Origin: a phage
Direction: 5' to 3' (one strand)
DNA length: 64,000 nt
NCBI GenBank assembly: GCA_011939005.1
Contig: GCA_011939005.1_4858.1
Part shown: positions 1 through 64,000 of the stretch, one piece after another
Layout: each line of letters opens with the position of its first letter
Position numbering within the stretch: position 1 is the first letter of the stretch
Program-made: the position numbers and the translations under genes
Notes under the pieces: model-generated
What the model saw: only the letters and a program-made list of their open reading frames with translations
Database searches by the model: none
Told to the model about the DNA's origin: nothing

Positions 1-3000
1 GCCTGGAATAAACTGAATCAGTTCGGTGGCTGGGCGCGCGGTAAAATCGCGGGGATGGGCGGCGGAGAAGGTCCTGGTTTCTTAACCCGGATGCGTGGCC
101 TTATCAGCGGTAGTGTCCGTGGGGGCTTTGAAGCGGTAAGCTCTTTCGGTAAAGGATTGCTGGGTATCCGCGACGTTTACGATGACCACGGTAATGTTGT
201 ACTGCAAGGTGCACGTCTGGAAGCTGGAGAATACTATCAGGTCATTGATGGTAAAATGGTTCAGCTGAAAACGCTGGACGACATCAAACTGGGGAGTGAT
301 ATTGTTGACTCCGCAGGTAATCTGGTATTAGCAGCCGCTGACTTAGCCGCTGCGGGTAAACTCCGCTACTATAAAGGCGGGAAAATCCAAGCACTGACCC
401 AAGGTCTGGCCAGTAAGATTGGCTTAGGCTTTAATAAGGTGGCTAAGCTACCGAAACGGTTCCTGGATTTCCTGTCACCGAAAGCGGGCAGCATCGTTGG
501 TAAGATTAAGGACTGGCTGAACGAGATTCCGGAAGGCGAAGAAAAGACACGTCTCCAGAAAGCGTTCAACCGCGTAACGAGCTTACCGGGTAAAGTGCTC
601 GGTTTTGCGAAACGTGGTGTCGACCGTCTGAAAGACATGATTACCGACAACCCACTGACGCGTTGGTGGAAAGGCCGTAAAGATGGTGGGGGTGGTGGTT
701 TCAGTCTCTTCTCATCAACCGGCAAGAAAACCAACCACATCCTTATCCGTATCTATAAACTGTTGAACCAACGTTTACCGGGCGATCCGGAAGACGAAAG
801 TTGGACAGAAGAAATGGAGAAGGGTGTCGGTGGCGGTGGTAGTACGATCGGCCGTGCAGTTCGCGGGGCGTATAATCGTGCGAAATCGTCGTTGTCTGAA
901 CGTTTTGGTGGACGTTGGTCAAGAACAAAAGCGTTCTTTGGTCGTGGACGTGACCGCCTGCGTGGTTGGTTCAGTGGTTTCCGAGGCCGGGCTGGGGATA
1001 TGCTCGATGGATATCGTGGAGCACGACACGACATTGCTACACGTTACGAAGTTGAACGTCGGTTGGCTGGACGCGATGACGATGTTGCTGAGTTTTATCG
1101 CAGCCATTTGAACGCGAAAGGTGGTCTTTCTGGCCGTAAAGTCTACGGTGACGCGAAGGACGACCTTGAGACCGCGCGCGATGCAGCAGGTCGGGTTATC
1201 AACAAAGGGAAGAATGCTGCCAAGTCTGCAGGTGCAAGGTTATTCGAACGCTTGGACCGAATGATCGGCTTGCAAGAGATGTCATGGTTTAACACCATGC
1301 GCGAATCAGTATCCCGTGCAGGTGGTGACGATGGCATTATTCGTACCATGTTTGCGAAGTTCGGTAAACGTAACAAGCCACCTGAAAGTGATGAAAAACG
1401 CGACTACCTTAACTTCTTCAAACGTTGGCGTGAGAAACGTAAGGAGAAGAAAGAGAAAGCGCAGGGCTCCAAAGGGAAATCTGGCGGTCTGTGGGATATG
1501 GTGAAAGGCTTACCTATCATCGGTCCCATCGTCAGTATCTTGGGAACTGTGGGTAATATACTCGGTTCTATCACGAAATGGGGTGTGTTAAAACCAGTAG
1601 GTCTTTTAGGTAAGGCTGCGTGGAATGTCGGTAAGTTCGCAGTAACCCGTTTGGCGGCACCCGCGGTGTCCGCTGTGGCAACTGCGGCATCTGCCGTCGT
1701 GACAGCAGTGGGCTGGCCGGCAATTCTTATCGGTGGTGCGATCGCCGCGGCTGGTTACGCCGCGTACAGGATTGCAACGACTACCTATACCCAGTACCTG
1801 GATAAGATGCGTTTAGCTCAGTACGGTTTCCGTGATTACGATAAGTGGTCGTCGGACGACGGGGCGAAAGCGCGTTACTTAGAAGACGCATTGCGTGAGT
1901 ATGTGTCTTACGCGGAAGATGGCCAAGCCAGTCTCCGTGGGCTAAGTGGAAAAGACGTTCAGAAGTTAGCTGAAGGGTTCGGTATTAACGTTGAGGAAAA
2001 AGGCGAGATGTTGGCCTTCCAAGCGTTTATGCTTCAGCGCTTTATTCCGATTTATCTCCGCTGGATTACGGCACTGAAGTCAATGCCGAACAGTATCCAG
2101 TTGGCTGACGTCGGCGATGCGAAGAAAGTATCGAAAGAGGACATGCTGACTCTCTTCAACAAAATGAAGATGACTAAGGATGCAAAAGCGTTCTCTTCGT
2201 TAACAGACCCACGCAAAGTCAACCAAGGTTTCTTCTCGAAAGCTTGGGACGTTGTAACCTTTACACCGAAGGAGTTCTTGAGCGGTGAAGAGGTTATGGA
2301 AGTGCAGAATGAAGTCGAGCGTGCAATCAAGTCCAGAATGGACGATAAGAAAGCACGTAAGTACGGAATGGCACCGGCCGTGGAGGGGATTAAGTCCGCG
2401 GGCGTTGATGAAGCTATCAACAAACTTGGACAGTTGGATAACGAACGTAATAAAAATCTGGCGAAGGTAGAAGGTTGGGAAGACGGAACAGAGCAGGTTC
2501 AGATTCAGGTAGACTGGAATGCGGTGCTCGACCAGAAAGACATGAATGCGATGGAATCGGTGCGTTGGAAGACTTACGGCTTTACCACCATCGATAACGC
2601 CACCCGCACTTTGATCACGGTATTCGAGAAGAACGTCATCAAAGACATTGACGTGAAAACCGCAAGCTACAAAGGAGATTGGAAGAAAGCCATCGCCACG
2701 ATGGTTCCAGACGCTATCGGTACACCGAAAGAAGATCGTTTGAAACGGTGGTTCTTTGACCGTTTCTTACCGGTATTCATGACGTATTTGGTTGGGGTGA
2801 AGCGTTACCTGCCAACAGCCGATCCGCTGAACTTGAAACTGACCGGCGGCTACCTGTACGAAATCAGTCTGATGATGTCAACTGCCTACAGCCTGAAAGG
2901 TGGTATAAGACAGTCGGTGTGGGAAGTGAATATCAACCCATTAGGGGGTGAGGCTAACACGAACCCATCATCCATCAAAGCCGAACTGGAAACGCTGAAG

Positions 3001-4578
3001 CTGCTGTCAAAAGAAGCTGACCTTGCCGTGCGTAACATGATTAAAGCCATTAGAAATAATGGCAAGCGTGCGCGCTGGAAGGATCGTAACAAGAACCGCA
3101 GTTCTCTGGAAGTTACCGGTGAGGATGAAGAAGACTCGAACATCAGTTCGGGAGATTCTTTGTCATCTGACGGTGCTCGCGCCTCAGGCTACATTCCATC
3201 GGGTACGAGTGGTGGTGTGCCGGGTAACTTGGGTCAAGTCGTCGATGCGGTTGGTGGTGTGCGGAACTACGCTGCAATGACCACTGGTTCGTCTTCGATT
3301 AACCTGAGTGATGTGAAAGACGGTGATTATAAGTCACTGGCTGAAAAATACCCGATAGAAATGTTGGGTAGAAAGGGTGCGTTGAACGTTCCGAATATCA
3401 AAGCATTGATTACCGATGCGGCGAACATGATGGGCGTGCCACCTGCAGTGGCGTTAGCAATGGCTAAGGCGGAGTCCGGATTTAACTACACCGCTAAAAA
3501 CCCGTATGCTTCGGCGTCTGGGCTGTTCCAGTTCATTGACGGCACGTGGAACGGGATGATGAAGGGGTATTCGCGGAAGTTTGGTATTCCGCGTGTTAAC
3601 CAAATGGACCCGTGGGCGAATGCTATATTGGGTGTACAGTTCATTCGTGACAACATCCAACAAGCACAGCGTGACCTGGGTGGTAAAGCACCACCTCCAG
3701 CCGTGGCTTATCTGTACCACTTCTTGGGTGCAGGCGGCGGTAAGAAGTTCTTGGAAGCATGGAAGCGTAATCCGAATATGGCGGCATCGAGTGCTCCTGG
3801 GATTACATCTGCAATACTGAGAGGGAATGCCAACGTCTTCTACAGCAACGGTCGTATACGTAGCGTAGACGGGGTTATTCAGGAACTGAACCGCCGTATG
3901 GGCGCAATTTCCGCCAACGAAGTCGCTGCCGATCCGAGTAAGACGAAGGATATGGTTGCAGGCTTGTCGCCTAATTCACCAACCAACCCGGCAGCAGCAA
4001 TGGGTGCACCGGCCGCTAATGATCCGAGTCTGTCGCCAGCAGATAACCTGCCAGCAGATAATGCTAATCGTCGTGATGACGCATTGACGCAGAAAGGGGC
4101 CATGGCGGCACAAGATGCAATGGCTACCGCCGCAGGTAATGTAGGACCAGCAGCACCTACACCAACCACAGGCGGTACCGGAACATCCGATGCCTCAACA
4201 ACGGCCGAAACCGTAGCGTCGCAAGCTGCAGCAGAAGGATTGTCTGCGACGGATGTTGCTAAAGTGAAAGCAGGCGCGGAAGCGCAGGTTAACGCAGCAG
4301 CTCGTCCAGTTGCCGCTCCAACTTCTGATGCTACAGCATCGACGCCAACGCTGAATGGTGACCCGATGGATGTTCAGCAGCTCAAGGTACTGATTCAGTC
4401 TCGCGATTACTTGAAAGAGATTCGTGATATTTTGAAATCAAATCCGAGAGCAGCAAACGACACGCGTGGTGGTAGTATCCAGCAAGCGGCAAATGTGGCT
4501 CCTCCGGGCTCAGCTGCACGTAGGCAGGAAATAACCCAACCGACACCGTCGTTAAACGTAAGTCGGAAAGCAAGCTAA
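1..4578 (+). CDS. virion tape-measure-like / ejection protein with lytic transglycosylase (SLT) domain; 5' partial
   Basis: Frame 1 is open from base 1 (first in-window ATG at 55) to TAA at 4576-4578. Gly-rich linkers, hydrophobic helices (about nt 1510-1770), SLT motif ESGFN..AKNPYASASGLFQF..DGTW (about nt 3440-3560), Ala/Pro/Thr-rich linker near the C-terminus. Confidence 0.65.
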   Translation, partial: AWNKLNQFGGWARGKIAGMGGGEGPGFLTRMRGLISGSVRGGFEAVSSFGKGLLGIRDVYDDHGNVVLQGARLEAGEYYQVIDGKMVQLKTLDDIKLGSDIVDSAGNLVLAAADLAAAGKLRYYKGGKIQALTQGLASKIGLGFNKVAKLPKRFLDFLSPKAGSIVGKIKDWLNEIPEGEEKTRLQKAFNRVTSLPGKVLGFAKRGVDRLKDMITDNPLTRWWKGRKDGGGGGFSLFSSTGKKTNHILIRIYKLLNQRLPGDPEDESWTEEMEKGVGGGGSTIGRAVRGAYNRAKSSLSERFGGRWSRTKAFFGRGRDRLRGWFSGFRGRAGDMLDGYRGARHDIATRYEVERRLAGRDDDVAEFYRSHLNAKGGLSGRKVYGDAKDDLETARDAAGRVINKGKNAAKSAGARLFERLDRMIGLQEMSWFNTMRESVSRAGGDDGIIRTMFAKFGKRNKPPESDEKRDYLNFFKRWREKRKEKKEKAQGSKGKSGGLWDMVKGLPIIGPIVSILGTVGNILGSITKWGVLKPVGLLGKAAWNVGKFAVTRLAAPAVSAVATAASAVVTAVGWPAILIGGAIAAAGYAAYRIATTTYTQYLDKMRLAQYGFRDYDKWSSDDGAKARYLEDALREYVSYAEDGQASLRGLSGKDVQKLAEGFGINVEEKGEMLAFQAFMLQRFIPIYLRWITALKSMPNSIQLADVGDAKKVSKEDMLTLFNKMKMTKDAKAFSSLTDPRKVNQGFFSKAWDVVTFTPKEFLSGEEVMEVQNEVERAIKSRMDDKKARKYGMAPAVEGIKSAGVDEAINKLGQLDNERNKNLAKVEGWEDGTEQVQIQVDWNAVLDQKDMNAMESVRWKTYGFTTIDNATRTLITVFEKNVIKDIDVKTASYKGDWKKAIATMVPDAIGTPKEDRLKRWFFDRFLPVFMTYLVGVKRYLPTADPLNLKLTGGYLYEISLMMSTAYSLKGGIRQSVWEVNINPLGGEANTNPSSIKAELETLKLLSKEADLAVRNMIKAIRNNGKRARWKDRNKNRSSLEVTGEDEEDSNISSGDSLSSDGARASGYIPSGTSGGVPGNLGQVVDAVGGVRNYAAMTTGSSSINLSDVKDGDYKSLAEKYPIEMLGRKGALNVPNIKALITDAANMMGVPPAVALAMAKAESGFNYTAKNPYASASGLFQFIDGTWNGMMKGYSRKFGIPRVNQMDPWANAILGVQFIRDNIQQAQRDLGGKAPPPAVAYLYHFLGAGGGKKFLEAWKRNPNMAASSAPGITSAILRGNANVFYSNGRIRSVDGVIQELNRRMGAISANEVAADPSKTKDMVAGLSPNSPTNPAAAMGAPAANDPSLSPADNLPADNANRRDDALTQKGAMAAQDAMATAAGNVGPAAPTPTTGGTGTSDASTTAETVASQAAAEGLSATDVAKVKAGAEAQVNAAARPVAAPTSDATASTPTLNGDPMDVQQLKVLIQSRDYLKEIRDILKSNPRAANDTRGGSIQQAANVAPPGSAARRQEITQPTPSLNVSRKAS

Positions 4579-4582
4579 TCGT

Positions 4583-4602
4583 AGGGGGTGGCAACACCCC
4601 CT
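4583..4602 (+). promoter_or_regulatory. stem-loop in the junction between first and second virion genes
   Basis: agggggtg-gcaa-caccccct, perfect 8-bp stem immediately after the stop codon of the first gene; not followed by a U-run. Confidence 0.4.
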
Positions 4603-4626
4603 AATCATCTTACAGAGAGGTTTTAC

Positions 4627-6849
4627 GTGGAAGCAAGACAACTAAAAGATTCAGGATGGGTAACCGGCCTGTTTGGCGGTACAACCGCACAGCGCGATGA
4701 GCGCTTCCTGGGTTTGCGTCGTTACTCTAACGCGATGCTCTCGTTTGAAGATACCACGATGGGTGGTTCGCAAGCGTTAAATGCGCCGCCGCAGTTTACG
4801 ATGTTTGCTGATCCGAGTTCAACAGGTGCTTTTGCACAACCTGATGCAGGTCGTGGCTCGTACTCAAAGTACGTTAAAGGTCAAGACCAACGTGGTTCCT
4901 ATCGTTTAGGGACTTTCTATTACGAAGCTATTAACCAAAACAGTTTTTATCTTCATTGTCGTTTCGGTAAACCTCGATATATCGGGGTAGCTGCATTCTT
5001 CGCGAATATGTACGATTCCAACCTAGCGTATCTGGCACGCACAGGTGACTACCCAGGTATGTTACGTGCGATGGGGACGTATGTTGCCGCCGCAGCAATA
5101 TGGGCCGCAGTAGGTACGGTTGCCTTTGCGGTTATTCTAATTACACCACGTATGTTGAAGATGGTGCTGAACAAGCAGACTTCTCGCTACTACTACGTGA
5201 AACCGACAATGCACTTGTATCTGCGCGCTGTGCAGAATATGGTCAACACCCAGTTAGTTTATCGCCGATTGGTACCAACGGGTGTGTTAGGGACTTTCCA
5301 GCTTGCTAATGCTGTAGATGGGTCTGAGAAAGGCGGTACTGCTAATAAGTACAACGGCGACCGTAAAGAGTGGTACTCCATGCTGCCAGAAATCTGGACA
5401 GCTGATGGTGAGTTCGATATCTATCGAATGATTAACCGCTACCAAACATTAGCCAACTACCAGGCGAAAACCATCGATAAAATTCGTAAAGAGTCGAGTA
5501 ACGAAGAGGACATGGCTCGTCGTTTGCGAAACTTCTATCTGGAAGCGACGTACTCAACAACCCATTTGGAGAAAGCTGCGCAGTACGAGGTTTCTTTACG
5601 TAACCTTGAACATGTAGCCAAAGCTGGTAAAGGGTACGATGCTGGTTTTGAAAACGTCGACAACAAAGAAGACGAACTGGTAGCAGGGATGAACGGCAGC
5701 ATTCAGGATGCTCAGTCACAAGGGGGTAAGGCTGAAAACTTCGAAAACGAAGGTGATGCGCAACGTAAAGAGCTTGCCGAGCGTATGGCACAGGTTGAAA
5801 AGAACCAGGCACAGGTTGCTAAAAGTCAGACCGAAGCAAACTCAATGGATGAGAATAATCTCGACATTGGGAAGATTGAAAACTGGATGGACCAAGGCCA
5901 GAAAGAATCTGTCGGTAGCGTCTTCAAAGACTATATCGATATTTTAGAAGGCGCTATGGATGGGTTAACTTCGAACATCGCTTCGGAGATACGCAATGGT
6001 TCGCAGTGGATTACTTGGCGTGTTGATGGACGTGATACCGTAGGGCGTTCGTTCTCCAACACCACCAAAGAACCTGAAATCTCTGGCACGGTTAACTCCG
6101 CCACACAGAAAGCACGTTCTTTGGAAGTAAACCTCTCTGGTGGTAAGACTGGTTTCGACGCAGTCGATGGTCTCATTACTGGGTTGAAGTCCGCCTTTAC
6201 AGGCGCACTCGATTTCTTACATTTATCAGGGATTATGTCACTGTACAACTCGTCGGTGATTGACTTCCCGGAAGTGTGGGACTCCTCAGACACCTCAGGT
6301 GACGATATCTCGCTAAGTATTCCCCTTCGCTGTTGGTCGGGTAATGACTTAGATGTGTTTCAGGATCTGATTGTCCCGTTGTCGTTCTGGTTAGCGGCAG
6401 TTTGTCCGTTAGCAACCGGTAAACAATCGTTTACACACCCGTTCTATCTGGAGTGCTATTCTCGCGGTCGTTATTCCATGCGTAATGCCATGGTAACTAA
6501 CTTGAGTCTCCAGTTTGGTACAGGTGGGTTAGGGTGGCGTGCTGACGGTCTGCCGTTGTCGTGTGATATACAGGTAACTATTCGTGACCTGTCACGCGTT
6601 ATGTACATGCCGATTGTAACCGATATTGGTGTGTTTGATGATGATAACAAGTTCAGTGAATTTATGTCTGTGTTGGGTGCTGCCACGCTTTACGAGCGTA
6701 CCAACGGTATCGCGCAGGCTAAAATCAACGCGTCTATCTGGGCGCAGAACTGGGCAAGTGCCTGGTCACAGGGCAGCATCGTCAACGCCGCATTAGATAT
6801 CATACCGGCACGACAAATCGCGAACATTTTCCTACCACAAGCGCGATAG
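4627..6849 (+). CDS. hypothetical virion-associated protein with one predicted transmembrane helix
   Basis: ORF track gives a GTG start at 4588, but 4583-4602 is a stem-loop; in-frame GTG at 4627 is preceded by RBS agagagg. Hydrophobic segment GTYVAAAAIWAAVGTVAFAVILI. Start uncertain. Confidence 0.55.
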   Translation: MEARQLKDSGWVTGLFGGTTAQRDERFLGLRRYSNAMLSFEDTTMGGSQALNAPPQFTMFADPSSTGAFAQPDAGRGSYSKYVKGQDQRGSYRLGTFYYEAINQNSFYLHCRFGKPRYIGVAAFFANMYDSNLAYLARTGDYPGMLRAMGTYVAAAAIWAAVGTVAFAVILITPRMLKMVLNKQTSRYYYVKPTMHLYLRAVQNMVNTQLVYRRLVPTGVLGTFQLANAVDGSEKGGTANKYNGDRKEWYSMLPEIWTADGEFDIYRMINRYQTLANYQAKTIDKIRKESSNEEDMARRLRNFYLEATYSTTHLEKAAQYEVSLRNLEHVAKAGKGYDAGFENVDNKEDELVAGMNGSIQDAQSQGGKAENFENEGDAQRKELAERMAQVEKNQAQVAKSQTEANSMDENNLDIGKIENWMDQGQKESVGSVFKDYIDILEGAMDGLTSNIASEIRNGSQWITWRVDGRDTVGRSFSNTTKEPEISGTVNSATQKARSLEVNLSGGKTGFDAVDGLITGLKSAFTGALDFLHLSGIMSLYNSSVIDFPEVWDSSDTSGDDISLSIPLRCWSGNDLDVFQDLIVPLSFWLAAVCPLATGKQSFTHPFYLECYSRGRYSMRNAMVTNLSLQFGTGGLGWRADGLPLSCDIQVTIRDLSRVMYMPIVTDIGVFDDDNKFSEFMSVLGAATLYERTNGIAQAKINASIWAQNWASAWSQGSIVNAALDIIPARQIANIFLPQAR

Positions 6850-6871
6850 TACACCACAGAGGTAGCGCATT

Positions 6872-7411
6872 ATGAGTTTATTTGGAAAGACCGCAAAAGA
6901 GTTGGTTTACGATCTTATCGTGTCCCAGAATCCCGGACTGGCTGGTAAGGGCGTGACCATCGATAAATTGTCGTTCGGTAACCCGTCGCACATCACCGCA
7001 GCCGATCCTGACCCAGAACAGTACACCAGACTGAACACCAGTCTCGATGTTTCTGGTATCGTTGAGAAAGGTACGTTTGGTAAGATGGGTCTTACTTACC
7101 GTCGACTGGACGTAGCCCACCTGTTTGAAAACGTGGTGCTGTCTGTAGATGGTAGTAGCGCATCCACTGCTGCTGATCTTGTCCCGTTATTGCAGGCTAA
7201 GTATAACTGGATGATTGACACATCGGAGATCTATGCAAACGAGTCAATGACATCTTCCACGAAACACAATTTGCGTTTCAATGGCAAGTCTTTGGCTTGG
7301 ACTGGCACGGTTGAAGTTTATCTAACCGAAGTTCCAAGTGATGGCGTCGATATCAGTAAACTGATCACTGTTACTGAGCTGAATGGCTTGGTTTATGAAG
7401 TCTCGATATGA
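6872..7411 (+). CDS. hypothetical protein (last gene of structural operon)
   Basis: 179-aa ORF, ATG with RBS agagg upstream; followed by terminator. Confidence 0.6.
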   Translation: MSLFGKTAKELVYDLIVSQNPGLAGKGVTIDKLSFGNPSHITAADPDPEQYTRLNTSLDVSGIVEKGTFGKMGLTYRRLDVAHLFENVVLSVDGSSASTAADLVPLLQAKYNWMIDTSEIYANESMTSSTKHNLRFNGKSLAWTGTVEVYLTEVPSDGVDISKLITVTELNGLVYEVSI

Positions 7412-7420
7412 CGCAGGCGT

Positions 7421-7476
7421 AACAAAAAATAAGTATTACGAGTACCCCGTCGGGGTACTCGTTTGCTTTATTTTTT
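7421..7476. terminator. bidirectional rho-independent terminator
   Basis: Perfect 11-bp stem acgagtacccc/ggggtactcgt (7438-7462) flanked by A-run upstream and ttgctttatttttt downstream; sits between convergent genes. Confidence 0.75.
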
Positions 7477-7897
7477 AGCGTTCAATAATCACTCTTACGA
7501 TATCTTCTACCGGAGGGTAATACCACAGAACCACGCTGTTTCGTCCCAAGTCTTTTGGAAACGTTTGACAGTACGCAATGTCGGTGCCGAAGCGCTCAGA
7601 GAGCTTTAAAACGTTCTCTGGGAATTGACAGCCTCCTCGCCAATCATGCGTATAGAGTACCTGCTGTAGTAACTTCACATTAGCATCGAAGAAGTACAGA
7701 TTTTCCACTGGCGCAATATGTGGTACCGGAATTGGCGTGTCTGTAAGTACGAACTCCAAACCACCACATTGTTCTGAACGCTCCGCTAGGAGTTTCAGAT
7801 GCCATGGCATTAGACCGTGGTCTTCCCAGACGATATTGTTGACCAGTAAACGATCAACGTATTCATCGTAATCAACCGTGAACAGTTTCTTCGCCAT
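7475..7897 (-). CDS. hypothetical protein
   Basis: Minus-strand ORF; ATG at 7897 has RBS gagg, whereas track start 7912 lacks one. No motif recognised. Confidence 0.5.
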   Translation of the reverse strand: MAKKLFTVDYDEYVDRLLVNNIVWEDHGLMPWHLKLLAERSEQCGGLEFVLTDTPIPVPHIAPVENLYFFDANVKLLQQVLYTHDWRGGCQFPENVLKLSERFGTDIAYCQTFPKDLGRNSVVLWYYPPVEDIVRVIIER

Positions 7898-8813
7898 CGG
7901 TAAACGCCTCATCTTTTACAGTAAGGGAACCGTTTACTTCGATTTCAGCGGCGGTCATGTCTGCTTCTTTAACGAATATACCGTCCGCGTTCAGGAAACC
8001 CTTACGGTCTTTGATTTCATCCCACGCCAGAGAGAAACACTGTTCCAGAGTCATATCGTACGCATTAGCCAGCGCATTGGCGTATTCGACCATCTGCGCG
8101 AAGTGACATTCGATCATTACCGCGTCGCTGTTCTCGAAGTGTTTATATTCGAGTTGCTTAGCTGAGTCGATGCCGGCTTGATCCCAGATGTAATCAACAG
8201 CTGCTGTGAGATGGAAACGCATTTTGTGGAACAAGTAATGACTGTTCCCGGCGTGTGGTTTCTTTGAACGTGCGTCGTTGACGTATGTGCTGATATCGGT
8301 TGAGTCAAACTTAATGAGTTCCATCAAGTTAACCAACACGACCAGAGCATCACCGATACCGTCCATGATGTAACGACGTTTGTTTTTACTGATACCGGTT
8401 GCCGCTTCACCGTCTTCTTCGTAGAGTTTGGTGGCTTGGCTATACCAGACGCCGTTATCCAGAATACCACGCGCTTTAGACCAACCCATAACGTTAGTAA
8501 TACATTGTGGGATGGTGTACAAAGGTACGTAACGCGGACGATCAACCGTACCACGATACTCGACACCTTCCAACGTCCACGGCATTTCGAAATCATTTAT
8601 TTCCAAACGATGGTCGCCTGTGAAGACTTTACCTTCGACGTAAGTGTGACCGGTTTCACTGTTCACGCACAGGGTGTACAGTTTCTCAAAGGACCACGGT
8701 TTAACAAACTGACGTTGGCAGAATCCAGCCAGAAGCTCATTAATCTGTGCCAGGTACTGGTTAGGTTCAACAATAACGTTATACGGAATCTGGATAGTGA
8801 AACGATCGCCCAT
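7872..8813 (-). CDS. hypothetical protein; C-terminal half possibly MazG-like all-alpha NTP pyrophosphatase
   Basis: 313-aa ORF, ATG with RBS aaggag; MazG assignment rests only on an acidic helical segment (GIGDALVVLVNLMEL) and is weak. Confidence 0.55.
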   Translation of the reverse strand: MGDRFTIQIPYNVIVEPNQYLAQINELLAGFCQRQFVKPWSFEKLYTLCVNSETGHTYVEGKVFTGDHRLEINDFEMPWTLEGVEYRGTVDRPRYVPLYTIPQCITNVMGWSKARGILDNGVWYSQATKLYEEDGEAATGISKNKRRYIMDGIGDALVVLVNLMELIKFDSTDISTYVNDARSKKPHAGNSHYLFHKMRFHLTAAVDYIWDQAGIDSAKQLEYKHFENSDAVMIECHFAQMVEYANALANAYDMTLEQCFSLAWDEIKDRKGFLNADGIFVKEADMTAAEIEVNGSLTVKDEAFTDGEETVHG

Positions 8814-8830
8814 TTTGATAGCTCCTTAAA

Positions 8831-8864
8831 CAAAAAAATAACTAGGGTGTCCATATGGACACCC
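8831..8864 (-). terminator. rho-independent terminator
   Basis: Perfect palindrome agggtgtcca-ta-tggacaccct (8843-8864) with A-run 8831-8838 on plus strand (U-run on minus transcript). Confidence 0.55.
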
Positions 8865-8875
8865 TAATACGTATT

Positions 8876-9064
8876 TTAAATCTTGCACGCACCACCGGTG
8901 CAGTTGTCGTCGTCTTTCGACGGGTCAACGCCACCTTCCACACCTGCATCCGGGTCAAGTCCAGGGATAACCATCTCGTCATCCGGAGACATGTTTACAT
9001 CCGCACTTAACCCATCACGATACATGAACGTTGTGGCTTGCCCACGACCGAGTTCTCCAGCCAT
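8876..9064 (-). CDS. small acidic hypothetical protein
   Basis: 62-aa Asp-rich ORF, ATG with RBS gaggaaa, fits gap between neighbours. Confidence 0.35.
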   Translation of the reverse strand: MAGELGRGQATTFMYRDGLSADVNMSPDDEMVIPGLDPDAGVEGGVDPSKDDDNCTGGACKI

Positions 9065-9076
9065 ATTTTCCTCTAC

Positions 9077-9556
9077 TTAATTAATCAGGTGTATCACAAC
9101 GTCTGTCGTTACTACGTCGACCAGACTGCGATAGATTTTATCGTAACTGAACTTGTTGAAGAAGAAACCCGCTTCGTCGACAATAACCAAGCCGAATTTC
9201 TCGTAGCCGGATATACCAGCACCCGTCGCGCGTTTCCAACCCTCGGGCAAGTAGTTACAGTGTACGGTCAACCAACCGTTCCCGGCAGCCTTTTCATGGA
9301 ACTTCTCCACTACTTCGTTTCGTAACGATTCATTGTGGACCAGATACAGAACGCTGCCGTGGAACTTTGCTGACATATCAACGGCGTGTGTTGTAACGCC
9401 CTTCTGACGACCGGCACCGTAACGGATGGTACGGAACTCACTCAGTGCAATATGCGGTAAAAAGCCACAGCTGCGGGCTTCATCGGAGTCCAGTTCGATA
9501 AGACCTTTGGACAGTTCTTTTACCACGGCACGATAATCGATCCGAGTTATAGACAT
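9077..9556 (-). CDS. hypothetical protein with NTPase-like motifs
   Basis: 159 aa; Walker B-like GLVIVDEAGFF and degenerate P-loop-like GAGRQKGVTT; no canonical GKS/T. Confidence 0.5.
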   Translation of the reverse strand: MSITRIDYRAVVKELSKGLIELDSDEARSCGFLPHIALSEFRTIRYGAGRQKGVTTHAVDMSAKFHGSVLYLVHNESLRNEVVEKFHEKAAGNGWLTVHCNYLPEGWKRATGAGISGYEKFGLVIVDEAGFFFNKFSYDKIYRSLVDVVTTDVVIHLIN

Positions 9557-9567
9557 CTGTTTTCACC

Positions 9568-10335
9568 TTATTTGTAGTTAACCATATACGGCGCGCCCTG
9601 CTTAGTAAAGCCAACCGTCAGCTTGCTCGCCTCTTCTTTTACCCATGCGGGTAATTCTTCACGGAATGCCGGATTCAGGAACCAAATCTGCTCATAGCGC
9701 CCGTCAATCTTTTCAACAACACGTTCCCAACCTTCGACGTACGTCAACGAGAACCATTTAGAACGCGCCTGGCGTGCCCAGTAGTGGTATTCGATGGTTC
9801 GACCGACGTGAGTCAAGACATCAATCAGAACTTGGTAGAAGCTCGGCTTTCCGATGACATGGCTATACTCGAAGATAACAGACTCTTCGCCAGGGACGAA
9901 GTTATCTTCAAAATTCTTCTCCCCTGTTAACGGTACCATTATCGTGTCGTCGTTGATACATAACAACCAGTGCTTATTCGAAAATGTCGGCGTGTCGCCT
10001 GAGAAACGAGCCCAGCGATAATTTTCAATCGCGACGCCAATCTGTGGCCGTAGTGTATCGACCACCTTCGCTATCGCTGCAGGGTCTATCGGCTCATAAA
10101 CCAGACAAATCGCTTGCGCTTGCTCTCTTTCCTGCTCAGGTTCCGCAGGTCGTGGTCGCCGCCCCAGCATCAAAATACCACTAAGATTAGTTTCCCCAAT
10201 CTCAATGATTTCTATTTCGCTAGTGGGAAGCTGCCGTTTAGCGTCCTCCATGTCGACGGCCCCTAATAACCCGTATTCGTAGTCGTCAAATTCCACTGTG
10301 TAGAATTCATCGGAGAACGCAAAGAGTTTCATCAT
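9568..10335 (-). CDS. hypothetical protein
   Basis: 255-aa ORF in co-directional array, ATG start; no motif recognised. Confidence 0.55.
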   Translation of the reverse strand: MMKLFAFSDEFYTVEFDDYEYGLLGAVDMEDAKRQLPTSEIEIIEIGETNLSGILMLGRRPRPAEPEQEREQAQAICLVYEPIDPAAIAKVVDTLRPQIGVAIENYRWARFSGDTPTFSNKHWLLCINDDTIMVPLTGEKNFEDNFVPGEESVIFEYSHVIGKPSFYQVLIDVLTHVGRTIEYHYWARQARSKWFSLTYVEGWERVVEKIDGRYEQIWFLNPAFREELPAWVKEEASKLTVGFTKQGAPYMVNYK

Positions 10336-10336
10336 C

Positions 10337-10588
10337 TTATTTCTCCATTGTTTTAAAGAGAACGTCTACGCTGTTACGGAGCATATTCAATTCTTCTTCT
10401 TTCTTACGCAGCAGCATTTCAGGAGCGTTCTTTGCAAACTCTTTCAATGCCATTTGGACGACATGCGAATCGGTTTCGTCCGGGAACAGGGCCTTTAATG
10501 CAACCCATTCTTCCGCCGTGAAAACATCGCCTTTGCGAACATTACGCTGTTGTGGTAGTCGAATTGTTTTACTGAGTCGGTCAGTCAT
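10337..10588 (-). CDS. hypothetical protein
   Basis: Track start 10600 is TTG; first ATG at 10588 overlaps upstream stop (ATGA) and has RBS ggtggag. Confidence 0.45.
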   Translation of the reverse strand: MTDRLSKTIRLPQQRNVRKGDVFTAEEWVALKALFPDETDSHVVQMALKEFAKNAPEMLLRKKEEELNMLRNSVDVLFKTMEK

Positions 10589-11121
10589 AGCTCCACCCAA
10601 ATCAGTTTAAAGGTATCACCTTCTAAGCCAGTCGGATGAATAATCATCGCTTCGGTATAGATAGGCTCTTCTTCTGCAATGCGGTGTTCAGCTGCTAAGC
10701 CTGAAAGGTGCATGTAGAGGTCTTCATCCATATCCCCGTTAAAAGATGAGGTCAGGATGAAAGGTGTGGATTCTGCGATTTGCAAAAGCGTTTCTTTGCT
10801 AATCTGCATCTCCATTGTCCGACGTCGTTCCATCCAACTGCCTTGTTCGTGGATATACGGGTCGGTATTAATGCGAACGACAGGTTCCGTAGACACACCC
10901 AGACCACGCGACATCATCTGGATAGCCAGAAGCGTCCACCATTCTTGTTCAGCTATCGGGAAACCGATAGCTTTCATCGTCCCGTCCGGTTGTGGAACGT
11001 GCAGTTGTCCACGATGTTCGTCTGGAAATTCGATGATCTTCTGACCATTGACAGGAATAAACGGCGGTTCGTCCGTAGCAACCACCACTTTAGGTTTGAA
11101 TGGAACGACGTTGTCAACCAT
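10585..11121 (-). CDS. hypothetical protein
   Basis: 178-aa ORF, ATG start, coupled to downstream gene. Confidence 0.55.
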   Translation of the reverse strand: MVDNVVPFKPKVVVATDEPPFIPVNGQKIIEFPDEHRGQLHVPQPDGTMKAIGFPIAEQEWWTLLAIQMMSRGLGVSTEPVVRINTDPYIHEQGSWMERRRTMEMQISKETLLQIAESTPFILTSSFNGDMDEDLYMHLSGLAAEHRIAEEEPIYTEAMIIHPTGLEGDTFKLIWVEL

Positions 11122-11133
11122 AAACGCTCCTAA

Positions 11134-12171
11134 TTAGATAGCGACAGGCGCAGATATTTTTTCATGGGACTGATACCCGACGATTTCGAAATCTTCGAAC
11201 TTATAATCGAAGATAGAATCCGGTTTACGCTTGATGACCAGTTTCGGTAAAGGTAAAGGTTCGCGCGTCAGCTGCAATTTAGCCTGTTCCAGATGGTTGG
11301 AGTACAGATGTACGTCACCACCACTCCAAACGAAATCGCCTGGAACCATGTTAACTTGCTGAGCTACCATGTGTACGAGTAATGCGTAAGACGCGATGTT
11401 GAACGGTGTTCCCAGGAAGAAGTCTTGGGAACGTGCATACAGCTGACATGAAAGAATGCGGCGAGGTATTTCAAGTGCGTCCATCTCAACGTGGAACACT
11501 GCGTCGTCTGCAACAGCTTCATTACTAAAGCGGGAATCGTTAAATTGATCTGGAAGGTTCTTTTCAAACCAATCAAGACGCTCGTCGATAGACAGCTCAC
11601 GAGTGTAGAACTGAAAGAACGCATGACACGGAGCTAACGCCATTTGATCCAACTCACCCACATTCCATGCGCTGACAATAATACGGCGACTGTCAGGATC
11701 GTTACGCAGTTGGTCAATCACCTTAGAGATTTGGTCGTGTAGTTTCAGAAGTACACGCGCATCGAACATTTGTGAACCGTCGTCCGCGTCGCCATAATCC
11801 ACGTATCCTGCATCTTGCAGTTTCTCGAGTAAAGCTGCATTTTTCTTAGGCACCAGTTTCACATCTTTCCAACGTCTCCACTGTTCCCCATACAGGGGGC
11901 CAAGGTTCCCATTTTCATCTTGCCACTCCCGCCAAATGGTAACGCCGTTATCTTCCAGATATTTGGTGTTGGTATCGCCACTAAGGAACCACAGCAGTTC
12001 GTGAATAATAGAACGCAGGTGGAGTTTTTTAGTCGTGACTAGTGGGAAACCTTTGCGCAAATCAAAACGCATTTGGCGACCAAAGACGGAGAGCGTCCCT
12101 GTTCCAGTACGGTCGCCTTTAACATGCCCTTCATCCAGAATATTCTGCATCGTTTCAAGGTATTGCTTCAT
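11134..12171 (-). CDS. thyA: thymidylate synthase (ThyA family) with two insertions
   Basis: Near-complete ThyA signature: [94 protein letters not shown]-terminus APVAI; 345 aa versus about 264 in E. coli. Confidence 0.95.
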
Positions 12172-13031
12172 TAGATACTATCCCTCTTTAAGCTTTCAAA
12201 TAAGTAAAGTAGATCATCATTCATCACCACATTCACACCGCCATCTGTGTAGGCTGCGGTTATTTCAGGTACACGTTCGAACAGGATACGATTCCAGCGC
12301 ACTGAGTCACGAACATATTTGTCCAGCAGTTCGTTTAACGTAGTTGCGAGTGCAGCATTGATTGTCGGCAACTCGTCGCGTTTAAACGGCCGGTGGCAAT
12401 AGGGCGCAAGGTGCGTAGCGACACAACTGTCCAGGACAGTCTGGAACATCAGACAGATGGCTGGCCCAGCCATCTGTCTAGAACCAGGCAATTTATCGCC
12501 AGTAAAATCATCAGACGCGGGAACAAACAACCCGATGCCGTTCATTTCACCTTTCGTGTTGATTAGCACACGATGTCCGTTGTATATTACACGGCCGAAT
12601 TCCAGGCCGCAGATACGCGCCAACATTCGGTATTGTCGCGCCAAACTATGCAGCTCGGTAACGTAGCTGTGGGGCTCGTGCTCATCTTGCAATATGAGTC
12701 CAACCACTTCGGTGGCAACAACAAAAAGGTTATGAAGACGGAACTCTTTGGTGTTTCCCGTGGTGCGGTCTTTTATAGCTGCATCCAGTGGAATAACGAA
12801 ATCTCCCACGTTCGTGTGCTTGCCGAAGTGCAACAGACCAACGAACGCCCAAAGAGAGCGACCCATGGCCGCCGCCACTTTCAAGTTGTCCATCTTCTGC
12901 ACACCTTCAGCGACGTCGCCTAATGTGCGATAGAACTTGGCTAGCTGCTGCTCGCGTGTCCCGTATTGGTAAATCTTCGCTTGCCGGTACCAATCATCAA
13001 CCGCCTGAGTCTGCTGAATAATACTAAGCAT
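12171..13031 (-). CDS. hypothetical protein, translationally coupled to thyA
   Basis: Stop overlaps thyA start; ATG at 13031 has RBS aggagg (track start 13097 would overlap upstream gene by 74 nt). Possible MazG-like helix pattern, weak. Confidence 0.55.
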
Positions 13032-13443
13032 ACTCTTCCTCCTGATACGCGTAGCAGATTGCAAAGTTAAGCTGGCCGGTTGCGCGAGAAACGACAACGG
13101 CGATAGTCTGGTCTTCTACACCCGACATCGGTGTGCCCTGGTTAACCATTTGACCTGCGGCTTTACTTACCGGACCCAGCAAACGCCAGCTGTACAGACG
13201 GCTACGTAACGCGGCGTTTTGTAAGAAAGCGGAGCCGCAATCATAGTCGATGTTAAACGCCGCAAACATTGGACCACAGTTTGCCATCGTGCCGTTTAAC
13301 GGCAGCTCGCTCGTTACCACAATCTTCACAGGCTTGTCTTTGAGACGTTGTGCTAACGCTTCCCAGTTAGCGTTATTAGTGCCAGCGACGATGGTGTTGT
13401 TCAGAAGTAAGCCAACGCCTTTTTCAAACGCGATATTGTTCAT
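13024..13443 (-). CDS. hypothetical protein
   Basis: 139-aa ORF, ATG start; no motif recognised. Confidence 0.5.
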   Translation of the reverse strand: MNNIAFEKGVGLLLNNTIVAGTNNANWEALAQRLKDKPVKIVVTSELPLNGTMANCGPMFAAFNIDYDCGSAFLQNAALRSRLYSWRLLGPVSKAAGQMVNQGTPMSGVEDQTIAVVVSRATGQLNFAICYAYQEEEYA

Positions 13444-13491
13444 TATAGTTCTCCTTGAGGTCTTTTACATACGTACAGCCGTGGCCGTAAA

Positions 13492-13854
13492 TTATCGAAG
13501 AATAAGAATTTGACTACTGTCGTGCACATTGTACGTATTCATCCTGGGCTTGCTAGGCGGGTTGAATCCCATCAATAATTCGCACAATACACGACCAGGC
13601 TGCCCACTGAAGATAACCAGATGCGTGGTGTCTTCGCCGTCTCCAAGTCGGGAGAAAGCCACGCGTGGTGATGCAGCTTGCGTGTAGAGCTGCAGCAGTT
13701 GAAACTTACCTTCTGCGAAGGGAGCAAGTTTCTCTTTCCACTCGACCATAGATGATTCGTCGAGTTCTAACGTGCGTACACGTCTCCCGGCGCTATCCGC
13801 AACTCCACAAACAAACACGATTCCGTGACGATTAAAGAAGAAGCCGATTTGCAT
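13492..13854 (-). CDS. hypothetical protein
   Basis: 120-aa ORF, ATG start, RBS aaggag. Confidence 0.5.
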   Translation of the reverse strand: MQIGFFFNRHGIVFVCGVADSAGRRVRTLELDESSMVEWKEKLAPFAEGKFQLLQLYTQAASPRVAFSRLGDGEDTTHLVIFSGQPGRVLCELLMGFNPPSKPRMNTYNVHDSSQILILR

Positions 13855-13872
13855 TTACATACTCCTTAAGAT

Positions 13873-13908
13873 AAAAAATGAAGATACCCTCTCCCGAAGG
13901 AGAGGGTA
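13873..13908 (-). terminator. rho-independent terminator (UUCG-loop hairpin on minus transcript)
   Basis: Stem taccctctcc / ggagagggta with loop cgaa on plus strand (13885-13908), A-run 13873-13878. Confidence 0.6.
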
Positions 13909-13912
13909 CGAC

Positions 13913-14575
13913 TTAGATGCGGGTTTCATTATCCCAGTAGTTCCGAATGACTTCCTGGGCTTCAGCATCCGACGGGTTGCCTGGAATAGCGTCTTCTACT
14001 GCAAACGGCAATACGTCCTTGATAGACGTCAGCTCAAATCGCTCAACTTCCAGTTCGACTTTTACCCACTCGCCGAATGTCGTGGAGTCGCGCAGTTCGT
14101 TGACAAGGTCTTCGAAACCTGCCTGCGATTCGATAACTGGGTGACCTGCCAGTTTAAAGAACAAGTCGATATCCCAATGCTTCGCACCTTGCTCTGCCAG
14201 TTCACCTGGTTCGAGTTTGATACGACGCACGAGATGTGCAAGATTGCCATCTTCGTAGAAGGTCAGACCCGAAGCAAACCCGATATCCGAGTTCTCTTCG
14301 ATACGACCATCAGATGCTTGTCGTTTTAACGTTAAGACTGCGGTTTTATCGGTGGACAACCGCACGCGACGTTTGCCGTTAACGACCGGCATAATGACAT
14401 CCAGGAACGTTTCACCTGTCTGACCAAACAGCCATTGCCAACCTTCTTCAGTGGGTTTAACCCACATGCAATACTCACGTTCCTTCTCCGTAGAGATGGA
14501 CTCACGCGCAACAGTAATGACTTCTTTTTCCTGCTGCTCGTCTAAGTTTTTGAGAATATCAAATAGTCCCATCAT
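13913..14575 (-). CDS. hypothetical protein
   Basis: 220-aa ORF, ATG start. Confidence 0.55.
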   Translation of the reverse strand: MMGLFDILKNLDEQQEKEVITVARESISTEKEREYCMWVKPTEEGWQWLFGQTGETFLDVIMPVVNGKRRVRLSTDKTAVLTLKRQASDGRIEENSDIGFASGLTFYEDGNLAHLVRRIKLEPGELAEQGAKHWDIDLFFKLAGHPVIESQAGFEDLVNELRDSTTFGEWVKVELEVERFELTSIKDVLPFAVEDAIPGNPSDAEAQEVIRNYWDNETRI

Positions 14576-15410
14576 CGATTCCTAGTTTCTTCAAAAGTTC
14601 GGTTCGATCAAACGTACTGTCCTCAGGATCGATATGTTCAGCTATCATCTCAATCAGATTTGGTAGCCAGTCCCAGTGTGCTGGGAATATCTTACGCCCT
14701 TGCATCATGTAATAATGCTTAAGCGGGATACGTGCTCGCAGAATCTCTGCAAATACATTACCTAACGATGTCCCGTCGACCGACAGTATAAAGAGTTTAT
14801 TTACCAGCGCATGGATAAAACGGCTTTCTGTAACCGGGGTAAATGAACCGGGCTTATAGCTGGTTCCTCCGTAGATTTCCGCTTTCAGATTACGACCTAA
14901 CCGGATACAGTCGGTGCCATCCAGTGCACGCAACTTCTCAATATCAGGCCAGGTGTTCACTGCCTGTCGCATGATATCAAATTCCATCACCAAAGTGCGG
15001 TTATCAATTTCACGCATTAAGTAATCCAGAATACGCAGGTAATGATAATAACCTTCGAGCGTCCGGAAAGGTCCGTGGGGGGTAACAAAATACTCACCAG
15101 GGCGAGCATAGAAGTTACTCGCCATCCGACCTATCTCAGTTCGCCCCTGCGAATAGATGTTGAAGTGATTCAGACCGTCTGTAGACGGCGTGATATCCAC
15201 CAAGGTACTCTGGTAACCCATACGCAGTAAATAGCGTACAAAGGCTTCCTTTTCTTCTGGTGGTAGGATGGGACGTAAAACAGGATATGTGGCTTCTACC
15301 GAGGCGGGCAACGTAAACCCAAAAGCAGCCGCCAAAGCATCCACCGATGCACCATCGACACGTAGACGTTCCAACGCACTACGCAAAAACTTACCTTCAT
15401 CTTTCGACAT
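14559..15410 (-). CDS. hypothetical protein
   Basis: 283-aa ORF, ATG start, overlaps downstream gene by 17 nt. Confidence 0.55.
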   Translation of the reverse strand: MSKDEGKFLRSALERLRVDGASVDALAAAFGFTLPASVEATYPVLRPILPPEEKEAFVRYLLRMGYQSTLVDITPSTDGLNHFNIYSQGRTEIGRMASNFYARPGEYFVTPHGPFRTLEGYYHYLRILDYLMREIDNRTLVMEFDIMRQAVNTWPDIEKLRALDGTDCIRLGRNLKAEIYGGTSYKPGSFTPVTESRFIHALVNKLFILSVDGTSLGNVFAEILRARIPLKHYYMMQGRKIFPAHWDWLPNLIEMIAEHIDPEDSTFDRTELLKKLGIDDGTI

Positions 15411-15419
15411 AGAGGTACC

Positions 15420-16694
15420 TTACAAGGCGAAATAGCTCTGCACCAGCGTACTGGCAGACTGATATTGGACACTACCACCGGCGATAACGTACGGACGTTT
15501 CTCGGTGGTCAGGAGTGCTTGAATCGCATTACTGTTGGCGTAAGTGTAAAGTTTAAGCTCAACCATTCCAGGATTCGTTTTAGAGATATCCCAGTTTGGA
15601 TTAAGCGCATTAAACAACGTCAACAGTCGCTGACCGTAGGTGCTGTAACCCACACCCGGCTCAACGTTAAGGTTCATCAGAAGATTCTGAATAACAGTAT
15701 CTGCAATCTCAGCACCTTGACCTGGCTGTAGTTTAGGCAAGTAATACTCAACAGAATTGAGATTGCCCGCAGCCGCAGCCTGTATCATCAGTTCGCCGTA
15801 CAACGCTTGTTGTGCAATAGGATCGGTGATAGCCTGAATCATCGGATCGATGCGATTCGGCAGACCGTATTGATTGAGCTTCGTGGACATACCGTATATC
15901 AACGCGGACGAGGTGTTGATATCCAGCGAGGAGAAATTCCCACTCCCGCCCGTAAAGCTATCAATGATCCCGTCGATAGACAAGAAGTCGTCCAGGTCCT
16001 TAAAGCTATCAAACGTGTGCGTAACGTCGTCAATCAGTGCGGTGACTTGCCACTTGGCGCTATTGGCCATATCGACGTAGTTACCGATTTCACGCTGTAC
16101 CTCACCAGGCAGTTTGGCAAGCTGTCCCGCGATGTTCATCGTGGACTCCAGGCGAGCTTTCACTGACGCATAATCTGTCCCGACCGCGCTTAAAGCGCTA
16201 TCGCGAAGATCAGTCAGTGTATCCCATCCCTTACTTAACAGACTACCTGCGCCGCCCGGTGAGAGATAGCTCAGTGCAGTTTTCCCTTCCTGGTTTACCT
16301 TCTGAAAGGGTTCGGACACATCGCGCTTCTGTGGATCGATAACTGGCAGCGCTTCTTTCGTGTTGGAAGCAAAAGTAGGCACACGTTGTGGCGGCGATAC
16401 TCCGGAAGCCGCTGAACCTGCTGCCTTTTTACCACCTACCGTGACTTGGTCGCCACCCCCGAACACGTTACCAAATTTTTCACTTATCGTGTTGCCAATG
16501 TTGGAGATCTTGTCGAAAGTTTCCCCTGCTTTGGCGGTTACGTTATTGTACAAATTTTGAGCACTTTCAATACCGCGCTCGGCATTACCGATCGTTGACT
16601 GGACACGGTTTTGAACATCGTTAACTTTGTTCTCTATTGCGCCCGTTGTGTTGCTTATCTGGTTGGTAATCCCATCAAGGTTGTTCAGTTTCAT
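15420..16694 (-). CDS. hypothetical Ser/Gly/Asn-rich protein
   Basis: 424-aa ORF, ATG start; low-complexity Gly/Ser stretches; possibly structural or injected, unproven. Confidence 0.55.
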   Translation of the reverse strand: MKLNNLDGITNQISNTTGAIENKVNDVQNRVQSTIGNAERGIESAQNLYNNVTAKAGETFDKISNIGNTISEKFGNVFGGGDQVTVGGKKAAGSAASGVSPPQRVPTFASNTKEALPVIDPQKRDVSEPFQKVNQEGKTALSYLSPGGAGSLLSKGWDTLTDLRDSALSAVGTDYASVKARLESTMNIAGQLAKLPGEVQREIGNYVDMANSAKWQVTALIDDVTHTFDSFKDLDDFLSIDGIIDSFTGGSGNFSSLDINTSSALIYGMSTKLNQYGLPNRIDPMIQAITDPIAQQALYGELMIQAAAAGNLNSVEYYLPKLQPGQGAEIADTVIQNLLMNLNVEPGVGYSTYGQRLLTLFNALNPNWDISKTNPGMVELKLYTYANSNAIQALLTTEKRPYVIAGGSVQYQSASTLVQSYFAL

Positions 16695-17553
16695 TGGAAC
16701 TCCAGAATCTATACGTCGCTAACGGAACGTTGTCGCTGACCTCATATTCTCTACCACTACGATGGCGAACTTTGAAAGTGATTTCGAACTCACGTACGTC
16801 CAGCGCTTGTAAGATTATTAGAAACCAACGCCAGGTGATTGCCTCGGTGTGACGCATCGCCTGTTTCATGTTGTTTCGTCTGTCCCCACGTTTGGATGAT
16901 GTGCCTGGGCACAACTTAGGGTTGTTGACGTAGTTCGTCGTCCACCGTTCCAGTTTATCACCATCGATTTTATACCCACGAATAATTTTGTAGATTAAAC
17001 GCAGGAGAATATGCTTCATCACATGTTCGATGGTGTGATCGATGTTCGCGATATACTCGTTAACGTCGTGAGATGCAGGATGCTCGAAACGCTCTTTACG
17101 TTTCTTCCTGTTCTCATTACGTAAGTTCTTAATGAAGTCCTCACGCACAAACGTACTGTCGAATACAAAACACTTCGTGTCAAAGCTTCCCCGCTTAGTC
17201 AGCATGGTGACTGTTAGCGTTTGCATCTCCAGGATAACTAATCCCTCGATGAAACGTTTCCACGTAAAATCGACTGTCAGGTTACGTACCGAACCACCCG
17301 TAAGTGAGGTGTTCAGCCGGTTAACGCGGTCGGTCATCGTGGTCAGTTTGCTGTCACGAAACTGTTTCAGATACTCCGGGTCGTTGACATGTTGACGGAT
17401 AAGGTCTTTCCATATCCCGTCGCTAATACCCATCAACTTAACCAGATTCCAATAAGCATTCCTTAACGGGTAGCTGGAATCCGACGCTGGTGGCGTACCG
17501 TGCCAAATTTGCTCGCGTGTGCTATTCAGCGGCGGCTTTTTCTCATCATCCAT
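16675..17553 (-). CDS. hypothetical basic protein
   Basis: 292-aa ORF, ATG start. Confidence 0.55.
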   Translation of the reverse strand: MDDEKKPPLNSTREQIWHGTPPASDSSYPLRNAYWNLVKLMGISDGIWKDLIRQHVNDPEYLKQFRDSKLTTMTDRVNRLNTSLTGGSVRNLTVDFTWKRFIEGLVILEMQTLTVTMLTKRGSFDTKCFVFDSTFVREDFIKNLRNENRKKRKERFEHPASHDVNEYIANIDHTIEHVMKHILLRLIYKIIRGYKIDGDKLERWTTNYVNNPKLCPGTSSKRGDRRNNMKQAMRHTEAITWRWFLIILQALDVREFEITFKVRHRSGREYEVSDNVPLATYRFWSSNETEQP

Positions 17554-17586
17554 ACATCACCTTGTTACAAGGGAATAGATTAAAAG

Positions 17587-18117
17587 TTAGAGATAGTGTT
17601 CCACTATCACTTCTAACTCGCGGAAGATATGTGCGGTTTGATTAAACAGCGTATCCTGTTCGGGTGTTTGTTTATCAAATGCACGCTGATACAGTTCTAA
17701 CATAGCGAAGACTGTGCGCAGTTTATCACGCGCGACTTCAGGATCGGATGCACCGAAATAATGATCAAGCCATCGTGGTTCTGAACTCTCTCCTTTTCTA
17801 TCGATTGCCTCAGGCAACTCTAACCAACGCTGATTGGGAATGTTGCTACTGGATACACGGTTATACTCAGAAATGAAGAATTCCAATCGCTCCACCAACG
17901 TGTCAAAATCTCGAATACGTAATTCGAGTTGTCCACGCAATGAAAAAGGAAGGTATTCTTTCCCATTATATTCCAGAGGCTCTGTAATGAGTTCTAAGCC
18001 CACCATCACTCTGTGCAGGGTGTTATGGGTATTCTTATGAAACTCAGCCTCCAAAGAGCGTCTGCGAGCTTCTACAGCCTTACGACGCAGGAGTGTTGAA
18101 AGCCATTTAAAAAGCAT
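17587..18117 (-). CDS. hypothetical protein
   Basis: 176-aa ORF, ATG start; divergent from plus-strand gene at 18194. Confidence 0.5.
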   Translation of the reverse strand: MLFKWLSTLLRRKAVEARRRSLEAEFHKNTHNTLHRVMVGLELITEPLEYNGKEYLPFSLRGQLELRIRDFDTLVERLEFFISEYNRVSSSNIPNQRWLELPEAIDRKGESSEPRWLDHYFGASDPEVARDKLRTVFAMLELYQRAFDKQTPEQDTLFNQTAHIFRELEVIVEHYL

Positions 18118-18193
18118 AGGTGTTATCCTATTATGAGATGTTGTCTCGGATAGATAATATCTGTCTGAGTTCTTTTTGAGATGAGGTTATCCC
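18118..18193. promoter_or_regulatory. divergent intergenic region carrying motif TAGATAATATCTGTCTGAG
   Basis: 76-bp gap between divergently oriented genes; contains near-palindromic AT-rich motif (18151-18169) shared with two other intergenic sites. Confidence 0.4.
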
Positions 18194-18664
18194 ATGAGCG
18201 AAGAAGTGAAATACCAAGCGTTCGACGGAGATGTGGACAACGAAGATTCGCTTCTCCGCCAAACACAACAGCTACGCGTTAAGCTCGTCACAGATATGGT
18301 GAACGACGGTGAAGTACACAAAGACTTAAAAGCCGTCGACCGAATCGAACGCCTAATCAACGGCATCGACAAACAGGTCATGACGAAGCGGAAAATTAAA
18401 GCTGCTGAGAAAGGCGCTGAGGCGACTCAAGATTTGGCCAACAGTTTAAACGGCTTCTTAATGACCCGTGCTGGCGTTGGTATCAAACGTCACGACGATG
18501 AAGAAGATTTAAATAACGGATACCAACCCACCGTCCCACAGATTGCCGCAGTACGGCCTCCGAAAGAAGGTGAGTTGGCACCAGTAGGCGAAAAGATTGA
18601 CGTTGACCAGATCATGGCGTCTGCGTTTGCGAGTCGTCGTCCTGCTGATGACGACGAAGACTAA
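18194..18664 (+). CDS. hypothetical acidic protein (plus-strand island)
   Basis: 156-aa ORF, ATG with RBS gaggt; acidic C-terminus ending DDDED; 3' end overlaps convergent gene by 53 nt. Confidence 0.45.
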   Translation: MSEEVKYQAFDGDVDNEDSLLRQTQQLRVKLVTDMVNDGEVHKDLKAVDRIERLINGIDKQVMTKRKIKAAEKGAEATQDLANSLNGFLMTRAGVGIKRHDDEEDLNNGYQPTVPQIAAVRPPKEGELAPVGEKIDVDQIMASAFASRRPADDDED

Positions 18665-19340
18665 ACAGCGCAGTGTCCTTTACGTCAGTACCGACGTATT
18701 GAGCAAGAAAACGGGTGGACTCCTTAAAGGGGTTCACCTTATCTCTTTTTATTTGCGCGATTGCTTCTTCCGTTAATTCGCTGGTCAGCATACTCGGTCG
18801 GGTAATCGTAAAATCCGGAATCGGTTTCTGGAAATGGCTCGCGTGTTGTTCTATCCACGGATACCAATCGTACATTATCCAACCATCCCATGCAGAAGCA
18901 AGTCGTCCTGGTGTAAGATCGCTGTGAGGAATAACAACGACGTCTACTTGCACTTCGTTGTAGTAGTAGCGCAGTTCTTCCAAAAACGCATGACGTTCTT
19001 CATCATCGAGATCAGCGTATGGCCACAGGTTAAACGTTAAGACAGGTCGCTCGATAGGAGCGTGCATCTGTATCGTCATTAACATTGCCTGTACTTCGTT
19101 CTTTAGCGTAAGCAACATTTCTGTTGGCTGCGCGTTCTGCAACGCGCGTTTATCACGCTCCGCGAACTTTTTATTCCAGTCCTGAATTCCTACCACTTCG
19201 GCCCACGCATCCGTGAACCGCATCCGATACACTTCTAAATCAAGCTTCTCTAATACATCAGGCTGCAACACTTTCGCCCAACCAATTCGTGTATCGAAGA
19301 TTGTGTCGATATCGACTAAGAAACGGCGTCCTAATCTCAT
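18612..19340 (-). CDS. hypothetical protein
   Basis: 242-aa ORF, ATG start, ATGA-coupled to upstream gene. Confidence 0.55.
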   Translation of the reverse strand: MRLGRRFLVDIDTIFDTRIGWAKVLQPDVLEKLDLEVYRMRFTDAWAEVVGIQDWNKKFAERDKRALQNAQPTEMLLTLKNEVQAMLMTIQMHAPIERPVLTFNLWPYADLDDEERHAFLEELRYYYNEVQVDVVVIPHSDLTPGRLASAWDGWIMYDWYPWIEQHASHFQKPIPDFTITRPSMLTSELTEEAIAQIKRDKVNPFKESTRFLAQYVGTDVKDTALFSLRRHQQDDDSQTQTP

Positions 19341-20005
19341 TCCGGGCGTCCTAAGTTGTTACCGATGTGCATTGCTTTAAAGTACGAAGACCATGTACGC
19401 GGCGCTTTTGAACTGGTACGCTCAGCCCCTTCCAGGTTGATGCGACCTTTACCGGTTTGCCGTAGCGATTGATAGAACGCACGTTGTAACGTATCGTTAC
19501 CACCACGCGCCCACAGGAACTCCTGGAGCGTTGAGTCGTGTCCATCCGAGTACATGATGTACGCTTCTGGAAACGAAACACCCGAAGCTTTGGAAGGCCC
19601 TACTACCTGACCTGAGAGTTTATCGCGGACTTTATCGTTCTTCGCCACCGCCATTTTCTTCTCATGCATCTGCGTCTGGCGACGTGCAGGCAGGCGGAAG
19701 ACTAAATGGGGGTAACGGGTACGCTGTAGGATACCGGTTTTCGGTTCCGTGAGCCACAGGCGCTGACACAAGCTCAGTCCCATCGCTTCGCAAATTTTAA
19801 TATTGCGCATATGGTCAATTTTGACCTTGCCACCAGTTGGGTTGTAAACAGGCAACCCTTCGCGCAGACGATTGAACTCTTCGTCAGACATTCGCGAGAA
19901 AGCGCGCTTGGCAGCTTCCGCGTTAATCCCGGTCGGGTCAACTAAGTTCAGTAACTGTAAAGCATAAGCTTCTGCTTTTTTTCGCCGTGCCGGGTCTAAT
20001 CTCAT
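19337..20005 (-). CDS. hypothetical protein
   Basis: 222-aa ORF, ATG start, coupled on both sides. Confidence 0.55.
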   Translation of the reverse strand: MRLDPARRKKAEAYALQLLNLVDPTGINAEAAKRAFSRMSDEEFNRLREGLPVYNPTGGKVKIDHMRNIKICEAMGLSLCQRLWLTEPKTGILQRTRYPHLVFRLPARRQTQMHEKKMAVAKNDKVRDKLSGQVVGPSKASGVSFPEAYIMYSDGHDSTLQEFLWARGGNDTLQRAFYQSLRQTGKGRINLEGAERTSSKAPRTWSSYFKAMHIGNNLGRPE

Positions 20006-20277
20006 TTTTTCATCCTCTCGCGGAGCACTGGAAGAACCACACGTTCCAGGTCTTCAATCCAGTACGGGATATCTTCATTGTGTTCAGGCACACCGACCGC
20101 ATCAACCTTCGGTTTATCATTAATCAGGTTGCCGTAATGGGCATTTACCTGATGACTAAATTCAGACAGTGCATGTCGCGGTGCTGAGAACTCGTTATGG
20201 AACGCGGTGCTAAGTTCCTGGCTAATACCAGCGAGACCCAGACACAGACGCTCTACAATATCTTTCTGATAACGCAT
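20002..20277 (-). CDS. hypothetical protein
   Basis: 91-aa ORF, ATG start. Confidence 0.45.
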   Translation of the reverse strand: MRYQKDIVERLCLGLAGISQELSTAFHNEFSAPRHALSEFSHQVNAHYGNLINDKPKVDAVGVPEHNEDIPYWIEDLERVVLPVLRERMKK

Positions 20278-20322
20278 CGCTAATCCTCAGGGGGGAAAAC
20301 AGGCGGGTTGCCCCGCCCATGC

Positions 20323-21816
20323 TTATTTCTTCTTAGTCAAGAACTTAGGTTCCAGACCATCCACGGCCATCGCCAGTAATGACATTGCTGTTAAGCAACG
20401 CTTACCACCTTTGACTTCCTGATCCTTGAACATCCAGTATTCCACTGTATTGTCCAGAATTTCATTCCAGTCCCACTTTTCGTCGATAACTTTATAAAGC
20501 TCCGCCGGTGAGAGATGGTACTTCATTTCCAGTCGGTGGTAGTTATTCTGCATGTACGCTAATGCGGCGGTGATTTCCAACGCACGGCGCAAACGCGGGT
20601 TGCTGTCACACATGTCGCGAATCGTGGTACGCATGAAAGATGTACCAGGTAGCAAATCGAGGGTATAGTTAGCACCACTACGTTTGTAGCCCCATTCATC
20701 TTTCAGTGTGTCGCTCAGGTAATGCCACAGAGAGAGGTGATAAAGCAGACCCATCTCCTGCGAGAAGACCATTTTGAACTTAACGCCTGTGTGACCACCC
20801 TTCGCACGGTACTGCGTGAAAACAATTTCTTTCAGGTCGTTCACCGAAGCATTCATTGCTTTCGAACGCGCAGTCGGGTATTTCTCTTCGTTTACACCGG
20901 TCTTCGCGTTGTAAGTCTGATCCTGCTTCAACTCACCAGACTTGGTTGCAACCAGCAGGGAGTTAGTTAAGAACGACAACTGACGGCGCGGGATACCCGC
21001 AAACTTCAGATCATCGCCTGCATCGTCCAACAGTTTACCGTTCGCCTTCGGTCCACCACGGCCACCTGCCGCCATTGCTTTACCCGCATCGTCGGCCAAC
21101 TGAGCAACGAAGCCCATATAGAAACCACCACGCGCAAACGCAGACGGCCAACGGCTCATCATATTCGATTTCTGCAGGGCATCGTGGGCGTTCAGGATGT
21201 TCTGTTCAGAATCACCGACTTCCGATTTGGCATGTTTCTCTTCCAGAGAAGAGGTGTGCCATTCGGACAGGGAGTCAATCGAGTACAACCACGGGTCGAG
21301 AATCTTTTTCGCAGAGCGACGGATTGGGTCAGGGAATGGTGTTTCGCGTGCCTTACCAGCCATATACTCTTTGAAACGTTTTTCGACTTCGTCACGGATA
21401 TAAGCAGAGTAATACTCCTCACCCGCCATGATATCCGAGCCAACCATGTTGTAACGACCTTCGTGGATCAGGTCCAGCACGCCGCCCGTTGGTGATACTT
21501 CTAATCCGTTTGCTTTCGCTGCGGAAATGTACCCCGTTTCCAGACGACTTAATGCTGCCGTAACTTCGGTATCGTATTTCGATCCCCAGGCTGCATTATA
21601 ACGTTGCAGAATCATGAAAATGCAGAAGTCTAATAAGGTAGACTTAAAGGTGTTCCCACGACCTGCGAAGCCCATGATGTGGGCAAAACCACCGTTGAGG
21701 TAGTACAAACCATCTTCCCCGCGCTCGTAGTTACCGAGAGCGTGGTCCATGATGGTATATACGTTAAAACGAGGGCGAATTACTTCACCCATGACTTGTT
21801 TAGCTGGACCTGCCAT
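20323..21816 (-). CDS. putative RecA/UvsX-like recombinase-type ATPase
   Basis: 497 aa; motif GGFAHIMGFAGRGNTFKST resembles the UvsX P-loop region (...AGPSKSFKS as I recall it) and a downstream IDSL resembles the RecA/UvsX Walker B (IDSLGNL). Motif-level only. Confidence 0.5.
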   Translation of the reverse strand: MAGPAKQVMGEVIRPRFNVYTIMDHALGNYERGEDGLYYLNGGFAHIMGFAGRGNTFKSTLLDFCIFMILQRYNAAWGSKYDTEVTAALSRLETGYISAAKANGLEVSPTGGVLDLIHEGRYNMVGSDIMAGEEYYSAYIRDEVEKRFKEYMAGKARETPFPDPIRRSAKKILDPWLYSIDSLSEWHTSSLEEKHAKSEVGDSEQNILNAHDALQKSNMMSRWPSAFARGGFYMGFVAQLADDAGKAMAAGGRGGPKANGKLLDDAGDDLKFAGIPRRQLSFLTNSLLVATKSGELKQDQTYNAKTGVNEEKYPTARSKAMNASVNDLKEIVFTQYRAKGGHTGVKFKMVFSQEMGLLYHLSLWHYLSDTLKDEWGYKRSGANYTLDLLPGTSFMRTTIRDMCDSNPRLRRALEITAALAYMQNNYHRLEMKYHLSPAELYKVIDEKWDWNEILDNTVEYWMFKDQEVKGGKRCLTAMSLLAMAVDGLEPKFLTKKK

Positions 21817-21831
21817 TTAGCGCTCCGTCAA

Positions 21832-22131
21832 TTAGCGTTTTTTCAGTGGGAGTAACAGACGACGTTTATGCCAAACTTCGAAATGCATTTCTGCCCACTC
21901 GGTGACTTGACTGTCATCTTTAGGGTTGATATTAGAAATGCCCTTGAAGCGGTTACGGTTACGTTCGTCGATTTCGATTTCCAGAACGCGCTGACCATCA
22001 GCACGAGTGGTCACGTTCAGGATTTTACCAACCACGATCGGACTACCATCGGTATTCTTCTTCGTCGGGGTGGTGTAAATCTCAGGTTCGATACGAGAGG
22101 TTAAAGCGCGAGTCAGTAATTTGATTCTCAT
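21832..22131 (-). CDS. hypothetical protein
   Basis: 99-aa ORF, ATG start, immediately upstream of the recombinase-like gene. Confidence 0.45.
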   Translation of the reverse strand: MRIKLLTRALTSRIEPEIYTTPTKKNTDGSPIVVGKILNVTTRADGQRVLEIEIDERNRNRFKGISNINPKDDSQVTEWAEMHFEVWHKRRLLLPLKKR

Positions 22132-22229
22132 CAGGTGTTACCTTTTTGCAGTTCTCGTACATAAGGTTTGGGTGATACGTAAAAGACTTACTATGTAGCC
22201 CAATCCCTTATATATTCGAGGTTGATAGA
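22132..22229. promoter_or_regulatory. divergent promoter region
   Basis: 98-bp AT-rich gap between divergently transcribed genes. Confidence 0.35.
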
Positions 22230-22985
22230 ATGAATGTTAATCCACTTGCAGCGTTGTCGGGCTTTGTTGCCAAAGCATCCACGATTCTGCCTAAAGCCTT
22301 TAGCGGCTCTCAACAGGAACTCGCGCTGACCACCTATGACGACATGTCTGATGTGTCCAAGTGGATGCAGCAAGAGAAGTTTTTAAACTTTACCGGAATG
22401 CTTGTACCCGTACCTCCGGGCTTCAACACGTATGTGATGGACCACATAGAACGGTTGGAATCTGTATGGGCTGTGCTCCAGAAGATTCAGGAAGGGGTTT
22501 TAACACCCATCGACAAACGTTTCGGTGCGATGACCCACGACCTGGGCATGTTAACTCTGCCGATTGGGTTTAAGTTCAAAGACCTGAACTACCCACTGAA
22601 AAACATTAACCCGAAAGACCTGGTTGAGAAACTGGCGAAGTCGTACACCAACAATGTGATCGACCAGCGTGCGATTGAAAAGACCTACCACAGTGCAGGT
22701 GAGATTGACGTTGCGTTTAATCGTGCCAAAGCGCTGAACCTGGAAGTGACTAAGAAACTTCAGAAAGGTATTGATCGTACAGTTGAAAGCATCAATGTCT
22801 CTGTAGACATTATCTCTAATTCACAAGTCCATCCTAATGTGGCGGCAGAGTTAGTGAAAATGGCTGACATGGGTGCTGACTGGGTTGAGCTGTTCGGACT
22901 GTTTATGAAACAGATTAATGAACTGACAGAATGCCTGAACGTAACCGGTGATCGCCTCAAGACCCTGAAAGCAAACAAAAAATAA
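22230..22985 (+). CDS. hypothetical protein (plus-strand island)
   Basis: 251-aa ORF, ATG start with RBS gagg; bounded downstream by a bidirectional terminator. Confidence 0.55.
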   Translation: MNVNPLAALSGFVAKASTILPKAFSGSQQELALTTYDDMSDVSKWMQQEKFLNFTGMLVPVPPGFNTYVMDHIERLESVWAVLQKIQEGVLTPIDKRFGAMTHDLGMLTLPIGFKFKDLNYPLKNINPKDLVEKLAKSYTNNVIDQRAIEKTYHSAGEIDVAFNRAKALNLEVTKKLQKGIDRTVESINVSVDIISNSQVHPNVAAELVKMADMGADWVELFGLFMKQINELTECLNVTGDRLKTLKANKK

Positions 22986-23040
22986 AAAGTAAGCAGTACC
23001 CACTCCCCTTACGGGAGTGGGTAGGCTTTATTTTATTTGC
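22985..23040. terminator. bidirectional rho-independent terminator
   Basis: Stem tacccactccc / gggagtgggta (22997-23023) flanked by A-run and ggctttattttatttgc. Confidence 0.7.
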
Positions 23041-23956
23041 ATTTAGAACCGTTGACAAATGTCGGCGGTATCCATTTCAAAATCTTTGTCCGATTCCCGT
23101 CACGTGGACCGAGCCAGTAAGTACACCAGTGTGCACGACGCATATGCGCACATCTGCTACCTTGTGTTCTTTTCTCCGTATCAGTATCAAATTCTTCAAG
23201 ATACTCGCTTTGTGCTTTTACGGTGGAGAGGACAGTCGGTTTAGATTTTGGTTCAATGTGGTAATTGGCGATACGTTTCTTTCCAGTTAATTGTCTCAGT
23301 TTGACGGGTGTAGGGTTGTGCGGGATCAGTGAGAATGTAAACATGGTAGCGCCGACAATGCGTAACGTTTTCTCATTGGCCGGCGTACCAGTTTCCGCCA
23401 CACGCAAGGATACAAAGCCGTCACCCACGTCCACGATTTCAAAGGTTTCCCCCTCGATACGTTTTCCAAAAATCATCATTGTTAAACAATCTTTCCCTTT
23501 AAACATTCGCCGACCGAAAACGTAAGTCTTTTCTTGGATACCGATATCTTTAGCGCGATAGCACACTGAAAAGGAGACGGCCCAACCGGGAATCTTGTCT
23601 ATCCAGCTGCGTGGTATCTCAGTGAGAACGTCGCCAAGTAGAACTTGTTCAAAAATATTAAGATCAAATTCCATTTGGATACCCCCGTATCGCCAGCCGT
23701 AGGCAAGAGACAGGAAGTCTGCGGTGCATTCTTCGGCGAAGCAGTTCTTTAGGAACGCCTCAATCGGTATAAAGTGCTGGCCTATCTCGCCACAATGGGC
23801 TATTGCGTATTGCTCGATGATGGCGGGATCTCCACTTCTGGATTTCACACGTTCGTCGATTTTAGTAAGACCGTTTAAGAAATTACTCGGGGATTCGCGC
23901 ATACCGATTACATCTACATTTACCGATTCTGCCAAATCAAAAAGAAAGCTGTCCAT
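23033..23956 (-). CDS. hypothetical protein
   Basis: 307-aa ORF, ATG with RBS aaggag. Confidence 0.55.
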   Translation of the reverse strand: MDSFLFDLAESVNVDVIGMRESPSNFLNGLTKIDERVKSRSGDPAIIEQYAIAHCGEIGQHFIPIEAFLKNCFAEECTADFLSLAYGWRYGGIQMEFDLNIFEQVLLGDVLTEIPRSWIDKIPGWAVSFSVCYRAKDIGIQEKTYVFGRRMFKGKDCLTMMIFGKRIEGETFEIVDVGDGFVSLRVAETGTPANEKTLRIVGATMFTFSLIPHNPTPVKLRQLTGKKRIANYHIEPKSKPTVLSTVKAQSEYLEEFDTDTEKRTQGSRCAHMRRAHWCTYWLGPRDGNRTKILKWIPPTFVNGSKCK

Positions 23957-23985
23957 TTAATACTCCTTTAGATTAATGGTCGATT

Positions 23986-24020
23986 AAAATAAAACTACGG
24001 ACACCCCGAAGAGTGTCCGT
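23986..24020 (-). terminator. rho-independent terminator
   Basis: Stem acggacac / gtgtccgt (23997-24020) with A-run 23986-23995. Confidence 0.55.
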
Positions 24021-24024
24021 TTAA

Positions 24025-24567
24025 CTAGAAATTGCCAATAGTGATGGGCTGCGTTGGCTCGACCACAATCAGTATTTCTTTCAGACGTGAAACGATATGC
24101 TCCCAGATCTGTGCTTCGAGGTGACGTAGCATAGTGGTGAACTCCTCCATATACATCTTTTTATACTCGTCGCGGTTGAGATGTTCCCACGCTTCTTTCA
24201 ATGGGCCTGCTTCCGGTCCAGACATCTTAATCATCATTTCGATGTCCTTCATTTCATCAAACGCTTTACCGACCTTATCAATAACCTCATCGGTCTTGAG
24301 TTCGAGTGAGAAGCGACCCATCTTAGACTGCAGGAAGCCGTCTTCAATGTCTTCGTCGTTGTATTCGAAACACGCAATACGTTGCGCGAGTTGATGAACT
24401 TCATTTACCGCGATATTGACGTACGCCGCAGAGATAAGTCCAGCGAGGTGTTGACGATCGATATTCTTCGGTATCAGATAGTCTTCACACTTACGCTTAA
24501 ACTCGAACAACGCCGCTGGAAATATTTCACGAAATTCGTCATCGAGTAAATCAATGAATATTTTCAT
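24025..24567 (-). CDS. hypothetical protein
   Basis: 180-aa ORF, ATG start. Confidence 0.55.
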   Translation of the reverse strand: MKIFIDLLDDEFREIFPAALFEFKRKCEDYLIPKNIDRQHLAGLISAAYVNIAVNEVHQLAQRIACFEYNDEDIEDGFLQSKMGRFSLELKTDEVIDKVGKAFDEMKDIEMMIKMSGPEAGPLKEAWEHLNRDEYKKMYMEEFTTMLRHLEAQIWEHIVSRLKEILIVVEPTQPITIGNF

Positions 24568-25103
24568 TCAACAGGTTTCCCATATTTCTCGCCGAGATAC
24601 AGCAGTTCGCGACGACAGATAGCCAGCACCTTCATCTCCGCCTCACGATACAGCTTGGTGATTTTGTCAATGATTGGCTGGTCAACGATATCGGACCATG
24701 TTACCGTATCCGTAACGTTCGACGTTTGCCCGTTAATGACCACAGCAACATATGTCTCGCCCAGGTTCTCTTGATGTAACCCCGCCAGAGATTCACCAAC
24801 CTTATCAAAGGCTTCACTCAATAAGTCGGTGATTTGGTCCGTCCCTTCTACCAGTTCAAAACGATGGGGATAGTTCAGAATGTTACGCAGCCGCGTGAAC
24901 ATACGCTCAATAAGCTGATTTACCATATCCCCAGTGTCACAGATAGTCACATCTACACCCGAACCTATTTCGTCAGACAAACGATTTTCGTGGACGGCCA
25001 ACGCATCGTGAAGTTCAAATTCCACGTCACGTTTTAATCCTAACAGAATTTCATCTAGCTGACGTCTCGACTCCGACAGAGCGAAGTCAATTACGATTTG
25101 CAT
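24564..25103 (-). CDS. hypothetical protein
   Basis: 179-aa ORF, ATG with RBS aaggag, ATGA-coupled to downstream gene. Confidence 0.55.
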   Translation of the reverse strand: MQIVIDFALSESRRQLDEILLGLKRDVEFELHDALAVHENRLSDEIGSGVDVTICDTGDMVNQLIERMFTRLRNILNYPHRFELVEGTDQITDLLSEAFDKVGESLAGLHQENLGETYVAVVINGQTSNVTDTVTWSDIVDQPIIDKITKLYREAEMKVLAICRRELLYLGEKYGKPVE

Positions 25104-25113
25104 CTAATGCTCC

Positions 25114-25521
25114 TTAAAAGTTACTTAACTCGGGCTGCGTATACCAGTATCTGCACGCTACGAGATCCACAACGTTATATTTCAGTTGTCCACCGTGCTG
25201 TGACGTGTCTGCCAATTCATGCGCAAGCTTGTACGCCAAGTCTTCACGGTTGTCGAGGATAAGCAACACAACACGCTGCACCTCATTAAAGATATCCGGT
25301 TCACGTAAACAACTGTAGCGCTCGCTAAGATGCTTAATAACGCCTTTATAAACATCTTCTGGTACAGCAGTGCCATTTTCTGCTACGTGGAATGAAACAA
25401 GCACGATTTTAATTAAAATCTCGACAACCATGGAGTATATCATTCCACGGTTGCCGTTAATTTCCACATGCTTTAGATACTCTTGCAAGTCCATCAATGA
25501 CTCGCTATACACCTTTAACAT
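25114..25521 (-). CDS. hypothetical protein
   Basis: ATG at 25521 has RBS aggtgg; track start 25587 would overlap the upstream gene by 55 nt. Confidence 0.5.
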   Translation of the reverse strand: MLKVYSESLMDLQEYLKHVEINGNRGMIYSMVVEILIKIVLVSFHVAENGTAVPEDVYKGVIKHLSERYSCLREPDIFNEVQRVVLLILDNREDLAYKLAHELADTSQHGGQLKYNVVDLVACRYWYTQPELSNF

Positions 25522-25532
25522 AGCGACCACCT

Positions 25533-25904
25533 CTAGTTGGTTGCCGGCCACACCCCTGGCGATGGGATTGCATCGTATCCACGCCATTTCTTAATGGCAA
25601 CAAGGCTAGTGCCTGGGGAGCCGTCTAAATCGAAACCGACGGTTGCAACCACATCAACTTCGGTTTCTAAGTTAGAGTGGCCGATCGGAGAGAGGTGGGA
25701 GAAGCTGACGACTTTACCGCCCTGGATGGCGGTATCTCGAACTATACGAGCCATCTGTCTTATTTCTTGAGAAACTGGGCCGCGTAGGGTGGTTACCCGC
25801 GACGATAACGTCAACCAGTTTTCGCTCTCGGGTGCGACTATGTACAGAATAGTCCCTTCTTTAAAGTATTGTTTAACCAGTGTTTCAAATTCGTCTTGCG
25901 TCAT
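25533..25904 (-). CDS. hypothetical protein
   Basis: 123-aa ORF, ATG with RBS aaggag. Confidence 0.5.
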   Translation of the reverse strand: MTQDEFETLVKQYFKEGTILYIVAPESENWLTLSSRVTTLRGPVSQEIRQMARIVRDTAIQGGKVVSFSHLSPIGHSNLETEVDVVATVGFDLDGSPGTSLVAIKKWRGYDAIPSPGVWPATN

Positions 25905-25917
25905 GTTAAATACTCCT

Positions 25918-26652
25918 TCAGTAGTTTAGTTTCTCAGCGACTTCTTTACGGATGCGACACATCACCACCATCGCACCATTCGGAATTTGGCTCACGCAGT
26001 TATCCGTGTAAAACTTACCTTCACAGAGATAAAAGTCCAGACACATGGCATCGGTCAGTTCGTGCCACAGTGTGCCGAAACCATACTGCCAAGGGCCGGA
26101 ATGAACGACATCGTAATCGCCATCAGTTATGCCAAATGCGGCAGTAGCGGAAGACCACAGTGTTGAGGAGGTGGTATAAGTGTCATACCAGTAACCGAGC
26201 AGTCGATGGTTACGACGTATCTCAGCTAACCGCTCGTACATTGGGATGAATACGTCCTCCACTTGCGTGACAAAATCAGCCAGCATCAACTTTTCCGTGA
26301 ACCACTCGATCCACGCAAAGATTTGTTCTTCAACGTCTTGTTGGCTTAACCCCGTGGCAGTAATGCCTTCTTCGTAGGTGTAACCTTCGTAGACGTCAAC
26401 AACATTAATCTCTACATGCTCTAGCGTGAACAACCGTTCGGTGTTGATGCAGTCGTACATCTCTTGTAACCACGCAGTGAAGACTTCTATACAGACGTTG
26501 ATGGCTGTATACTTGAATTCATCGCGCAGAGGATACCACTGTGGGTTATCCTTTAGTTCGTTCTTCGCGAACGCGGGCCAATGCTTTTCGAACAACGCTT
26601 CAAAGAACTGGGGCGTGAGGTTTAAAAGCACCGGCACTTCGACTTTAAGCAT
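25918..26652 (-). CDS. hypothetical protein
   Basis: 244-aa ORF, ATG with RBS aaggaga; preceded by motif TAGATAATATCTATCTCAG. Confidence 0.55.
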   Translation of the reverse strand: MLKVEVPVLLNLTPQFFEALFEKHWPAFAKNELKDNPQWYPLRDEFKYTAINVCIEVFTAWLQEMYDCINTERLFTLEHVEINVVDVYEGYTYEEGITATGLSQQDVEEQIFAWIEWFTEKLMLADFVTQVEDVFIPMYERLAEIRRNHRLLGYWYDTYTTSSTLWSSATAAFGITDGDYDVVHSGPWQYGFGTLWHELTDAMCLDFYLCEGKFYTDNCVSQIPNGAMVVMCRIRKEVAEKLNY

Positions 26653-26685
26653 CGTGAATAAATTCTCCTTAAGGTTACGTCCCTG

Positions 26686-26704
26686 TAGATAATATCTATC
26701 TCAG
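26686..26704. promoter_or_regulatory. conserved AT-rich near-palindromic motif (candidate promoter element)
   Basis: TAGATAATATCTATCTCAG; 13-bp core TAGATA-A-TATCTA is palindromic around its centre; lies between a stop codon and the next RBS. Confidence 0.4.
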
Positions 26705-26705
26705 A

Positions 26706-27446
26706 TTACTTTAAGAGATGCAAGAAGCGTGCTGCCTGTTCTGTAAAGTGAAAATACTCGATGGTATCAGGTTCGTCCGAGTGAATGTCGTCCGGGTCCA
26801 GCAGGTAGCCCGAGATATCATCCGTTAAAACCCAAGCGTCCCCTTGCAGGAAAATACCCATCGGTTTTTCTACCACGGGCATCACTAAGTCCGAATAAGA
26901 GTTACCTTCTGCTACCCTTACAATGTCTTCGCACGGGTCAACAATATACAGGTTGCAGAGACTGCGATCTTTAAGACTGCGATGAAACATCGCTCGATCG
27001 TACCAAATAACCTGAGAACAATTATCTTCGTCACCCGCCACATCGACCAACTCTGTCCAGAAACGATGTAAGAACCAGTTCAACGCACCGGTTATTAGCT
27101 CGTTCGGTTTCAGCATTCTAACGTGTTCGTCGTACAACTCTTCCATTGTCCAGATTCGACATTGCTCACGATCGATTGTCGGTAGCGGAGGTATTTGCGG
27201 CGGGACTTGTTTAGGCATCGGCTCATCACATCTTGCATTGTAACGCGCAATTGTTTCGGTAACCAGCTCTGCCACAACATCACAAGCCGCTTCAAATCCC
27301 CACTTGTACAACACGTCGTAATCTTCCATGGGCGCAGCACCGAACTCACGGTTCGTTGCCATCCACGACATCCATCCGTATTGCTCCACACAGTTAATCA
27401 GACTTTGTGTGTGGAGCGTGAGCGATTCACTCACGACTCGCAACAT
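26706..27446 (-). CDS. hypothetical protein
   Basis: ATG at 27446 has RBS gaagaagaggtg and sits just after the upstream stop; track start 27506 overlaps by 59 nt. Confidence 0.55.
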   Translation of the reverse strand: MLRVVSESLTLHTQSLINCVEQYGWMSWMATNREFGAAPMEDYDVLYKWGFEAACDVVAELVTETIARYNARCDEPMPKQVPPQIPPLPTIDREQCRIWTMEELYDEHVRMLKPNELITGALNWFLHRFWTELVDVAGDEDNCSQVIWYDRAMFHRSLKDRSLCNLYIVDPCEDIVRVAEGNSYSDLVMPVVEKPMGIFLQGDAWVLTDDISGYLLDPDDIHSDEPDTIEYFHFTEQAARFLHLLK

Positions 27447-27447
27447 G

Positions 27448-28962
27448 TTACACCTCTTCTTCTCGCAGTATGCGACGGTTTGCGTAATACGCACACCACA
27501 ACCCATGATACTCTTTACCGATATAGATTAAGAAGTAACGGATGTAGTATTTTTCAGGACGACACACCGCGATGTAATAACGGCCTTCCGGTTCTTTAAT
27601 ACGGTTGATTTCCGTACGCGATGGAATATCGATACCGCGAGTCAAAATAACCGAGACAGGTCGTTTACCCATCGGAAAGTCGATCTTTAACGTTATTGAC
27701 TTATCGACGCTACGGTAGTATTCCTTGACAGGTTTACCTTTGTCGTCGAATAGCAAGTCGGTAATGTCGTTTAAGACATAACCCTTTTCCTGATGCAGAA
27801 CATCTCTCAACGTTGTAGCGAGTTCGTCACGAATATCCAGCGCACGGTACGACAATAAGGGCGGGCGAAGCATTCTGGAGATGGCCAGGTCTTCAAAGAA
27901 CCAGACATTAGAATCCTCCCCACTGAAATGCATCTTGTCTGCCGGCAATCCGTCGCCTGCCACATCAACGAATTTCTTACGCTTAACGAACTCATTGTTA
28001 ACAACGCCAATTGGATCATACTGCCGCATCTTCGGTGTATCTTTCCATGCCAGGGCGGCGTGGTTGTTTACAATCGTGTAGATGTTATCCCACGGTTGTT
28101 TAGTGAACATTACGGAAAAGTGTGCATCGGGAATCATTTTCCCAATAAACACCAAGTCGTCCTTGTTCTTTGCATGGTTGCCACCAAACATGTAATAGAA
28201 AGTTTCATCTTTCACTTTTACAGTAGGATGGTCTTCGTTCACCAACGGATAGCAATATTTAACCGTACAAATCGGCGGATATGCCGCAAGGTTCATCCCA
28301 GCGGCGATGGGCTCGGGTTCCGCGGATGCAGGCAACTCATCCTTCGACCAGTACGGCTGATATGGAACACCGTCGTTGGTCGCGGTGATAGCTGAACCTT
28401 TTCTAGCCAATTCGTCCGCCCGGTCGTTACCGTAGTGGCCGGAGTGTCCTTTGATTTTGATAACCTTAACACCCCGTCCTTCTTTTTTCATCTGCTGTTT
28501 GATTTCCCAGATACGAACAATAAGTTCTTTGTTCGCCAGCGGAGTACCATCAGCACGAACCCAACCACGTTTATGCCAGCCGTCTATCCACTCGTTAAAA
28601 GTGTTTACAACGTAACTGGCATCCACGTAGATGATATAGTTCTTCGCACGGAATGGCGCATTCTCAAACAACGTGATGAAGGCGATTAACTCGCCCACAT
28701 CTGAGTAGAACTCTTTCGGAACGGGAATAACGGCGTCGACAAATTGAACGGTGTCCGGCAACTCCGGACACTTCACATCCTGCGGCACTTTTTTGTATCC
28801 AACAGTGGTAATCCGTTCTGAAACACCCGGATGGCTATAAGCCTGACTGTCTTCCAAATCTCCGTTGTTGAATAAATAACCATGAATACCAGCCCCCGAA
28901 CCTTTCGGGGACTCAGTATGACTACCATCGGTATAAATAACCGCTACGTCGACGTCTTTCAT
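27448..28962 (-). CDS. RNase HI-domain protein with long C-terminal extension of unknown function
   Basis: N-terminal ~190 aa: VIYTDGS, ELIAFI, YVDASYV, WHKRGW, KGHSGHYGNDRADELARKG (RNase HI signature); total 504 aa. Confidence 0.8.
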   Translation of the reverse strand: MKDVDVAVIYTDGSHTESPKGSGAGIHGYLFNNGDLEDSQAYSHPGVSERITTVGYKKVPQDVKCPELPDTVQFVDAVIPVPKEFYSDVGELIAFITLFENAPFRAKNYIIYVDASYVVNTFNEWIDGWHKRGWVRADGTPLANKELIVRIWEIKQQMKKEGRGVKVIKIKGHSGHYGNDRADELARKGSAITATNDGVPYQPYWSKDELPASAEPEPIAAGMNLAAYPPICTVKYCYPLVNEDHPTVKVKDETFYYMFGGNHAKNKDDLVFIGKMIPDAHFSVMFTKQPWDNIYTIVNNHAALAWKDTPKMRQYDPIGVVNNEFVKRKKFVDVAGDGLPADKMHFSGEDSNVWFFEDLAISRMLRPPLLSYRALDIRDELATTLRDVLHQEKGYVLNDITDLLFDDKGKPVKEYYRSVDKSITLKIDFPMGKRPVSVILTRGIDIPSRTEINRIKEPEGRYYIAVCRPEKYYIRYFLIYIGKEYHGLWCAYYANRRILREEEV

Positions 28963-29681
28963 TATTCTCCTCGCAACTGCGGTGGAATGTATTCACCTGT
29001 GCACATTTCGCGGTGAGCTTCTAACATGCGTTCGAAGCCGTACGTACGCGCGACCAGGGCCAAATGATAGATGCGTGCCGTAGAATACGCTTCCTTCGCA
29101 GCATCAAAGTTAGCGTTATGCTCGTACGCTTCTTTGCCGCGGGTCCAATGGTGCGCTTCTGCGTGCCAGTTCGGTTCCAGGCCAAACGCATATGCAATAC
29201 GTTCTGCAGTCCGGTCAGAGTCCAATATAGAAAACTTGCGGTACTTGCCCGGCGGGATATCGCACTGCGCGAATGCGTTCATCAGAATTGGAGCATCGAA
29301 ATCGGGACCACGCATGGTGATAACCATTTTCACGTTGCCCAGATCATCCAACCATTTTTTGGCCGCCCACAGCGCTTCTGGCAGTGGAGTGGTCCCAGAA
29401 AACGCTTCAATACGTGCTTTCTCGCTCGGTGCGTATTCGGGGTCGCCTTTACCTTCCCAATAACCGACCGTTTGTGGATCGATGTAGAAGATTTCTTTTG
29501 CTTTTGCATCATTGGGGTCGATTTTGTGGTAACATGAACCGATCATTTTCATTGTCGGAACATCGAATGCCACGTTTGCCAACGTTAAGATGTAGGCATC
29601 TGGACGTAAAGCCAGGGTCTCTAAGTCCGTCCCAACAACAACGGTGGGCGTTAAAACAGGCAGAATTTTAGGATATGTCAT
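28962..29681 (-). CDS. putative DnaQ-like 3'-5' exonuclease (T4 DexA-like)
   Basis: 239 aa; Exo I-like motif VVGTDLETLAL and further blocks (DFDAPILMNAF, AHHW) aligning by eye to T4 exonuclease A; stop overlaps RNase H start by 1 nt. Confidence 0.6.
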   Translation of the reverse strand: MTYPKILPVLTPTVVVGTDLETLALRPDAYILTLANVAFDVPTMKMIGSCYHKIDPNDAKAKEIFYIDPQTVGYWEGKGDPEYAPSEKARIEAFSGTTPLPEALWAAKKWLDDLGNVKMVITMRGPDFDAPILMNAFAQCDIPPGKYRKFSILDSDRTAERIAYAFGLEPNWHAEAHHWTRGKEAYEHNANFDAAKEAYSTARIYHLALVARTYGFERMLEAHREMCTGEYIPPQLRGE

Positions 29682-29726
29682 TTCAACTCTCCACGAGATT
29701 ATATATCACACTATTGACTATTAACG

Positions 29727-29765
29727 TAAAAAAGGAAATCCCCTCTTACCCGAAGGTAAGAGGGA
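29727..29765 (-). terminator. rho-independent terminator (UUCG loop on minus transcript)
   Basis: Stem ccctcttacc / ggtaagaggg with loop cgaa (29741-29764), A-run 29728-29733. Confidence 0.55.
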
Positions 29766-29769
29766 GTTT

Positions 29770-30249
29770 TCATTGCACAAGGCAACTACTTTTGTGCCGT
29801 TCGTAGGCACGATTAAAAGACTCTCTGTCTTCGCGATAGCCGCGAATGAGAGACTTAATCTGTCGTGACAAATCACGACTAATGTCTTGAGGGCTACGAG
29901 AACCAGGGTCGAGATATATCCCGGAGGGTATACCATGAAGAGTGGGGCGAATAAACTCTTCACAAAGCGGTGCGGTCATCGGGGTGTGCCACCCTTTAGC
30001 TTCTGCATAGTTGTTTACTGACTTAGCGTACAGATAAACGTAATAAGCATAAGCGTTCACATCCGCAACAAACATTTTCCCTGCCAGCTTTTTCGCCTCA
30101 GGACTGTTCCCACCGTTATATACTGGTGGGTGTTCTAAAGGACGAAAAGGCCAATCTCCGGTTGAGGAGTAATCTGGGTCTACGTGACGGATGACCCCAG
30201 GGCATCCTGTCAACAATAGCACCAGTATCGCCACCAAAAATAACTTCAT
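29770..30249 (-). CDS. putative lipoprotein
   Basis: 159 aa; N-terminus MKLFLVAILVLLLTGC has signal peptide with lipobox LTGC; ATG with RBS gaggag overlapping end of upstream gene. Confidence 0.55.
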   Translation of the reverse strand: MKLFLVAILVLLLTGCPGVIRHVDPDYSSTGDWPFRPLEHPPVYNGGNSPEAKKLAGKMFVADVNAYAYYVYLYAKSVNNYAEAKGWHTPMTAPLCEEFIRPTLHGIPSGIYLDPGSRSPQDISRDLSRQIKSLIRGYREDRESFNRAYERHKSSCLVQ

Positions 30250-30258
30250 GTATGCTCC

Positions 30259-30768
30259 TCATGGATTATTAAGCGTCTTGATAATCTCCTGTCGGAAATC
30301 GTTTGCCGCCTGCGACCCCACTGGGCGAGAAGCCGCCTGGTGTTTCTTGGCAGGCGGGCTAGACGGATTTAACGGTGCCTGTGGTGTTACCGGCTTGAGT
30401 TCTTCAGGCGGAACCGCGGCCCCAGTGCCTGTCCCTGTTGGAGATTTGGTACCATCATATGGCGATCGAGAACCCAGGCATGTGAAGAGACGATCGTACA
30501 GCTTATTGTTCTCCACTTCGCCATGATCGGACTTCTCTTTTAGCTCCTTATAGGATATCTCCAGATACTGAGTACGCGATTGGACGCTAACCAGTGTGTG
30601 GTATTGAACAATATAGGCATATGAGACAAATGCAGAGAACGCGACCAGTGCCACTATCACTAGTGTCACTATCTTCCCGGCTCGTGTTACTTTCTCCCCC
30701 TCGCCCGGTTTAAATGCTTCCCACAGCATCTGTAAGAATGGAAGCAGTTTGAAAACTGATGCTATCAT
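30259..30768 (-). CDS. membrane protein with Pro-rich C-terminal region
   Basis: Track start 30774 is GTG; ATG at 30768 has RBS gaggtg. Transmembrane segment IVTLVIVALVAFSAFVSYAYIV, then Pro-rich tail. Confidence 0.5.
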   Translation of the reverse strand: MIASVFKLLPFLQMLWEAFKPGEGEKVTRAGKIVTLVIVALVAFSAFVSYAYIVQYHTLVSVQSRTQYLEISYKELKEKSDHGEVENNKLYDRLFTCLGSRSPYDGTKSPTGTGTGAAVPPEELKPVTPQAPLNPSSPPAKKHQAASRPVGSQAANDFRQEIIKTLNNP

Positions 30769-30792
30769 GCTCACCTCGGAGAGTTTTTAATT

Positions 30793-32172
30793 ATGTATGA
30801 TTTACAAGGCTTTATTCAAATAGCGGCTCTGATTGATAATGGCCCTGGCAACACCGCTCCGGTAGGTGAGTTGTCTGAGCTGTCATATTCGTTCGCTAAA
30901 AGCAAGCAGTATTTTACTAAAGAAAATCTGCAGGTGGAACTGGTTGCTTTTACTTCTAAACGTGACGAGTTGCCTATTAAGACCCCGGCCGTCTTTAGCG
31001 ACCACGTTCTTACTGTTTCCCAATGGATCTACCAACAGTCTATCCTGGGCAACTTAAGAAACGACGAAGTTGAATTCCAGCGTTTGCTGTTGGGGCAATT
31101 TAATAGTGTCATCAGCGGTGTTCAGTCTGGCGCGATGATTCAGACTAACAGTAACTGGTTCCCACGTTGGGTCAGTTGGAAACTTGAAACCACAGCAGAT
31201 AAAGTCGAAGACCCATCTGATGTGAATAACCAGATTATTCTCTGGTTTGCTGATGAAGATTTCAATCAGGACTATACCGGATTTGAAATTGAAGTCCAAA
31301 TGCCGATATTACCGGTTGATACTTTCTTGGCTGTGAAATCTGTAGTCGAAAAGGCAATGGAAGGGTTCAACCTTCCGGATCACCATAATAAGATTAACGA
31401 ATTAGCTGACGGTTATCCGTACACTAGCCTGATTACTAACATCTATACTTGGCACGACCAGGAAGACTTTGATTCCACCTTACCGATACCGATGTCGGTT
31501 ATCATCTACGGCCGCGCAGGTCGTAACCCGAGCAGGATTAAACAAGCGTTACGTGATTACATTTTGGCAAACTCCAGTTTTACTGTGGCGTTGGGTGTCA
31601 AGGTGTTCCCAGAAATCTTTACGACCACCAAGTTCACAATTGTTCCCGGTTGGTCAATTCGTGGGATTCCAAATGAGGAAGATGTTGCGGCATTATACTC
31701 GCCGATTCTCCCATATGATTTCTGGGTCAAAGCAATCTCCCGATTTGGGGAGTGGACTGTTCAAACCATTACGGAAAAAAATAGTGGAGCGATCTCGATT
31801 CCAACTACCGATGTAACGGATTTACCGTCCATCTATAAATCGTTGAACGCCGTGGTTATCGCTGGCCCTGAAAACGATTCACGCAAAACGACCCTGCATG
31901 ACACAATTCCTGACTACGCATTAATCGGCACTAATAATGCGGATATTGCGAGAATGTCGAAGAAAACCACCGAGTGGTTGGATCTGTTCTTCCAGGCGTT
32001 AATTGCAGCCGAAGAGTACCATCCGCACTCCACCCCGTTGGATATCGTGAAGCTCGTAGACGACGTTGATCCTAACGTTTACTTCTACGTCTTCGAATTC
32101 GATAACGTGGAATATCGTGTCTTGGCCCGTAAGGCCATTTGGGATGTTCCTGCGGTAGAGCCAAAAGCCTAA
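30793..32172 (+). CDS. hypothetical protein (plus-strand island)
   Basis: 459-aa ORF, ATG with RBS ggagag; only 24 nt from the divergent minus-strand start. Confidence 0.55.
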   Translation: MYDLQGFIQIAALIDNGPGNTAPVGELSELSYSFAKSKQYFTKENLQVELVAFTSKRDELPIKTPAVFSDHVLTVSQWIYQQSILGNLRNDEVEFQRLLLGQFNSVISGVQSGAMIQTNSNWFPRWVSWKLETTADKVEDPSDVNNQIILWFADEDFNQDYTGFEIEVQMPILPVDTFLAVKSVVEKAMEGFNLPDHHNKINELADGYPYTSLITNIYTWHDQEDFDSTLPIPMSVIIYGRAGRNPSRIKQALRDYILANSSFTVALGVKVFPEIFTTTKFTIVPGWSIRGIPNEEDVAALYSPILPYDFWVKAISRFGEWTVQTITEKNSGAISIPTTDVTDLPSIYKSLNAVVIAGPENDSRKTTLHDTIPDYALIGTNNADIARMSKKTTEWLDLFFQALIAAEEYHPHSTPLDIVKLVDDVDPNVYFYVFEFDNVEYRVLARKAIWDVPAVEPKA

Positions 32173-32182
32173 GGAGGGTTAA

Positions 32183-32806
32183 ATGGCACAACTGTTGCCT
32201 AACACGCCTCAGGTTAACCTTGAGGGGTTGTTCAAGGTTAAGGCACCTTATACGTTGCCAGATAAAGTGATTTACCGTGTTGACGCGGTACAGAACTTTC
32301 CGAAACTCCAACGTAATAATATTGACGTTTATAACAAGTATTATAAACCTGTCGGCCTAACTCGTGACGACTATATCAGCGACGCTAATGTCGAAGCCTC
32401 GATTGTAACATTAAAGTCGAGGGACGGTCAAGTCTACGAGTTGCCTGATACGTACATTGAGACGTATCCTGGACTGAACGGGTTAAATTATAGACGCAAT
32501 GTGGTGGTTATTGACCTGGCATTAATACCCGAATACGTCGATGTCACACTGCTAACGAACGACCTGAAAAGCATTTTAGAACGCGGTTTAGGAATCGAAG
32601 CACGTGTGGACATCACGTCGATGGATTACGAAGGGACGGTGACGGAAGAAGAACACTTGCAAATGGAAGCGGTGCGTAAAGCCAAAATCCGTGAGCAGGT
32701 TCCTCTGACAGAACAAGTTGCAACACTCACTAAGCAGAATCAAGAACTGCAGGCGTTGAATGATGCGATGTTGAAAATCCTGAAAGATAACGGGTTAACA
32801 AATTAA
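32183..32806 (+). CDS. hypothetical protein with C-terminal coiled-coil-like segment
   Basis: 207-aa ORF, ATG with RBS aaggaggg; followed by bidirectional terminator. Confidence 0.55.
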   Translation: MAQLLPNTPQVNLEGLFKVKAPYTLPDKVIYRVDAVQNFPKLQRNNIDVYNKYYKPVGLTRDDYISDANVEASIVTLKSRDGQVYELPDTYIETYPGLNGLNYRRNVVVIDLALIPEYVDVTLLTNDLKSILERGLGIEARVDITSMDYEGTVTEEEHLQMEAVRKAKIREQVPLTEQVATLTKQNQELQALNDAMLKILKDNGLTN

Positions 32807-32860
32807 AGAAAAAAAGAACTACCTACTCCCTTGGGAGTAGGTAGGCTTTTATTTTTTATC
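32805..32860. terminator. bidirectional rho-independent terminator
   Basis: Stem ctacctactccc / gggagtaggtag (32819-32844) flanked by A-run and gcttttattttttatc. Confidence 0.7.
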
Positions 32861-32863
32861 GCA

Positions 32864-33997
32864 TTATTTACCGATGATATCACGGACCATTGCTTTGATT
32901 GTGGCAGCAGTACGTTTCTTTTTCGGCAGCTTGCGGATTTCTGCGTACAGTTTATCCAGGTTCAGCGTTTTCTGTACCTGCGCAACAATCTGCATTTGCT
33001 CTTCGTCGATCTTCACTTCGACGGTTTGTTCCTGCATTTTGCCCAGTTCCTGAATCACACTGGCAACCGACACCGGATAAGCTGTTGATTTTGGACGTTC
33101 GATACCGAGGGTAACAAAGATTTCGTCGTCAATAAACACATTTTCGATATCAGCCAAGTTTTCCAGAATGATTTCATCGTGGTCTTCATCTTCTGACGCA
33201 TTCGGGTATGGACGTTTGTAGGTGTAATCCCACACGTCATAACCGAGTTTATCTGCGAGTTGTACGAAACCTTCCCAGGTTACTTCGCCGGGGTTGATAG
33301 TCTGACCACGGAAACCAGGGTTGGCCGTAAAGACTTTCACCCAGTCGATGTTCGCGATGGTGCGACACTCTTCCAGCGGCGCGTAGCGATCTCCCACTTC
33401 GTCATTGTCAGGCTCTTCAACATGCACTGCTTCGCAACGCTCGAAAGTGACTGAGTGTGGTTTACCGTCACCGAAGATAACGGAGGCAGCACGCCAGTCT
33501 TCGATAGTCCACTGAACATGAGTCAATTCAATGTAACAATGCCCAACTTTAACACGACCATGTGGGGCACTTACTGGTTTAATCAGCTCACCTGGTTCGA
33601 AGAAGAATTCGTCAGAATGTGCAATGGCATACCAGACACCATCAACACCTTCAACGAGAATAGACCAGTTATAAGGCGCGTGGCAATTTTGGAAAGCTAC
33701 GCCCAGCATACTTCCCCAACGGTCATCTGGCGAATATTTCAGTGGCGGCAGGTTATCAAACTGAAGAGTTTGAGAAGAAAGGCACAACTTATTACGCAGG
33801 TGCGGCAGCGGCAGATAAGCCTCCACATTGTTATCGACCAGCGCATTGTAAAGATCCGGGTTGATAACACCGGTGCCAGTGACGTGTTGTGCAATCAGAG
33901 CTTCTGAATATGCACGAATACCTTCGTAGCTAAGCACATACGCACGGTCACGTACTACACGAGCCATATCTTCGATTACGGAAATTGGAAATTTCAT
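32864..33997 (-). CDS. hypothetical protein
   Basis: Track start 34021 is TTG; first ATG at 33997 has RBS aagga. No motif recognised. Confidence 0.55.
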   Translation of the reverse strand: MKFPISVIEDMARVVRDRAYVLSYEGIRAYSEALIAQHVTGTGVINPDLYNALVDNNVEAYLPLPHLRNKLCLSSQTLQFDNLPPLKYSPDDRWGSMLGVAFQNCHAPYNWSILVEGVDGVWYAIAHSDEFFFEPGELIKPVSAPHGRVKVGHCYIELTHVQWTIEDWRAASVIFGDGKPHSVTFERCEAVHVEEPDNDEVGDRYAPLEECRTIANIDWVKVFTANPGFRGQTINPGEVTWEGFVQLADKLGYDVWDYTYKRPYPNASEDEDHDEIILENLADIENVFIDDEIFVTLGIERPKSTAYPVSVASVIQELGKMQEQTVEVKIDEEQMQIVAQVQKTLNLDKLYAEIRKLPKKKRTAATIKAMVRDIIGK

Positions 33998-34057
33998 GTT
34001 AATAGTCCTTATAAAAGTCAATGGTATTTTCAGATGATTAGTTACTGCTGTAAAAAA

Positions 34058-34288
34058 CTAGTTACGGTCGGAATTAAAGACGTGCCAGGTACTACGCCAG
34101 CGAAAGAATCGGGTCATGAAACCACGCACGTGGTAGCCTGAGAACAACATCCAGATGGCAAGAAAGAGTTGCGCCCATGGGGACGTGAGTTCCATCAGAT
34201 GTGCGACAATCGCACCGATTACCAACATTACCGTGGAGAATAGCAAACCGTACATCATCGGAATGTTGTGGCTATAGCGTTTCTCCAT
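34058..34288 (-). CDS. small two-helix membrane protein (holin-like topology)
   Basis: Two hydrophobic helices (GLLFSTVMLVIGAIVAHL; WAQLFLAIWMLFSGY) and basic C-terminus. Track start 34324 is GTG; first ATG at 34288; start uncertain. Confidence 0.4.
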   Translation of the reverse strand: MEKRYSHNIPMMYGLLFSTVMLVIGAIVAHLMELTSPWAQLFLAIWMLFSGYHVRGFMTRFFRWRSTWHVFNSDRN

Positions 34289-34334
34289 CCAGTAGAGAAA
34301 ATTTATTAAACGTTTCACGAGCACACATCCAAGA

Positions 34335-34371
34335 ATTAAATAAAAGGCGGTCAGACCCGAAGGTCTGACCG
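34335..34371 (-). terminator. rho-independent terminator (UUCG loop on minus transcript)
   Basis: Stem cggtcagacc / ggtctgaccg with loop cgaa (34348-34371), A-rich run upstream on plus strand. Confidence 0.6.
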
Positions 34372-34375
34372 TTAA

Positions 34376-34969
34376 TTACGCTTCGGCCTCAAAGAACGGC
34401 TGGTTCGGTACCACTGCATATTCGAGCACGAAAAGATGTTCTGGGGCATCTTCTGCTCGCCACAGTTTGTGACACGTTGCCAGTTTTTCCAGGATGGTCA
34501 ACCAGCTGAGCTGGCAGAAAGCACGGTCGCCGAAGAACAGTTTCTGCAGTGCAATCGACACATCCATATACGCCTGTTTGAAGTCGAGTTCTTTATCGTA
34601 ACCCGCCGACTGTCGCCACGTCAGCACGAAACCTGCTTCGGTTTCGTTAATTGCTGGACGTAAACCACAAATCCACATCAGCGCCAGATTAACGTTCCAG
34701 TCGAATTCGATACCTTCGTCTTCGTCATCACCAAACGCCGCGTTTAACGCATCGTAGAAACCGTGGTTCTCTGCGAACCATTCGCCATACTCAACGTATA
34801 CCGGTGCTTCGACAGCTTCCCCATCGACTTCACCGATAGGACGCTCTACATAGTTCGGGTTGGTTTGAACGTGTTCCGCACCCGCGCGAATTAATTCGTA
34901 GACATCTTTGGCGGTGATTTGTGCGGCTGTTTTAAGACCTGGATACCAGGGGCGTGTTACGAGTGTCAA
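34376..34969 (-). CDS. hypothetical protein (apparent TTG start)
   Basis: 197 aa; no in-frame ATG/GTG near the 5' end; TTG at 34969 has strong RBS aaggag and overlaps upstream stop by 4 nt. Confidence 0.5.
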   Translation of the reverse strand: MTLVTRPWYPGLKTAAQITAKDVYELIRAGAEHVQTNPNYVERPIGEVDGEAVEAPVYVEYGEWFAENHGFYDALNAAFGDDEDEGIEFDWNVNLALMWICGLRPAINETEAGFVLTWRQSAGYDKELDFKQAYMDVSIALQKLFFGDRAFCQLSWLTILEKLATCHKLWRAEDAPEHLFVLEYAVVPNQPFFEAEA

Positions 34970-35688
34970 AGCAATGCTCCTTTCATGATAGTGTTATTTG
35001 CCAGTAGTGTACCGGCCGCAGGTGATATTTTGGTGTACAGCGTATCCCAGATTTTCTGAAGCTCAGCGACGCGTTGGTCGCGGTCTTCCTTCGCAAAAGC
35101 AAGCTGACGTGTTTCAGCTTTCGGTGGCGTCATTTTCGCACCGTAGAATGCTGCGTCTTTTCGGTAGCTGGCCATCCAGCGTTTCCCGACCGATGATTTC
35201 TTTTTAATCATCGCAACAGCAGCGCTCTCACCGAAGCGGTAGCCTAATGCGATTTCGGCTGTGCTCGGCTTGCGTTTGAGTTGTTTTGTCAGATGATCCT
35301 CGATGTGTTTCATGTAAACAGCAGCAAGCTGTACAGCATATTTCGGTTTATTAAGGTCTGCGTTCTTTGGGATGTTAAGTTGTTTCCCATACAGACGTAT
35401 CATGGAGCGTTTAGTGCCTGTCGTCATTTGGACAACACTACTAGCACTGCTCGATTTATTCTTACCCACGTTTTTATTAAAACGGGATTCGCGGTAAATG
35501 GTGGTCGCAAGCATCCCGGCATGTACACCTTGCTTTTGAGATGCAGAGACGATGAGAGGTTTAATCTCATTGAACTGGTCCTGGATAAGGACGAATTCTT
35601 TTTGGTGTTTGTTACTGGTGGTCTGGTAAGAAGCGTTGCTGTTGAATGTGGTCACTGCTACCAGAAGAAATAAAATGGTGCGAAACAT
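34966..35688 (-). CDS. secreted lytic transglycosylase-like protein (candidate endolysin)
   Basis: 240 aa; N-terminal signal peptide MFRTILFLLVAVTTFNSNA; ESRFNKNVGKNKSSSASSVVQMTTGT aligns with the SLT motif of the large virion protein at 1-4578. Confidence 0.55.
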   Translation of the reverse strand: MFRTILFLLVAVTTFNSNASYQTTSNKHQKEFVLIQDQFNEIKPLIVSASQKQGVHAGMLATTIYRESRFNKNVGKNKSSSASSVVQMTTGTKRSMIRLYGKQLNIPKNADLNKPKYAVQLAAVYMKHIEDHLTKQLKRKPSTAEIALGYRFGESAAVAMIKKKSSVGKRWMASYRKDAAFYGAKMTPPKAETRQLAFAKEDRDQRVAELQKIWDTLYTKISPAAGTLLANNTIMKGALL

Positions 35689-35779
35689 GGATGTATCTCC
35701 AAACGGATTTATACTTTTCCGTTCCCAATCCGGGAAGACGGCGCGGACGGCATTGTGCTCCTTTGTAATGTGCCCTGAT

Positions 35780-35791
35780 GATAATATCTAT
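35780..35791. promoter_or_regulatory. conserved motif GATAATATCTAT (third copy)
   Basis: Exact 12-mer also at 26688-26699; overlaps the stop codon of the gene at 35788-36288 and lies upstream of the secreted SLT gene. Confidence 0.35.
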
Positions 35792-36288
35792 TTGAAACTT
35801 TTTGGGATGATTTTCTCTGCTTCCCTCAGCAGGGTGTCCGGTAAATAGAATCGATAAGTCTGCTCCGTGTGCTGTAGTCTTTTCTGTAAGTGTATAAAGA
35901 TTTCCAATCGCTCATGGTAACGTAACCAACCGTTAGCCATCCCTAGGGGCGGTATCGCAATCCCTCCTTCTAAGTCTTCCCCTAGTCGCGCCAGCGCATC
36001 AATGCCGGACGTGACATAGTAAATCTGCGATTTATAGCGAAAATGGGTTTTAGTAGGAAGGAGTATTACCCCTTCCTCAGGATAACAATAGACCTCACCG
36101 ATAACGATTTGCTCTTTACGACATTTCTGGCGATAGTCATTATAAAGCGATGGGAAGCGTTCTCGGCACGCCAAAGCAATGCCCCTTCCCATTGCACCAA
36201 CACAGTTAACTGTAACGACCTTGAAGCGCTCAGGCGCGTTAAACAGGTCGTGGGAGATAATAGCCTCGTCGATCAGTTCTAGTGACAT
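35788..36288 (-). CDS. putative macro-domain (ADP-ribose-binding/processing) protein
   Basis: 166 aa; VVTVNCVGAMGRGIALACRER resembles the macro N-terminal Gly-rich motif and IAIPPLGMANGWL resembles the C-terminal phosphate-binding loop. Motif-level only. Confidence 0.45.
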   Translation of the reverse strand: MSLELIDEAIISHDLFNAPERFKVVTVNCVGAMGRGIALACRERFPSLYNDYRQKCRKEQIVIGEVYCYPEEGVILLPTKTHFRYKSQIYYVTSGIDALARLGEDLEGGIAIPPLGMANGWLRYHERLEIFIHLQKRLQHTEQTYRFYLPDTLLREAEKIIPKSFK

Positions 36289-36487
36289 CTATTGCCATAC
36301 CCCATTGTGAAATAACCGGAGACTGAAGCAACGATTCCAGCTCAGTAAGAACTCTGGCTTTTGCTTCTTCGCGCAACTTACGGACTTCCGGATCGGGTTT
36401 ACCTGCGCCTAAATATTGGGGTTCTGTTTGTGGGGTAGGGAAACCACAGAAAGAACTAACCATTATTCCGATGATTGTTTTTTGCAT
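36239..36487 (-). CDS. small hypothetical protein
   Basis: 82-aa ORF, ATG with RBS aaaggaa; 3' end overlaps the next gene by 50 nt. Confidence 0.35.
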   Translation of the reverse strand: MQKTIIGIMVSSFCGFPTPQTEPQYLGAGKPDPEVRKLREEAKARVLTELESLLQSPVISQWGMAIDVTRTDRRGYYLPRPV

Positions 36488-36910
36488 TTAGCTATTCCTT
36501 TTCACCCAGGTTTGTACCGCTGACTCGAAACCTTCGTGTTCGATACCGAGTCGTTTCATTGCCAACATAGTGTTGAGGCTATTCGTAATTTCTTCACGGT
36601 AGCAATGGTCGTCCATCTTACGCCAACACTTCTCCGGGTCAACACCTAAGCGTTGGAGTAGATACGCCTCACGCACCATACCAGGCCGCCAGAATTTAGG
36701 GCGGGTAATCGCGATTTCAATCATGGGTGTCATGTCCAACGTGTGCGCGAGAATACTAACCGGCGTTTCCCCAACTTTATCACGTAACGCTAAACGTAAC
36801 CACCACTGAACGTTTGCTTTGGTTTCAGGTAACAGATCGTAGAATAAGGCTGTTTCTTCTTCTGATAAATGATCGTATAGTGATTTTGTTTCGCGAATAG
36901 CGGTAACCAT
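36488..36910 (-). CDS. hypothetical protein
   Basis: 140-aa ORF, ATG start. Confidence 0.5.
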   Translation of the reverse strand: MVTAIRETKSLYDHLSEEETALFYDLLPETKANVQWWLRLALRDKVGETPVSILAHTLDMTPMIEIAITRPKFWRPGMVREAYLLQRLGVDPEKCWRKMDDHCYREEITNSLNTMLAMKRLGIEHEGFESAVQTWVKRNS

Positions 36911-36928
36911 TTTAATGCTCCTTTAGAT

Positions 36929-37447
36929 TTAATCAATCTCGCGTTTAGGGCTCCTGTGAAACTTCACTTCAGGATTATCCTTAAATGTTTCCCAGATAAG
37001 GGACGCACCACCAAGCTCTTTGGTTTTCGTGGTGCGCAAGTGTGAGTCGCCGAGCATAACAGCACAACGTCCTTTTGCCATATACTTTTTAATTTTTTCA
37101 ACCATTTTAGCTTCACGAATATAAAAAGAACGGCTAAAGTTTACAGCCATTCCCTTTTTATCCTTGATATCTTTAGCGTAGGTTGCATCGCTCCAGTCAT
37201 CGATCCCAATAGCAGGGATGCCGAGTTTCTTAGCCAACTCCAGCCCCATGGGCCCAATAGAGTACATCTTCTCCTTTAATGCCTTATCTTGCGCTTTTGC
37301 AGTGTGATATTCATACGGCCCCAGTTCTTCACACAGTAAAAAATCGTATGGTTTTTTCCGATGGTTATCGATGATCGCCCATTCAACACGATTACGATCG
37401 GCCGTGGTATGAATTTCCCCATATATGTCAACACGAATGTCCGTCAT
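36929..37447 (-). CDS. hypothetical protein
   Basis: 172-aa ORF, ATG start. Confidence 0.5.
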   Translation of the reverse strand: MTDIRVDIYGEIHTTADRNRVEWAIIDNHRKKPYDFLLCEELGPYEYHTAKAQDKALKEKMYSIGPMGLELAKKLGIPAIGIDDWSDATYAKDIKDKKGMAVNFSRSFYIREAKMVEKIKKYMAKGRCAVMLGDSHLRTTKTKELGGASLIWETFKDNPEVKFHRSPKREID

Positions 37448-37698
37448 TTTAATTCCTCAAAAACTATAGGCACCGGCAGCGTACCAAGCGCTGCTTTAAT
37501 ACACGTACTCAGCGGAGTATCATCGAACGCAACACGACCGATAGTACCCACGTTGATGTGTTTTGGATTTACGGGTAAGAACTCCTTCGCCCGTTCGTAC
37601 TCAGCCCAACAGACATCGGTGTTTAAAGCTGAAAACCCAGGACGGTGAAACATAAATAGCACTCCTCGCGTAAAAATACCCCACTCATAGTGAGGCAT
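37444..37698 (-). CDS. hypothetical protein
   Basis: 84-aa ORF, ATG start, ATGA-coupled to downstream gene. Confidence 0.45.
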   Translation of the reverse strand: MPHYEWGIFTRGVLFMFHRPGFSALNTDVCWAEYERAKEFLPVNPKHINVGTIGRVAFDDTPLSTCIKAALGTLPVPIVFEELK

Positions 37699-37723
37699 AA
37701 TCGTAAGGAGTGCTAAAACAGGA

Positions 37724-38212
37724 CTATGCTACCGCAGTCCTTAAAGGTTCATCTGCTTCCGCAGGAACCTGCTTCGTAAATTCAAGCCATTGTCCGTCGG
37801 TAGAGACTGTCTTGTCAAAACCGCGAGCGGTAAAGAACGCAATACCAGCTTCCTGGCAAGCGTATATTCCCCCATGCGCATTGGTGAACTGTTCGTTCAC
37901 TTCAAGCGCATCAAAAATCTGCGTCATCGTTTTACGACGGCGTGCCATTTCAGACACGAACATCGTACGAATCTTCAGAACCCCAGCGATTACGCGATAC
38001 AAACAGTAACCAACAGGGGTACCCCCTTCCAGAGCAACACAAGCACGGTTCCCCGCCAACAGTTTCTCCAGAGTGAGGTTCGGAATCTCACCTTTTTCGA
38101 TATGGAGTATGGTACGTTGGTGGTTCAGAAATTTATAATGCAGCCCCAACAGCTGTTTATTTTGTGCTTCCGTTAAATCTGAAGATGAGGAAAGAATGAC
38201 AATTTCGGCCAT
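37724..38212 (-). CDS. hypothetical protein
   Basis: Track start 38239 is GTG without RBS; ATG at 38212 has RBS agga. Confidence 0.5.
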   Translation of the reverse strand: MAEIVILSSSSDLTEAQNKQLLGLHYKFLNHQRTILHIEKGEIPNLTLEKLLAGNRACVALEGGTPVGYCLYRVIAGVLKIRTMFVSEMARRRKTMTQIFDALEVNEQFTNAHGGIYACQEAGIAFFTARGFDKTVSTDGQWLEFTKQVPAEADEPLRTAVA

Positions 38213-38655
38213 GAGCTGAATTCCTAAGTGAGCTTTCACCTGCGATGAAAGCGAGTAACGAAGAATTGCGTTTGTGTTTTCTTAAGTTTACCGGTAAAGC
38301 TTAGCGGTGTATACCGCTGCAGGTAAAGACCAGTTCTCTATCGGAACCGTGTCTTTGATCAACAACGTCGTTGAAAACGCTGCGATGCTGAGGTAACCTT
38401 CCGTCGCCACATTCGCTCATGGCGCTTCTGATTACCACGCCAGTCTTCCCCGACTGTACGTGAAACTGCAAAATCATCCGGCCCGCAGACTTCCGCGATG
38501 TCTGCTAGAAGGTTCTTTGAAGACCCTATAGCCATCCCCGCGCTCGAAAGAACGATACGCCGGGTTGACACGGCCGCCCCTGAACCCACGACCACGGGAT
38601 CAGAGACTGTTTCACTGTTACATGATACTTCTCCCACTTCGTAATTACCCTCCTG

Positions 38656-38763
38656 TTAAAACCAACCTTGCATCAATGCAAGGATTGCGCCTAGGGCGTA
38701 TGCGCCCGCTCCTAGTATCAGGCTACAGACGATACACCCAACCCTTTTCACTAAAATAACCAT
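38656..38763 (-). CDS. tiny hydrophobic peptide (35 aa)
   Basis: Hand-translated MVILVKRVGCIVCSLILGAGAYALGAILALMQGWF; below ORF-track size cutoff; overlaps next tiny ORF (ATG inside the upstream stop region). Confidence 0.3.
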   Translation of the reverse strand: MVILVKRVGCIVCSLILGAGAYALGAILALMQGWF

Positions 38764-38882
38764 GTTGCTACAAACGCTCCGATTGCGCAAATGATAAGCG
38801 TGATACCAACATCTGTCCATGTGGCACCGTCATACGCACCTGTTGCAATCATGGCTGCGTTGACACTATTCACGACTGTCAT
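38751..38882 (-). CDS. tiny hydrophobic peptide (43 aa)
   Basis: Hand-translated MTVVNSVNAAMIATGAYDGATWTDVGITLIICAIGAFVATWLF; below ORF-track size cutoff. Confidence 0.3.
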   Translation of the reverse strand: MTVVNSVNAAMIATGAYDGATWTDVGITLIICAIGAFVATWLF

Positions 38883-39069
38883 AAGCCGGGTCCCTTAAAC
38901 GCGGGGGCTTGCTCCACAGATTACCGAAGTAAACCCCTTCTAAGAACACCAAAACAACTAAGCCCCAAAAGGCAGGCGTAGCGCGAGACATGAAAATACC
39001 GAGTAGCACCACAGTGTGCATTACCACAACTGCCCAAAACTTTAAACGACCAGGTTTACGTCTTGCCAT
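38866..39069 (-). CDS. small membrane protein
   Basis: Track start 39114 is GTG; ATG at 39069 has RBS aaggatgg. Two hydrophobic helices. Confidence 0.4.
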   Translation of the reverse strand: MARRKPGRLKFWAVVVMHTVVLLGIFMSRATPAFWGLVVLVFLEGVYFGNLWSKPPRLRDPAYDSRE

Positions 39070-39156
39070 GGAATGCCCATCCTTTCGTGCGGATAATCCA
39101 ACCCCAGGCACCACGAATCAACCACAGTGCAATACCGGTTAATACGATACCTTCAA

Positions 39157-39348
39157 TCATGTCCGTTCTCCTATATCTCGCCACTCACAACGCGTGTCGA
39201 ACAGACGTTCTTTAAGAGCAGCAGCTAAATAAACGACCGCAGCGATAACCACTACGGTTGCACAAAAGGAGAGGTACAGTACCATCACAACAAACTGAAG
39301 GAACTGAAAACCCCACCAAGCCCATAAGCGCCAACCTTTATGATGCAT
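39157..39348 (-). CDS. small membrane protein
   Basis: 63 aa, Trp-rich N-terminus and one hydrophobic helix (VVMVLYLSFCATVVVIAAVVYLAAAL); start overlaps the stop of the Rad50-like gene. Confidence 0.45.
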   Translation of the reverse strand: MHHKGWRLWAWWGFQFLQFVVMVLYLSFCATVVVIAAVVYLAAALKERLFDTRCEWRDIGERT

Positions 39349-41848
39349 ATTTGATTATTACCCCTTCGTTATACACCGGTGGAAGCGTTACACCTTCTGG
39401 TTCCACGACACAGTAGGTGGCTTCGTTAAGTTTAGAATGAACTTCCGCTTCATGCGAAACGACCAGCAATTGAGAAAACTCTCCCGACAACGCCAACGAT
39501 TTAATGAAGTTAACTAATCGGTTTTTGTGTTCTTCATCCATGCCTTCAGATGGTTCATCCAATAACAAAGGATAATTTTGTAAACCAAGTGCTTTATACG
39601 CCGTTAAACGAAACATCATGTTGAAAATGATACGCTGTGCTTTTGAACCTTTCTTCACGTCAGGCACCAGTTCTTCATGGTCTTTTAATCGCACTGGGAA
39701 TGTATAATCCAAATCCCCGTCGGTTAGATCGCATGGAATAACCTGCATCGGATATGCCCACACCATTTCGATATACCGATTCATTAAATCCATGATGCGG
39801 GTAATCGCAGCATAAAAGTAACGACGCAATAATCCTTTTTCGGGTGAGACGGCATTGATAATCAATCTGGCATGATGGTGTTCTTTGAGCAACTCAGCTT
39901 GCTCTTTTTCCAGTTCCGCTAAACGTGCAATAGCCCCTTCCATTTGACGAAACCGTTCACGAGCTGAAGTATACGCATCGAGCTTCGCTTCGCGTCGGTT
40001 TAACAACTCGCGAACCACGACGTTGTTAACGGAGATGTTCATTTCCGATACCAGATGTTCGTAGCCCTTTTGGAAACGTTCGATTGCTTCTTTGGTTTGT
40101 TGCAGTTGGGTGGTTTCGCGTTCCAGCTCATTGGCTTGTCTGCGGTATTCTATCAGTCGTCGGTTAGCCCCGTCCAGTTGTGAACGGATATGTTCAATTT
40201 TCTGGCTCAGCGCACCATCAACGTTACCTACTGCAGCAACAGCCTCTTGCCATTCCCGTTCCGCTGTTGCAAGCTTCGCCGATTGACGCAGATACATCAT
40301 GGCCGAATCTAACTCTTCAGTAAAGGCACGTGCAATGGCACCGTAACGATCCCGCGCCGTGGTGAAGATATCCAGCTCCTGCAGTTTACGGAAAAACAAA
40401 CCGATAACGGGATGATTGGAATACGACATGACGATTTCGCGAATCGTACGTAAGCTACGGACGTCCTCTTCAATCTCTTTGCGGTCACGCAAAAGACTAT
40501 CCATTTCGTCTTTCAGCTGTTTTTTCCAACCTTCATTATCGTTGATGGCCTTTTCAATTTCAGGTAACGACTTACGAATCCCAGGACGGAAACGGTGGTT
40601 ACACTGTGGACAATCAACTTCTGCAGTTTCTAAGAAGTGTTGACGGTCGTGGTATAAACCGTGTAGCACATTCTCACAACGTTGCAACTTTTCAGATAGA
40701 CCCGCAGAGGTTAAATCCATACCCTGTAAACGCTTCTCTAACGCTCCCAGGCGCTCTGTTGTCTTTAACTGGTCCAGATGCATGGACAACGGTAAATTCC
40801 AGTTACAGGCGTCGTTTAACGCGTTCTGAATGCTATCCACGTCGATGCGGGTACCTTCAAACAGAGCCGGGAACATCCAGTTCTGTTGGAATGTTGCCAG
40901 TTCCTGTTTTAAGCTGTCGATTGTTTGTTTTAGACCGGTATGGTTGCGCATCAGATACGCTTGACGCGACTCCTCATCCAGTAGCTGTGACAACTCTTTA
41001 TTGTACATGTTGCATTCAGTTTCAGCAGAGGCAGCTTGCTCGCGCCAGGCAACCACACGACTTTGAAACTCGTTAATCAGTTCGTCAGAAGGCAGAACGC
41101 CATAACGTTCCATAATGAGTTTTACAGCCGGTTGCAACGAAGCAATGCGTTTCCGGATACTATCAACCGAAACGGCGTTATCTAAACCGGGTCTCGCTTC
41201 AATGGTGCGGTTTAGTTCCTGAAGCTCAACGTCCAGTTCTTTCAAACGAACTTCCAAACGTGCACGATCTTCTTCATCGTCAACGACGCGCATTTTTGCT
41301 TCGCCGATTTTTCGTCCGGTGTGCTCAATGGCCCCACTTAAACTGGAAGCGAGTTTACGCAGACGACGATAACAACCAACAACGTACGTCAGATCAGATT
41401 CTGACATTAACGTAAACCATTTACGACGAACTTCAGTGGTGGCGTCTGTTAATAAGGTCTCACCATTAATTAACTCTTTGATTTCTTTGGTGATTCCGGT
41501 TAATTGCTCCACCATGGAGTTGTAAACTTTAGCGTTTACTGAATCTACGATGGAAACACCTTTAGTGATGTTGAAGATACTACAAGACAAAGAAGACCCA
41601 CGTCGCAGGACTTCAAACTTAAGACGGTCGTCCCCAACTAACGCGTAGTTAGTGTAGGAACCACCTTCACGGAATTCTGATTTTGCTGGAGCTAAGGGGA
41701 GAAAAACAGATAGGAGGCTTGTTTTACCGCAGCCGTTGCCACCGAGGATGATGGTAACGGTTGACTTAAGGGTGAAATCAAACGTTTCGATTTCATGTAA
41801 CCCCATGCCGGTAAATCCTTTCAAAATGATACGTTCGACCTTGAGCAT
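39338..41848 (-). CDS. Rad50/SbcC-family ABC-type ATPase with coiled coil and zinc hook
   Basis: 836 aa; Walker A ILGGNGCGKTS; long Glu/Leu/Arg-rich central region; CxxC hook DCPQC; C-terminal Walker B LLLDEPSEGMD and H-loop VVSHEAE. Confidence 0.8.
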   Translation of the reverse strand: MLKVERIILKGFTGMGLHEIETFDFTLKSTVTIILGGNGCGKTSLLSVFLPLAPAKSEFREGGSYTNYALVGDDRLKFEVLRRGSSLSCSIFNITKGVSIVDSVNAKVYNSMVEQLTGITKEIKELINGETLLTDATTEVRRKWFTLMSESDLTYVVGCYRRLRKLASSLSGAIEHTGRKIGEAKMRVVDDEEDRARLEVRLKELDVELQELNRTIEARPGLDNAVSVDSIRKRIASLQPAVKLIMERYGVLPSDELINEFQSRVVAWREQAASAETECNMYNKELSQLLDEESRQAYLMRNHTGLKQTIDSLKQELATFQQNWMFPALFEGTRIDVDSIQNALNDACNWNLPLSMHLDQLKTTERLGALEKRLQGMDLTSAGLSEKLQRCENVLHGLYHDRQHFLETAEVDCPQCNHRFRPGIRKSLPEIEKAINDNEGWKKQLKDEMDSLLRDRKEIEEDVRSLRTIREIVMSYSNHPVIGLFFRKLQELDIFTTARDRYGAIARAFTEELDSAMMYLRQSAKLATAEREWQEAVAAVGNVDGALSQKIEHIRSQLDGANRRLIEYRRQANELERETTQLQQTKEAIERFQKGYEHLVSEMNISVNNVVVRELLNRREAKLDAYTSARERFRQMEGAIARLAELEKEQAELLKEHHHARLIINAVSPEKGLLRRYFYAAITRIMDLMNRYIEMVWAYPMQVIPCDLTDGDLDYTFPVRLKDHEELVPDVKKGSKAQRIIFNMMFRLTAYKALGLQNYPLLLDEPSEGMDEEHKNRLVNFIKSLALSGEFSQLLVVSHEAEVHSKLNEATYCVVEPEGVTLPPVYNEGVIIKYAS

Positions 41849-41901
41849 GTTTGCCTTCTAATGAGAAAGTATTAGTCGTTCATATCCAAAAGGTCATGCG
41901 T

Positions 41902-41934
41902 AAAAAAGAAGAAATGGAACCCCGAAGGGTTCCA
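41902..41934 (-). terminator. rho-independent terminator
   Basis: Stem tggaaccc / gggttcca with loop cgaa; A-rich run 41901-41914. Confidence 0.55.
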
Positions 41935-41944
41935 GAGAGGAGAG

Positions 41945-42571
41945 TTACTGCGGAATAAACTTACGGTGTCCGAGCGATTCCCAAAAACTGTCGGTGCGCT
42001 CTTTGGTTAATTCATACCACGCACGCCCGGCATCAGAATCGACAACCTTTAACGTTTCAGTAAGCAGGAATTTGAACAGTTCAGCGCTACGACCGGGTGC
42101 CACGCCGTCGAGATATATCGGGATTAAATAACCGGTTTTGATTTCTTCGTACGGTTGCGATTGGTGCTGGCCAACAACCCAGGCATCAGCAGCGCTACCG
42201 ACCAATGTGGTGTTTACAGTTAACTCATCAGAAATCCAGTTAACTGTATCAGCCATTATTGAATCGCCATTGACGTAGAAGAAAACTAAACGTTTAGGTT
42301 GCTCCACCGAACCAGCCAAATCTAATGCAGTAGTTCCGGTGAAGATCGTATTATTGGGATTACGTTCTGCAATAGGTAGAGCAAACCACGCTTCGAGCTG
42401 CCCCCAGCTACGCGGCAGTGCTTCTTTAAACCACTTCACCAATCGCGGGTATTCCAGAAACCCTTCTACCTCTTCTTCCATCAGATTGATACGCAGTTTG
42501 GTATCCTGACGATTCGCTTTCTGACACGTCACCATGTCGTCGATGAAACGAATCAGGGTAATCTCGTTCAT
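41945..42571 (-). CDS. hypothetical protein
   Basis: 208-aa ORF, ATG with RBS gaagga; no metallophosphatase motifs (not an obvious Mre11/SbcD). Confidence 0.55.
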   Translation of the reverse strand: MNEITLIRFIDDMVTCQKANRQDTKLRINLMEEEVEGFLEYPRLVKWFKEALPRSWGQLEAWFALPIAERNPNNTIFTGTTALDLAGSVEQPKRLVFFYVNGDSIMADTVNWISDELTVNTTLVGSAADAWVVGQHQSQPYEEIKTGYLIPIYLDGVAPGRSAELFKFLLTETLKVVDSDAGRAWYELTKERTDSFWESLGHRKFIPQ

Positions 42572-42589
42572 GTTTAATCCTTCTTCAAC

Positions 42590-42618
42590 AAAAAAAGAAG
42601 GTAGCCCGTAGGCTACCT
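42590..42618 (-). terminator. rho-independent terminator
   Basis: Stem aggtagcc / ggctacct with loop cgta; A-run 42590-42596. Confidence 0.55.
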
Positions 42619-42625
42619 CTCGTAT

Positions 42626-43126
42626 TTACAGCCCCATATGCATAAGGGAAATGATTGGGACCTTACGGCCACGAATCATTGCATACGGTTCGTACATTTG
42701 TGCGTTAGTTTCGAATAACTCACAGGCCGGAATACGGTCACCGGTAGAGAGTTGTAAGACCTCAATTTGGTCGCCCCAGAAGTTATTCACTAATACGTGG
42801 TCGACAGTGTTGTCTTCACGACCTTCAGGGGTTTTGCAATAAGTGGCTGCATCGTACCAACCTTTGCGGTATACTTCATATCCCGCATGAAGCATCCGGT
42901 AGTACGGACGTAGCTGTGGGGCATTCAACGCAGCATCTAACCATTCGCTGTGGATGCTGTTAATCAGTACGGTTGCTTCTGCTGGCCAGTCGGTGCGATT
43001 GAGGGTTAACTCGCCTAACAACTTCAACTTCCAACCAGTAGAAAGAATAGCACGGGTACGTTCAGGGTTAACGTTCATCTGAGTAAAGAAAGAAGAACGG
43101 GTATCGTCGAGAATGTTCATGTTCAT
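42626..43126 (-). CDS. hypothetical protein
   Basis: Track start 43192 is GTG; ATG at 43126 has RBS aagga. Confidence 0.5.
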   Translation of the reverse strand: MNMNILDDTRSSFFTQMNVNPERTRAILSTGWKLKLLGELTLNRTDWPAEATVLINSIHSEWLDAALNAPQLRPYYRMLHAGYEVYRKGWYDAATYCKTPEGREDNTVDHVLVNNFWGDQIEVLQLSTGDRIPACELFETNAQMYEPYAMIRGRKVPIISLMHMGL

Positions 43127-43255
43127 TTGCTTAATCCTTACGGGTAATAGTCGATTAAAAAGGACCCTGCGGCTAAGTGTTGGGGAGATCACCGCAGGGC
43201 CAAAGTGAGATGGGTCGTCATCTCACGTTATAACATCTGTCTGAAAACTTTTCGG

Positions 43256-43639
43256 TTACTGGTCGAGCGCTATTGAACCACGCACTTCGCCTTGTTGTTC
43301 AATAACCAGGAGGCGCTGTTTGGTTTTCGTATTGTAAGCGAGCGACGCGCGAAGCGTCGGGTCGCACGTTATTGTCTCTACCGGCACAATCTCTTGTGCC
43401 TTTGAGTTCAACAGAAAGTAGTAACCTGCCGGACAAGTTTCCTCGCCCTTTGCGTGGACTAGGATGTACTCGTCGTGCCGGCTGACTTCTTCACATCTAC
43501 CATCGTCGCCAGTACAGACTTCGAATGAAGGCGGGTTGTACTGATACGGTGTGCCCGGCAGTAAATCTTCTACGCTGGTTGTAGCTGAAGCGGAAGCGGT
43601 CAAGAACACCGCCGCGATAATACCCATAAATCCACGCAT
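43256..43639 (-). CDS. secreted Cys-containing protein (paralog family member 1)
   Basis: 127 aa; signal peptide MRGFMGIIAAVFLTASASA; motif ETCPAGYY; ATG with RBS aaggaaa. Confidence 0.5.
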   Translation of the reverse strand: MRGFMGIIAAVFLTASASATTSVEDLLPGTPYQYNPPSFEVCTGDDGRCEEVSRHDEYILVHAKGEETCPAGYYFLLNSKAQEIVPVETITCDPTLRASLAYNTKTKQRLLVIEQQGEVRGSIALDQ

Positions 43640-43652
43640 GTTGTTTCCTTAC

Positions 43653-44063
43653 TTAAAAGTCGAGTTTATTGATGCCTACGTTTTTCTTAATCGTAGGGTC
43701 GTACATGATAACCGTCAGGGCATTGTCGCCTGGGTCGCGAGTAAACTCGGCAACGGCTTCACCACTGCAGGCTTGGTTATCATTATAGTTCATGGATTCG
43801 GCTTGCCCGGTTGCCATGTTAATAACCCCGTATTCAGGGTCGCCACATGCGACACCGCCCATCGTTTTCACTAACAGGTAACGGTTGTTATCGGACATCG
43901 CAACGATCTGGCAGCTACCGCCTTGTACGTCAGAGTTCTGGCACCAGAACTGTCCGCCGTATTCGTGATCGTTAACAACTTTTGGTAACTCGATACTTCC
44001 AGCGCGAGCGAAGAAGCTAATGGCCAGAGTAGCAAGTAAAACTGGTAATAAAAAATGTTTCAT
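43653..44063 (-). CDS. secreted Cys-containing protein (paralog family member 2)
   Basis: 136 aa; signal peptide MKHFLLPVLLATLAISFFARA; motif VACGDPEY; RBS gaggtg. Confidence 0.5.
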   Translation of the reverse strand: MKHFLLPVLLATLAISFFARAGSIELPKVVNDHEYGGQFWCQNSDVQGGSCQIVAMSDNNRYLLVKTMGGVACGDPEYGVINMATGQAESMNYNDNQACSGEAVAEFTRDPGDNALTVIMYDPTIKKNVGINKLDF

Positions 44064-44085
44064 AATAGCACCTCAATTTTTTGAG

Positions 44086-44577
44086 TTATTCTGAATAGTC
44101 GATTGTTTTGATGGTTTCCATACCGTAGTACATAGCGATGGAGGCCAGAGTTTTGGTATCAGGTCGCTGTACAAAACCGGCCCTGAAATCTTTGCTGCAA
44201 ATTTTCTCCACTGATAGTTCATCACGATTAGGGATAAGCCATAACGCGTCACCGTTGTGACGGTCGACTGCACCCCACCAACCACCTGGGCAATCTTTAT
44301 CGCCCGGACGGTGTACGATAGCGACACGTCCGTTGAAGGATATGTCAACTACACGACACTGTTTCTTAAGCAGCTTACGCGCATTGCACCAGAACGGCTT
44401 ATCATTAAGATTGATGGTGCGGGTATATGCTGGAATGCTGCCGTTAATACTGCCCTGGAACCCGCTGAATTCGTCAGCGCGTGCCTTAGAAATCCGTAGC
44501 CCAACAACAACTGCCATCAACAGCACAGTAAAAAGCACCACCTTAATCAGGTGGTGATTAACGTTATTGCATTTCAT
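44086..44577 (-). CDS. secreted Cys-containing protein (paralog family member 3)
   Basis: ATG at 44577 (RBS ggaga) gives N-terminus MKCNNVNHHLIKVVLFTVLLMAVVVGL; motif KDCPGGWW. Confidence 0.5.
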   Translation of the reverse strand: MKCNNVNHHLIKVVLFTVLLMAVVVGLRISKARADEFSGFQGSINGSIPAYTRTINLNDKPFWCNARKLLKKQCRVVDISFNGRVAIVHRPGDKDCPGGWWGAVDRHNGDALWLIPNRDELSVEKICSKDFRAGFVQRPDTKTLASIAMYYGMETIKTIDYSE

Positions 44578-44965
44578 TTTTGATATCTCCACGAATGAGG
44601 GTGATGCGACCAACGAGCACATCGTTGTGATAAAAACTCACAGCAACCAGATCTGGCAATTCCAACGGCGATACGCTGACCGAAGTGACTTTTGGTTGAT
44701 CGCACGATATGTCGATTAATCGCTGATACATTTTCAGTTTCTTATCAGCGATAACCAGCCCTGTGCAGTTCTTACCATCCGTCAGTTTGTAGATTTGTAA
44801 CTGTTCGACCTCACGCATCAGTTCCGGTTTTTCATTCGGTGCAATGCCATAATCCGAATCAGCTGATGTGTATTCAGTCACGTCTGGCTTATCGAAAGCA
44901 TAAGTTGCTGCGATACCACATGCGGCCAGAACTACTACTGCTTGTAAGAACTTCTTGATAGTCAT
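44564..44965 (-). CDS. putative lipoprotein (paralog family member 4)
   Basis: 133 aa; signal peptide with lipobox VVLAACG; motif KNCTGLVI. Confidence 0.5.
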   Translation of the reverse strand: MTIKKFLQAVVVLAACGIAATYAFDKPDVTEYTSADSDYGIAPNEKPELMREVEQLQIYKLTDGKNCTGLVIADKKLKMYQRLIDISCDQPKVTSVSVSPLELPDLVAVSFYHNDVLVGRITLIRGDIKNEMQ

Positions 44966-44990
44966 GTTTTACTCTATAGTCGATTGGTTT

Positions 44991-45020
44991 AAAAAAGAAT
45001 AGGCTACCCGGAGGTAGCCA
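44991..45020 (-). terminator. rho-independent terminator
   Basis: Stem taggctacc / ggtagcc(a) with loop cgga; A-run 44991-44996. Confidence 0.5.
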
Positions 45021-45069
45021 TTGAGTTAATCTCTTAACTCTCACCTAAGTAATATATATCTGAGATATT

Positions 45070-45657
45070 TTACAATGTGAACGTTGTGTTAAGAATACGA
45101 AAACCCAATGCTCGCTTAGCGATTTGCATATTTGCAGGCGTGAAGTCCACCAGTTTGATTTGAACGATCGATAAATCGTAAAGCTTGTGAAGCACTTCGA
45201 TTTTGTGTCGCCAATCTGTTTTTTGGTGCAGCTCTATCGTCGTTGGTATCTCGCCTAGTCTCGGCAACTGTGCTCCAAGTAAACGATGATGGACTTTACC
45301 GTTTATAGTTGGGGTGCCTTCCGTGACCATCAGTCGCGCATCGATGTAGTTATTTCGCTTAGCGTACTCCATAAAAGTTTTGACATTTATCTTTTCCTCG
45401 TATAGAATGCTGCGAAAGTATTCGTAAATGATGTGTCCTGCCTCCCTACCGCTTTCCGAGTCCGGAATAACCTTATCGATGAAAATCGCAGAGACCACTT
45501 CGTTCCCACGCGAATGCATTGTAATGACCCTGTCCCCGTGCTGCGCAGAAGTTATTAACCCACTTACATCAAGCCCCACTGGGAACAAGCCGCGACTACG
45601 CATTACGTGCAGGTCTTCTAACCTGTTCTCTTGCAGTCGTAAAATACGTTCTGTCAT
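45070..45657 (-). CDS. hypothetical protein
   Basis: Track start 45666 is GTG; ATG at 45657 has RBS gaggtg. Confidence 0.55.
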   Translation of the reverse strand: MTERILRLQENRLEDLHVMRSRGLFPVGLDVSGLITSAQHGDRVITMHSRGNEVVSAIFIDKVIPDSESGREAGHIIYEYFRSILYEEKINVKTFMEYAKRNNYIDARLMVTEGTPTINGKVHHRLLGAQLPRLGEIPTTIELHQKTDWRHKIEVLHKLYDLSIVQIKLVDFTPANMQIAKRALGFRILNTTFTL

Positions 45658-45690
45658 ATACCACACCTCAAATTAATTTGAGTTAAGTGT

Positions 45691-45731
45691 AAAAAATAAG
45701 AGGACTCCAGTAACCCTCGTGGTTACTGGAG
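45691..45731 (-). terminator. rho-independent terminator
   Basis: Stem ctccagtaacc / ggttactggag (45705-45731); A-run 45691-45696. Confidence 0.55.
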
Positions 45732-45736
45732 ATAAA

Positions 45737-46267
45737 CTACACACTCAACGTTTCGATGAAAGTGATGCGCGCTGGGTGAAATGTGTGATAAGCAGTCACC
45801 GGCGTGTGCGGGCCTTCGGCTGCGTGTATTGCGCCATCGTATCCGCTCAACAACAGATGGTCATATATCCCACTGCAGTTATACGCCACCGATGCCCACA
45901 GAGGTAACTTGTCAAACTCTTTAGGGTGTTGGTGATAAATTTCCATTAAACCCTTTTCAGGATGACGCTCTTGGATACGCACCCACTCATTCGTTTTAGT
46001 GAGCAGCCTCCCTTTCTTCTGTGCCACTGTCTGGTATTGATGCGGGGAAAGAATATCGCGGAAATTACCCATGTCGACAAATGGGTCGGTTGGATCGTTG
46101 ATAAACGGATTGGTGATTTCCAAAGAAACGTGGTTGATTAGCCAGCTGGGATTCGCTTTAACGATTTCGGCAGGCACATCGATGTCTTTATAAACAACCT
46201 GTGAACGCGACAGGTTGGCTTCAGCAAAAGGTTTATCAGTAACAACGTAGCCTTCGAGTTTCATCAT
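45737..46267 (-). CDS. hypothetical protein
   Basis: 176-aa ORF, ATG-ATG start, coupled to upstream gene. Confidence 0.55.
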   Translation of the reverse strand: MMKLEGYVVTDKPFAEANLSRSQVVYKDIDVPAEIVKANPSWLINHVSLEITNPFINDPTDPFVDMGNFRDILSPHQYQTVAQKKGRLLTKTNEWVRIQERHPEKGLMEIYHQHPKEFDKLPLWASVAYNCSGIYDHLLLSGYDGAIHAAEGPHTPVTAYHTFHPARITFIETLSV

Positions 46268-46827
46268 AAAGCTCCTTTAAAGTGGTATGTTAAGCTTTCT
46301 ACGAGATGGCAGGTTTGGCTTTCAAAGAAGTGTAAAATGGGCTCAATGGGCACACCGCCGAGATTATAGACGATTACGTCCTGCTTTAATCCGGCATCGA
46401 CTTCGCTAAGAAACGATTCGGTTGCGAGTTCACTCTCTGACGAGGAAAGGGTAATCGTTGTTTCCCCATCGTCGCTACTACCAGACGCATCCTGTAAACG
46501 CAAAACGGTCGGTACGGTTTTACTGATACGAATATCTGGCGGGAGTGTAACCTCCAGTAGCGGTGTACGGACTTTACGCGCAAGATAGTTGGTGAATAGA
46601 TTGGGATCAAGCTCACTGACGCCACAGCAAATGCAGTTCAGTAAGGTCGACAAGCTTGTCGTTTTGCGTTCAAATATCCCCTTGATCTGTTTGGCCTTAT
46701 CGCTATAAAGGAACACCAACAGCTGGTCGGGGTTATCCGGTAAATCACTTTCAACTCCTTCCCACTCCGGATCGTTGCGGATGTGCTCTTGCCAGATATC
46801 GTTTCGAATTTCTAGTAAACGGAACAT
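46264..46827 (-). CDS. hypothetical protein
   Basis: 187-aa ORF, ATG start. Confidence 0.55.
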   Translation of the reverse strand: MFRLLEIRNDIWQEHIRNDPEWEGVESDLPDNPDQLLVFLYSDKAKQIKGIFERKTTSLSTLLNCICCGVSELDPNLFTNYLARKVRTPLLEVTLPPDIRISKTVPTVLRLQDASGSSDDGETTITLSSSESELATESFLSEVDAGLKQDVIVYNLGGVPIEPILHFFESQTCHLVESLTYHFKGAL

Positions 46828-46836
46828 ACACTCACC

Positions 46837-47418
46837 TTACGCAATGTAAATACCACGGTGGTTACGGAAACCGTGTTCTTCGGTAAGGTAGCGCGCATAG
46901 GTGTGCTCGACGGATGGGGTGTAGCAAACCAGATGCAATTCCTGACCTTCAGCTAGGCCCGGTAACATGACGTTTAGCCAATCCATCCCGCCGTTCTGCT
47001 GTAACGTATCTTGCGACAGCGTTAGTGGCTGAACAATATGCGCTGGGTTACTGTCGTCTTCGCTTTTCGTAAAACGAAGAATAGCCGGACGGGAACCATC
47101 TACTAGTACCGTGCGTGGTAAGTCAAAAGCAACCACCTTCGCTTTCTGTTCGTAGGATGATTTATAACGACGTAACAGTCCAATATCGGTATCTAGTACG
47201 GTAGCCATCACGTTATACAACATCACTAGACGGGCGTCGTTATCGATGGTGACGTGTTTTACGAACACCATCATCGGAATACCTTCGCGTTGGAATACCA
47301 CGAAGTCTGCTTCTTTGTATTTCTCGCAACCTTCTACTACCCGTGGGGCTTTCACGCGATAGCGGCGGGTCAGTTCTTCGTAGTTCATTTCATGTTGTTC
47401 AATAATTGGTTGTGGCAT
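46837..47418 (-). CDS. hypothetical protein
   Basis: 193-aa ORF, ATG start. Confidence 0.55.
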   Translation of the reverse strand: MPQPIIEQHEMNYEELTRRYRVKAPRVVEGCEKYKEADFVVFQREGIPMMVFVKHVTIDNDARLVMLYNVMATVLDTDIGLLRRYKSSYEQKAKVVAFDLPRTVLVDGSRPAILRFTKSEDDSNPAHIVQPLTLSQDTLQQNGGMDWLNVMLPGLAEGQELHLVCYTPSVEHTYARYLTEEHGFRNHRGIYIA

Positions 47419-47438
47419 GGTTAAATACTCTTTACGGT

Positions 47439-47468
47439 TAAAAAATAAGAAGGGGGTACAAGACCCCC
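47439..47468 (-). terminator. rho-independent terminator
   Basis: Stem gggggt / accccc with loop acaag; A-run upstream on plus strand. Confidence 0.5.
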
Positions 47469-47478
47469 GATGGCGAGA

Positions 47479-48717
47479 TTACAGTAAACGCAAATCTGCG
47501 ACAAACAACAGTTGACGGCCGTACTTAGTCACTTCTTTCCAGCCATTGTTAACACCCCATTTGATGATAGCGTCGTAATGCCACTGTTTCAGTTCGTTGG
47601 TACCCCACGCATCCCGTACCGCCTTCGCCGACATCAAATAAGCAGGTTCGGCAACGGAGCGCATTTCAGAATCTGGCAGGCGAGAAACAACGGAACTGTT
47701 CACGCGCTGCAGTGTACCGGACACCTGTATCCAGAACGCAGGCGATATTGTATTTGTCGGTCGACAGTCAAATACCCAGGCCGTGTCATTTTCACTGGCC
47801 GGGGTCTTGCGTTTATAGATGCTTAACAGTATTTCTGACTGGATAACTTCGCGGAAAACAGCAAGAAGTGCGATGACTTTCTCATTAACCACCTCATCCT
47901 TTTCGACCTTATAGTAATCTTTAAGGTTTCCGGGCTCTGCTATCGGCATTACTGACCAAACATCGGCGTCTAACATCTCACCGAAATAATGGTTAGCGTT
48001 TTCATCAGATGTCCAGAACATCGTATTACCGTCATTGGCAGTGGTGGCTAGATCACGCAGTGCTTCCTTGGTGTCTTCGTCAATTTCCACAGGTTTGGCT
48101 GCTTCACGCGGTGCGTTTTTCGTGTAGAATCTGCGCTTGCTTACCGCTCTATTCCATACGGTAGTAATTTGGTACGCAGTGAATTCGGGGAACTGCTGCA
48201 CCAACACTTCCGCATCAACATCAAGCCGCTCTGAATTAAAGTTTTGTAATTTCTCATTAAACCCTGTATTCAGCTCTCCGCCAGTCCACCAGTTGCTGTC
48301 GCTTAGTGCAGGCATGTCAGGTGTTAACTCGAACACCGGTTTACCGGTCAGCAGAGTAAGAATGTAGTGCACCCACATTGTGTTACCCTCAGCAATGGCG
48401 CGTCCGATGTTTTGATTACCCGATAGGTAAGCTACACGCGAATCCCCTTCGAATGTCATGGTTAACTCAACCCACGGCGCTAAGTCAGAGACGTGGTGGC
48501 CTAAACGGCACTTTACTTCCCCTTTGTCAAGCAGCCGCTTTTCGACAACGGTTGAGAGCTTTTGTGGCAGGCACGCACAATCCTGCCACGTTACGTCGCT
48601 GTAAGCCATACTCCGAATATTGAACTGCATTCCCAACAGTACAATTGTGTTAGTAATTACTGCATTAAAGAATGCTTCTTTCGGTGTCTGGTAAACTAAT
48701 TCGTATTCGTTATACAT
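47479..48717 (-). CDS. hypothetical protein
   Basis: Track start 48753 is TTG without RBS; ATG at 48717 has RBS aaggaaa; about 412 aa. Confidence 0.55.
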   Translation of the reverse strand: MYNEYELVYQTPKEAFFNAVITNTIVLLGMQFNIRSMAYSDVTWQDCACLPQKLSTVVEKRLLDKGEVKCRLGHHVSDLAPWVELTMTFEGDSRVAYLSGNQNIGRAIAEGNTMWVHYILTLLTGKPVFELTPDMPALSDSNWWTGGELNTGFNEKLQNFNSERLDVDAEVLVQQFPEFTAYQITTVWNRAVSKRRFYTKNAPREAAKPVEIDEDTKEALRDLATTANDGNTMFWTSDENANHYFGEMLDADVWSVMPIAEPGNLKDYYKVEKDEVVNEKVIALLAVFREVIQSEILLSIYKRKTPASENDTAWVFDCRPTNTISPAFWIQVSGTLQRVNSSVVSRLPDSEMRSVAEPAYLMSAKAVRDAWGTNELKQWHYDAIIKWGVNNGWKEVTKYGRQLLFVADLRLL

Positions 48718-48838
48718 TTGGTATTTCCTTTTAAAGTACACTAAAGTGACCAAAAAATGTTACTAAAGAACAGTTGGTGTTTAAGCGACTGTGGGTTTAT
48801 ACACAATGCTCACTAAGATGACATCTATCTGTAAAAAC

Positions 48839-49156
48839 TTAGTATACGACCAGTACGATGCAGTCATCGATAGCCAGATTCAGTAATGAGTAGTCGTTAC
48901 TTAACCGCTGGTAACGCATCCCTTTTTCAAACCGACTTAGTTGTTCAGTCGGCATGACGTATACCGCGCTTTGCACTACTCCCGTAAACAGTTCGTCGTA
49001 GAACTGGTCTACTTCCCCGACTTTGTAAAAGCGCATTCTTTGATTGTTAGCAAAGACGCTATCTAGCTTCCCGTTACTGGCTTTCTGTAACGCAGTAAAG
49101 GCACTGTCTGCATCATTACGCTCTAATGCACTTTTAATGGTTTGAAATAAAGACAT
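48839..49156 (-). CDS. hypothetical protein
   Basis: 105-aa ORF, ATG start. Confidence 0.45.
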   Translation of the reverse strand: MSLFQTIKSALERNDADSAFTALQKASNGKLDSVFANNQRMRFYKVGEVDQFYDELFTGVVQSAVYVMPTEQLSRFEKGMRYQRLSNDYSLLNLAIDDCIVLVVY

Positions 49157-49340
49157 GGTACTGCACTCCTCGTTAGGTTAAAAGTCAAGGTCAACTACAA
49201 AACAAAAGGATGTCGGTATCCTACGGATACCTCCGTTTATGTTCGCATCCAATACATAAACCCCCTTACCCCCGTACTCTCCTCGATTGTCAAACGATGA
49301 GATCGAAACGTAAAAAAGTGTAGTATGAGAGGAGGGTGGT

Positions 49341-50273
49341 ATGAACAAATCTAAGTCAGGGTTGCACATCTTCTCGATAGGTATCGTCGCGGAAGATAAA
49401 CCTCGTGGTGCCACTCGAGTTAAAGTCATCCCTATCGAAGTTAACTTTATTAATCCAACAGCTGTCGATGCAACAGAGACGCCTGTAGAGAAGCAACACA
49501 ACAGTTTAAGTGGTACTGACAACCTTACTGTAAAGCAAGGTAATGCCATCACTGCAAAATGGATGAAGTCCAACAGCAACCGGGTTAACCCTCCGGATGT
49601 GAAAAAAGAAGACTACGTAAGAATCTGGCGTATCGGTGAAACCGATATGTACTTCTGGGAAGATTTAAACAACAGTAACGTTAAGCGACTGGAAGATGGG
49701 GTATACGCCTGGTCTGCTGACCCAGTAAACCAGATGGCCGATGACCTCTCTAACGCCTACGTACTGAATATCTCCCCGATGGATGGTCACGTTACTTTAC
49801 GTACCAGTATGACTAACGGCGAGAAAAATGCGTATTTGCTCCAGCTGAATACCCGTGACGGGTTTTGCCAGTTAGTGGATGACGAAGGGCGTAAGTTCTA
49901 CCTCAACTCTCCAGAGGATGACTTAGGGTTTGAAAACGCCTGCCGGTCGAAGATTAATATCAATAAAGAGGACGCTTTCATTTATGCTAAACGTTCTATT
50001 AATCTCGAGACAAAGACGATTAACGAGAAGTGCGAAACTCGCAACTCTACAGCGTCGAAAAACATGGCATGGAAGACTGAAGACTGGAAGACCACATGCC
50101 CAACGAATCTATTTACCGGTAACCTGGAAGTAGGTAAAGATTTCCTCTATAACGGCAAAGGTGAAGGTAAGGGCACATTCACAGTTACCGAATCGGTTAT
50201 CGGCGGCATCACCTTTACTCTTCACGTACATACTGGCCATGGTCCGGGCAACGACACCAGTACACCACACTAA
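49341..50273 (+). CDS. hypothetical protein (plus-strand island)
   Basis: 310-aa ORF, ATG with RBS gagaggaggg; preceded by a 184-bp intergenic region. Confidence 0.55.
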   Translation: MNKSKSGLHIFSIGIVAEDKPRGATRVKVIPIEVNFINPTAVDATETPVEKQHNSLSGTDNLTVKQGNAITAKWMKSNSNRVNPPDVKKEDYVRIWRIGETDMYFWEDLNNSNVKRLEDGVYAWSADPVNQMADDLSNAYVLNISPMDGHVTLRTSMTNGEKNAYLLQLNTRDGFCQLVDDEGRKFYLNSPEDDLGFENACRSKININKEDAFIYAKRSINLETKTINEKCETRNSTASKNMAWKTEDWKTTCPTNLFTGNLEVGKDFLYNGKGEGKGTFTVTESVIGGITFTLHVHTGHGPGNDTSTPH

Positions 50274-50480
50274 GTTATTTACGTGTGTGGGGTATAATGT
50301 GACAATAAACCCCTAACTGTAACGATAACCCGAATCGCTTGTGCACAGTTAGCCACTTTTTTCGCACAAAAGCCGGTTTATTGTCAACTAATTTACGAGT
50401 CGGGGCAGTTAATATGCCTTGAAGTACAAGTAGTTGAACATAGGGTTCTTCTGCTATCATTTGTTAATGGAGATAAGTAA

Positions 50481-50690
50481 ATGAGCATTCGTGAAATCAC
50501 CGCAGGCAGCGACGTTTCTGGTCTGGTAGAAGCAGGCACCGTTCAGGTTTCTGGACTGAGCACCGTTACCGAAGTTACCGAAGCGCTGGCTAAGAAAGCC
50601 GAAGCTGAAGGCGGCGTAGCATTTAAAGTTACCGCTTGCGGCGGCAACAACAAAATGTTCGGCAACGCCATCTATTACGTAAACGCGTAA
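50481..50690 (+). CDS. DUF1471 (YdgH/BhsA/YjfY)-like small protein without signal peptide
   Basis: 69 aa; VSGLSTVTEVTEALAKKAEAEGGVAFKVTACGGNNKMFGNAIYY fits the enterobacterial DUF1471 pattern; an in-frame stop lies immediately upstream of the ATG; RBS ggagataag. Confidence 0.6.
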   Translation: MSIREITAGSDVSGLVEAGTVQVSGLSTVTEVTEALAKKAEAEGGVAFKVTACGGNNKMFGNAIYYVNA

Positions 50691-50703
50691 TCGGCCTGCA
50701 GGC

Positions 50704-50762
50704 AAAAAAAGATATAGGTACCCTACTCCCGTTGGGAGTAGGGTTTACCTTTTATTTTTTTC
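50704..50762. terminator. bidirectional rho-independent terminator
   Basis: Stem accctactccc / gggagtagggt (50720-50744) flanked by A-run and ttaccttttatttttttcg. Confidence 0.7.
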
Positions 50763-52014
50763 GTGCTTTGTAGCGATGCATTTCAACAAATGGCTTACCC
50801 CAAGCCCCGAAAGGCCCGACGATTGCCTGCGCGTCGTTTACCAAATTCTGGTTATACCAACGCGCGTTCCCCAACAAAAAGTTTTCCCGGTCGAAGAATG
50901 TGGTATTAAAGACCCACTCCCCTTCTTCCCAGGTCGGCCAGTACCCTACACATTTACCAATACGGTTAAAGATAGGACCTAGCGTCTTCTTCCCATCTGG
51001 GTCAGTCGGGTCTTTTAAATAGAACCGGCCCCAGATAGCGTTGTGGCTTATTCCGTGAATCTCTTTTTCGAGATACGGGTTGTCTATCGTAAAGATAAAC
51101 GAGGATTCGTGCGTCAGCAACGCTTTTAACGTTTCTGAGTTACGAATACGTTGAACGGACGTAGGCGTACTTAAATCACCTACACCGATGGCGTCCCAAT
51201 CGTAATAGCGACGGGTTTCCAATACAATCTTCGCCACGCTAAGGTTTGGCAGACTCAGCATAATCGCACGGTCGCTGAAATAGCCCTGCGGTGGCAACCA
51301 ATGCAGAATACCCCCGATGACGAACCCAACGGTTTTCCCTGTAATGGAATCGGGTAAGGTCAACATTAACGAAGAATAGTAATCTCGCGTAGTATCGAGT
51401 TTGTTCATCGTTAAACCGGATATGGGGTAAGTCTTCACTTTACCAATATTCGCCATCACTAGACAGCCGATGTCGGGTGTGTTGGCTCTCCGCACGATGT
51501 TACCAGCACCGGTTAAGCGAACGCCCACAGGGTCAGATTGGTGCGGTACCCACTGACCGTTGATGTTGTACAGTACCCCGGTACGGTATTTTTCTTTCCA
51601 CTCATCGTCGCAGACTACAACAACGTCGTGCGCATCATCAGGGTTGAAGTCCTGAGTGTAATGGTACCCAGGAGGGCACAGGTGCGTTTCTACGGGCACA
51701 TCTGCATTAATAGACTGGTAATGTGCCTCAGCGAATTCTAACTTCGGTAGGCCTTTCCCAAGCGTTGGAATTGCGATTCCTGACTTGGTGTTTAACCAAT
51801 CTTGCAACGTGTCCGTACGGTTTTGTAAATCAGCCAGGTGATACTGGCTATAGAAGGTATATTCGGCACCTAGTGCTTCTAGTCCTACTTCGAAAAAGTG
51901 GTAGTTAGCACAAAGGGTATTTAAGGGCTGCGTGACATCGATGGTTCCCCAAGTTCGGGTGTCTCGAGAGAAGCCAAAAGCGCTGTCGGCCCGCACTTGA
52001 TAAGCAGTAGTCAC
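50752..52014 (-). CDS. hypothetical protein, divergent from tail-fibre operon
   Basis: 420-aa ORF with GTG start at 52014 and RBS gagga; no motif recognised. Confidence 0.55.
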   Translation of the reverse strand: MTTAYQVRADSAFGFSRDTRTWGTIDVTQPLNTLCANYHFFEVGLEALGAEYTFYSQYHLADLQNRTDTLQDWLNTKSGIAIPTLGKGLPKLEFAEAHYQSINADVPVETHLCPPGYHYTQDFNPDDAHDVVVVCDDEWKEKYRTGVLYNINGQWVPHQSDPVGVRLTGAGNIVRRANTPDIGCLVMANIGKVKTYPISGLTMNKLDTTRDYYSSLMLTLPDSITGKTVGFVIGGILHWLPPQGYFSDRAIMLSLPNLSVAKIVLETRRYYDWDAIGVGDLSTPTSVQRIRNSETLKALLTHESSFIFTIDNPYLEKEIHGISHNAIWGRFYLKDPTDPDGKKTLGPIFNRIGKCVGYWPTWEEGEWVFNTTFFDRENFLLGNARWYNQNLVNDAQAIVGPFGAWGKPFVEMHRYKARKK

Positions 52015-52081
52015 TGGCTGTTTCCTCTAAGGATTCGGGTCATAGTATGAACTCGACGCCCTCAGAGAAAAGGAGTGTAAA
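52015..52081. promoter_or_regulatory. divergent promoter region of the tail-fibre operon
   Basis: 67-bp gap between divergently oriented genes; contains TAGTATGA, also present upstream of the plus-strand gene at 49341. Confidence 0.35.
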
Positions 52082-55000
52082 ATGGCTGTCGTCCCTGACC
52101 CGCACTATCAAGAACCGGGGAATATGCAGACCGGTGAAGCGGTAACGCCGATCGGTACTAAGTACCGGATGCTGTTCCCCGCACACGCCCCCTTTTATAC
52201 CACATCCCTGGTGGTCAAGAGTGGCGGCAAGAAATTAACATTAGGTGATGATTACGTCATCACCCATGCGTACGTTACGGGCATGGCACGCACTGGCCAT
52301 GTTTGTCACGGCGGCGTGTGGATTACCAACCCGAAATATCAGAGTGGCTTTACACTCGATTACCACGCAATTGGCATCGGTGAAGCCACTGCAGAAATGA
52401 TCGCCGCAGAACGAGAAGCGAATAAAGATCGCTATCCCGTGGACTGCCAATGGGATAACGTCATTGGGGATTTATATTTCCCACCGGTCGATATTAAGTT
52501 CGATTGGGAAAACTGGCGTGGCGAATCTGAGTTGATGGAAGCCATTGTTGCGGTTGGTGCTAAGCTCGGTGAAGCGATCAGTCGCGTTGACCCGATTGCT
52601 CGTAACACGTTAGACCTTCAATATCGCGCCGGCGTCACGCTTATCACGTCCGAGCAGTATGCGACGTACGACGGTACTGGCGGCTACACGTATAACGCGT
52701 CACGTCGTCGTTATTCGTTATCTTACCAGAACACGACATTCGATGCGTATTCGTTAGCGGTAAAATACCGTTTACCGAGCATTCCACCGGAAACAACGTT
52801 GAACCCAGGCGAGTTGATCGATTGGATGCTCTGTTACGCAAACGGTGGGACAAGTATCCTGCGTCTTCAGTTGAAGCAACGCGCGATTTATCTTACCTTA
52901 ACGACAGCGATTGGTTCCGGTTCGTCCAATTACAGCTATACGTTGACGACTGGCCTGACTGATACCGAGTTGGCGGGTGAGGTTGAGTTTAGCGTGGTCA
53001 GACGCGAAGGTAACGGCGTTTACGACATCACCGTTAAAACAAGCAAGCAAACCGTTAACTACAGCTTTAACGTTGACAACCCACCGAGCGAATTTGCACC
53101 AGGGTATCAGAAAACTGATGTCGCAAAATGGTTGAAGTTTAAATCGGGCGTCAACCTAAACTGGTGGGCAGGTGAGAACGATTACGTCCAGATTCGTTCA
53201 TTACCAGGCGCACCGGCACCTGACGTTAACAATGACGTGTACCAGCTGCTGGTAAAATATCACCAGATTGTCGATAAACTGTACCGTGATGCACCGGCAC
53301 ACACACACGTGCCGCGCAAGGATAACCCGCATCGCGATTCGTGGGGCGCAATCCGTGCTTTGGAGAATAACGGTATTGCTTCGGACGCGACACTGGTATA
53401 CGGAAAAACGCAACCGCAGCTGACAGATTACGTTAACAATCTGTTGCCGAAACTGTCAACGCTGGCGAATAAGCTTTTACGTTTACCGGCGGCTGCACAG
53501 TCTATCATCGGCACGTTCGGCATGAAGCCTGGCCTGACTTCAATAACGTCAGCAGTGGGTACCGATGAGTCTGAAGGCGTGGGTGCACAATTCACGGTTG
53601 ACCCGAGGGTTATCCGTTTTATTGGCCGCGATTCGCAAACCGTTAACGCCGGGAACAATCCGATTACATGGCAAGGTGGGGCTAACCAACTCATCCTTTA
53701 TCCGGATTCCCGTGGATTGGAGTTCAACGGTAAGAAACTGTTGGACCCTACTACGGTCGGGCCGTACCTGCCGGGTAACGAATCAGGTGGTGATGGACTG
53801 TTTTACGGAACATCCACAGCTACTGTAACCATTAACGGTAACGGTATTCAGTCTGTTCCGTTCATTTGTACCTTTGTTCCACCGGAGTCCGATGACCTTG
53901 GCCTGATGGCTGTCCGTTTGTTGGCTACTGAATTCGGCGATCGTGAGGACTTGGCCGCAACGCCGGCACTCATCAAGAAATTGGATCAGCAGTTTACGGG
54001 CAAGTTGGTTGCCGTTAAATCGTACATCAACGACATGCCACTGACGAGTTCTATTTACATCGATAAAACTAACTTCGGCTTATCGAACGTACAGAACATC
54101 CCAGATGTACAATTGCCGATTTCCCCGCTCCAACAAGCTGAGCTGGACAAGTATGCAGTCGTCGGTCACAAACACACTTCTGCCGCGTTCGGGATTAAGC
54201 GTGCAACAACGACGGAGTTCGGTTTAGTACAGTTCGGCACCGCGGTTGACGATGCCACTCTGGCATTAGACGGTGGTGAGGTCATCCGACAGGCGGACGC
54301 CATCACAGAGATAGAGAAGGTTGCGAAGACAGTCGACTCTGGTGCTTCAATCAACATTATTCGTTACGGTTTACCCGGCACGGATATCATTGAAAACGGC
54401 ATCACTTACACCGACTGGATGGTTACTATTAAAGCGAACGATTATTTCGTTGGTCGCGAGTACAAAGTACCTCTCTCCACATTTAACTTGGCGGAGCTAT
54501 TCCCAGCGACGCACGAAGATGCTGAGTTTGGCGTGTATGTTGACGCGGCGGGCGATGACGGCAAGTACATTATCTACGAAAATCCAAACACGGCAGAAAC
54601 TGAGACGATGACCAAAATAGGTTCCATCATCACCAGTGAAACCGGTGTGGTTTTTGTAGAAATCCGCAACGTGACGCGTTTAGGTGAGTTCCGTGAATTA
54701 GGCGAGCATATCGAGGATGATAACGCCCATATTCGTCGGGGCATGACGCAAGCTGAATTCGGATTTACTTACGGTACGGGCGGGCCTGTGTGGTCCACGG
54801 GCGCACCGGGTACAAAACGTATAGATGCTGATTGGCGTTACGCGCAGGCTAGCGGCTATACGCCTATGTTGAAAGCGGACTACGATCCGGCTGCTGATAA
54901 ATGGACGTTTAAAACAACCAGTTTATCTGTAACCGATTATCGTTTTGTCCACAACACGTTCCCGATGTTCCAGAATAACGGCATTACCGCAACGTGGACA

Positions 55001-55795
55001 CCTTTAACCGCAACAGCGGACAGTGTGCTAGAAACGGTAATTGGGTGTTGTCATCACTCGGCCACGTTCATGCACCGTATTTCTGTACTCGTCGCACGCA
55101 CCGCAGGACGTATTACCACTCCAGGCGGTGTGAGCACGTATGCGGGAATCGCGGTTAACTACGGACGTGCTGCGCAGGTTGTTATTGGCTTGAACGGCGT
55201 TACTGGTTCCGGCCATGACTGGACGGCACTTAATCCATCGGTGCGTTTCAGCCACGCGCGAACAGCGGACGGTATTTCGTTCGTGGGAACGATTAACATC
55301 GATTCCAAAACGATTAACTTTGAGCTGACGCTAACCGCGACAACAAAGACGCTGAAATACACCTTGCAGTCGACCGGCGAGTCGTGGACTGAGGATTTGT
55401 CTACCCGTCTCCGTCCTGACTATATCGACTTGACGAAACTGATTACCGATCCGAGTACGCCGATTTATCACGGCGTGGGTGGTTTGTTTAGTTCCGACAC
55501 AGAAGCGCGTTTGACCTACGCTAACCTGAACACGATGCCGACAAAGAATCGTTATTACGCCACGTTCCTTGACTATGCGATTAACTATTCCGGCTTAAAC
55601 CGCGCAAGATTCTTTACTGGCGTGGTGGATGCAGGTTCAACGATTAATGAGATGAACAGCGCGATGAGCAACTATTCATACAGTTCGTTCCGACCAGTGG
55701 ATACAGGTAAAATTCCACTGGTGGCACACCCATCCAAGATGATGACGTTCAATCCGAAAAACACGTCAGCTCGAACACTTATTATTCGTGATTAA
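52082..55795 (+). CDS. long tail-fibre protein (1237 aa)
   Basis: ATG with RBS aaggag; fibre-repeat motif HTSAAFGIKRATTTEFGLVQFGTA of the T4 gp34/gp37 type; Thr/Gly/Asn-rich beta-type composition. Confidence 0.75.
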   Translation: MAVVPDPHYQEPGNMQTGEAVTPIGTKYRMLFPAHAPFYTTSLVVKSGGKKLTLGDDYVITHAYVTGMARTGHVCHGGVWITNPKYQSGFTLDYHAIGIGEATAEMIAAEREANKDRYPVDCQWDNVIGDLYFPPVDIKFDWENWRGESELMEAIVAVGAKLGEAISRVDPIARNTLDLQYRAGVTLITSEQYATYDGTGGYTYNASRRRYSLSYQNTTFDAYSLAVKYRLPSIPPETTLNPGELIDWMLCYANGGTSILRLQLKQRAIYLTLTTAIGSGSSNYSYTLTTGLTDTELAGEVEFSVVRREGNGVYDITVKTSKQTVNYSFNVDNPPSEFAPGYQKTDVAKWLKFKSGVNLNWWAGENDYVQIRSLPGAPAPDVNNDVYQLLVKYHQIVDKLYRDAPAHTHVPRKDNPHRDSWGAIRALENNGIASDATLVYGKTQPQLTDYVNNLLPKLSTLANKLLRLPAAAQSIIGTFGMKPGLTSITSAVGTDESEGVGAQFTVDPRVIRFIGRDSQTVNAGNNPITWQGGANQLILYPDSRGLEFNGKKLLDPTTVGPYLPGNESGGDGLFYGTSTATVTINGNGIQSVPFICTFVPPESDDLGLMAVRLLATEFGDREDLAATPALIKKLDQQFTGKLVAVKSYINDMPLTSSIYIDKTNFGLSNVQNIPDVQLPISPLQQAELDKYAVVGHKHTSAAFGIKRATTTEFGLVQFGTAVDDATLALDGGEVIRQADAITEIEKVAKTVDSGASINIIRYGLPGTDIIENGITYTDWMVTIKANDYFVGREYKVPLSTFNLAELFPATHEDAEFGVYVDAAGDDGKYIIYENPNTAETETMTKIGSIITSETGVVFVEIRNVTRLGEFRELGEHIEDDNAHIRRGMTQAEFGFTYGTGGPVWSTGAPGTKRIDADWRYAQASGYTPMLKADYDPAADKWTFKTTSLSVTDYRFVHNTFPMFQNNGITATWTPLTATADSVLETVIGCCHHSATFMHRISVLVARTAGRITTPGGVSTYAGIAVNYGRAAQVVIGLNGVTGSGHDWTALNPSVRFSHARTADGISFVGTINIDSKTINFELTLTATTKTLKYTLQSTGESWTEDLSTRLRPDYIDLTKLITDPSTPIYHGVGGLFSSDTEARLTYANLNTMPTKNRYYATFLDYAINYSGLNRARFFTGVVDAGSTINEMNSAMSNYSYSSFRPVDTGKIPLVAHPSKMMTFNPKNTSARTLIIRD

Positions 55796-55807
55796 GGAGA
55801 TTTTTGA

Positions 55808-58800
55808 ATGAAAACGTATCCTTACGATCCTCGGGGTGTAAATCCTGAGTGTCACTTCATCGAGGAACGTATCATCGACTCCGACAATCCTAACGATCGG
55901 GTGGTGATGCTAGATCATCGCCCGTTTTTCGAAGGATTGGTGGTAAGGCTCGCCGGCTCGTCCATACCGCTTACCCGCGGGACGGACTATGAGCTGGAGT
56001 ATGCTTTAACACCGTTGGACGACTCGGTGACGACCCCGGTGTTTTGCGGGGTGCATCTTATTAACCCTAAACTGCGTGGTGCGGTGGTCTTTGAAGGCCA
56101 GATGCTCGGGGGTACGTTTTACAGTGGTTTGATTGAGATGTTGGATGAGCTAGTTAAGGCACTCAACAATCCAACGGCTGCAGATTGGCTGCTTTTAGGT
56201 AATCGACCTTCCCTGTACCCAGCCACCCCTGCAGCGGTGGCTTGGTCAGACATGCTGAATAAAAAGTATGTTGCCTCTGCAGTGCATGATGTGGAGTTAG
56301 ATGCCGGGGCGGCCAACGAGCAGATTCGTGAAAAGCTTACTGAGCTGAAAGATGCGGTTTTGGGCTTAGGAACTGAAATCGCCGCATTTAACTACCCCGG
56401 ACACATTGCGTCGACTAACCCTCATGGGACTACCGCGGCGCAGGCCGGTGCGCATCCTGTCAACCTGAAAACGCCAGATACTTTCCTGGCGTATGGAAAG
56501 ACGTTGCGTCAGTTAACCAGCGAGGTCCGTGCACTGGGTCTGCAACAATCGGATATCGACAAGTACATTTCTAAATGGGTATCGAAAGAATCCAAAGGGG
56601 TGTTTAATGCGACGATATCCGGTACTCGTGCCCTGTTCCGTTCTCCTGCTGGTGAATCCGAAATTGTGTTCTCTGCTGAGGCATTCACTCTTAAATCTAA
56701 TGGCTCTGTTGTGTTGGCGTGTGGGTATGCCGACACTACTGGAACCGTCCGGTTTATGGAGTGGAAAGCAGGCATCAATACATTACGTATTGAGTCGACT
56801 GGCAGTGCCTTGGGGATGGATAAGCTGACGCTTAATGGTACGACGTTACTGACCACAACTGCTCTCATGGGCTATCAACAAGACCCTGGTACCGGCGGTG
56901 GTACCGTTGACCCGGATGACAACAAACTGTACATTAGCGGGGTGAACGGCATCACTTTCACGGGTAAAGGGTCAAAAGCCGATCCCGTCACCGGGAAGGT
57001 CACAGCCAAACCCGCGACGACCTCTGAACCAGGCGTTGTGACGCTGACTGATAAGCCGAGCGATGTAGTCAAAGGGCAAGCAGCCACCCCGTCGGCGCTT
57101 TTGCCGTATGAGGGCGACCTGTCTTCGTACGTCAGGAAGACAACGCTGCTGAATAACCAGCCGATGAACACTGGTAGTCGAACGCTGACGAAAAAGGATT
57201 TAGGTTTAGACTTGGCTGATAACACAGCTGACGTCGATAAACCACTTTCTGATGCGTTGGCAGAAGCAGTTACCGGTCTTAGTGATAAAGGTCACCATCA
57301 CAACTTCGCTGATTTACAGATTCCAACAGCCTCTCAAACTGTGCCAGGTATCGCACGATACTCTACCAACTTAAACGGCTTGGCGGATAATCGCGGCGTT
57401 ACCCCGAATGTTCTGAACGATCTGTCAAAACGTTTAGACGTAGTTGCAGCTGCGCTAGCAAACGCGAAAGAGGATTCCGTGACCGATTTTGCCGCTGTGC
57501 GTGGTAAGACTTGGACTGTGGGATCTACACGTACCACCCTCGCCGTAACGGATTTGAATTATTTCTATCTGTTAAATGGTGCACGTAAAGAGGGGACGGT
57601 ATCTGGTTCGATAGACCTGCAAACCACCCCGATGTTCCAGTGGTTCTCTCCAGATAACCGTATGGAAAGAACGTGGCAGAACGCGGTAATTAATATCGGT
57701 GACGGTATTGATTTTAGTGGGTTTGAGGTTGCCGTCCCGGAAACGAACTACGGTGCGCAGATTGGGTTAACGGCAACCGGCATGGGTGACTTATCGGTTG
57801 TTAACCTTTTAGCAAAAACGTGGGTTCGTTGCGATACAGGTAAACTACGTATTTGGGTTCGTGGCGGTGGTGCTGTTTCTGTTTATCTGGACGGTGTAAT
57901 TATCGGTGCGGGTATTACAGAAGCGGGGTATCTGGAGGCGACTGTCAAAGAGGGGTGGAAGCAACATTGCCTGGCGTTTCGTGCGGAATGTAACAATAGC
58001 GCGAAAGCAGCTGCTATACGCTTCACCATTTACGATGGTGATTACCCGGTTGCGGTGTCGGACAAAAACACCAAAGTTGCCCGCCTGCAGGAGTTTGTTA
58101 AGACCGCGAACGGTTTACGACATTATCTTTACGTGAACATGATAACCAACGCATTGTATTCACGTGCGGAACCCATTGTGGACACGGAAGGTATTAACCT
58201 GGAGCGTGGGTACATTGGTTACATTGATGTACCCGAGACGGGATTGGTTGCAGGTACGACTTACGAGTTTGAAACGACGTTTGATTTTGGCATGGCGTCC
58301 GAACTTAAACGGCACTTCGAAACACGTCTGGCGCACGGAGTGAGTAATGCCGACTGGTCGTTGACGGATAACCCAAAAATGTTACCGCTAAACAAAGTCG
58401 ATCCGTTGCCTAAACAGTGGCTTTATGCGTACCCTAATAGTCCAGTTTCTGGTAACCACTATATTCGATTAGACCGAGGGTTATTCGATTATAAATTTGA
58501 TAGTACCATTTCAAGCCTAGTGTTTGTTGGAGCGGTTGTCTCCACAGAAAGCGCATCACCGTACTGCTGGTTTACACCAAGCAACCCGAAAGAAAAAGGG
58601 ATGGCGACGTTTGAAGGTTCTGTGGTGGTCGATGTTGATTTGTCGGAAGCACAAACAGTTCGCGTTCGCGATATCACATTAAACTTCATGGCCCCGTCTG
58701 CAGATGATAAAAGCAAGACCAGGGTACTGAGATGGAGTGGCAATCGTCCAGAATTGAATTGTGGCTTCATCACGTCTCCTTATAACCAAGCAACTGGAGG

Positions 58801-59938
58801 CATCATCTCGACCACGCAGGGCAGTGTTACAAATAAGGTGCTTGAAAATCCGAGGGTAATTAAAAACCTGACGAGCCAATCTACCGAGTGTTTAGATTTT
58901 CTTTCGGTTCATACCGATAGTGAGCTTGCGCCGCTTGGAGATCGTTGGCTTGTACGTTATCGATACATTGTTGATACGCAGGTACTGCGCATCTCAATGG
59001 TTTCTAAGTTGATAGCCAATCCGCTGGTGCAGGTTTACGAAATGGAATACGACATTCCGTTTGATGCGATCGATTACTTTAAAGGTGGGGCGCTAGCCAT
59101 CCACGTTTCCGGTATTGAAACTGGAGACAACGTGACTATTAACCACGGTTTGATGCAGCCGATCATCTCAGATGTGGATATAAATCGTTTCCATTATTTA
59201 CGTTCACTGTTTGAGTCGTATATTGAAAGGACACCAGATAGACAGTCTTCCGGCCACGAGGAGATGACAGTAACAACGGTACCTTTTGCGTCATTTGGAG
59301 ATAACGTTGATCACCCGGTTACGGAATACATCACGATGTCTGCTGCAAGTGAGGGTTATCCGGAACTTGCACCGAACGGTAAACTCCCAGCGCCGTTTTA
59401 TAAAGGGCTGCAGAAACGTGGTGCTCCGCTACTTGAGTCGGCTCCTGCCGACTATACGTCTAACGGTGGTGAATGGAAGTACGGCTTTATGCGGACTTAT
59501 CGCCCGACTCAAACTGAGCGTTTTGTGTCGGTAAATGGGACAATGCTCTCTAACTACCCCGGATATATCGTCGTGGGTAGTGAGAAAATTCCGGGTAATG
59601 TTATACCTTTCAGTGCGTCGACAACAGCTGTTCGGATATCCAGGACTCTTGCCCGCACGAAACCGATGCAGCCAATTCACATCGTGTTCGTGCCTCCGGA
59701 AGGTTCTGTGCCGCCGCTGCAAGCGAAGTTCACTATTAATGGTGTGGGTAGTAGTGGTAATCCGATGTTCGTGATTACTGAAACGACACCGGTGGAACTT
59801 CGCACGGGTGGCGAGACGATTCTCATTGAGAAGCGTAATCCATTCCACATCCCCACCAGGACATGGGATTGGATTTTACAAACGTTGGATACTGAACGTA
59901 GAAACGAAGGCAACAACTCGGGTGAGTGGGCCTCTTAG
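55808..59938 (+). CDS. long tail-fibre protein (1376 aa)
   Basis: RBS aaggaga; fibre repeats KPATTSEPGVVTLTD and TASQTVPGIARYSTNLNGLADNRGVTPNVLND; His cluster GHHHNF. Confidence 0.75.
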   Translation: MKTYPYDPRGVNPECHFIEERIIDSDNPNDRVVMLDHRPFFEGLVVRLAGSSIPLTRGTDYELEYALTPLDDSVTTPVFCGVHLINPKLRGAVVFEGQMLGGTFYSGLIEMLDELVKALNNPTAADWLLLGNRPSLYPATPAAVAWSDMLNKKYVASAVHDVELDAGAANEQIREKLTELKDAVLGLGTEIAAFNYPGHIASTNPHGTTAAQAGAHPVNLKTPDTFLAYGKTLRQLTSEVRALGLQQSDIDKYISKWVSKESKGVFNATISGTRALFRSPAGESEIVFSAEAFTLKSNGSVVLACGYADTTGTVRFMEWKAGINTLRIESTGSALGMDKLTLNGTTLLTTTALMGYQQDPGTGGGTVDPDDNKLYISGVNGITFTGKGSKADPVTGKVTAKPATTSEPGVVTLTDKPSDVVKGQAATPSALLPYEGDLSSYVRKTTLLNNQPMNTGSRTLTKKDLGLDLADNTADVDKPLSDALAEAVTGLSDKGHHHNFADLQIPTASQTVPGIARYSTNLNGLADNRGVTPNVLNDLSKRLDVVAAALANAKEDSVTDFAAVRGKTWTVGSTRTTLAVTDLNYFYLLNGARKEGTVSGSIDLQTTPMFQWFSPDNRMERTWQNAVINIGDGIDFSGFEVAVPETNYGAQIGLTATGMGDLSVVNLLAKTWVRCDTGKLRIWVRGGGAVSVYLDGVIIGAGITEAGYLEATVKEGWKQHCLAFRAECNNSAKAAAIRFTIYDGDYPVAVSDKNTKVARLQEFVKTANGLRHYLYVNMITNALYSRAEPIVDTEGINLERGYIGYIDVPETGLVAGTTYEFETTFDFGMASELKRHFETRLAHGVSNADWSLTDNPKMLPLNKVDPLPKQWLYAYPNSPVSGNHYIRLDRGLFDYKFDSTISSLVFVGAVVSTESASPYCWFTPSNPKEKGMATFEGSVVVDVDLSEAQTVRVRDITLNFMAPSADDKSKTRVLRWSGNRPELNCGFITSPYNQATGGIISTTQGSVTNKVLENPRVIKNLTSQSTECLDFLSVHTDSELAPLGDRWLVRYRYIVDTQVLRISMVSKLIANPLVQVYEMEYDIPFDAIDYFKGGALAIHVSGIETGDNVTINHGLMQPIISDVDINRFHYLRSLFESYIERTPDRQSSGHEEMTVTTVPFASFGDNVDHPVTEYITMSAASEGYPELAPNGKLPAPFYKGLQKRGAPLLESAPADYTSNGGEWKYGFMRTYRPTQTERFVSVNGTMLSNYPGYIVVGSEKIPGNVIPFSASTTAVRISRTLARTKPMQPIHIVFVPPEGSVPPLQAKFTINGVGSSGNPMFVITETTPVELRTGGETILIEKRNPFHIPTRTWDWILQTLDTERRNEGNNSGEWAS

Positions 59939-59940
59939 GA

Positions 59941-60013
59941 CGGACTGCCTACGGGCGGGTAGTCCGTAGGTAAACCGCCCTTCCGTTATTGGGAGGGCGG
60001 TCTCCGTTTTATT
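59941..60013 (+). terminator. tandem hairpins / partial terminator between fibre genes
   Basis: Stem accgccct / agggcggt (59974-60001) followed by ctccgttttatt; a second imperfect hairpin at 59942-59970. Confidence 0.45.
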
Positions 60014-60033
60014 ACAGATTAGGAGTGTTTGCA

Positions 60034-63000
60034 ATGCCGAGAGAAGATGCGGCGCAGTTTAACGGTACCCTCAGTACCGCTACTTACCCGAACCGTTATT
60101 CGACGGTCATTCCCGTCGAAGCACCGTTCTATCGCATCGGGTTAACGTTAACCGTTACCGATAAAACAACCGGAACCAAACGCAAGTTAATAGAAGGTCT
60201 TGATTATTTCTTAGGACATTACTTCCAGGAATTAGCCGAGGCTGAGAACGATGCAATATACGGCAGCATAATGCTGCTGAACGCCACAGAGGTAGAATAC
60301 GAGTTATTGTCGGTTGGTCGACAGTATCGCATCCCTGCTTCTGAAATCGGCAAGTATCTGGTTAAGACGGATATGAAAGACCCGCGCAACTGCGATTGGT
60401 CTGAGCTGATGAAATATCCGCCGATTATCTCGCCAATCGACCCGCCAAAAGATCTCGAAGAAGCCATCCTTCGCGATGAAATCGTAAAGGCGTTGGAAGA
60501 TATCCGTCTGGGTATTTTAGAACGTGCCCACGAACTGGATGAGGCTTTTGCGGAAGTTACTGATTTGATTTATCAGAACGGTAAAAAGGTGTTTGATGAC
60601 GAAATGTATCAACACCACCTGATTAAAAATGCACATGGTTACACCTGCGGTGACATTGGCGCTCTCCCGGTACTCGGCAAAGCCGTAGATGCGACTAAGG
60701 CATTCGGACGTACCCTGGCAGAGCTAGTGACGTTAATGTCTACCAGTGGCATCCAACAGAAACACGTTGACATGCTTCTGGATAATACCCTGGGTGATTT
60801 ACTGGGCCGTATGCGTGTTCTGAATAACGACGCGATTACGTTCCAAACAACGTCTGGTCACGTTATCAGCATGAAGGGTGAGAAGTTCATCATCACCTCG
60901 ACAAAACCGCTGGTATTAAAAGCTGACCAGGATAACAACGAACCGGGTATCGCTACGGAGTTCAGTGCTGGTCTGAACACGCTTTGGGTTCACTCGGGTA
61001 AAGCAGGTGACAAGTGGGGCGCTTATGATGCAGGTGTGCTTGCACCTGTGTATAACAGCGTGTATCTCGTTACGCCGGATATGGTTAAGATGTACTTGAC
61101 CTCGGTGAAGATACTTCCAGCAAACGCCTACTTCAAGTCCAGCGACACGTTGAAGATTTACGGCTCTGGTAAAGAAACAAACAAACTTTACATGAATGCG
61201 GAGCTGCCTGCAGCAACCACAACTGTGCAGGGTTTGTTTGCGATTACTAACCTTTCGGCGTCCGCTGCAGCATCCACAGCGATTTCCCAAAAAGCTGTTA
61301 CTGACTTGAAGAACAAACTCGACGGATATGTGGACGACACGTATACAGTCAACGGTAAAGGGTTTGTATTAGATTCAAACGGGCAGATGCATCTGACCTT
61401 AACCGCGGCAGATTTCGGTATTGAGAAGATGAACAATACCGGGCCGCTGGAGAAACCGGTTACTAATGCGTTGCGCACCGTGCTATCTGGCAAAGCGCTT
61501 ACAACGCACACCCACACCATTGCCGATCTCGATAACGTGCCGTACGCATCCACGTCTGTTACAGGTTTGGCTAAACTGTGGGATGCTATTGACACCACAA
61601 CAGATAAGATGGTTACTTCGCGTCAAGGCTTCTTGCTTGAACAGAAGATTGACACGCTGAATGACAAGATTGCTACGTTATTACCGGCGTGGACTGTCGG
61701 CGGATCATCGTACGGCAACAATAACTTCTTGCCTATACCTGTCCAGGGGAACTACGAAGGGTATACCAAAAACCAAACCTGGCAGAAAGGTTTGGCGCGT
61801 TACGAGTCTGGTAAGGTTTACTCGCTCCGTAACGGTTCTAACGGGAACCCACCAGGTGACTGGGCTATCTATTACGCCTATGCTGATGTGTCGCCAAGCA
61901 ATACGCTGGAAAATATGCAGCAGACGTCCGTACGCTATCGACCCGCTGGAATGTCGGCGTATCCTGGGGTGAATCTGGTTGCTATTGTGATTACCGGTAC
62001 CGATGCAATGATCTGCTTAGGCAGTGACGGTGCGTACTACCTGGTCATCTTCGATGGGACGATTGACCATGCAAAACATCATCGTGTTGTTAAAGTGGTG
62101 TTGGGTGATTACAAGAACGGTAATGGTGCGGGCACAGTAACGACAGCACCGTGGGCTCCAAACGCTTCTACAGACGATTTGATTGTTTGTAATGAACGTG
62201 TCTACCTGTTGCGTACGGTGCTTACCTCCGGTAACTATTTCGTGAGTATGCGTAGCATCGCACTCAACGAACTTAATCTGGGTGGCAGCAACACGTTTGT
62301 GGCGGATGCGTTAACAGGCGGGATATTAACGTCGGGTGAAAACGTTTATCTGCGACAGGGACAGAAACGTGCACCTTCCGATGCGCTCCCAGCACCAGTT
62401 ACACAGATCTACGCAGACGCGTTAGCGAAGTGGAACAATGCAACCAACTTTGTACATGGTCCTGAGTGTAATCACGCGATTGGTGTTGATGGGCTGAGCT
62501 TTCGTGTTGGTTTAACTCCAACGGTTTGGTTTGCTTCTACTACAGGGCAAACTATTAACTTTAAACAATGGGTGTCAAGCTTTGTTGTCGACTGTAGCGC
62601 ATTAACGGTAACGCTGGAAGGGGCTGATCGATTCCCTATTGTGGCTGATCTTACCACGGTTCGTTATAACGGTGGTACTGAGATTGGGATTCCAAGCCGG
62701 AAGTGGGGCGAAGGTCAAGCTAATAACCGAACCTTTGCAACATCGCAAGACAAGTATATCGTTTCGCAGGGACATGCAGGCGATCGCGACCTAATGCCAA
62801 TTGTCACGATTACCACGTTAGACGACGGTGTGAGTTGGTACGAGTACCTGTCGTGCGACTACAACTTCACTGCCAGAAGTTTTAGTGCGGTAATGTTAAA
62901 CCAAGGTCGTGGTTCTATCTACGAGCTAGGTATGGCGTATCCACTGACTCTGGGAGCGAATTCCAGACTTATCTGGTTGTCACAGCCACGTTCCCGTTTG

Positions 63001-64000
63001 GCAATTGAAGTTGAGTTTGATCCGAACACCACTTACTCAGGTAAGGTGGGGTATGGCCCAACTAACAATCGTCGTGTAGTAGATTCTATCACGTATGAGA
63101 ATCTGTCGCAGATGTGCCACATTGTTACACCGGCGTCGCCTGGTACAGAGTTAAACGGCTGGTATTGCACAGGGCCAGAAACATTCCCTTACCACAACGT
63201 TTCTGGCACTTTCACGATTCATGCCGATCGGTTGACGCTGTCACAGGCCGAATGGGATAAGATGAAGCAGATGATCATCGACGGTGCACCGGCAGGCGCT
63301 GCGAATGGTTATGCTTCGGAATTTATCCTTGCCGCAAATAACGCAGGAAAGGCATTGTTCTCCGTTTGGTTCATCGGCATTGGTACGGCCACACCGCTCA
63401 CGTTAGCACAAGTAGCATGTACGCGTACTGTGAACAACGTTAACGTGTTGGATATCTACTACTTTACACTGAAACCAACAATCAGCAACGGGCAGGTAAC
63501 ATTCCCCGCAGCGATATTGGCTTTGTTTGACTTCTATAACAACCTCGACTATAGCTTGAACTATGCTACGTTGGGTGAGATAACGGGAGGAAAAACACGC
63601 CGGCCGGGACAACCTACCTTGGTGTCAGTAGATGGTACTCAGTTCGGGTTGTATCTTCCACACACGTTAACCTTGCGCCAAATTGGCGACTTGGGTGCGC
63701 TTAACTACGCTGTTGGTCTTACGCTGTCTAATGGTACTTGGACGCGTTCTTCTGCTCCACACGGCGTTGGACGTATGGCACCGTCACACACTCCAGTCAG
63801 TCCAGCTTATCTGGCACATCGCGATCAAGTGATGTTACACAACTCATCTCTCGACTACGTCTATTGTGGTGGTATCGCAACGCCGTCGAGAGATTTTGTC
63901 GCGGCTCCTAATTTTAGTGGCCCGACTGAATCGGTTGTCATTGCTGGTGTGGAAACAGCTGAAGGTTGGCTGGTATATGTGACTGAGGAAGTTGACCTGC
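60034..64000 (+). CDS. long tail-fibre protein (>1322 aa), 3' partial
   Basis: ATG at 60034 with RBS aggag; frame open to window end; fibre repeats AATTTVQGLFAITNLSASAAASTAISQKAVTD and His motif LTTHTHTIADLD. Confidence 0.7.
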   Translation, partial: MPREDAAQFNGTLSTATYPNRYSTVIPVEAPFYRIGLTLTVTDKTTGTKRKLIEGLDYFLGHYFQELAEAENDAIYGSIMLLNATEVEYELLSVGRQYRIPASEIGKYLVKTDMKDPRNCDWSELMKYPPIISPIDPPKDLEEAILRDEIVKALEDIRLGILERAHELDEAFAEVTDLIYQNGKKVFDDEMYQHHLIKNAHGYTCGDIGALPVLGKAVDATKAFGRTLAELVTLMSTSGIQQKHVDMLLDNTLGDLLGRMRVLNNDAITFQTTSGHVISMKGEKFIITSTKPLVLKADQDNNEPGIATEFSAGLNTLWVHSGKAGDKWGAYDAGVLAPVYNSVYLVTPDMVKMYLTSVKILPANAYFKSSDTLKIYGSGKETNKLYMNAELPAATTTVQGLFAITNLSASAAASTAISQKAVTDLKNKLDGYVDDTYTVNGKGFVLDSNGQMHLTLTAADFGIEKMNNTGPLEKPVTNALRTVLSGKALTTHTHTIADLDNVPYASTSVTGLAKLWDAIDTTTDKMVTSRQGFLLEQKIDTLNDKIATLLPAWTVGGSSYGNNNFLPIPVQGNYEGYTKNQTWQKGLARYESGKVYSLRNGSNGNPPGDWAIYYAYADVSPSNTLENMQQTSVRYRPAGMSAYPGVNLVAIVITGTDAMICLGSDGAYYLVIFDGTIDHAKHHRVVKVVLGDYKNGNGAGTVTTAPWAPNASTDDLIVCNERVYLLRTVLTSGNYFVSMRSIALNELNLGGSNTFVADALTGGILTSGENVYLRQGQKRAPSDALPAPVTQIYADALAKWNNATNFVHGPECNHAIGVDGLSFRVGLTPTVWFASTTGQTINFKQWVSSFVVDCSALTVTLEGADRFPIVADLTTVRYNGGTEIGIPSRKWGEGQANNRTFATSQDKYIVSQGHAGDRDLMPIVTITTLDDGVSWYEYLSCDYNFTARSFSAVMLNQGRGSIYELGMAYPLTLGANSRLIWLSQPRSRLAIEVEFDPNTTYSGKVGYGPTNNRRVVDSITYENLSQMCHIVTPASPGTELNGWYCTGPETFPYHNVSGTFTIHADRLTLSQAEWDKMKQMIIDGAPAGAANGYASEFILAANNAGKALFSVWFIGIGTATPLTLAQVACTRTVNNVNVLDIYYFTLKPTISNGQVTFPAAILALFDFYNNLDYSLNYATLGEITGGKTRRPGQPTLVSVDGTQFGLYLPHTLTLRQIGDLGALNYAVGLTLSNGTWTRSSAPHGVGRMAPSHTPVSPAYLAHRDQVMLHNSSLDYVYCGGIATPSRDFVAAPNFSGPTESVVIAGVETAEGWLVYVTEEVDL

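What the first reader, a model, noticed from the sequence alone, without database searches (positions are those of the whole stretch)
52082..64000. Three consecutive giant tail-fibre genes with T4 gp34/gp37-type repeats
ORFs of 1237 aa, 1376 aa and >1322 aa follow one another on the plus strand, each with fibre-repeat motifs (ATTTEFGLVQF; ATTSEPGVVTLTD; AATTTVQGLFAITN..AVTD) and His clusters (GHHHNF; HTHTIADLD). Together they would build an unusually long or branched fibre; a two-hairpin structure between the second and third gene suggests regulated read-through.
Basis: partly seen in the sequence, partly recalled or inferred. Interest (0 to 1): 0.4.

Follow-up and report, generated by a model that had tools for sequence, protein, structure and literature searches.

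The report
Known jumbo-phage baseplate fibre paralogs
The three giant genes are the already-described baseplate fibre proteins (gp170, gp169, gp168) of a Salmonella jumbo phage of the SPN3US type; they are related to phiKZ gp131, not to the T4 long tail fibre, and a conserved folded RNA lies between the second and third gene.

Summary
ORFs of 1237 aa, 1376 aa and >1322 aa (cut by the window end; 1727 aa in SPN3US) lie head to tail on the + strand, with the quoted motifs and a two-hairpin spacer.

The window is an SPN3US-like jumbo phage (94-98% DNA identity). The genes are orthologues of SPN3US gp170, gp169 and gp168, published as "paralog family C". Mass spectrometry placed these in the tail, and they were called baseplate/tail-fibre candidates through distant similarity to phiKZ gp131.

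I confirmed that link: an N-terminal-module profile hits phiKZ gp131, gp133, gp134 and gp135 (E 1e-40 to 1e-18). The divergent upstream gene is a phiKZ gp130 homologue.

No homology to T4 gp34-37 was found. The "repeats" are one or two copies per protein of a generic fibre motif. The C-terminal regions diverge quickly, and that of gp169 is built of lectin/CBM-like beta-sandwiches.

These are most likely parallel paralogues sharing one baseplate anchor, not serial fibre segments.

The spacer RNA is a three-way junction conserved with covariation in ten phages of four genera. Its function is untested.

Verdict: an ordinary, already known gene set. The RNA element and a fourth paralogue (gp167) are minor additions.

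The parts
50752..52014 (-). Divergently transcribed 420-aa gene, orthologue of SPN3US gp171 and homologue of phiKZ gp130. In phiKZ, gp130 is the baseplate protein beneath which the fibres dock.
   Evidence: ORF list. Annotation of SPN3US. phmmer against phiKZ gp130 gives E 6e-16 and against Ralstonia RP12 ORF071 gives 2e-10. The gp130(-)/gp131(+) arrangement in phiKZ is the same. Role of gp130 from PMC13250141.
52038..52052 (.). Conserved near-palindrome GGTCATAGTATGAAC in the 67-nt divergent spacer. It is a candidate pair of back-to-back late promoters, with a TATG on each strand, about 33 nt before the ORF1 ATG.
   Evidence: Nearly invariant in 7 phages including CR5, where the flanks have diverged. 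Only 6 matches of NTATGAMC occur in 64 kb; one more lies 37 nt upstream of the 836-aa structural ORF at 41848. The promoter role is inference, based on my recollection of the phiKZ late-promoter TATG consensus.
52082..55795 (+). ORF1, 1237 aa, orthologue of SPN3US gp170. Layout: gp131-like N-domain (aa 6-193); hypervariable insertion (aa 194-382); fibre-shaft module with HKH and ATTTEFGLVQF (aa 383-730); shared beta-module with ELGEHIEDDNAH (about aa 775-895); divergent C-terminus.
   Evidence: Profile A4 matches aa 6-193 (8e-33) and aa 383-1086 (3e-102). Identity by domain. C-terminal homologues.
55808..59938 (+). ORF2, 1376 aa, orthologue of SPN3US gp169. Layout: N-domain and shaft (aa 1-560); lectin/CBM-like beta-sandwich region (aa 561-830, with a lectin sequence match at about aa 617-760); shared module with ELKRHFETRLAH (aa 767-849); fast-diverging C-terminus (aa 851-1376).
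59927..60042 (+). Conserved structured RNA in the ORF2/ORF3 spacer, a three-way junction. Outer helix 59936-59944 (includes the TAG stop) pairs with 60003-60011. Hairpin 1 is 59946-59972 and hairpin 2 is 59974-60001. The U-run is 60007-60013. SD AGGAG is at 60021-60025 and the ATG at 60034.
   Evidence: Fold z = -5.3. Terminator scan. Alignments and folds of 10 phages. A covariance model finds it only at this orthologous spacer. 91.7% of cells are paired against 41-49% in slid controls, and 16 pairs have double changes against 0-5. No Rfam family.
60034..64000 (+). ORF3, first 1322 codons of the orthologue of SPN3US gp168 (1727 aa). Layout: gp131-like N-domain (aa 10-165); long helix (aa 141-188); shaft with two A-T-x-x-x-x-G motifs flanking D-F-G-I...N-T-x-x-x-x-K-P and HTH (aa 189-568); divergent C-terminal region cut by the window end.
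   Evidence: AF2 model of aa 1-570: pLDDT 75.7, with aa 8-125 above 90 and a helix at aa 141-188. Profile A4. tblastn.

Best explanation
The region encodes three of the four tandem 'gp131-like' baseplate fibre paralogues of an SPN3US-type (phiKZ-related) jumbo myophage. They are the orthologues of SPN3US gp170, gp169 and gp168; the fourth, gp167, lies just past the window end.

Each protein has four parts:
1. The same ~170-aa N-terminal beta-domain followed by a long helix. In phiKZ these parts of gp131, gp133, gp134 and gp135 sit together under the baseplate protein gp130 and form a helical bundle at the fibre base. Here the gp130 homologue (gp171) is encoded divergently right upstream.
2. 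A ~350-aa shaft module with generic fibre motifs (HxxxxxNPH, PxATxxxxGxxxL twice, DxGLxxxxNTxDxxKPxS, HxH).
3. A shared beta-module with an ELxxHxxxxxAH motif.
4. A long, rapidly diverging all-beta C-terminal part that carries receptor-binding domains. In gp169 at least two of these are lectin/CBM-type beta-sandwiches.

So the three proteins are parallel arms sharing one anchor, not serial segments of one T4-like long fibre. They most likely give the phage several different receptor-binding tips around the baseplate; SPN3US is reported to use flagella as receptor.

The genes are probably transcribed together from a conserved TATG-type palindromic promoter motif upstream of ORF1. A conserved three-way-junction RNA between ORF2 and ORF3 most likely acts as a leaky terminator and/or an mRNA processing or stabilising structure.

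Shown: gene identity, paralogy, gp131-family N-module, synteny, lectin-like fold, RNA conservation and covariation.
Taken from the literature on near-identical orthologues: virion/tail location.
Inferred: hetero-oligomeric assembly, receptor binding, promoter, role of the RNA.
For: Identity:
- 94.7% DNA identity to SPN3US and 97.9% to phage JN03 over all 11.9 kb.
- Annotation maps the ORFs to SPN3US_0170, 0169 and 0168.
- PHROGs 7557, 8078 and 7449 match end to end.

Virion/tail location and the 'paralog family C, baseplate/tail fiber candidate' label: PMC5694885, PMC10052503, PMC5105663.

Paralogy: ORF2 against ORF3 over 560 aa gives E 5e-23; ORF1 is weaker and carries an insertion.

gp131 family:
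- Profile of 39 diverse N-modules against phiKZ gp131 aa 9-179 scores 124.7 bits, E 1.8e-40. It also gives gp135 6e-32, gp134 2e-22, gp133 1.5e-18, and RP12 ORF072/073 about 2e-48.
- SPN3US gp167 matches at 2.5e-18, and gp171 against phiKZ gp130 gives 6e-16.
- The gene order in phiKZ is identical.
- phiKZ cryo-EM model: six gp131-like N-domains plus a six-helix bundle per fibre, 12 fibres, docked under gp130 (PMC13250141).
- phiKZ gp131-135 tolerate no transposon insertions (PMC12676376).

Structure: the AF2 N-domain is confident (pLDDT above 90 for aa 8-125) and is followed by a 48-residue helix.

Receptor-binding character:
- C-terminal parts diverge far faster than N-terminal parts. For ORF2, identity to Asesino falls from 75% to 28% along the protein, and aa 851-1376 is only 79% identical to SPN3US while aa 1-850 is 93-100%.
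- Flagella as SPN3US receptor: PMC11428620.

RNA.
Promoter motif.
Similar spectral counts per kDa for gp169 (1.41), gp168 (1.08), gp170 (1.00) and the 12-copy portal (0.93): Table 1 of PMC5694885.
Against: - The hetero-hexamer model comes from phiKZ, where the fibre base was modelled by docking AlphaFold3 predictions into 4.4-4.6 A maps and is called a 'candidate' complex. Nothing here tests oligomeric state.
- In phiKZ one paralogue is long and three are ~460 aa. Here three are giant and one is 400 aa, so the stoichiometry may differ.
- Foldseek found no solved structure resembling the N-module. The library ends 2026-04-08, before the phiKZ paper.
- No C-terminal domain of ORF1 or ORF3 was modelled.
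- No sequence similarity to the gp131 propeller was found.
- The lectin-like assignment has low sequence identity (8-15%), and sugar-binding residues were not examined.
- For the RNA, the U-run starts 5 nt after hairpin 2, which is atypical for an intrinsic terminator. Late genes of these phages are transcribed by a phage RNA polymerase whose termination signals I could not check.
Confidence: 0.8

Rival explanations
1. One reading: a T4-like long tail fibre in which the three giant proteins are serial segments (as gp34, gp36 and gp37 are), built of gp34/gp37-type repeats and giving an unusually long fibre.
For: The proteins are large and consecutive, and they contain an A-T-x-x-x-x-G motif and HxH. 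One similar string exists in T4 gp34 (ATTAIRGFV at aa 824), and gp37 has eight HxH.
Against: - BLASTP against T4 gp34, gp35, gp36 and gp37 gives E > 0.6, and the family profile scores negative bits.
- No Pfam or NCBIfam fibre family is hit.
- Each protein has only 1-2 motif copies.
- All three start with the same baseplate-anchor domain, which serial segments would not need.
- No gp35/gp36-like connector genes lie between them.
Confidence: 0.04
2. Three separate homotrimeric fibres. Each paralogue trimerises on its own and docks at its own site on the baseplate through the shared N-domain, giving three (with gp167, four) independent fibre sets with different receptor specificities.
For: - The shaft motifs are shared with homotrimeric fibres such as Mu gpS and gp12.
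- C-termini are independent and fast-evolving.
- Abundances are roughly equal.
- phiKZ itself has a gp131 trimer in the model, and the hetero-hexamer is only a candidate.
Against: - phiKZ density shows six gp131-like N-domains and a six-helix bundle at each of two nearly identical docking sites, fitted with four different paralogues.
- Spectral counts per kDa similar to the 12-copy portal fit about 12 copies of each better than 18 or 36, though this is only a rough measure.
Confidence: 0.3
3. The spacer RNA is not a terminator but an RNase III/RNase E-type processing and stability element. It would split the gp170-gp169 message from the gp168-gp167 message. Alternatively it is a translational element that presents the ORF3 Shine-Dalgarno sequence in a loop.
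For: - The outer helix (9 bp) stacked on an 11-12 bp hairpin gives about 20 bp of duplex.
- The U-run is offset from hairpin 2.
- gp168 must be translated from RNA that passes the element, because only 20 nt separate the U-run from the ATG.
- gp168 is as abundant as gp169.
- A small downstream helix with the SD in its loop has 2 compensatory pairs.
Against: - Hairpin 2 plus the U-run is the best terminator-like site in 14 kb.
- With the outer helix formed, the U-run follows a helix directly.
- No cleavage data exist.
- CR5 does without the element, having a 4-nt spacer.
Confidence: 0.3

Closest known systems
Salmonella phage SPN3US gp170, gp169, gp168 ('paralog family C')
   Same: Orthologues with the same lengths (1237 and 1376 aa; 1727 aa for the third) and the same order and neighbours. 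Protein identity per domain is 93-100% across ORF1, ORF3 and ORF2 aa 1-850. They are MS-verified tail proteins and were called baseplate/tail-fibre candidates.
   Different: This isolate differs most in the ORF2 C-terminus (aa 851-1376), which is 79% identical. Published work lists three family members; the profile here also picks up gp167.
Pseudomonas phage phiKZ gp131 / gp133 / gp134 / gp135 (peripheral baseplate fibre complex)
   Same: Homologous N-terminal ~170-aa domain (E 1e-40 to 1e-18), with the HxxxxxNPHxVT motif after it. Both have tandem paralogues directly downstream of a divergent gp130/gp171 homologue. The phiKZ set appears essential by Tn-seq (no insertions), and gp168 is designated 'expected essential'.
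   Different: The phiKZ proteins are 457-771 aa, whereas these are 1237-1727 aa with an added ~350-aa shaft module and very large C-terminal regions. The seven-bladed propeller of gp131 was not detected by sequence, and the modelled gp169 C-terminus is lectin-like beta-sandwich instead.
T4 long tail fibre proteins gp34-gp37
   Same: Large fibre proteins encoded in a row in a myophage; short A-T-x-x-x-x-G and HxH strings occur in both.
   Different: No detectable homology. T4 segments join end to end through gp35/gp36 and attach by gp34 only, whereas here every protein carries the anchor domain.
Generic phage fibre shaft motifs (Mu gpS 5yvq, AP22-type 4mtm, gp12 9f4b; actinophage minor tail proteins; Pfam PTR PF12789)
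   Same: PxATxxxxGxxxL and DxGLxNVxNTxDxxKPxS motifs align with these proteins. Scores: E 2e-3 to 2e-2 against PDB; 2e-4 to 1e-2 by tblastn; PHROG tail families down to 5e-7; PTR E 0.009, below the Pfam cut-off.
   Different: Only short local matches. In other proteins the 60-70-aa unit is repeated 10-20 times, whereas here it occurs once.
Intrinsic terminators and T7-type RNase III sites between phage late genes
   Same: GC-rich hairpins followed by a U-run, located between two co-oriented structural genes.
   Different: This is a three-way junction whose outer helix pairs the stop-codon region with the bases just before the U-run. The U-run is 5 nt from hairpin 2. There is no Rfam family, and the element is confined to one orthologous spacer.

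Membership tests
gp131-like baseplate fibre paralogues of phiKZ-related jumbo phages (SPN3US paralog family C) | N-terminal gp131-like domain (~170 aa) | tested here: met
   The A4 profile matches phiKZ gp131 aa 9-179 (124.7 bits, E 1.8e-40), gp135, gp134 and gp133. The same profile matches ORF1 aa 6-193, ORF2 aa 1-605 and ORF3 aa 10-568.
gp131-like baseplate fibre paralogues of phiKZ-related jumbo phages (SPN3US paralog family C) | Tandem paralogues next to a divergent gp130-type baseplate gene | tested here: met
   Window 50752-52014 (-) against phiKZ gp130 gives E 6e-16. The gene order is the same in phiKZ, RP12, CR5, Caitlin, Asesino and phiEaH2.
gp131-like baseplate fibre paralogues of phiKZ-related jumbo phages (SPN3US paralog family C) | Presence in the virion tail or baseplate periphery | not testable with these tools
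   Known only from the literature on 94-98% identical SPN3US orthologues (MS of wild-type and tailless particles) and on phiKZ gp131 (immuno-gold, cryo-EM).
gp131-like baseplate fibre paralogues of phiKZ-related jumbo phages (SPN3US paralog family C) | C-terminal seven-bladed beta-propeller. This is specific to gp131 and not shared by gp133-135, so it does not define the family. | tested here: not met
   Profiles of all three proteins find no PDB match to the gp131 C-domain. The ORF2 C-terminal model matches lectin/CBM sandwiches, not propellers. ORF1 and ORF3 C-termini were not modelled.
T4 long tail fibre proteins gp34 / gp37 | Sequence homology to gp34 or gp37, or to their Pfam families | tested here: not met
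   BLASTP E > 0.6 and profile bits -8.7 to -9.5. No Pfam or NCBIfam hit. No T4-like record among the 129 tblastn hits.
T4 long tail fibre proteins gp34 / gp37 | Arrays of repeated fibre motifs, or multiple HxH as in the gp37 needle | tested here: not met
   Each protein has one or two A-T-x-x-x-x-G motifs and one or two HxH, whereas T4 gp37 has eight HxH.
Lectin / carbohydrate-binding beta-sandwich domains (CBM67-like, galactose-binding-like, legume-lectin-like) | Beta-sandwich fold similar to known lectins or CBMs | tested here: met
Lectin / carbohydrate-binding beta-sandwich domains (CBM67-like, galactose-binding-like, legume-lectin-like) | Sugar-binding residues or measured binding | not tested
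   Binding-site residues were not compared, and binding cannot be measured here.
Intrinsic (Rho-independent) terminator | GC-rich hairpin directly followed by a U-run | tested here: inconclusive
   Hairpin 2 has 12 pairs, 8 of them GC, and is the top site in the scan. However, the U-run begins 5 nt after it. If the covarying outer helix forms, the U-run follows that helix directly.
Intrinsic (Rho-independent) terminator | Transcripts end there | not testable with these tools
   No transcript map of SPN3US-type phages was found.

The most novel reading that the evidence does not exclude
The ORF2/ORF3 spacer holds an undescribed RNA family, a covarying three-way junction found so far only in SPN3US-related jumbo phages (Seoulvirus, Erskinevirus, Machinavirus, Wellingtonvirus). 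It would work as a dedicated attenuator or processing site for transcripts of the phage-encoded RNA polymerase, and so set the ratio between fibre paralogues that must co-assemble into one hetero-oligomeric, multi-tipped baseplate fibre carrying three different giant receptor-binding arms.
Probability: 0.25. Interest if true: 0.4.

Novelty: already known. Interest (0 to 1): 0.2.

Why it matters
The gene set itself is ordinary for this phage group and already published, so the finding adds little.

The practical value is in correcting the annotation. These proteins should be read as gp131-family baseplate fibre paralogues with a common anchor, not as T4-like long-fibre segments. Their C-terminal parts are the likely host-range determinants of SPN3US-type phages, which are being tried for Salmonella biocontrol. 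The clearest case is the gp169 lectin-like region and its variable last 500 residues.

The N-terminal 550-aa module is very widespread: 7,895 clusters at 50% identity hit the profile at E <= 0.001, and 249 at E <= 1e-30. Yet no Pfam or NCBIfam model covers it.

The conserved spacer RNA is a small, testable handle on how late transcripts of phage-RNA-polymerase phages are ended or processed.

Tried and rejected
- Pfam, NCBIfam and Rfam scans gave nothing usable: only a sub-threshold PTR hit, and no RNA family.
- Single-sequence PDB searches for all three proteins and for the ORF1 insertion found nothing.
- Profile searches for the ORF1 and ORF3 families against PDB found nothing.
- Foldseek of the N-module model against PDB gave no match with E < 0.1. 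The phiKZ baseplate entry is probably too recent for the library.
- The search for homologous proteins with ORF1 returned only proteins at least 98% identical, which are useless for an alignment. The 50%-clustered representative search was used instead.
- A 99-sequence alignment failed, so a 39-sequence one was used.
- My first hand-written structure string for A6 was out of register and its counts are meaningless. It was replaced by the covariance-model alignment.
- The idea that the hairpin is a repeated genome-wide terminator type was rejected: the model finds no other copy in the 64-kb window or the flanking 20-kb loci.
- The idea that the phage sits in complete E. coli genomes was rejected.
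- The T4 homology was tested directly and rejected.

Full report
**What is in the sequence.**
Three long ORFs follow one another on the + strand:
- ORF1, 52082-55795, 1237 aa.
- ORF2, 55808-59938, 1376 aa.
- ORF3, from 60034 to the window end, 1322 codons without a stop.

ORF1 and ORF2 are 12 nt apart, with a GGAG before the second ATG. ORF2 and ORF3 are 95 nt apart.

**Where it comes from.**
- The 11.9-kb stretch is 97.9% identical to Salmonella phage JN03, 96-97% to two 'Escherichia' phages, and 94.7% to Salmonella phage SPN3US. All are ~240-kb jumbo myophages of the genus Seoulvirus.
- In the SPN3US record the three genes are SPN3US_0170, 0169 and 0168. The last is 1727 aa, and a 400-aa 'virion structural protein' gp167 follows it.
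- The same module is syntenic in Erwinia phages Asesino, phiEaH2, pEa_SNUABM_29 and Caitlin, in Cronobacter phage CR5 and in Salmonella phage SPAsTU. The module is a divergent gp171 gene, three giant genes, a gp167 homologue, then radical-SAM genes.

**What is already published.**
- Eighty-six SPN3US virion proteins were identified by mass spectrometry. gp169, gp168 and gp170 are listed as mid-abundance proteins of 'paralog family C, baseplate/tail fiber candidate'. Their spectral counts per kDa are 1.41, 1.08 and 1.00, next to 0.93 for the 12-copy portal (PMC5694885).
- They are strongly depleted in tailless particles. They were called likely tail fibre/baseplate proteins because of diverged homology to phiKZ gp131 (PMC10052503).
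- gp168 carries an amber mutation in a double mutant and is 'expected essential' (PMC5105663).
[quoted passage not shown] It proposes a hetero-hexamer of gp131x3 + gp133 + gp134 + gp135, with the gp131 propeller at the distal end (PMC13250141).
- phiKZ gp131-135 tolerate no transposon insertions (PMC12676376).

**My own tests of the family assignment.**
- The three proteins are diverged paralogues in their first ~560 residues. ORF2 against ORF3 is 23% identical with E 5e-23. ORF1 is weaker and interrupted by a ~190-aa insertion.
- A profile of this module searched against 1.84 billion cluster representatives gave 7,895 hits at E <= 0.001 and 249 at E <= 1e-30. About two thirds of the best 150 carry the whole 546-position module at the N-terminus of proteins of 500-2500 aa.
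- A profile of 39 such proteins (19-46% identical to ORF3) matches phiKZ gp131 residues 9-179 with 124.7 bits (E 1.8e-40). It also matches gp135 (6e-32), gp134 (2e-22), gp133 (1.5e-18) and two Ralstonia phage RP12 proteins (about 2e-48).
- The same profile matches SPN3US gp167 (51 bits, 2.5e-18). This suggests the set has four members, as in phiKZ, though that match is much weaker than those of the other three.
- The divergent upstream gene (window 50752-52014) is a homologue of phiKZ gp130 (6e-16), and phiKZ has the same gp130(-)/gp131(+) layout.
- AlphaFold2 on ORF3 residues 1-570 gives a confident N-domain (pLDDT above 90 for residues 8-125), followed by a 48-residue helix and a mixed shaft. 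No solved structure resembles it in a library ending 8 April 2026.

**The T4 claim.**
- Direct comparison with T4 gp34, gp35, gp36 and gp37 gives no BLASTP hit better than E 0.6. The family profile scores negative bits on gp34 and gp37.
- There is no Pfam or NCBIfam hit apart from a sub-threshold 'phage tail repeat like' match.
They align weakly with Mu gpS, a 4mtm fibre and a T4-type gp12 in PDB (E 2e-3 to 2e-2). They also align with actinophage minor tail proteins.
- In other proteins the central 60-70-aa unit is repeated 10-20 times. Here it occurs once.
- So these are fibre-type motifs, but not gp34/gp37 repeats and not an array.

**C-terminal regions.**
- Identity to orthologues falls steeply from the N-terminus to the C-terminus. 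For ORF2 against Asesino it goes 75%, 70%, 53%, 51%, 28%. For ORF3 against SPAsTU it goes 85%, 82%, 30%, 26%.
- Even against SPN3US, ORF2 residues 851-1376 are only 79% identical, while the rest of ORF2 is 93-100%.
- The ORF1 insertion (aa 194-382) is hypervariable and is absent in Caitlin.
- This is the usual pattern of receptor-binding proteins.
- A second shared module with an ELxxHxxxxxAH motif sits at different positions in the three proteins: ORF1 about aa 775-895, ORF2 aa 767-849, gp168 aa 1267-1424.
- The AF2 model of ORF2 residues 561-1376 has mean pLDDT 71, about 90 over the first 270 residues, and is all-beta.
- A sequence profile of the ORF2 family hits the same fungal lectins at E 2.4e-5.
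- SPN3US is reported to use flagella as receptor (PMC11428620). Which arm does this is unknown.

**The spacer RNA.**
- The 95-nt ORF2/ORF3 spacer folds far better than shuffles (z = -5.3).
- It is kept, with changed sequence, in ten phages of four genera. Each folds on its own into two adjacent hairpins followed by a U-run, just before the ORF3 Shine-Dalgarno sequence.
- A covariance model built from six sequences finds the element in five further phages (E 1.7e-11 to 8e-4). It finds it nowhere else in the 64-kb window or the flanking loci, and not in CR5, RP12 or phiKZ.
- On the model-guided alignment 91.7% of cells are paired, against 41-49% when partners are slid. Sixteen pairs change on both sides, against 0-5 in the slid controls. 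No shuffle of 500 reaches the observed values. The caveat is that this alignment is fitted to the model.
- Three helices covary: an outer helix joining the stop-codon region to the bases just before the U-run, hairpin 1 and hairpin 2.
- Only 20 nt separate the U-run from the ATG, and I found no promoter-like motif upstream of ORF2 or ORF3. ORF3 must therefore be translated from RNA that passes the element. gp168 is about as abundant as gp169.
- A leaky terminator or a processing/stability element is therefore more likely than a strong stop. 'Regulated read-through' remains possible but untested. CR5 manages with a 4-nt spacer.

**Transcription start.**
The 67-nt divergent spacer between gp171 and ORF1 contains GGTCATAGTATGAAC. 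This motif is nearly invariant in seven phages and is a perfect palindrome in CR5. It puts a TATG on each strand, 24-33 nt from the two start codons. A related motif lies 37 nt upstream of another large structural ORF. As I recall, phiKZ late promoters have a TATG consensus, so I read this as back-to-back late promoters. That reading is inference.

**Conclusion.**
The finding is a correct observation of an already described gene set. The best-supported picture is of parallel baseplate fibre paralogues with a shared gp131-type anchor and different, fast-evolving receptor-binding arms, lectin-like in gp169. They probably assemble as in phiKZ. The T4 analogy fails. The conserved three-way-junction RNA, the gp167 match to the N-domain profile and the palindromic promoter-like motif are small additions. 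I found none of them in the papers I read, though I did not search the literature for them specifically.

Noticed in passing
L002 22184-23386 (SPN3US gp167, about 50 nt beyond the end of gp168; outside the window): The 400-aa 'virion structural protein' gp167 also carries the gp131-like N-domain (51 bits, E 2.5e-18, aa 6-224). The module may therefore have four paralogues, matching phiKZ gp131/133/134/135, although published work lists three. The RP12 gene in the same position (ORF073) matches even better.
   Followed up: partly
window 52038-52052: Near-palindrome GGTCATAGTATGAAC between the divergent gp171 and ORF1 genes. It is conserved in seven phages while its flanks diverge, and it places a TATG on both strands. 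It is a candidate pair of back-to-back late promoters.
   Followed up: partly
window 50481-50690 (+) and 50720-50744: A 69-aa gene whose SPN3US orthologue (gp172) is annotated as a DUF1471 / BhsA-like protein and was detected in virions (7 kDa). This is an enterobacterial envelope-stress-type small protein in a phage particle. It is followed by a strong terminator-like hairpin facing the end of gp171.
   Followed up: no
proteins P0001-P0120: At least 120 proteins, each at least 98% identical to ORF1, are recorded, many of them on ~240-kb contigs of Salmonella enterica and E. coli draft assemblies. One (E. coli FHC86_RS08110, on a 241,068-bp contig) is 100% identical. No match exists in 5,426 complete E. 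coli genomes. SPN3US-type phage genomes seem to travel with bacterial isolates as whole-genome contigs, either as a carrier state or as contamination.
   Followed up: partly
window 52661-53227 (ORF1 aa 194-382): An insertion between the anchor domain and the shaft of ORF1. It is only 19-22% identical between SPN3US-type, SPAsTU, pEa29, Asesino and CR5, and it is absent in Caitlin (1021-aa protein). No homologue was found in PDB.
   Followed up: partly
window 58358-59935 (ORF2 aa 851-1376) and 59885-59921: The last 526 residues of ORF2 are only 79% identical to SPN3US, while ORF2 aa 1-850 is 93-100% identical. With more distant phages, DNA similarity resumes abruptly 20-50 nt before the ORF2 stop codon and runs through the spacer into ORF3. 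This suggests a recombination boundary at the RNA element.
   Followed up: no
family-wide; ORF3 aa 194-201, ORF1 aa 869-881, ORF2 aa 832-843: The 546-position N-module hits 7,895 clusters at 50% identity, yet no Pfam or NCBIfam model covers it. A His-rich motif HxxxxxNPHxVT follows the anchor domain and is repeated 3-6 times in RP12 and phiKZ gp131. A similar ELxxHxxxxxAH marks the shared C-terminal module. These may be metal sites, but this was not examined.
   Followed up: no
L008 9939-9944 (Cronobacter phage CR5): CR5 has the same three giant genes but only 4 nt between the second and third, so it lacks the structured RNA. The element is therefore not indispensable for making the fibre set.
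   Followed up: partly
GenBank records LR5359xx and MH221129: The gp168 orthologue is auto-annotated 'YomR' in many records. I suspect this rests only on the short NTxDxxKP fibre motif and is misleading as a name, but I did not check it.
   Followed up: no
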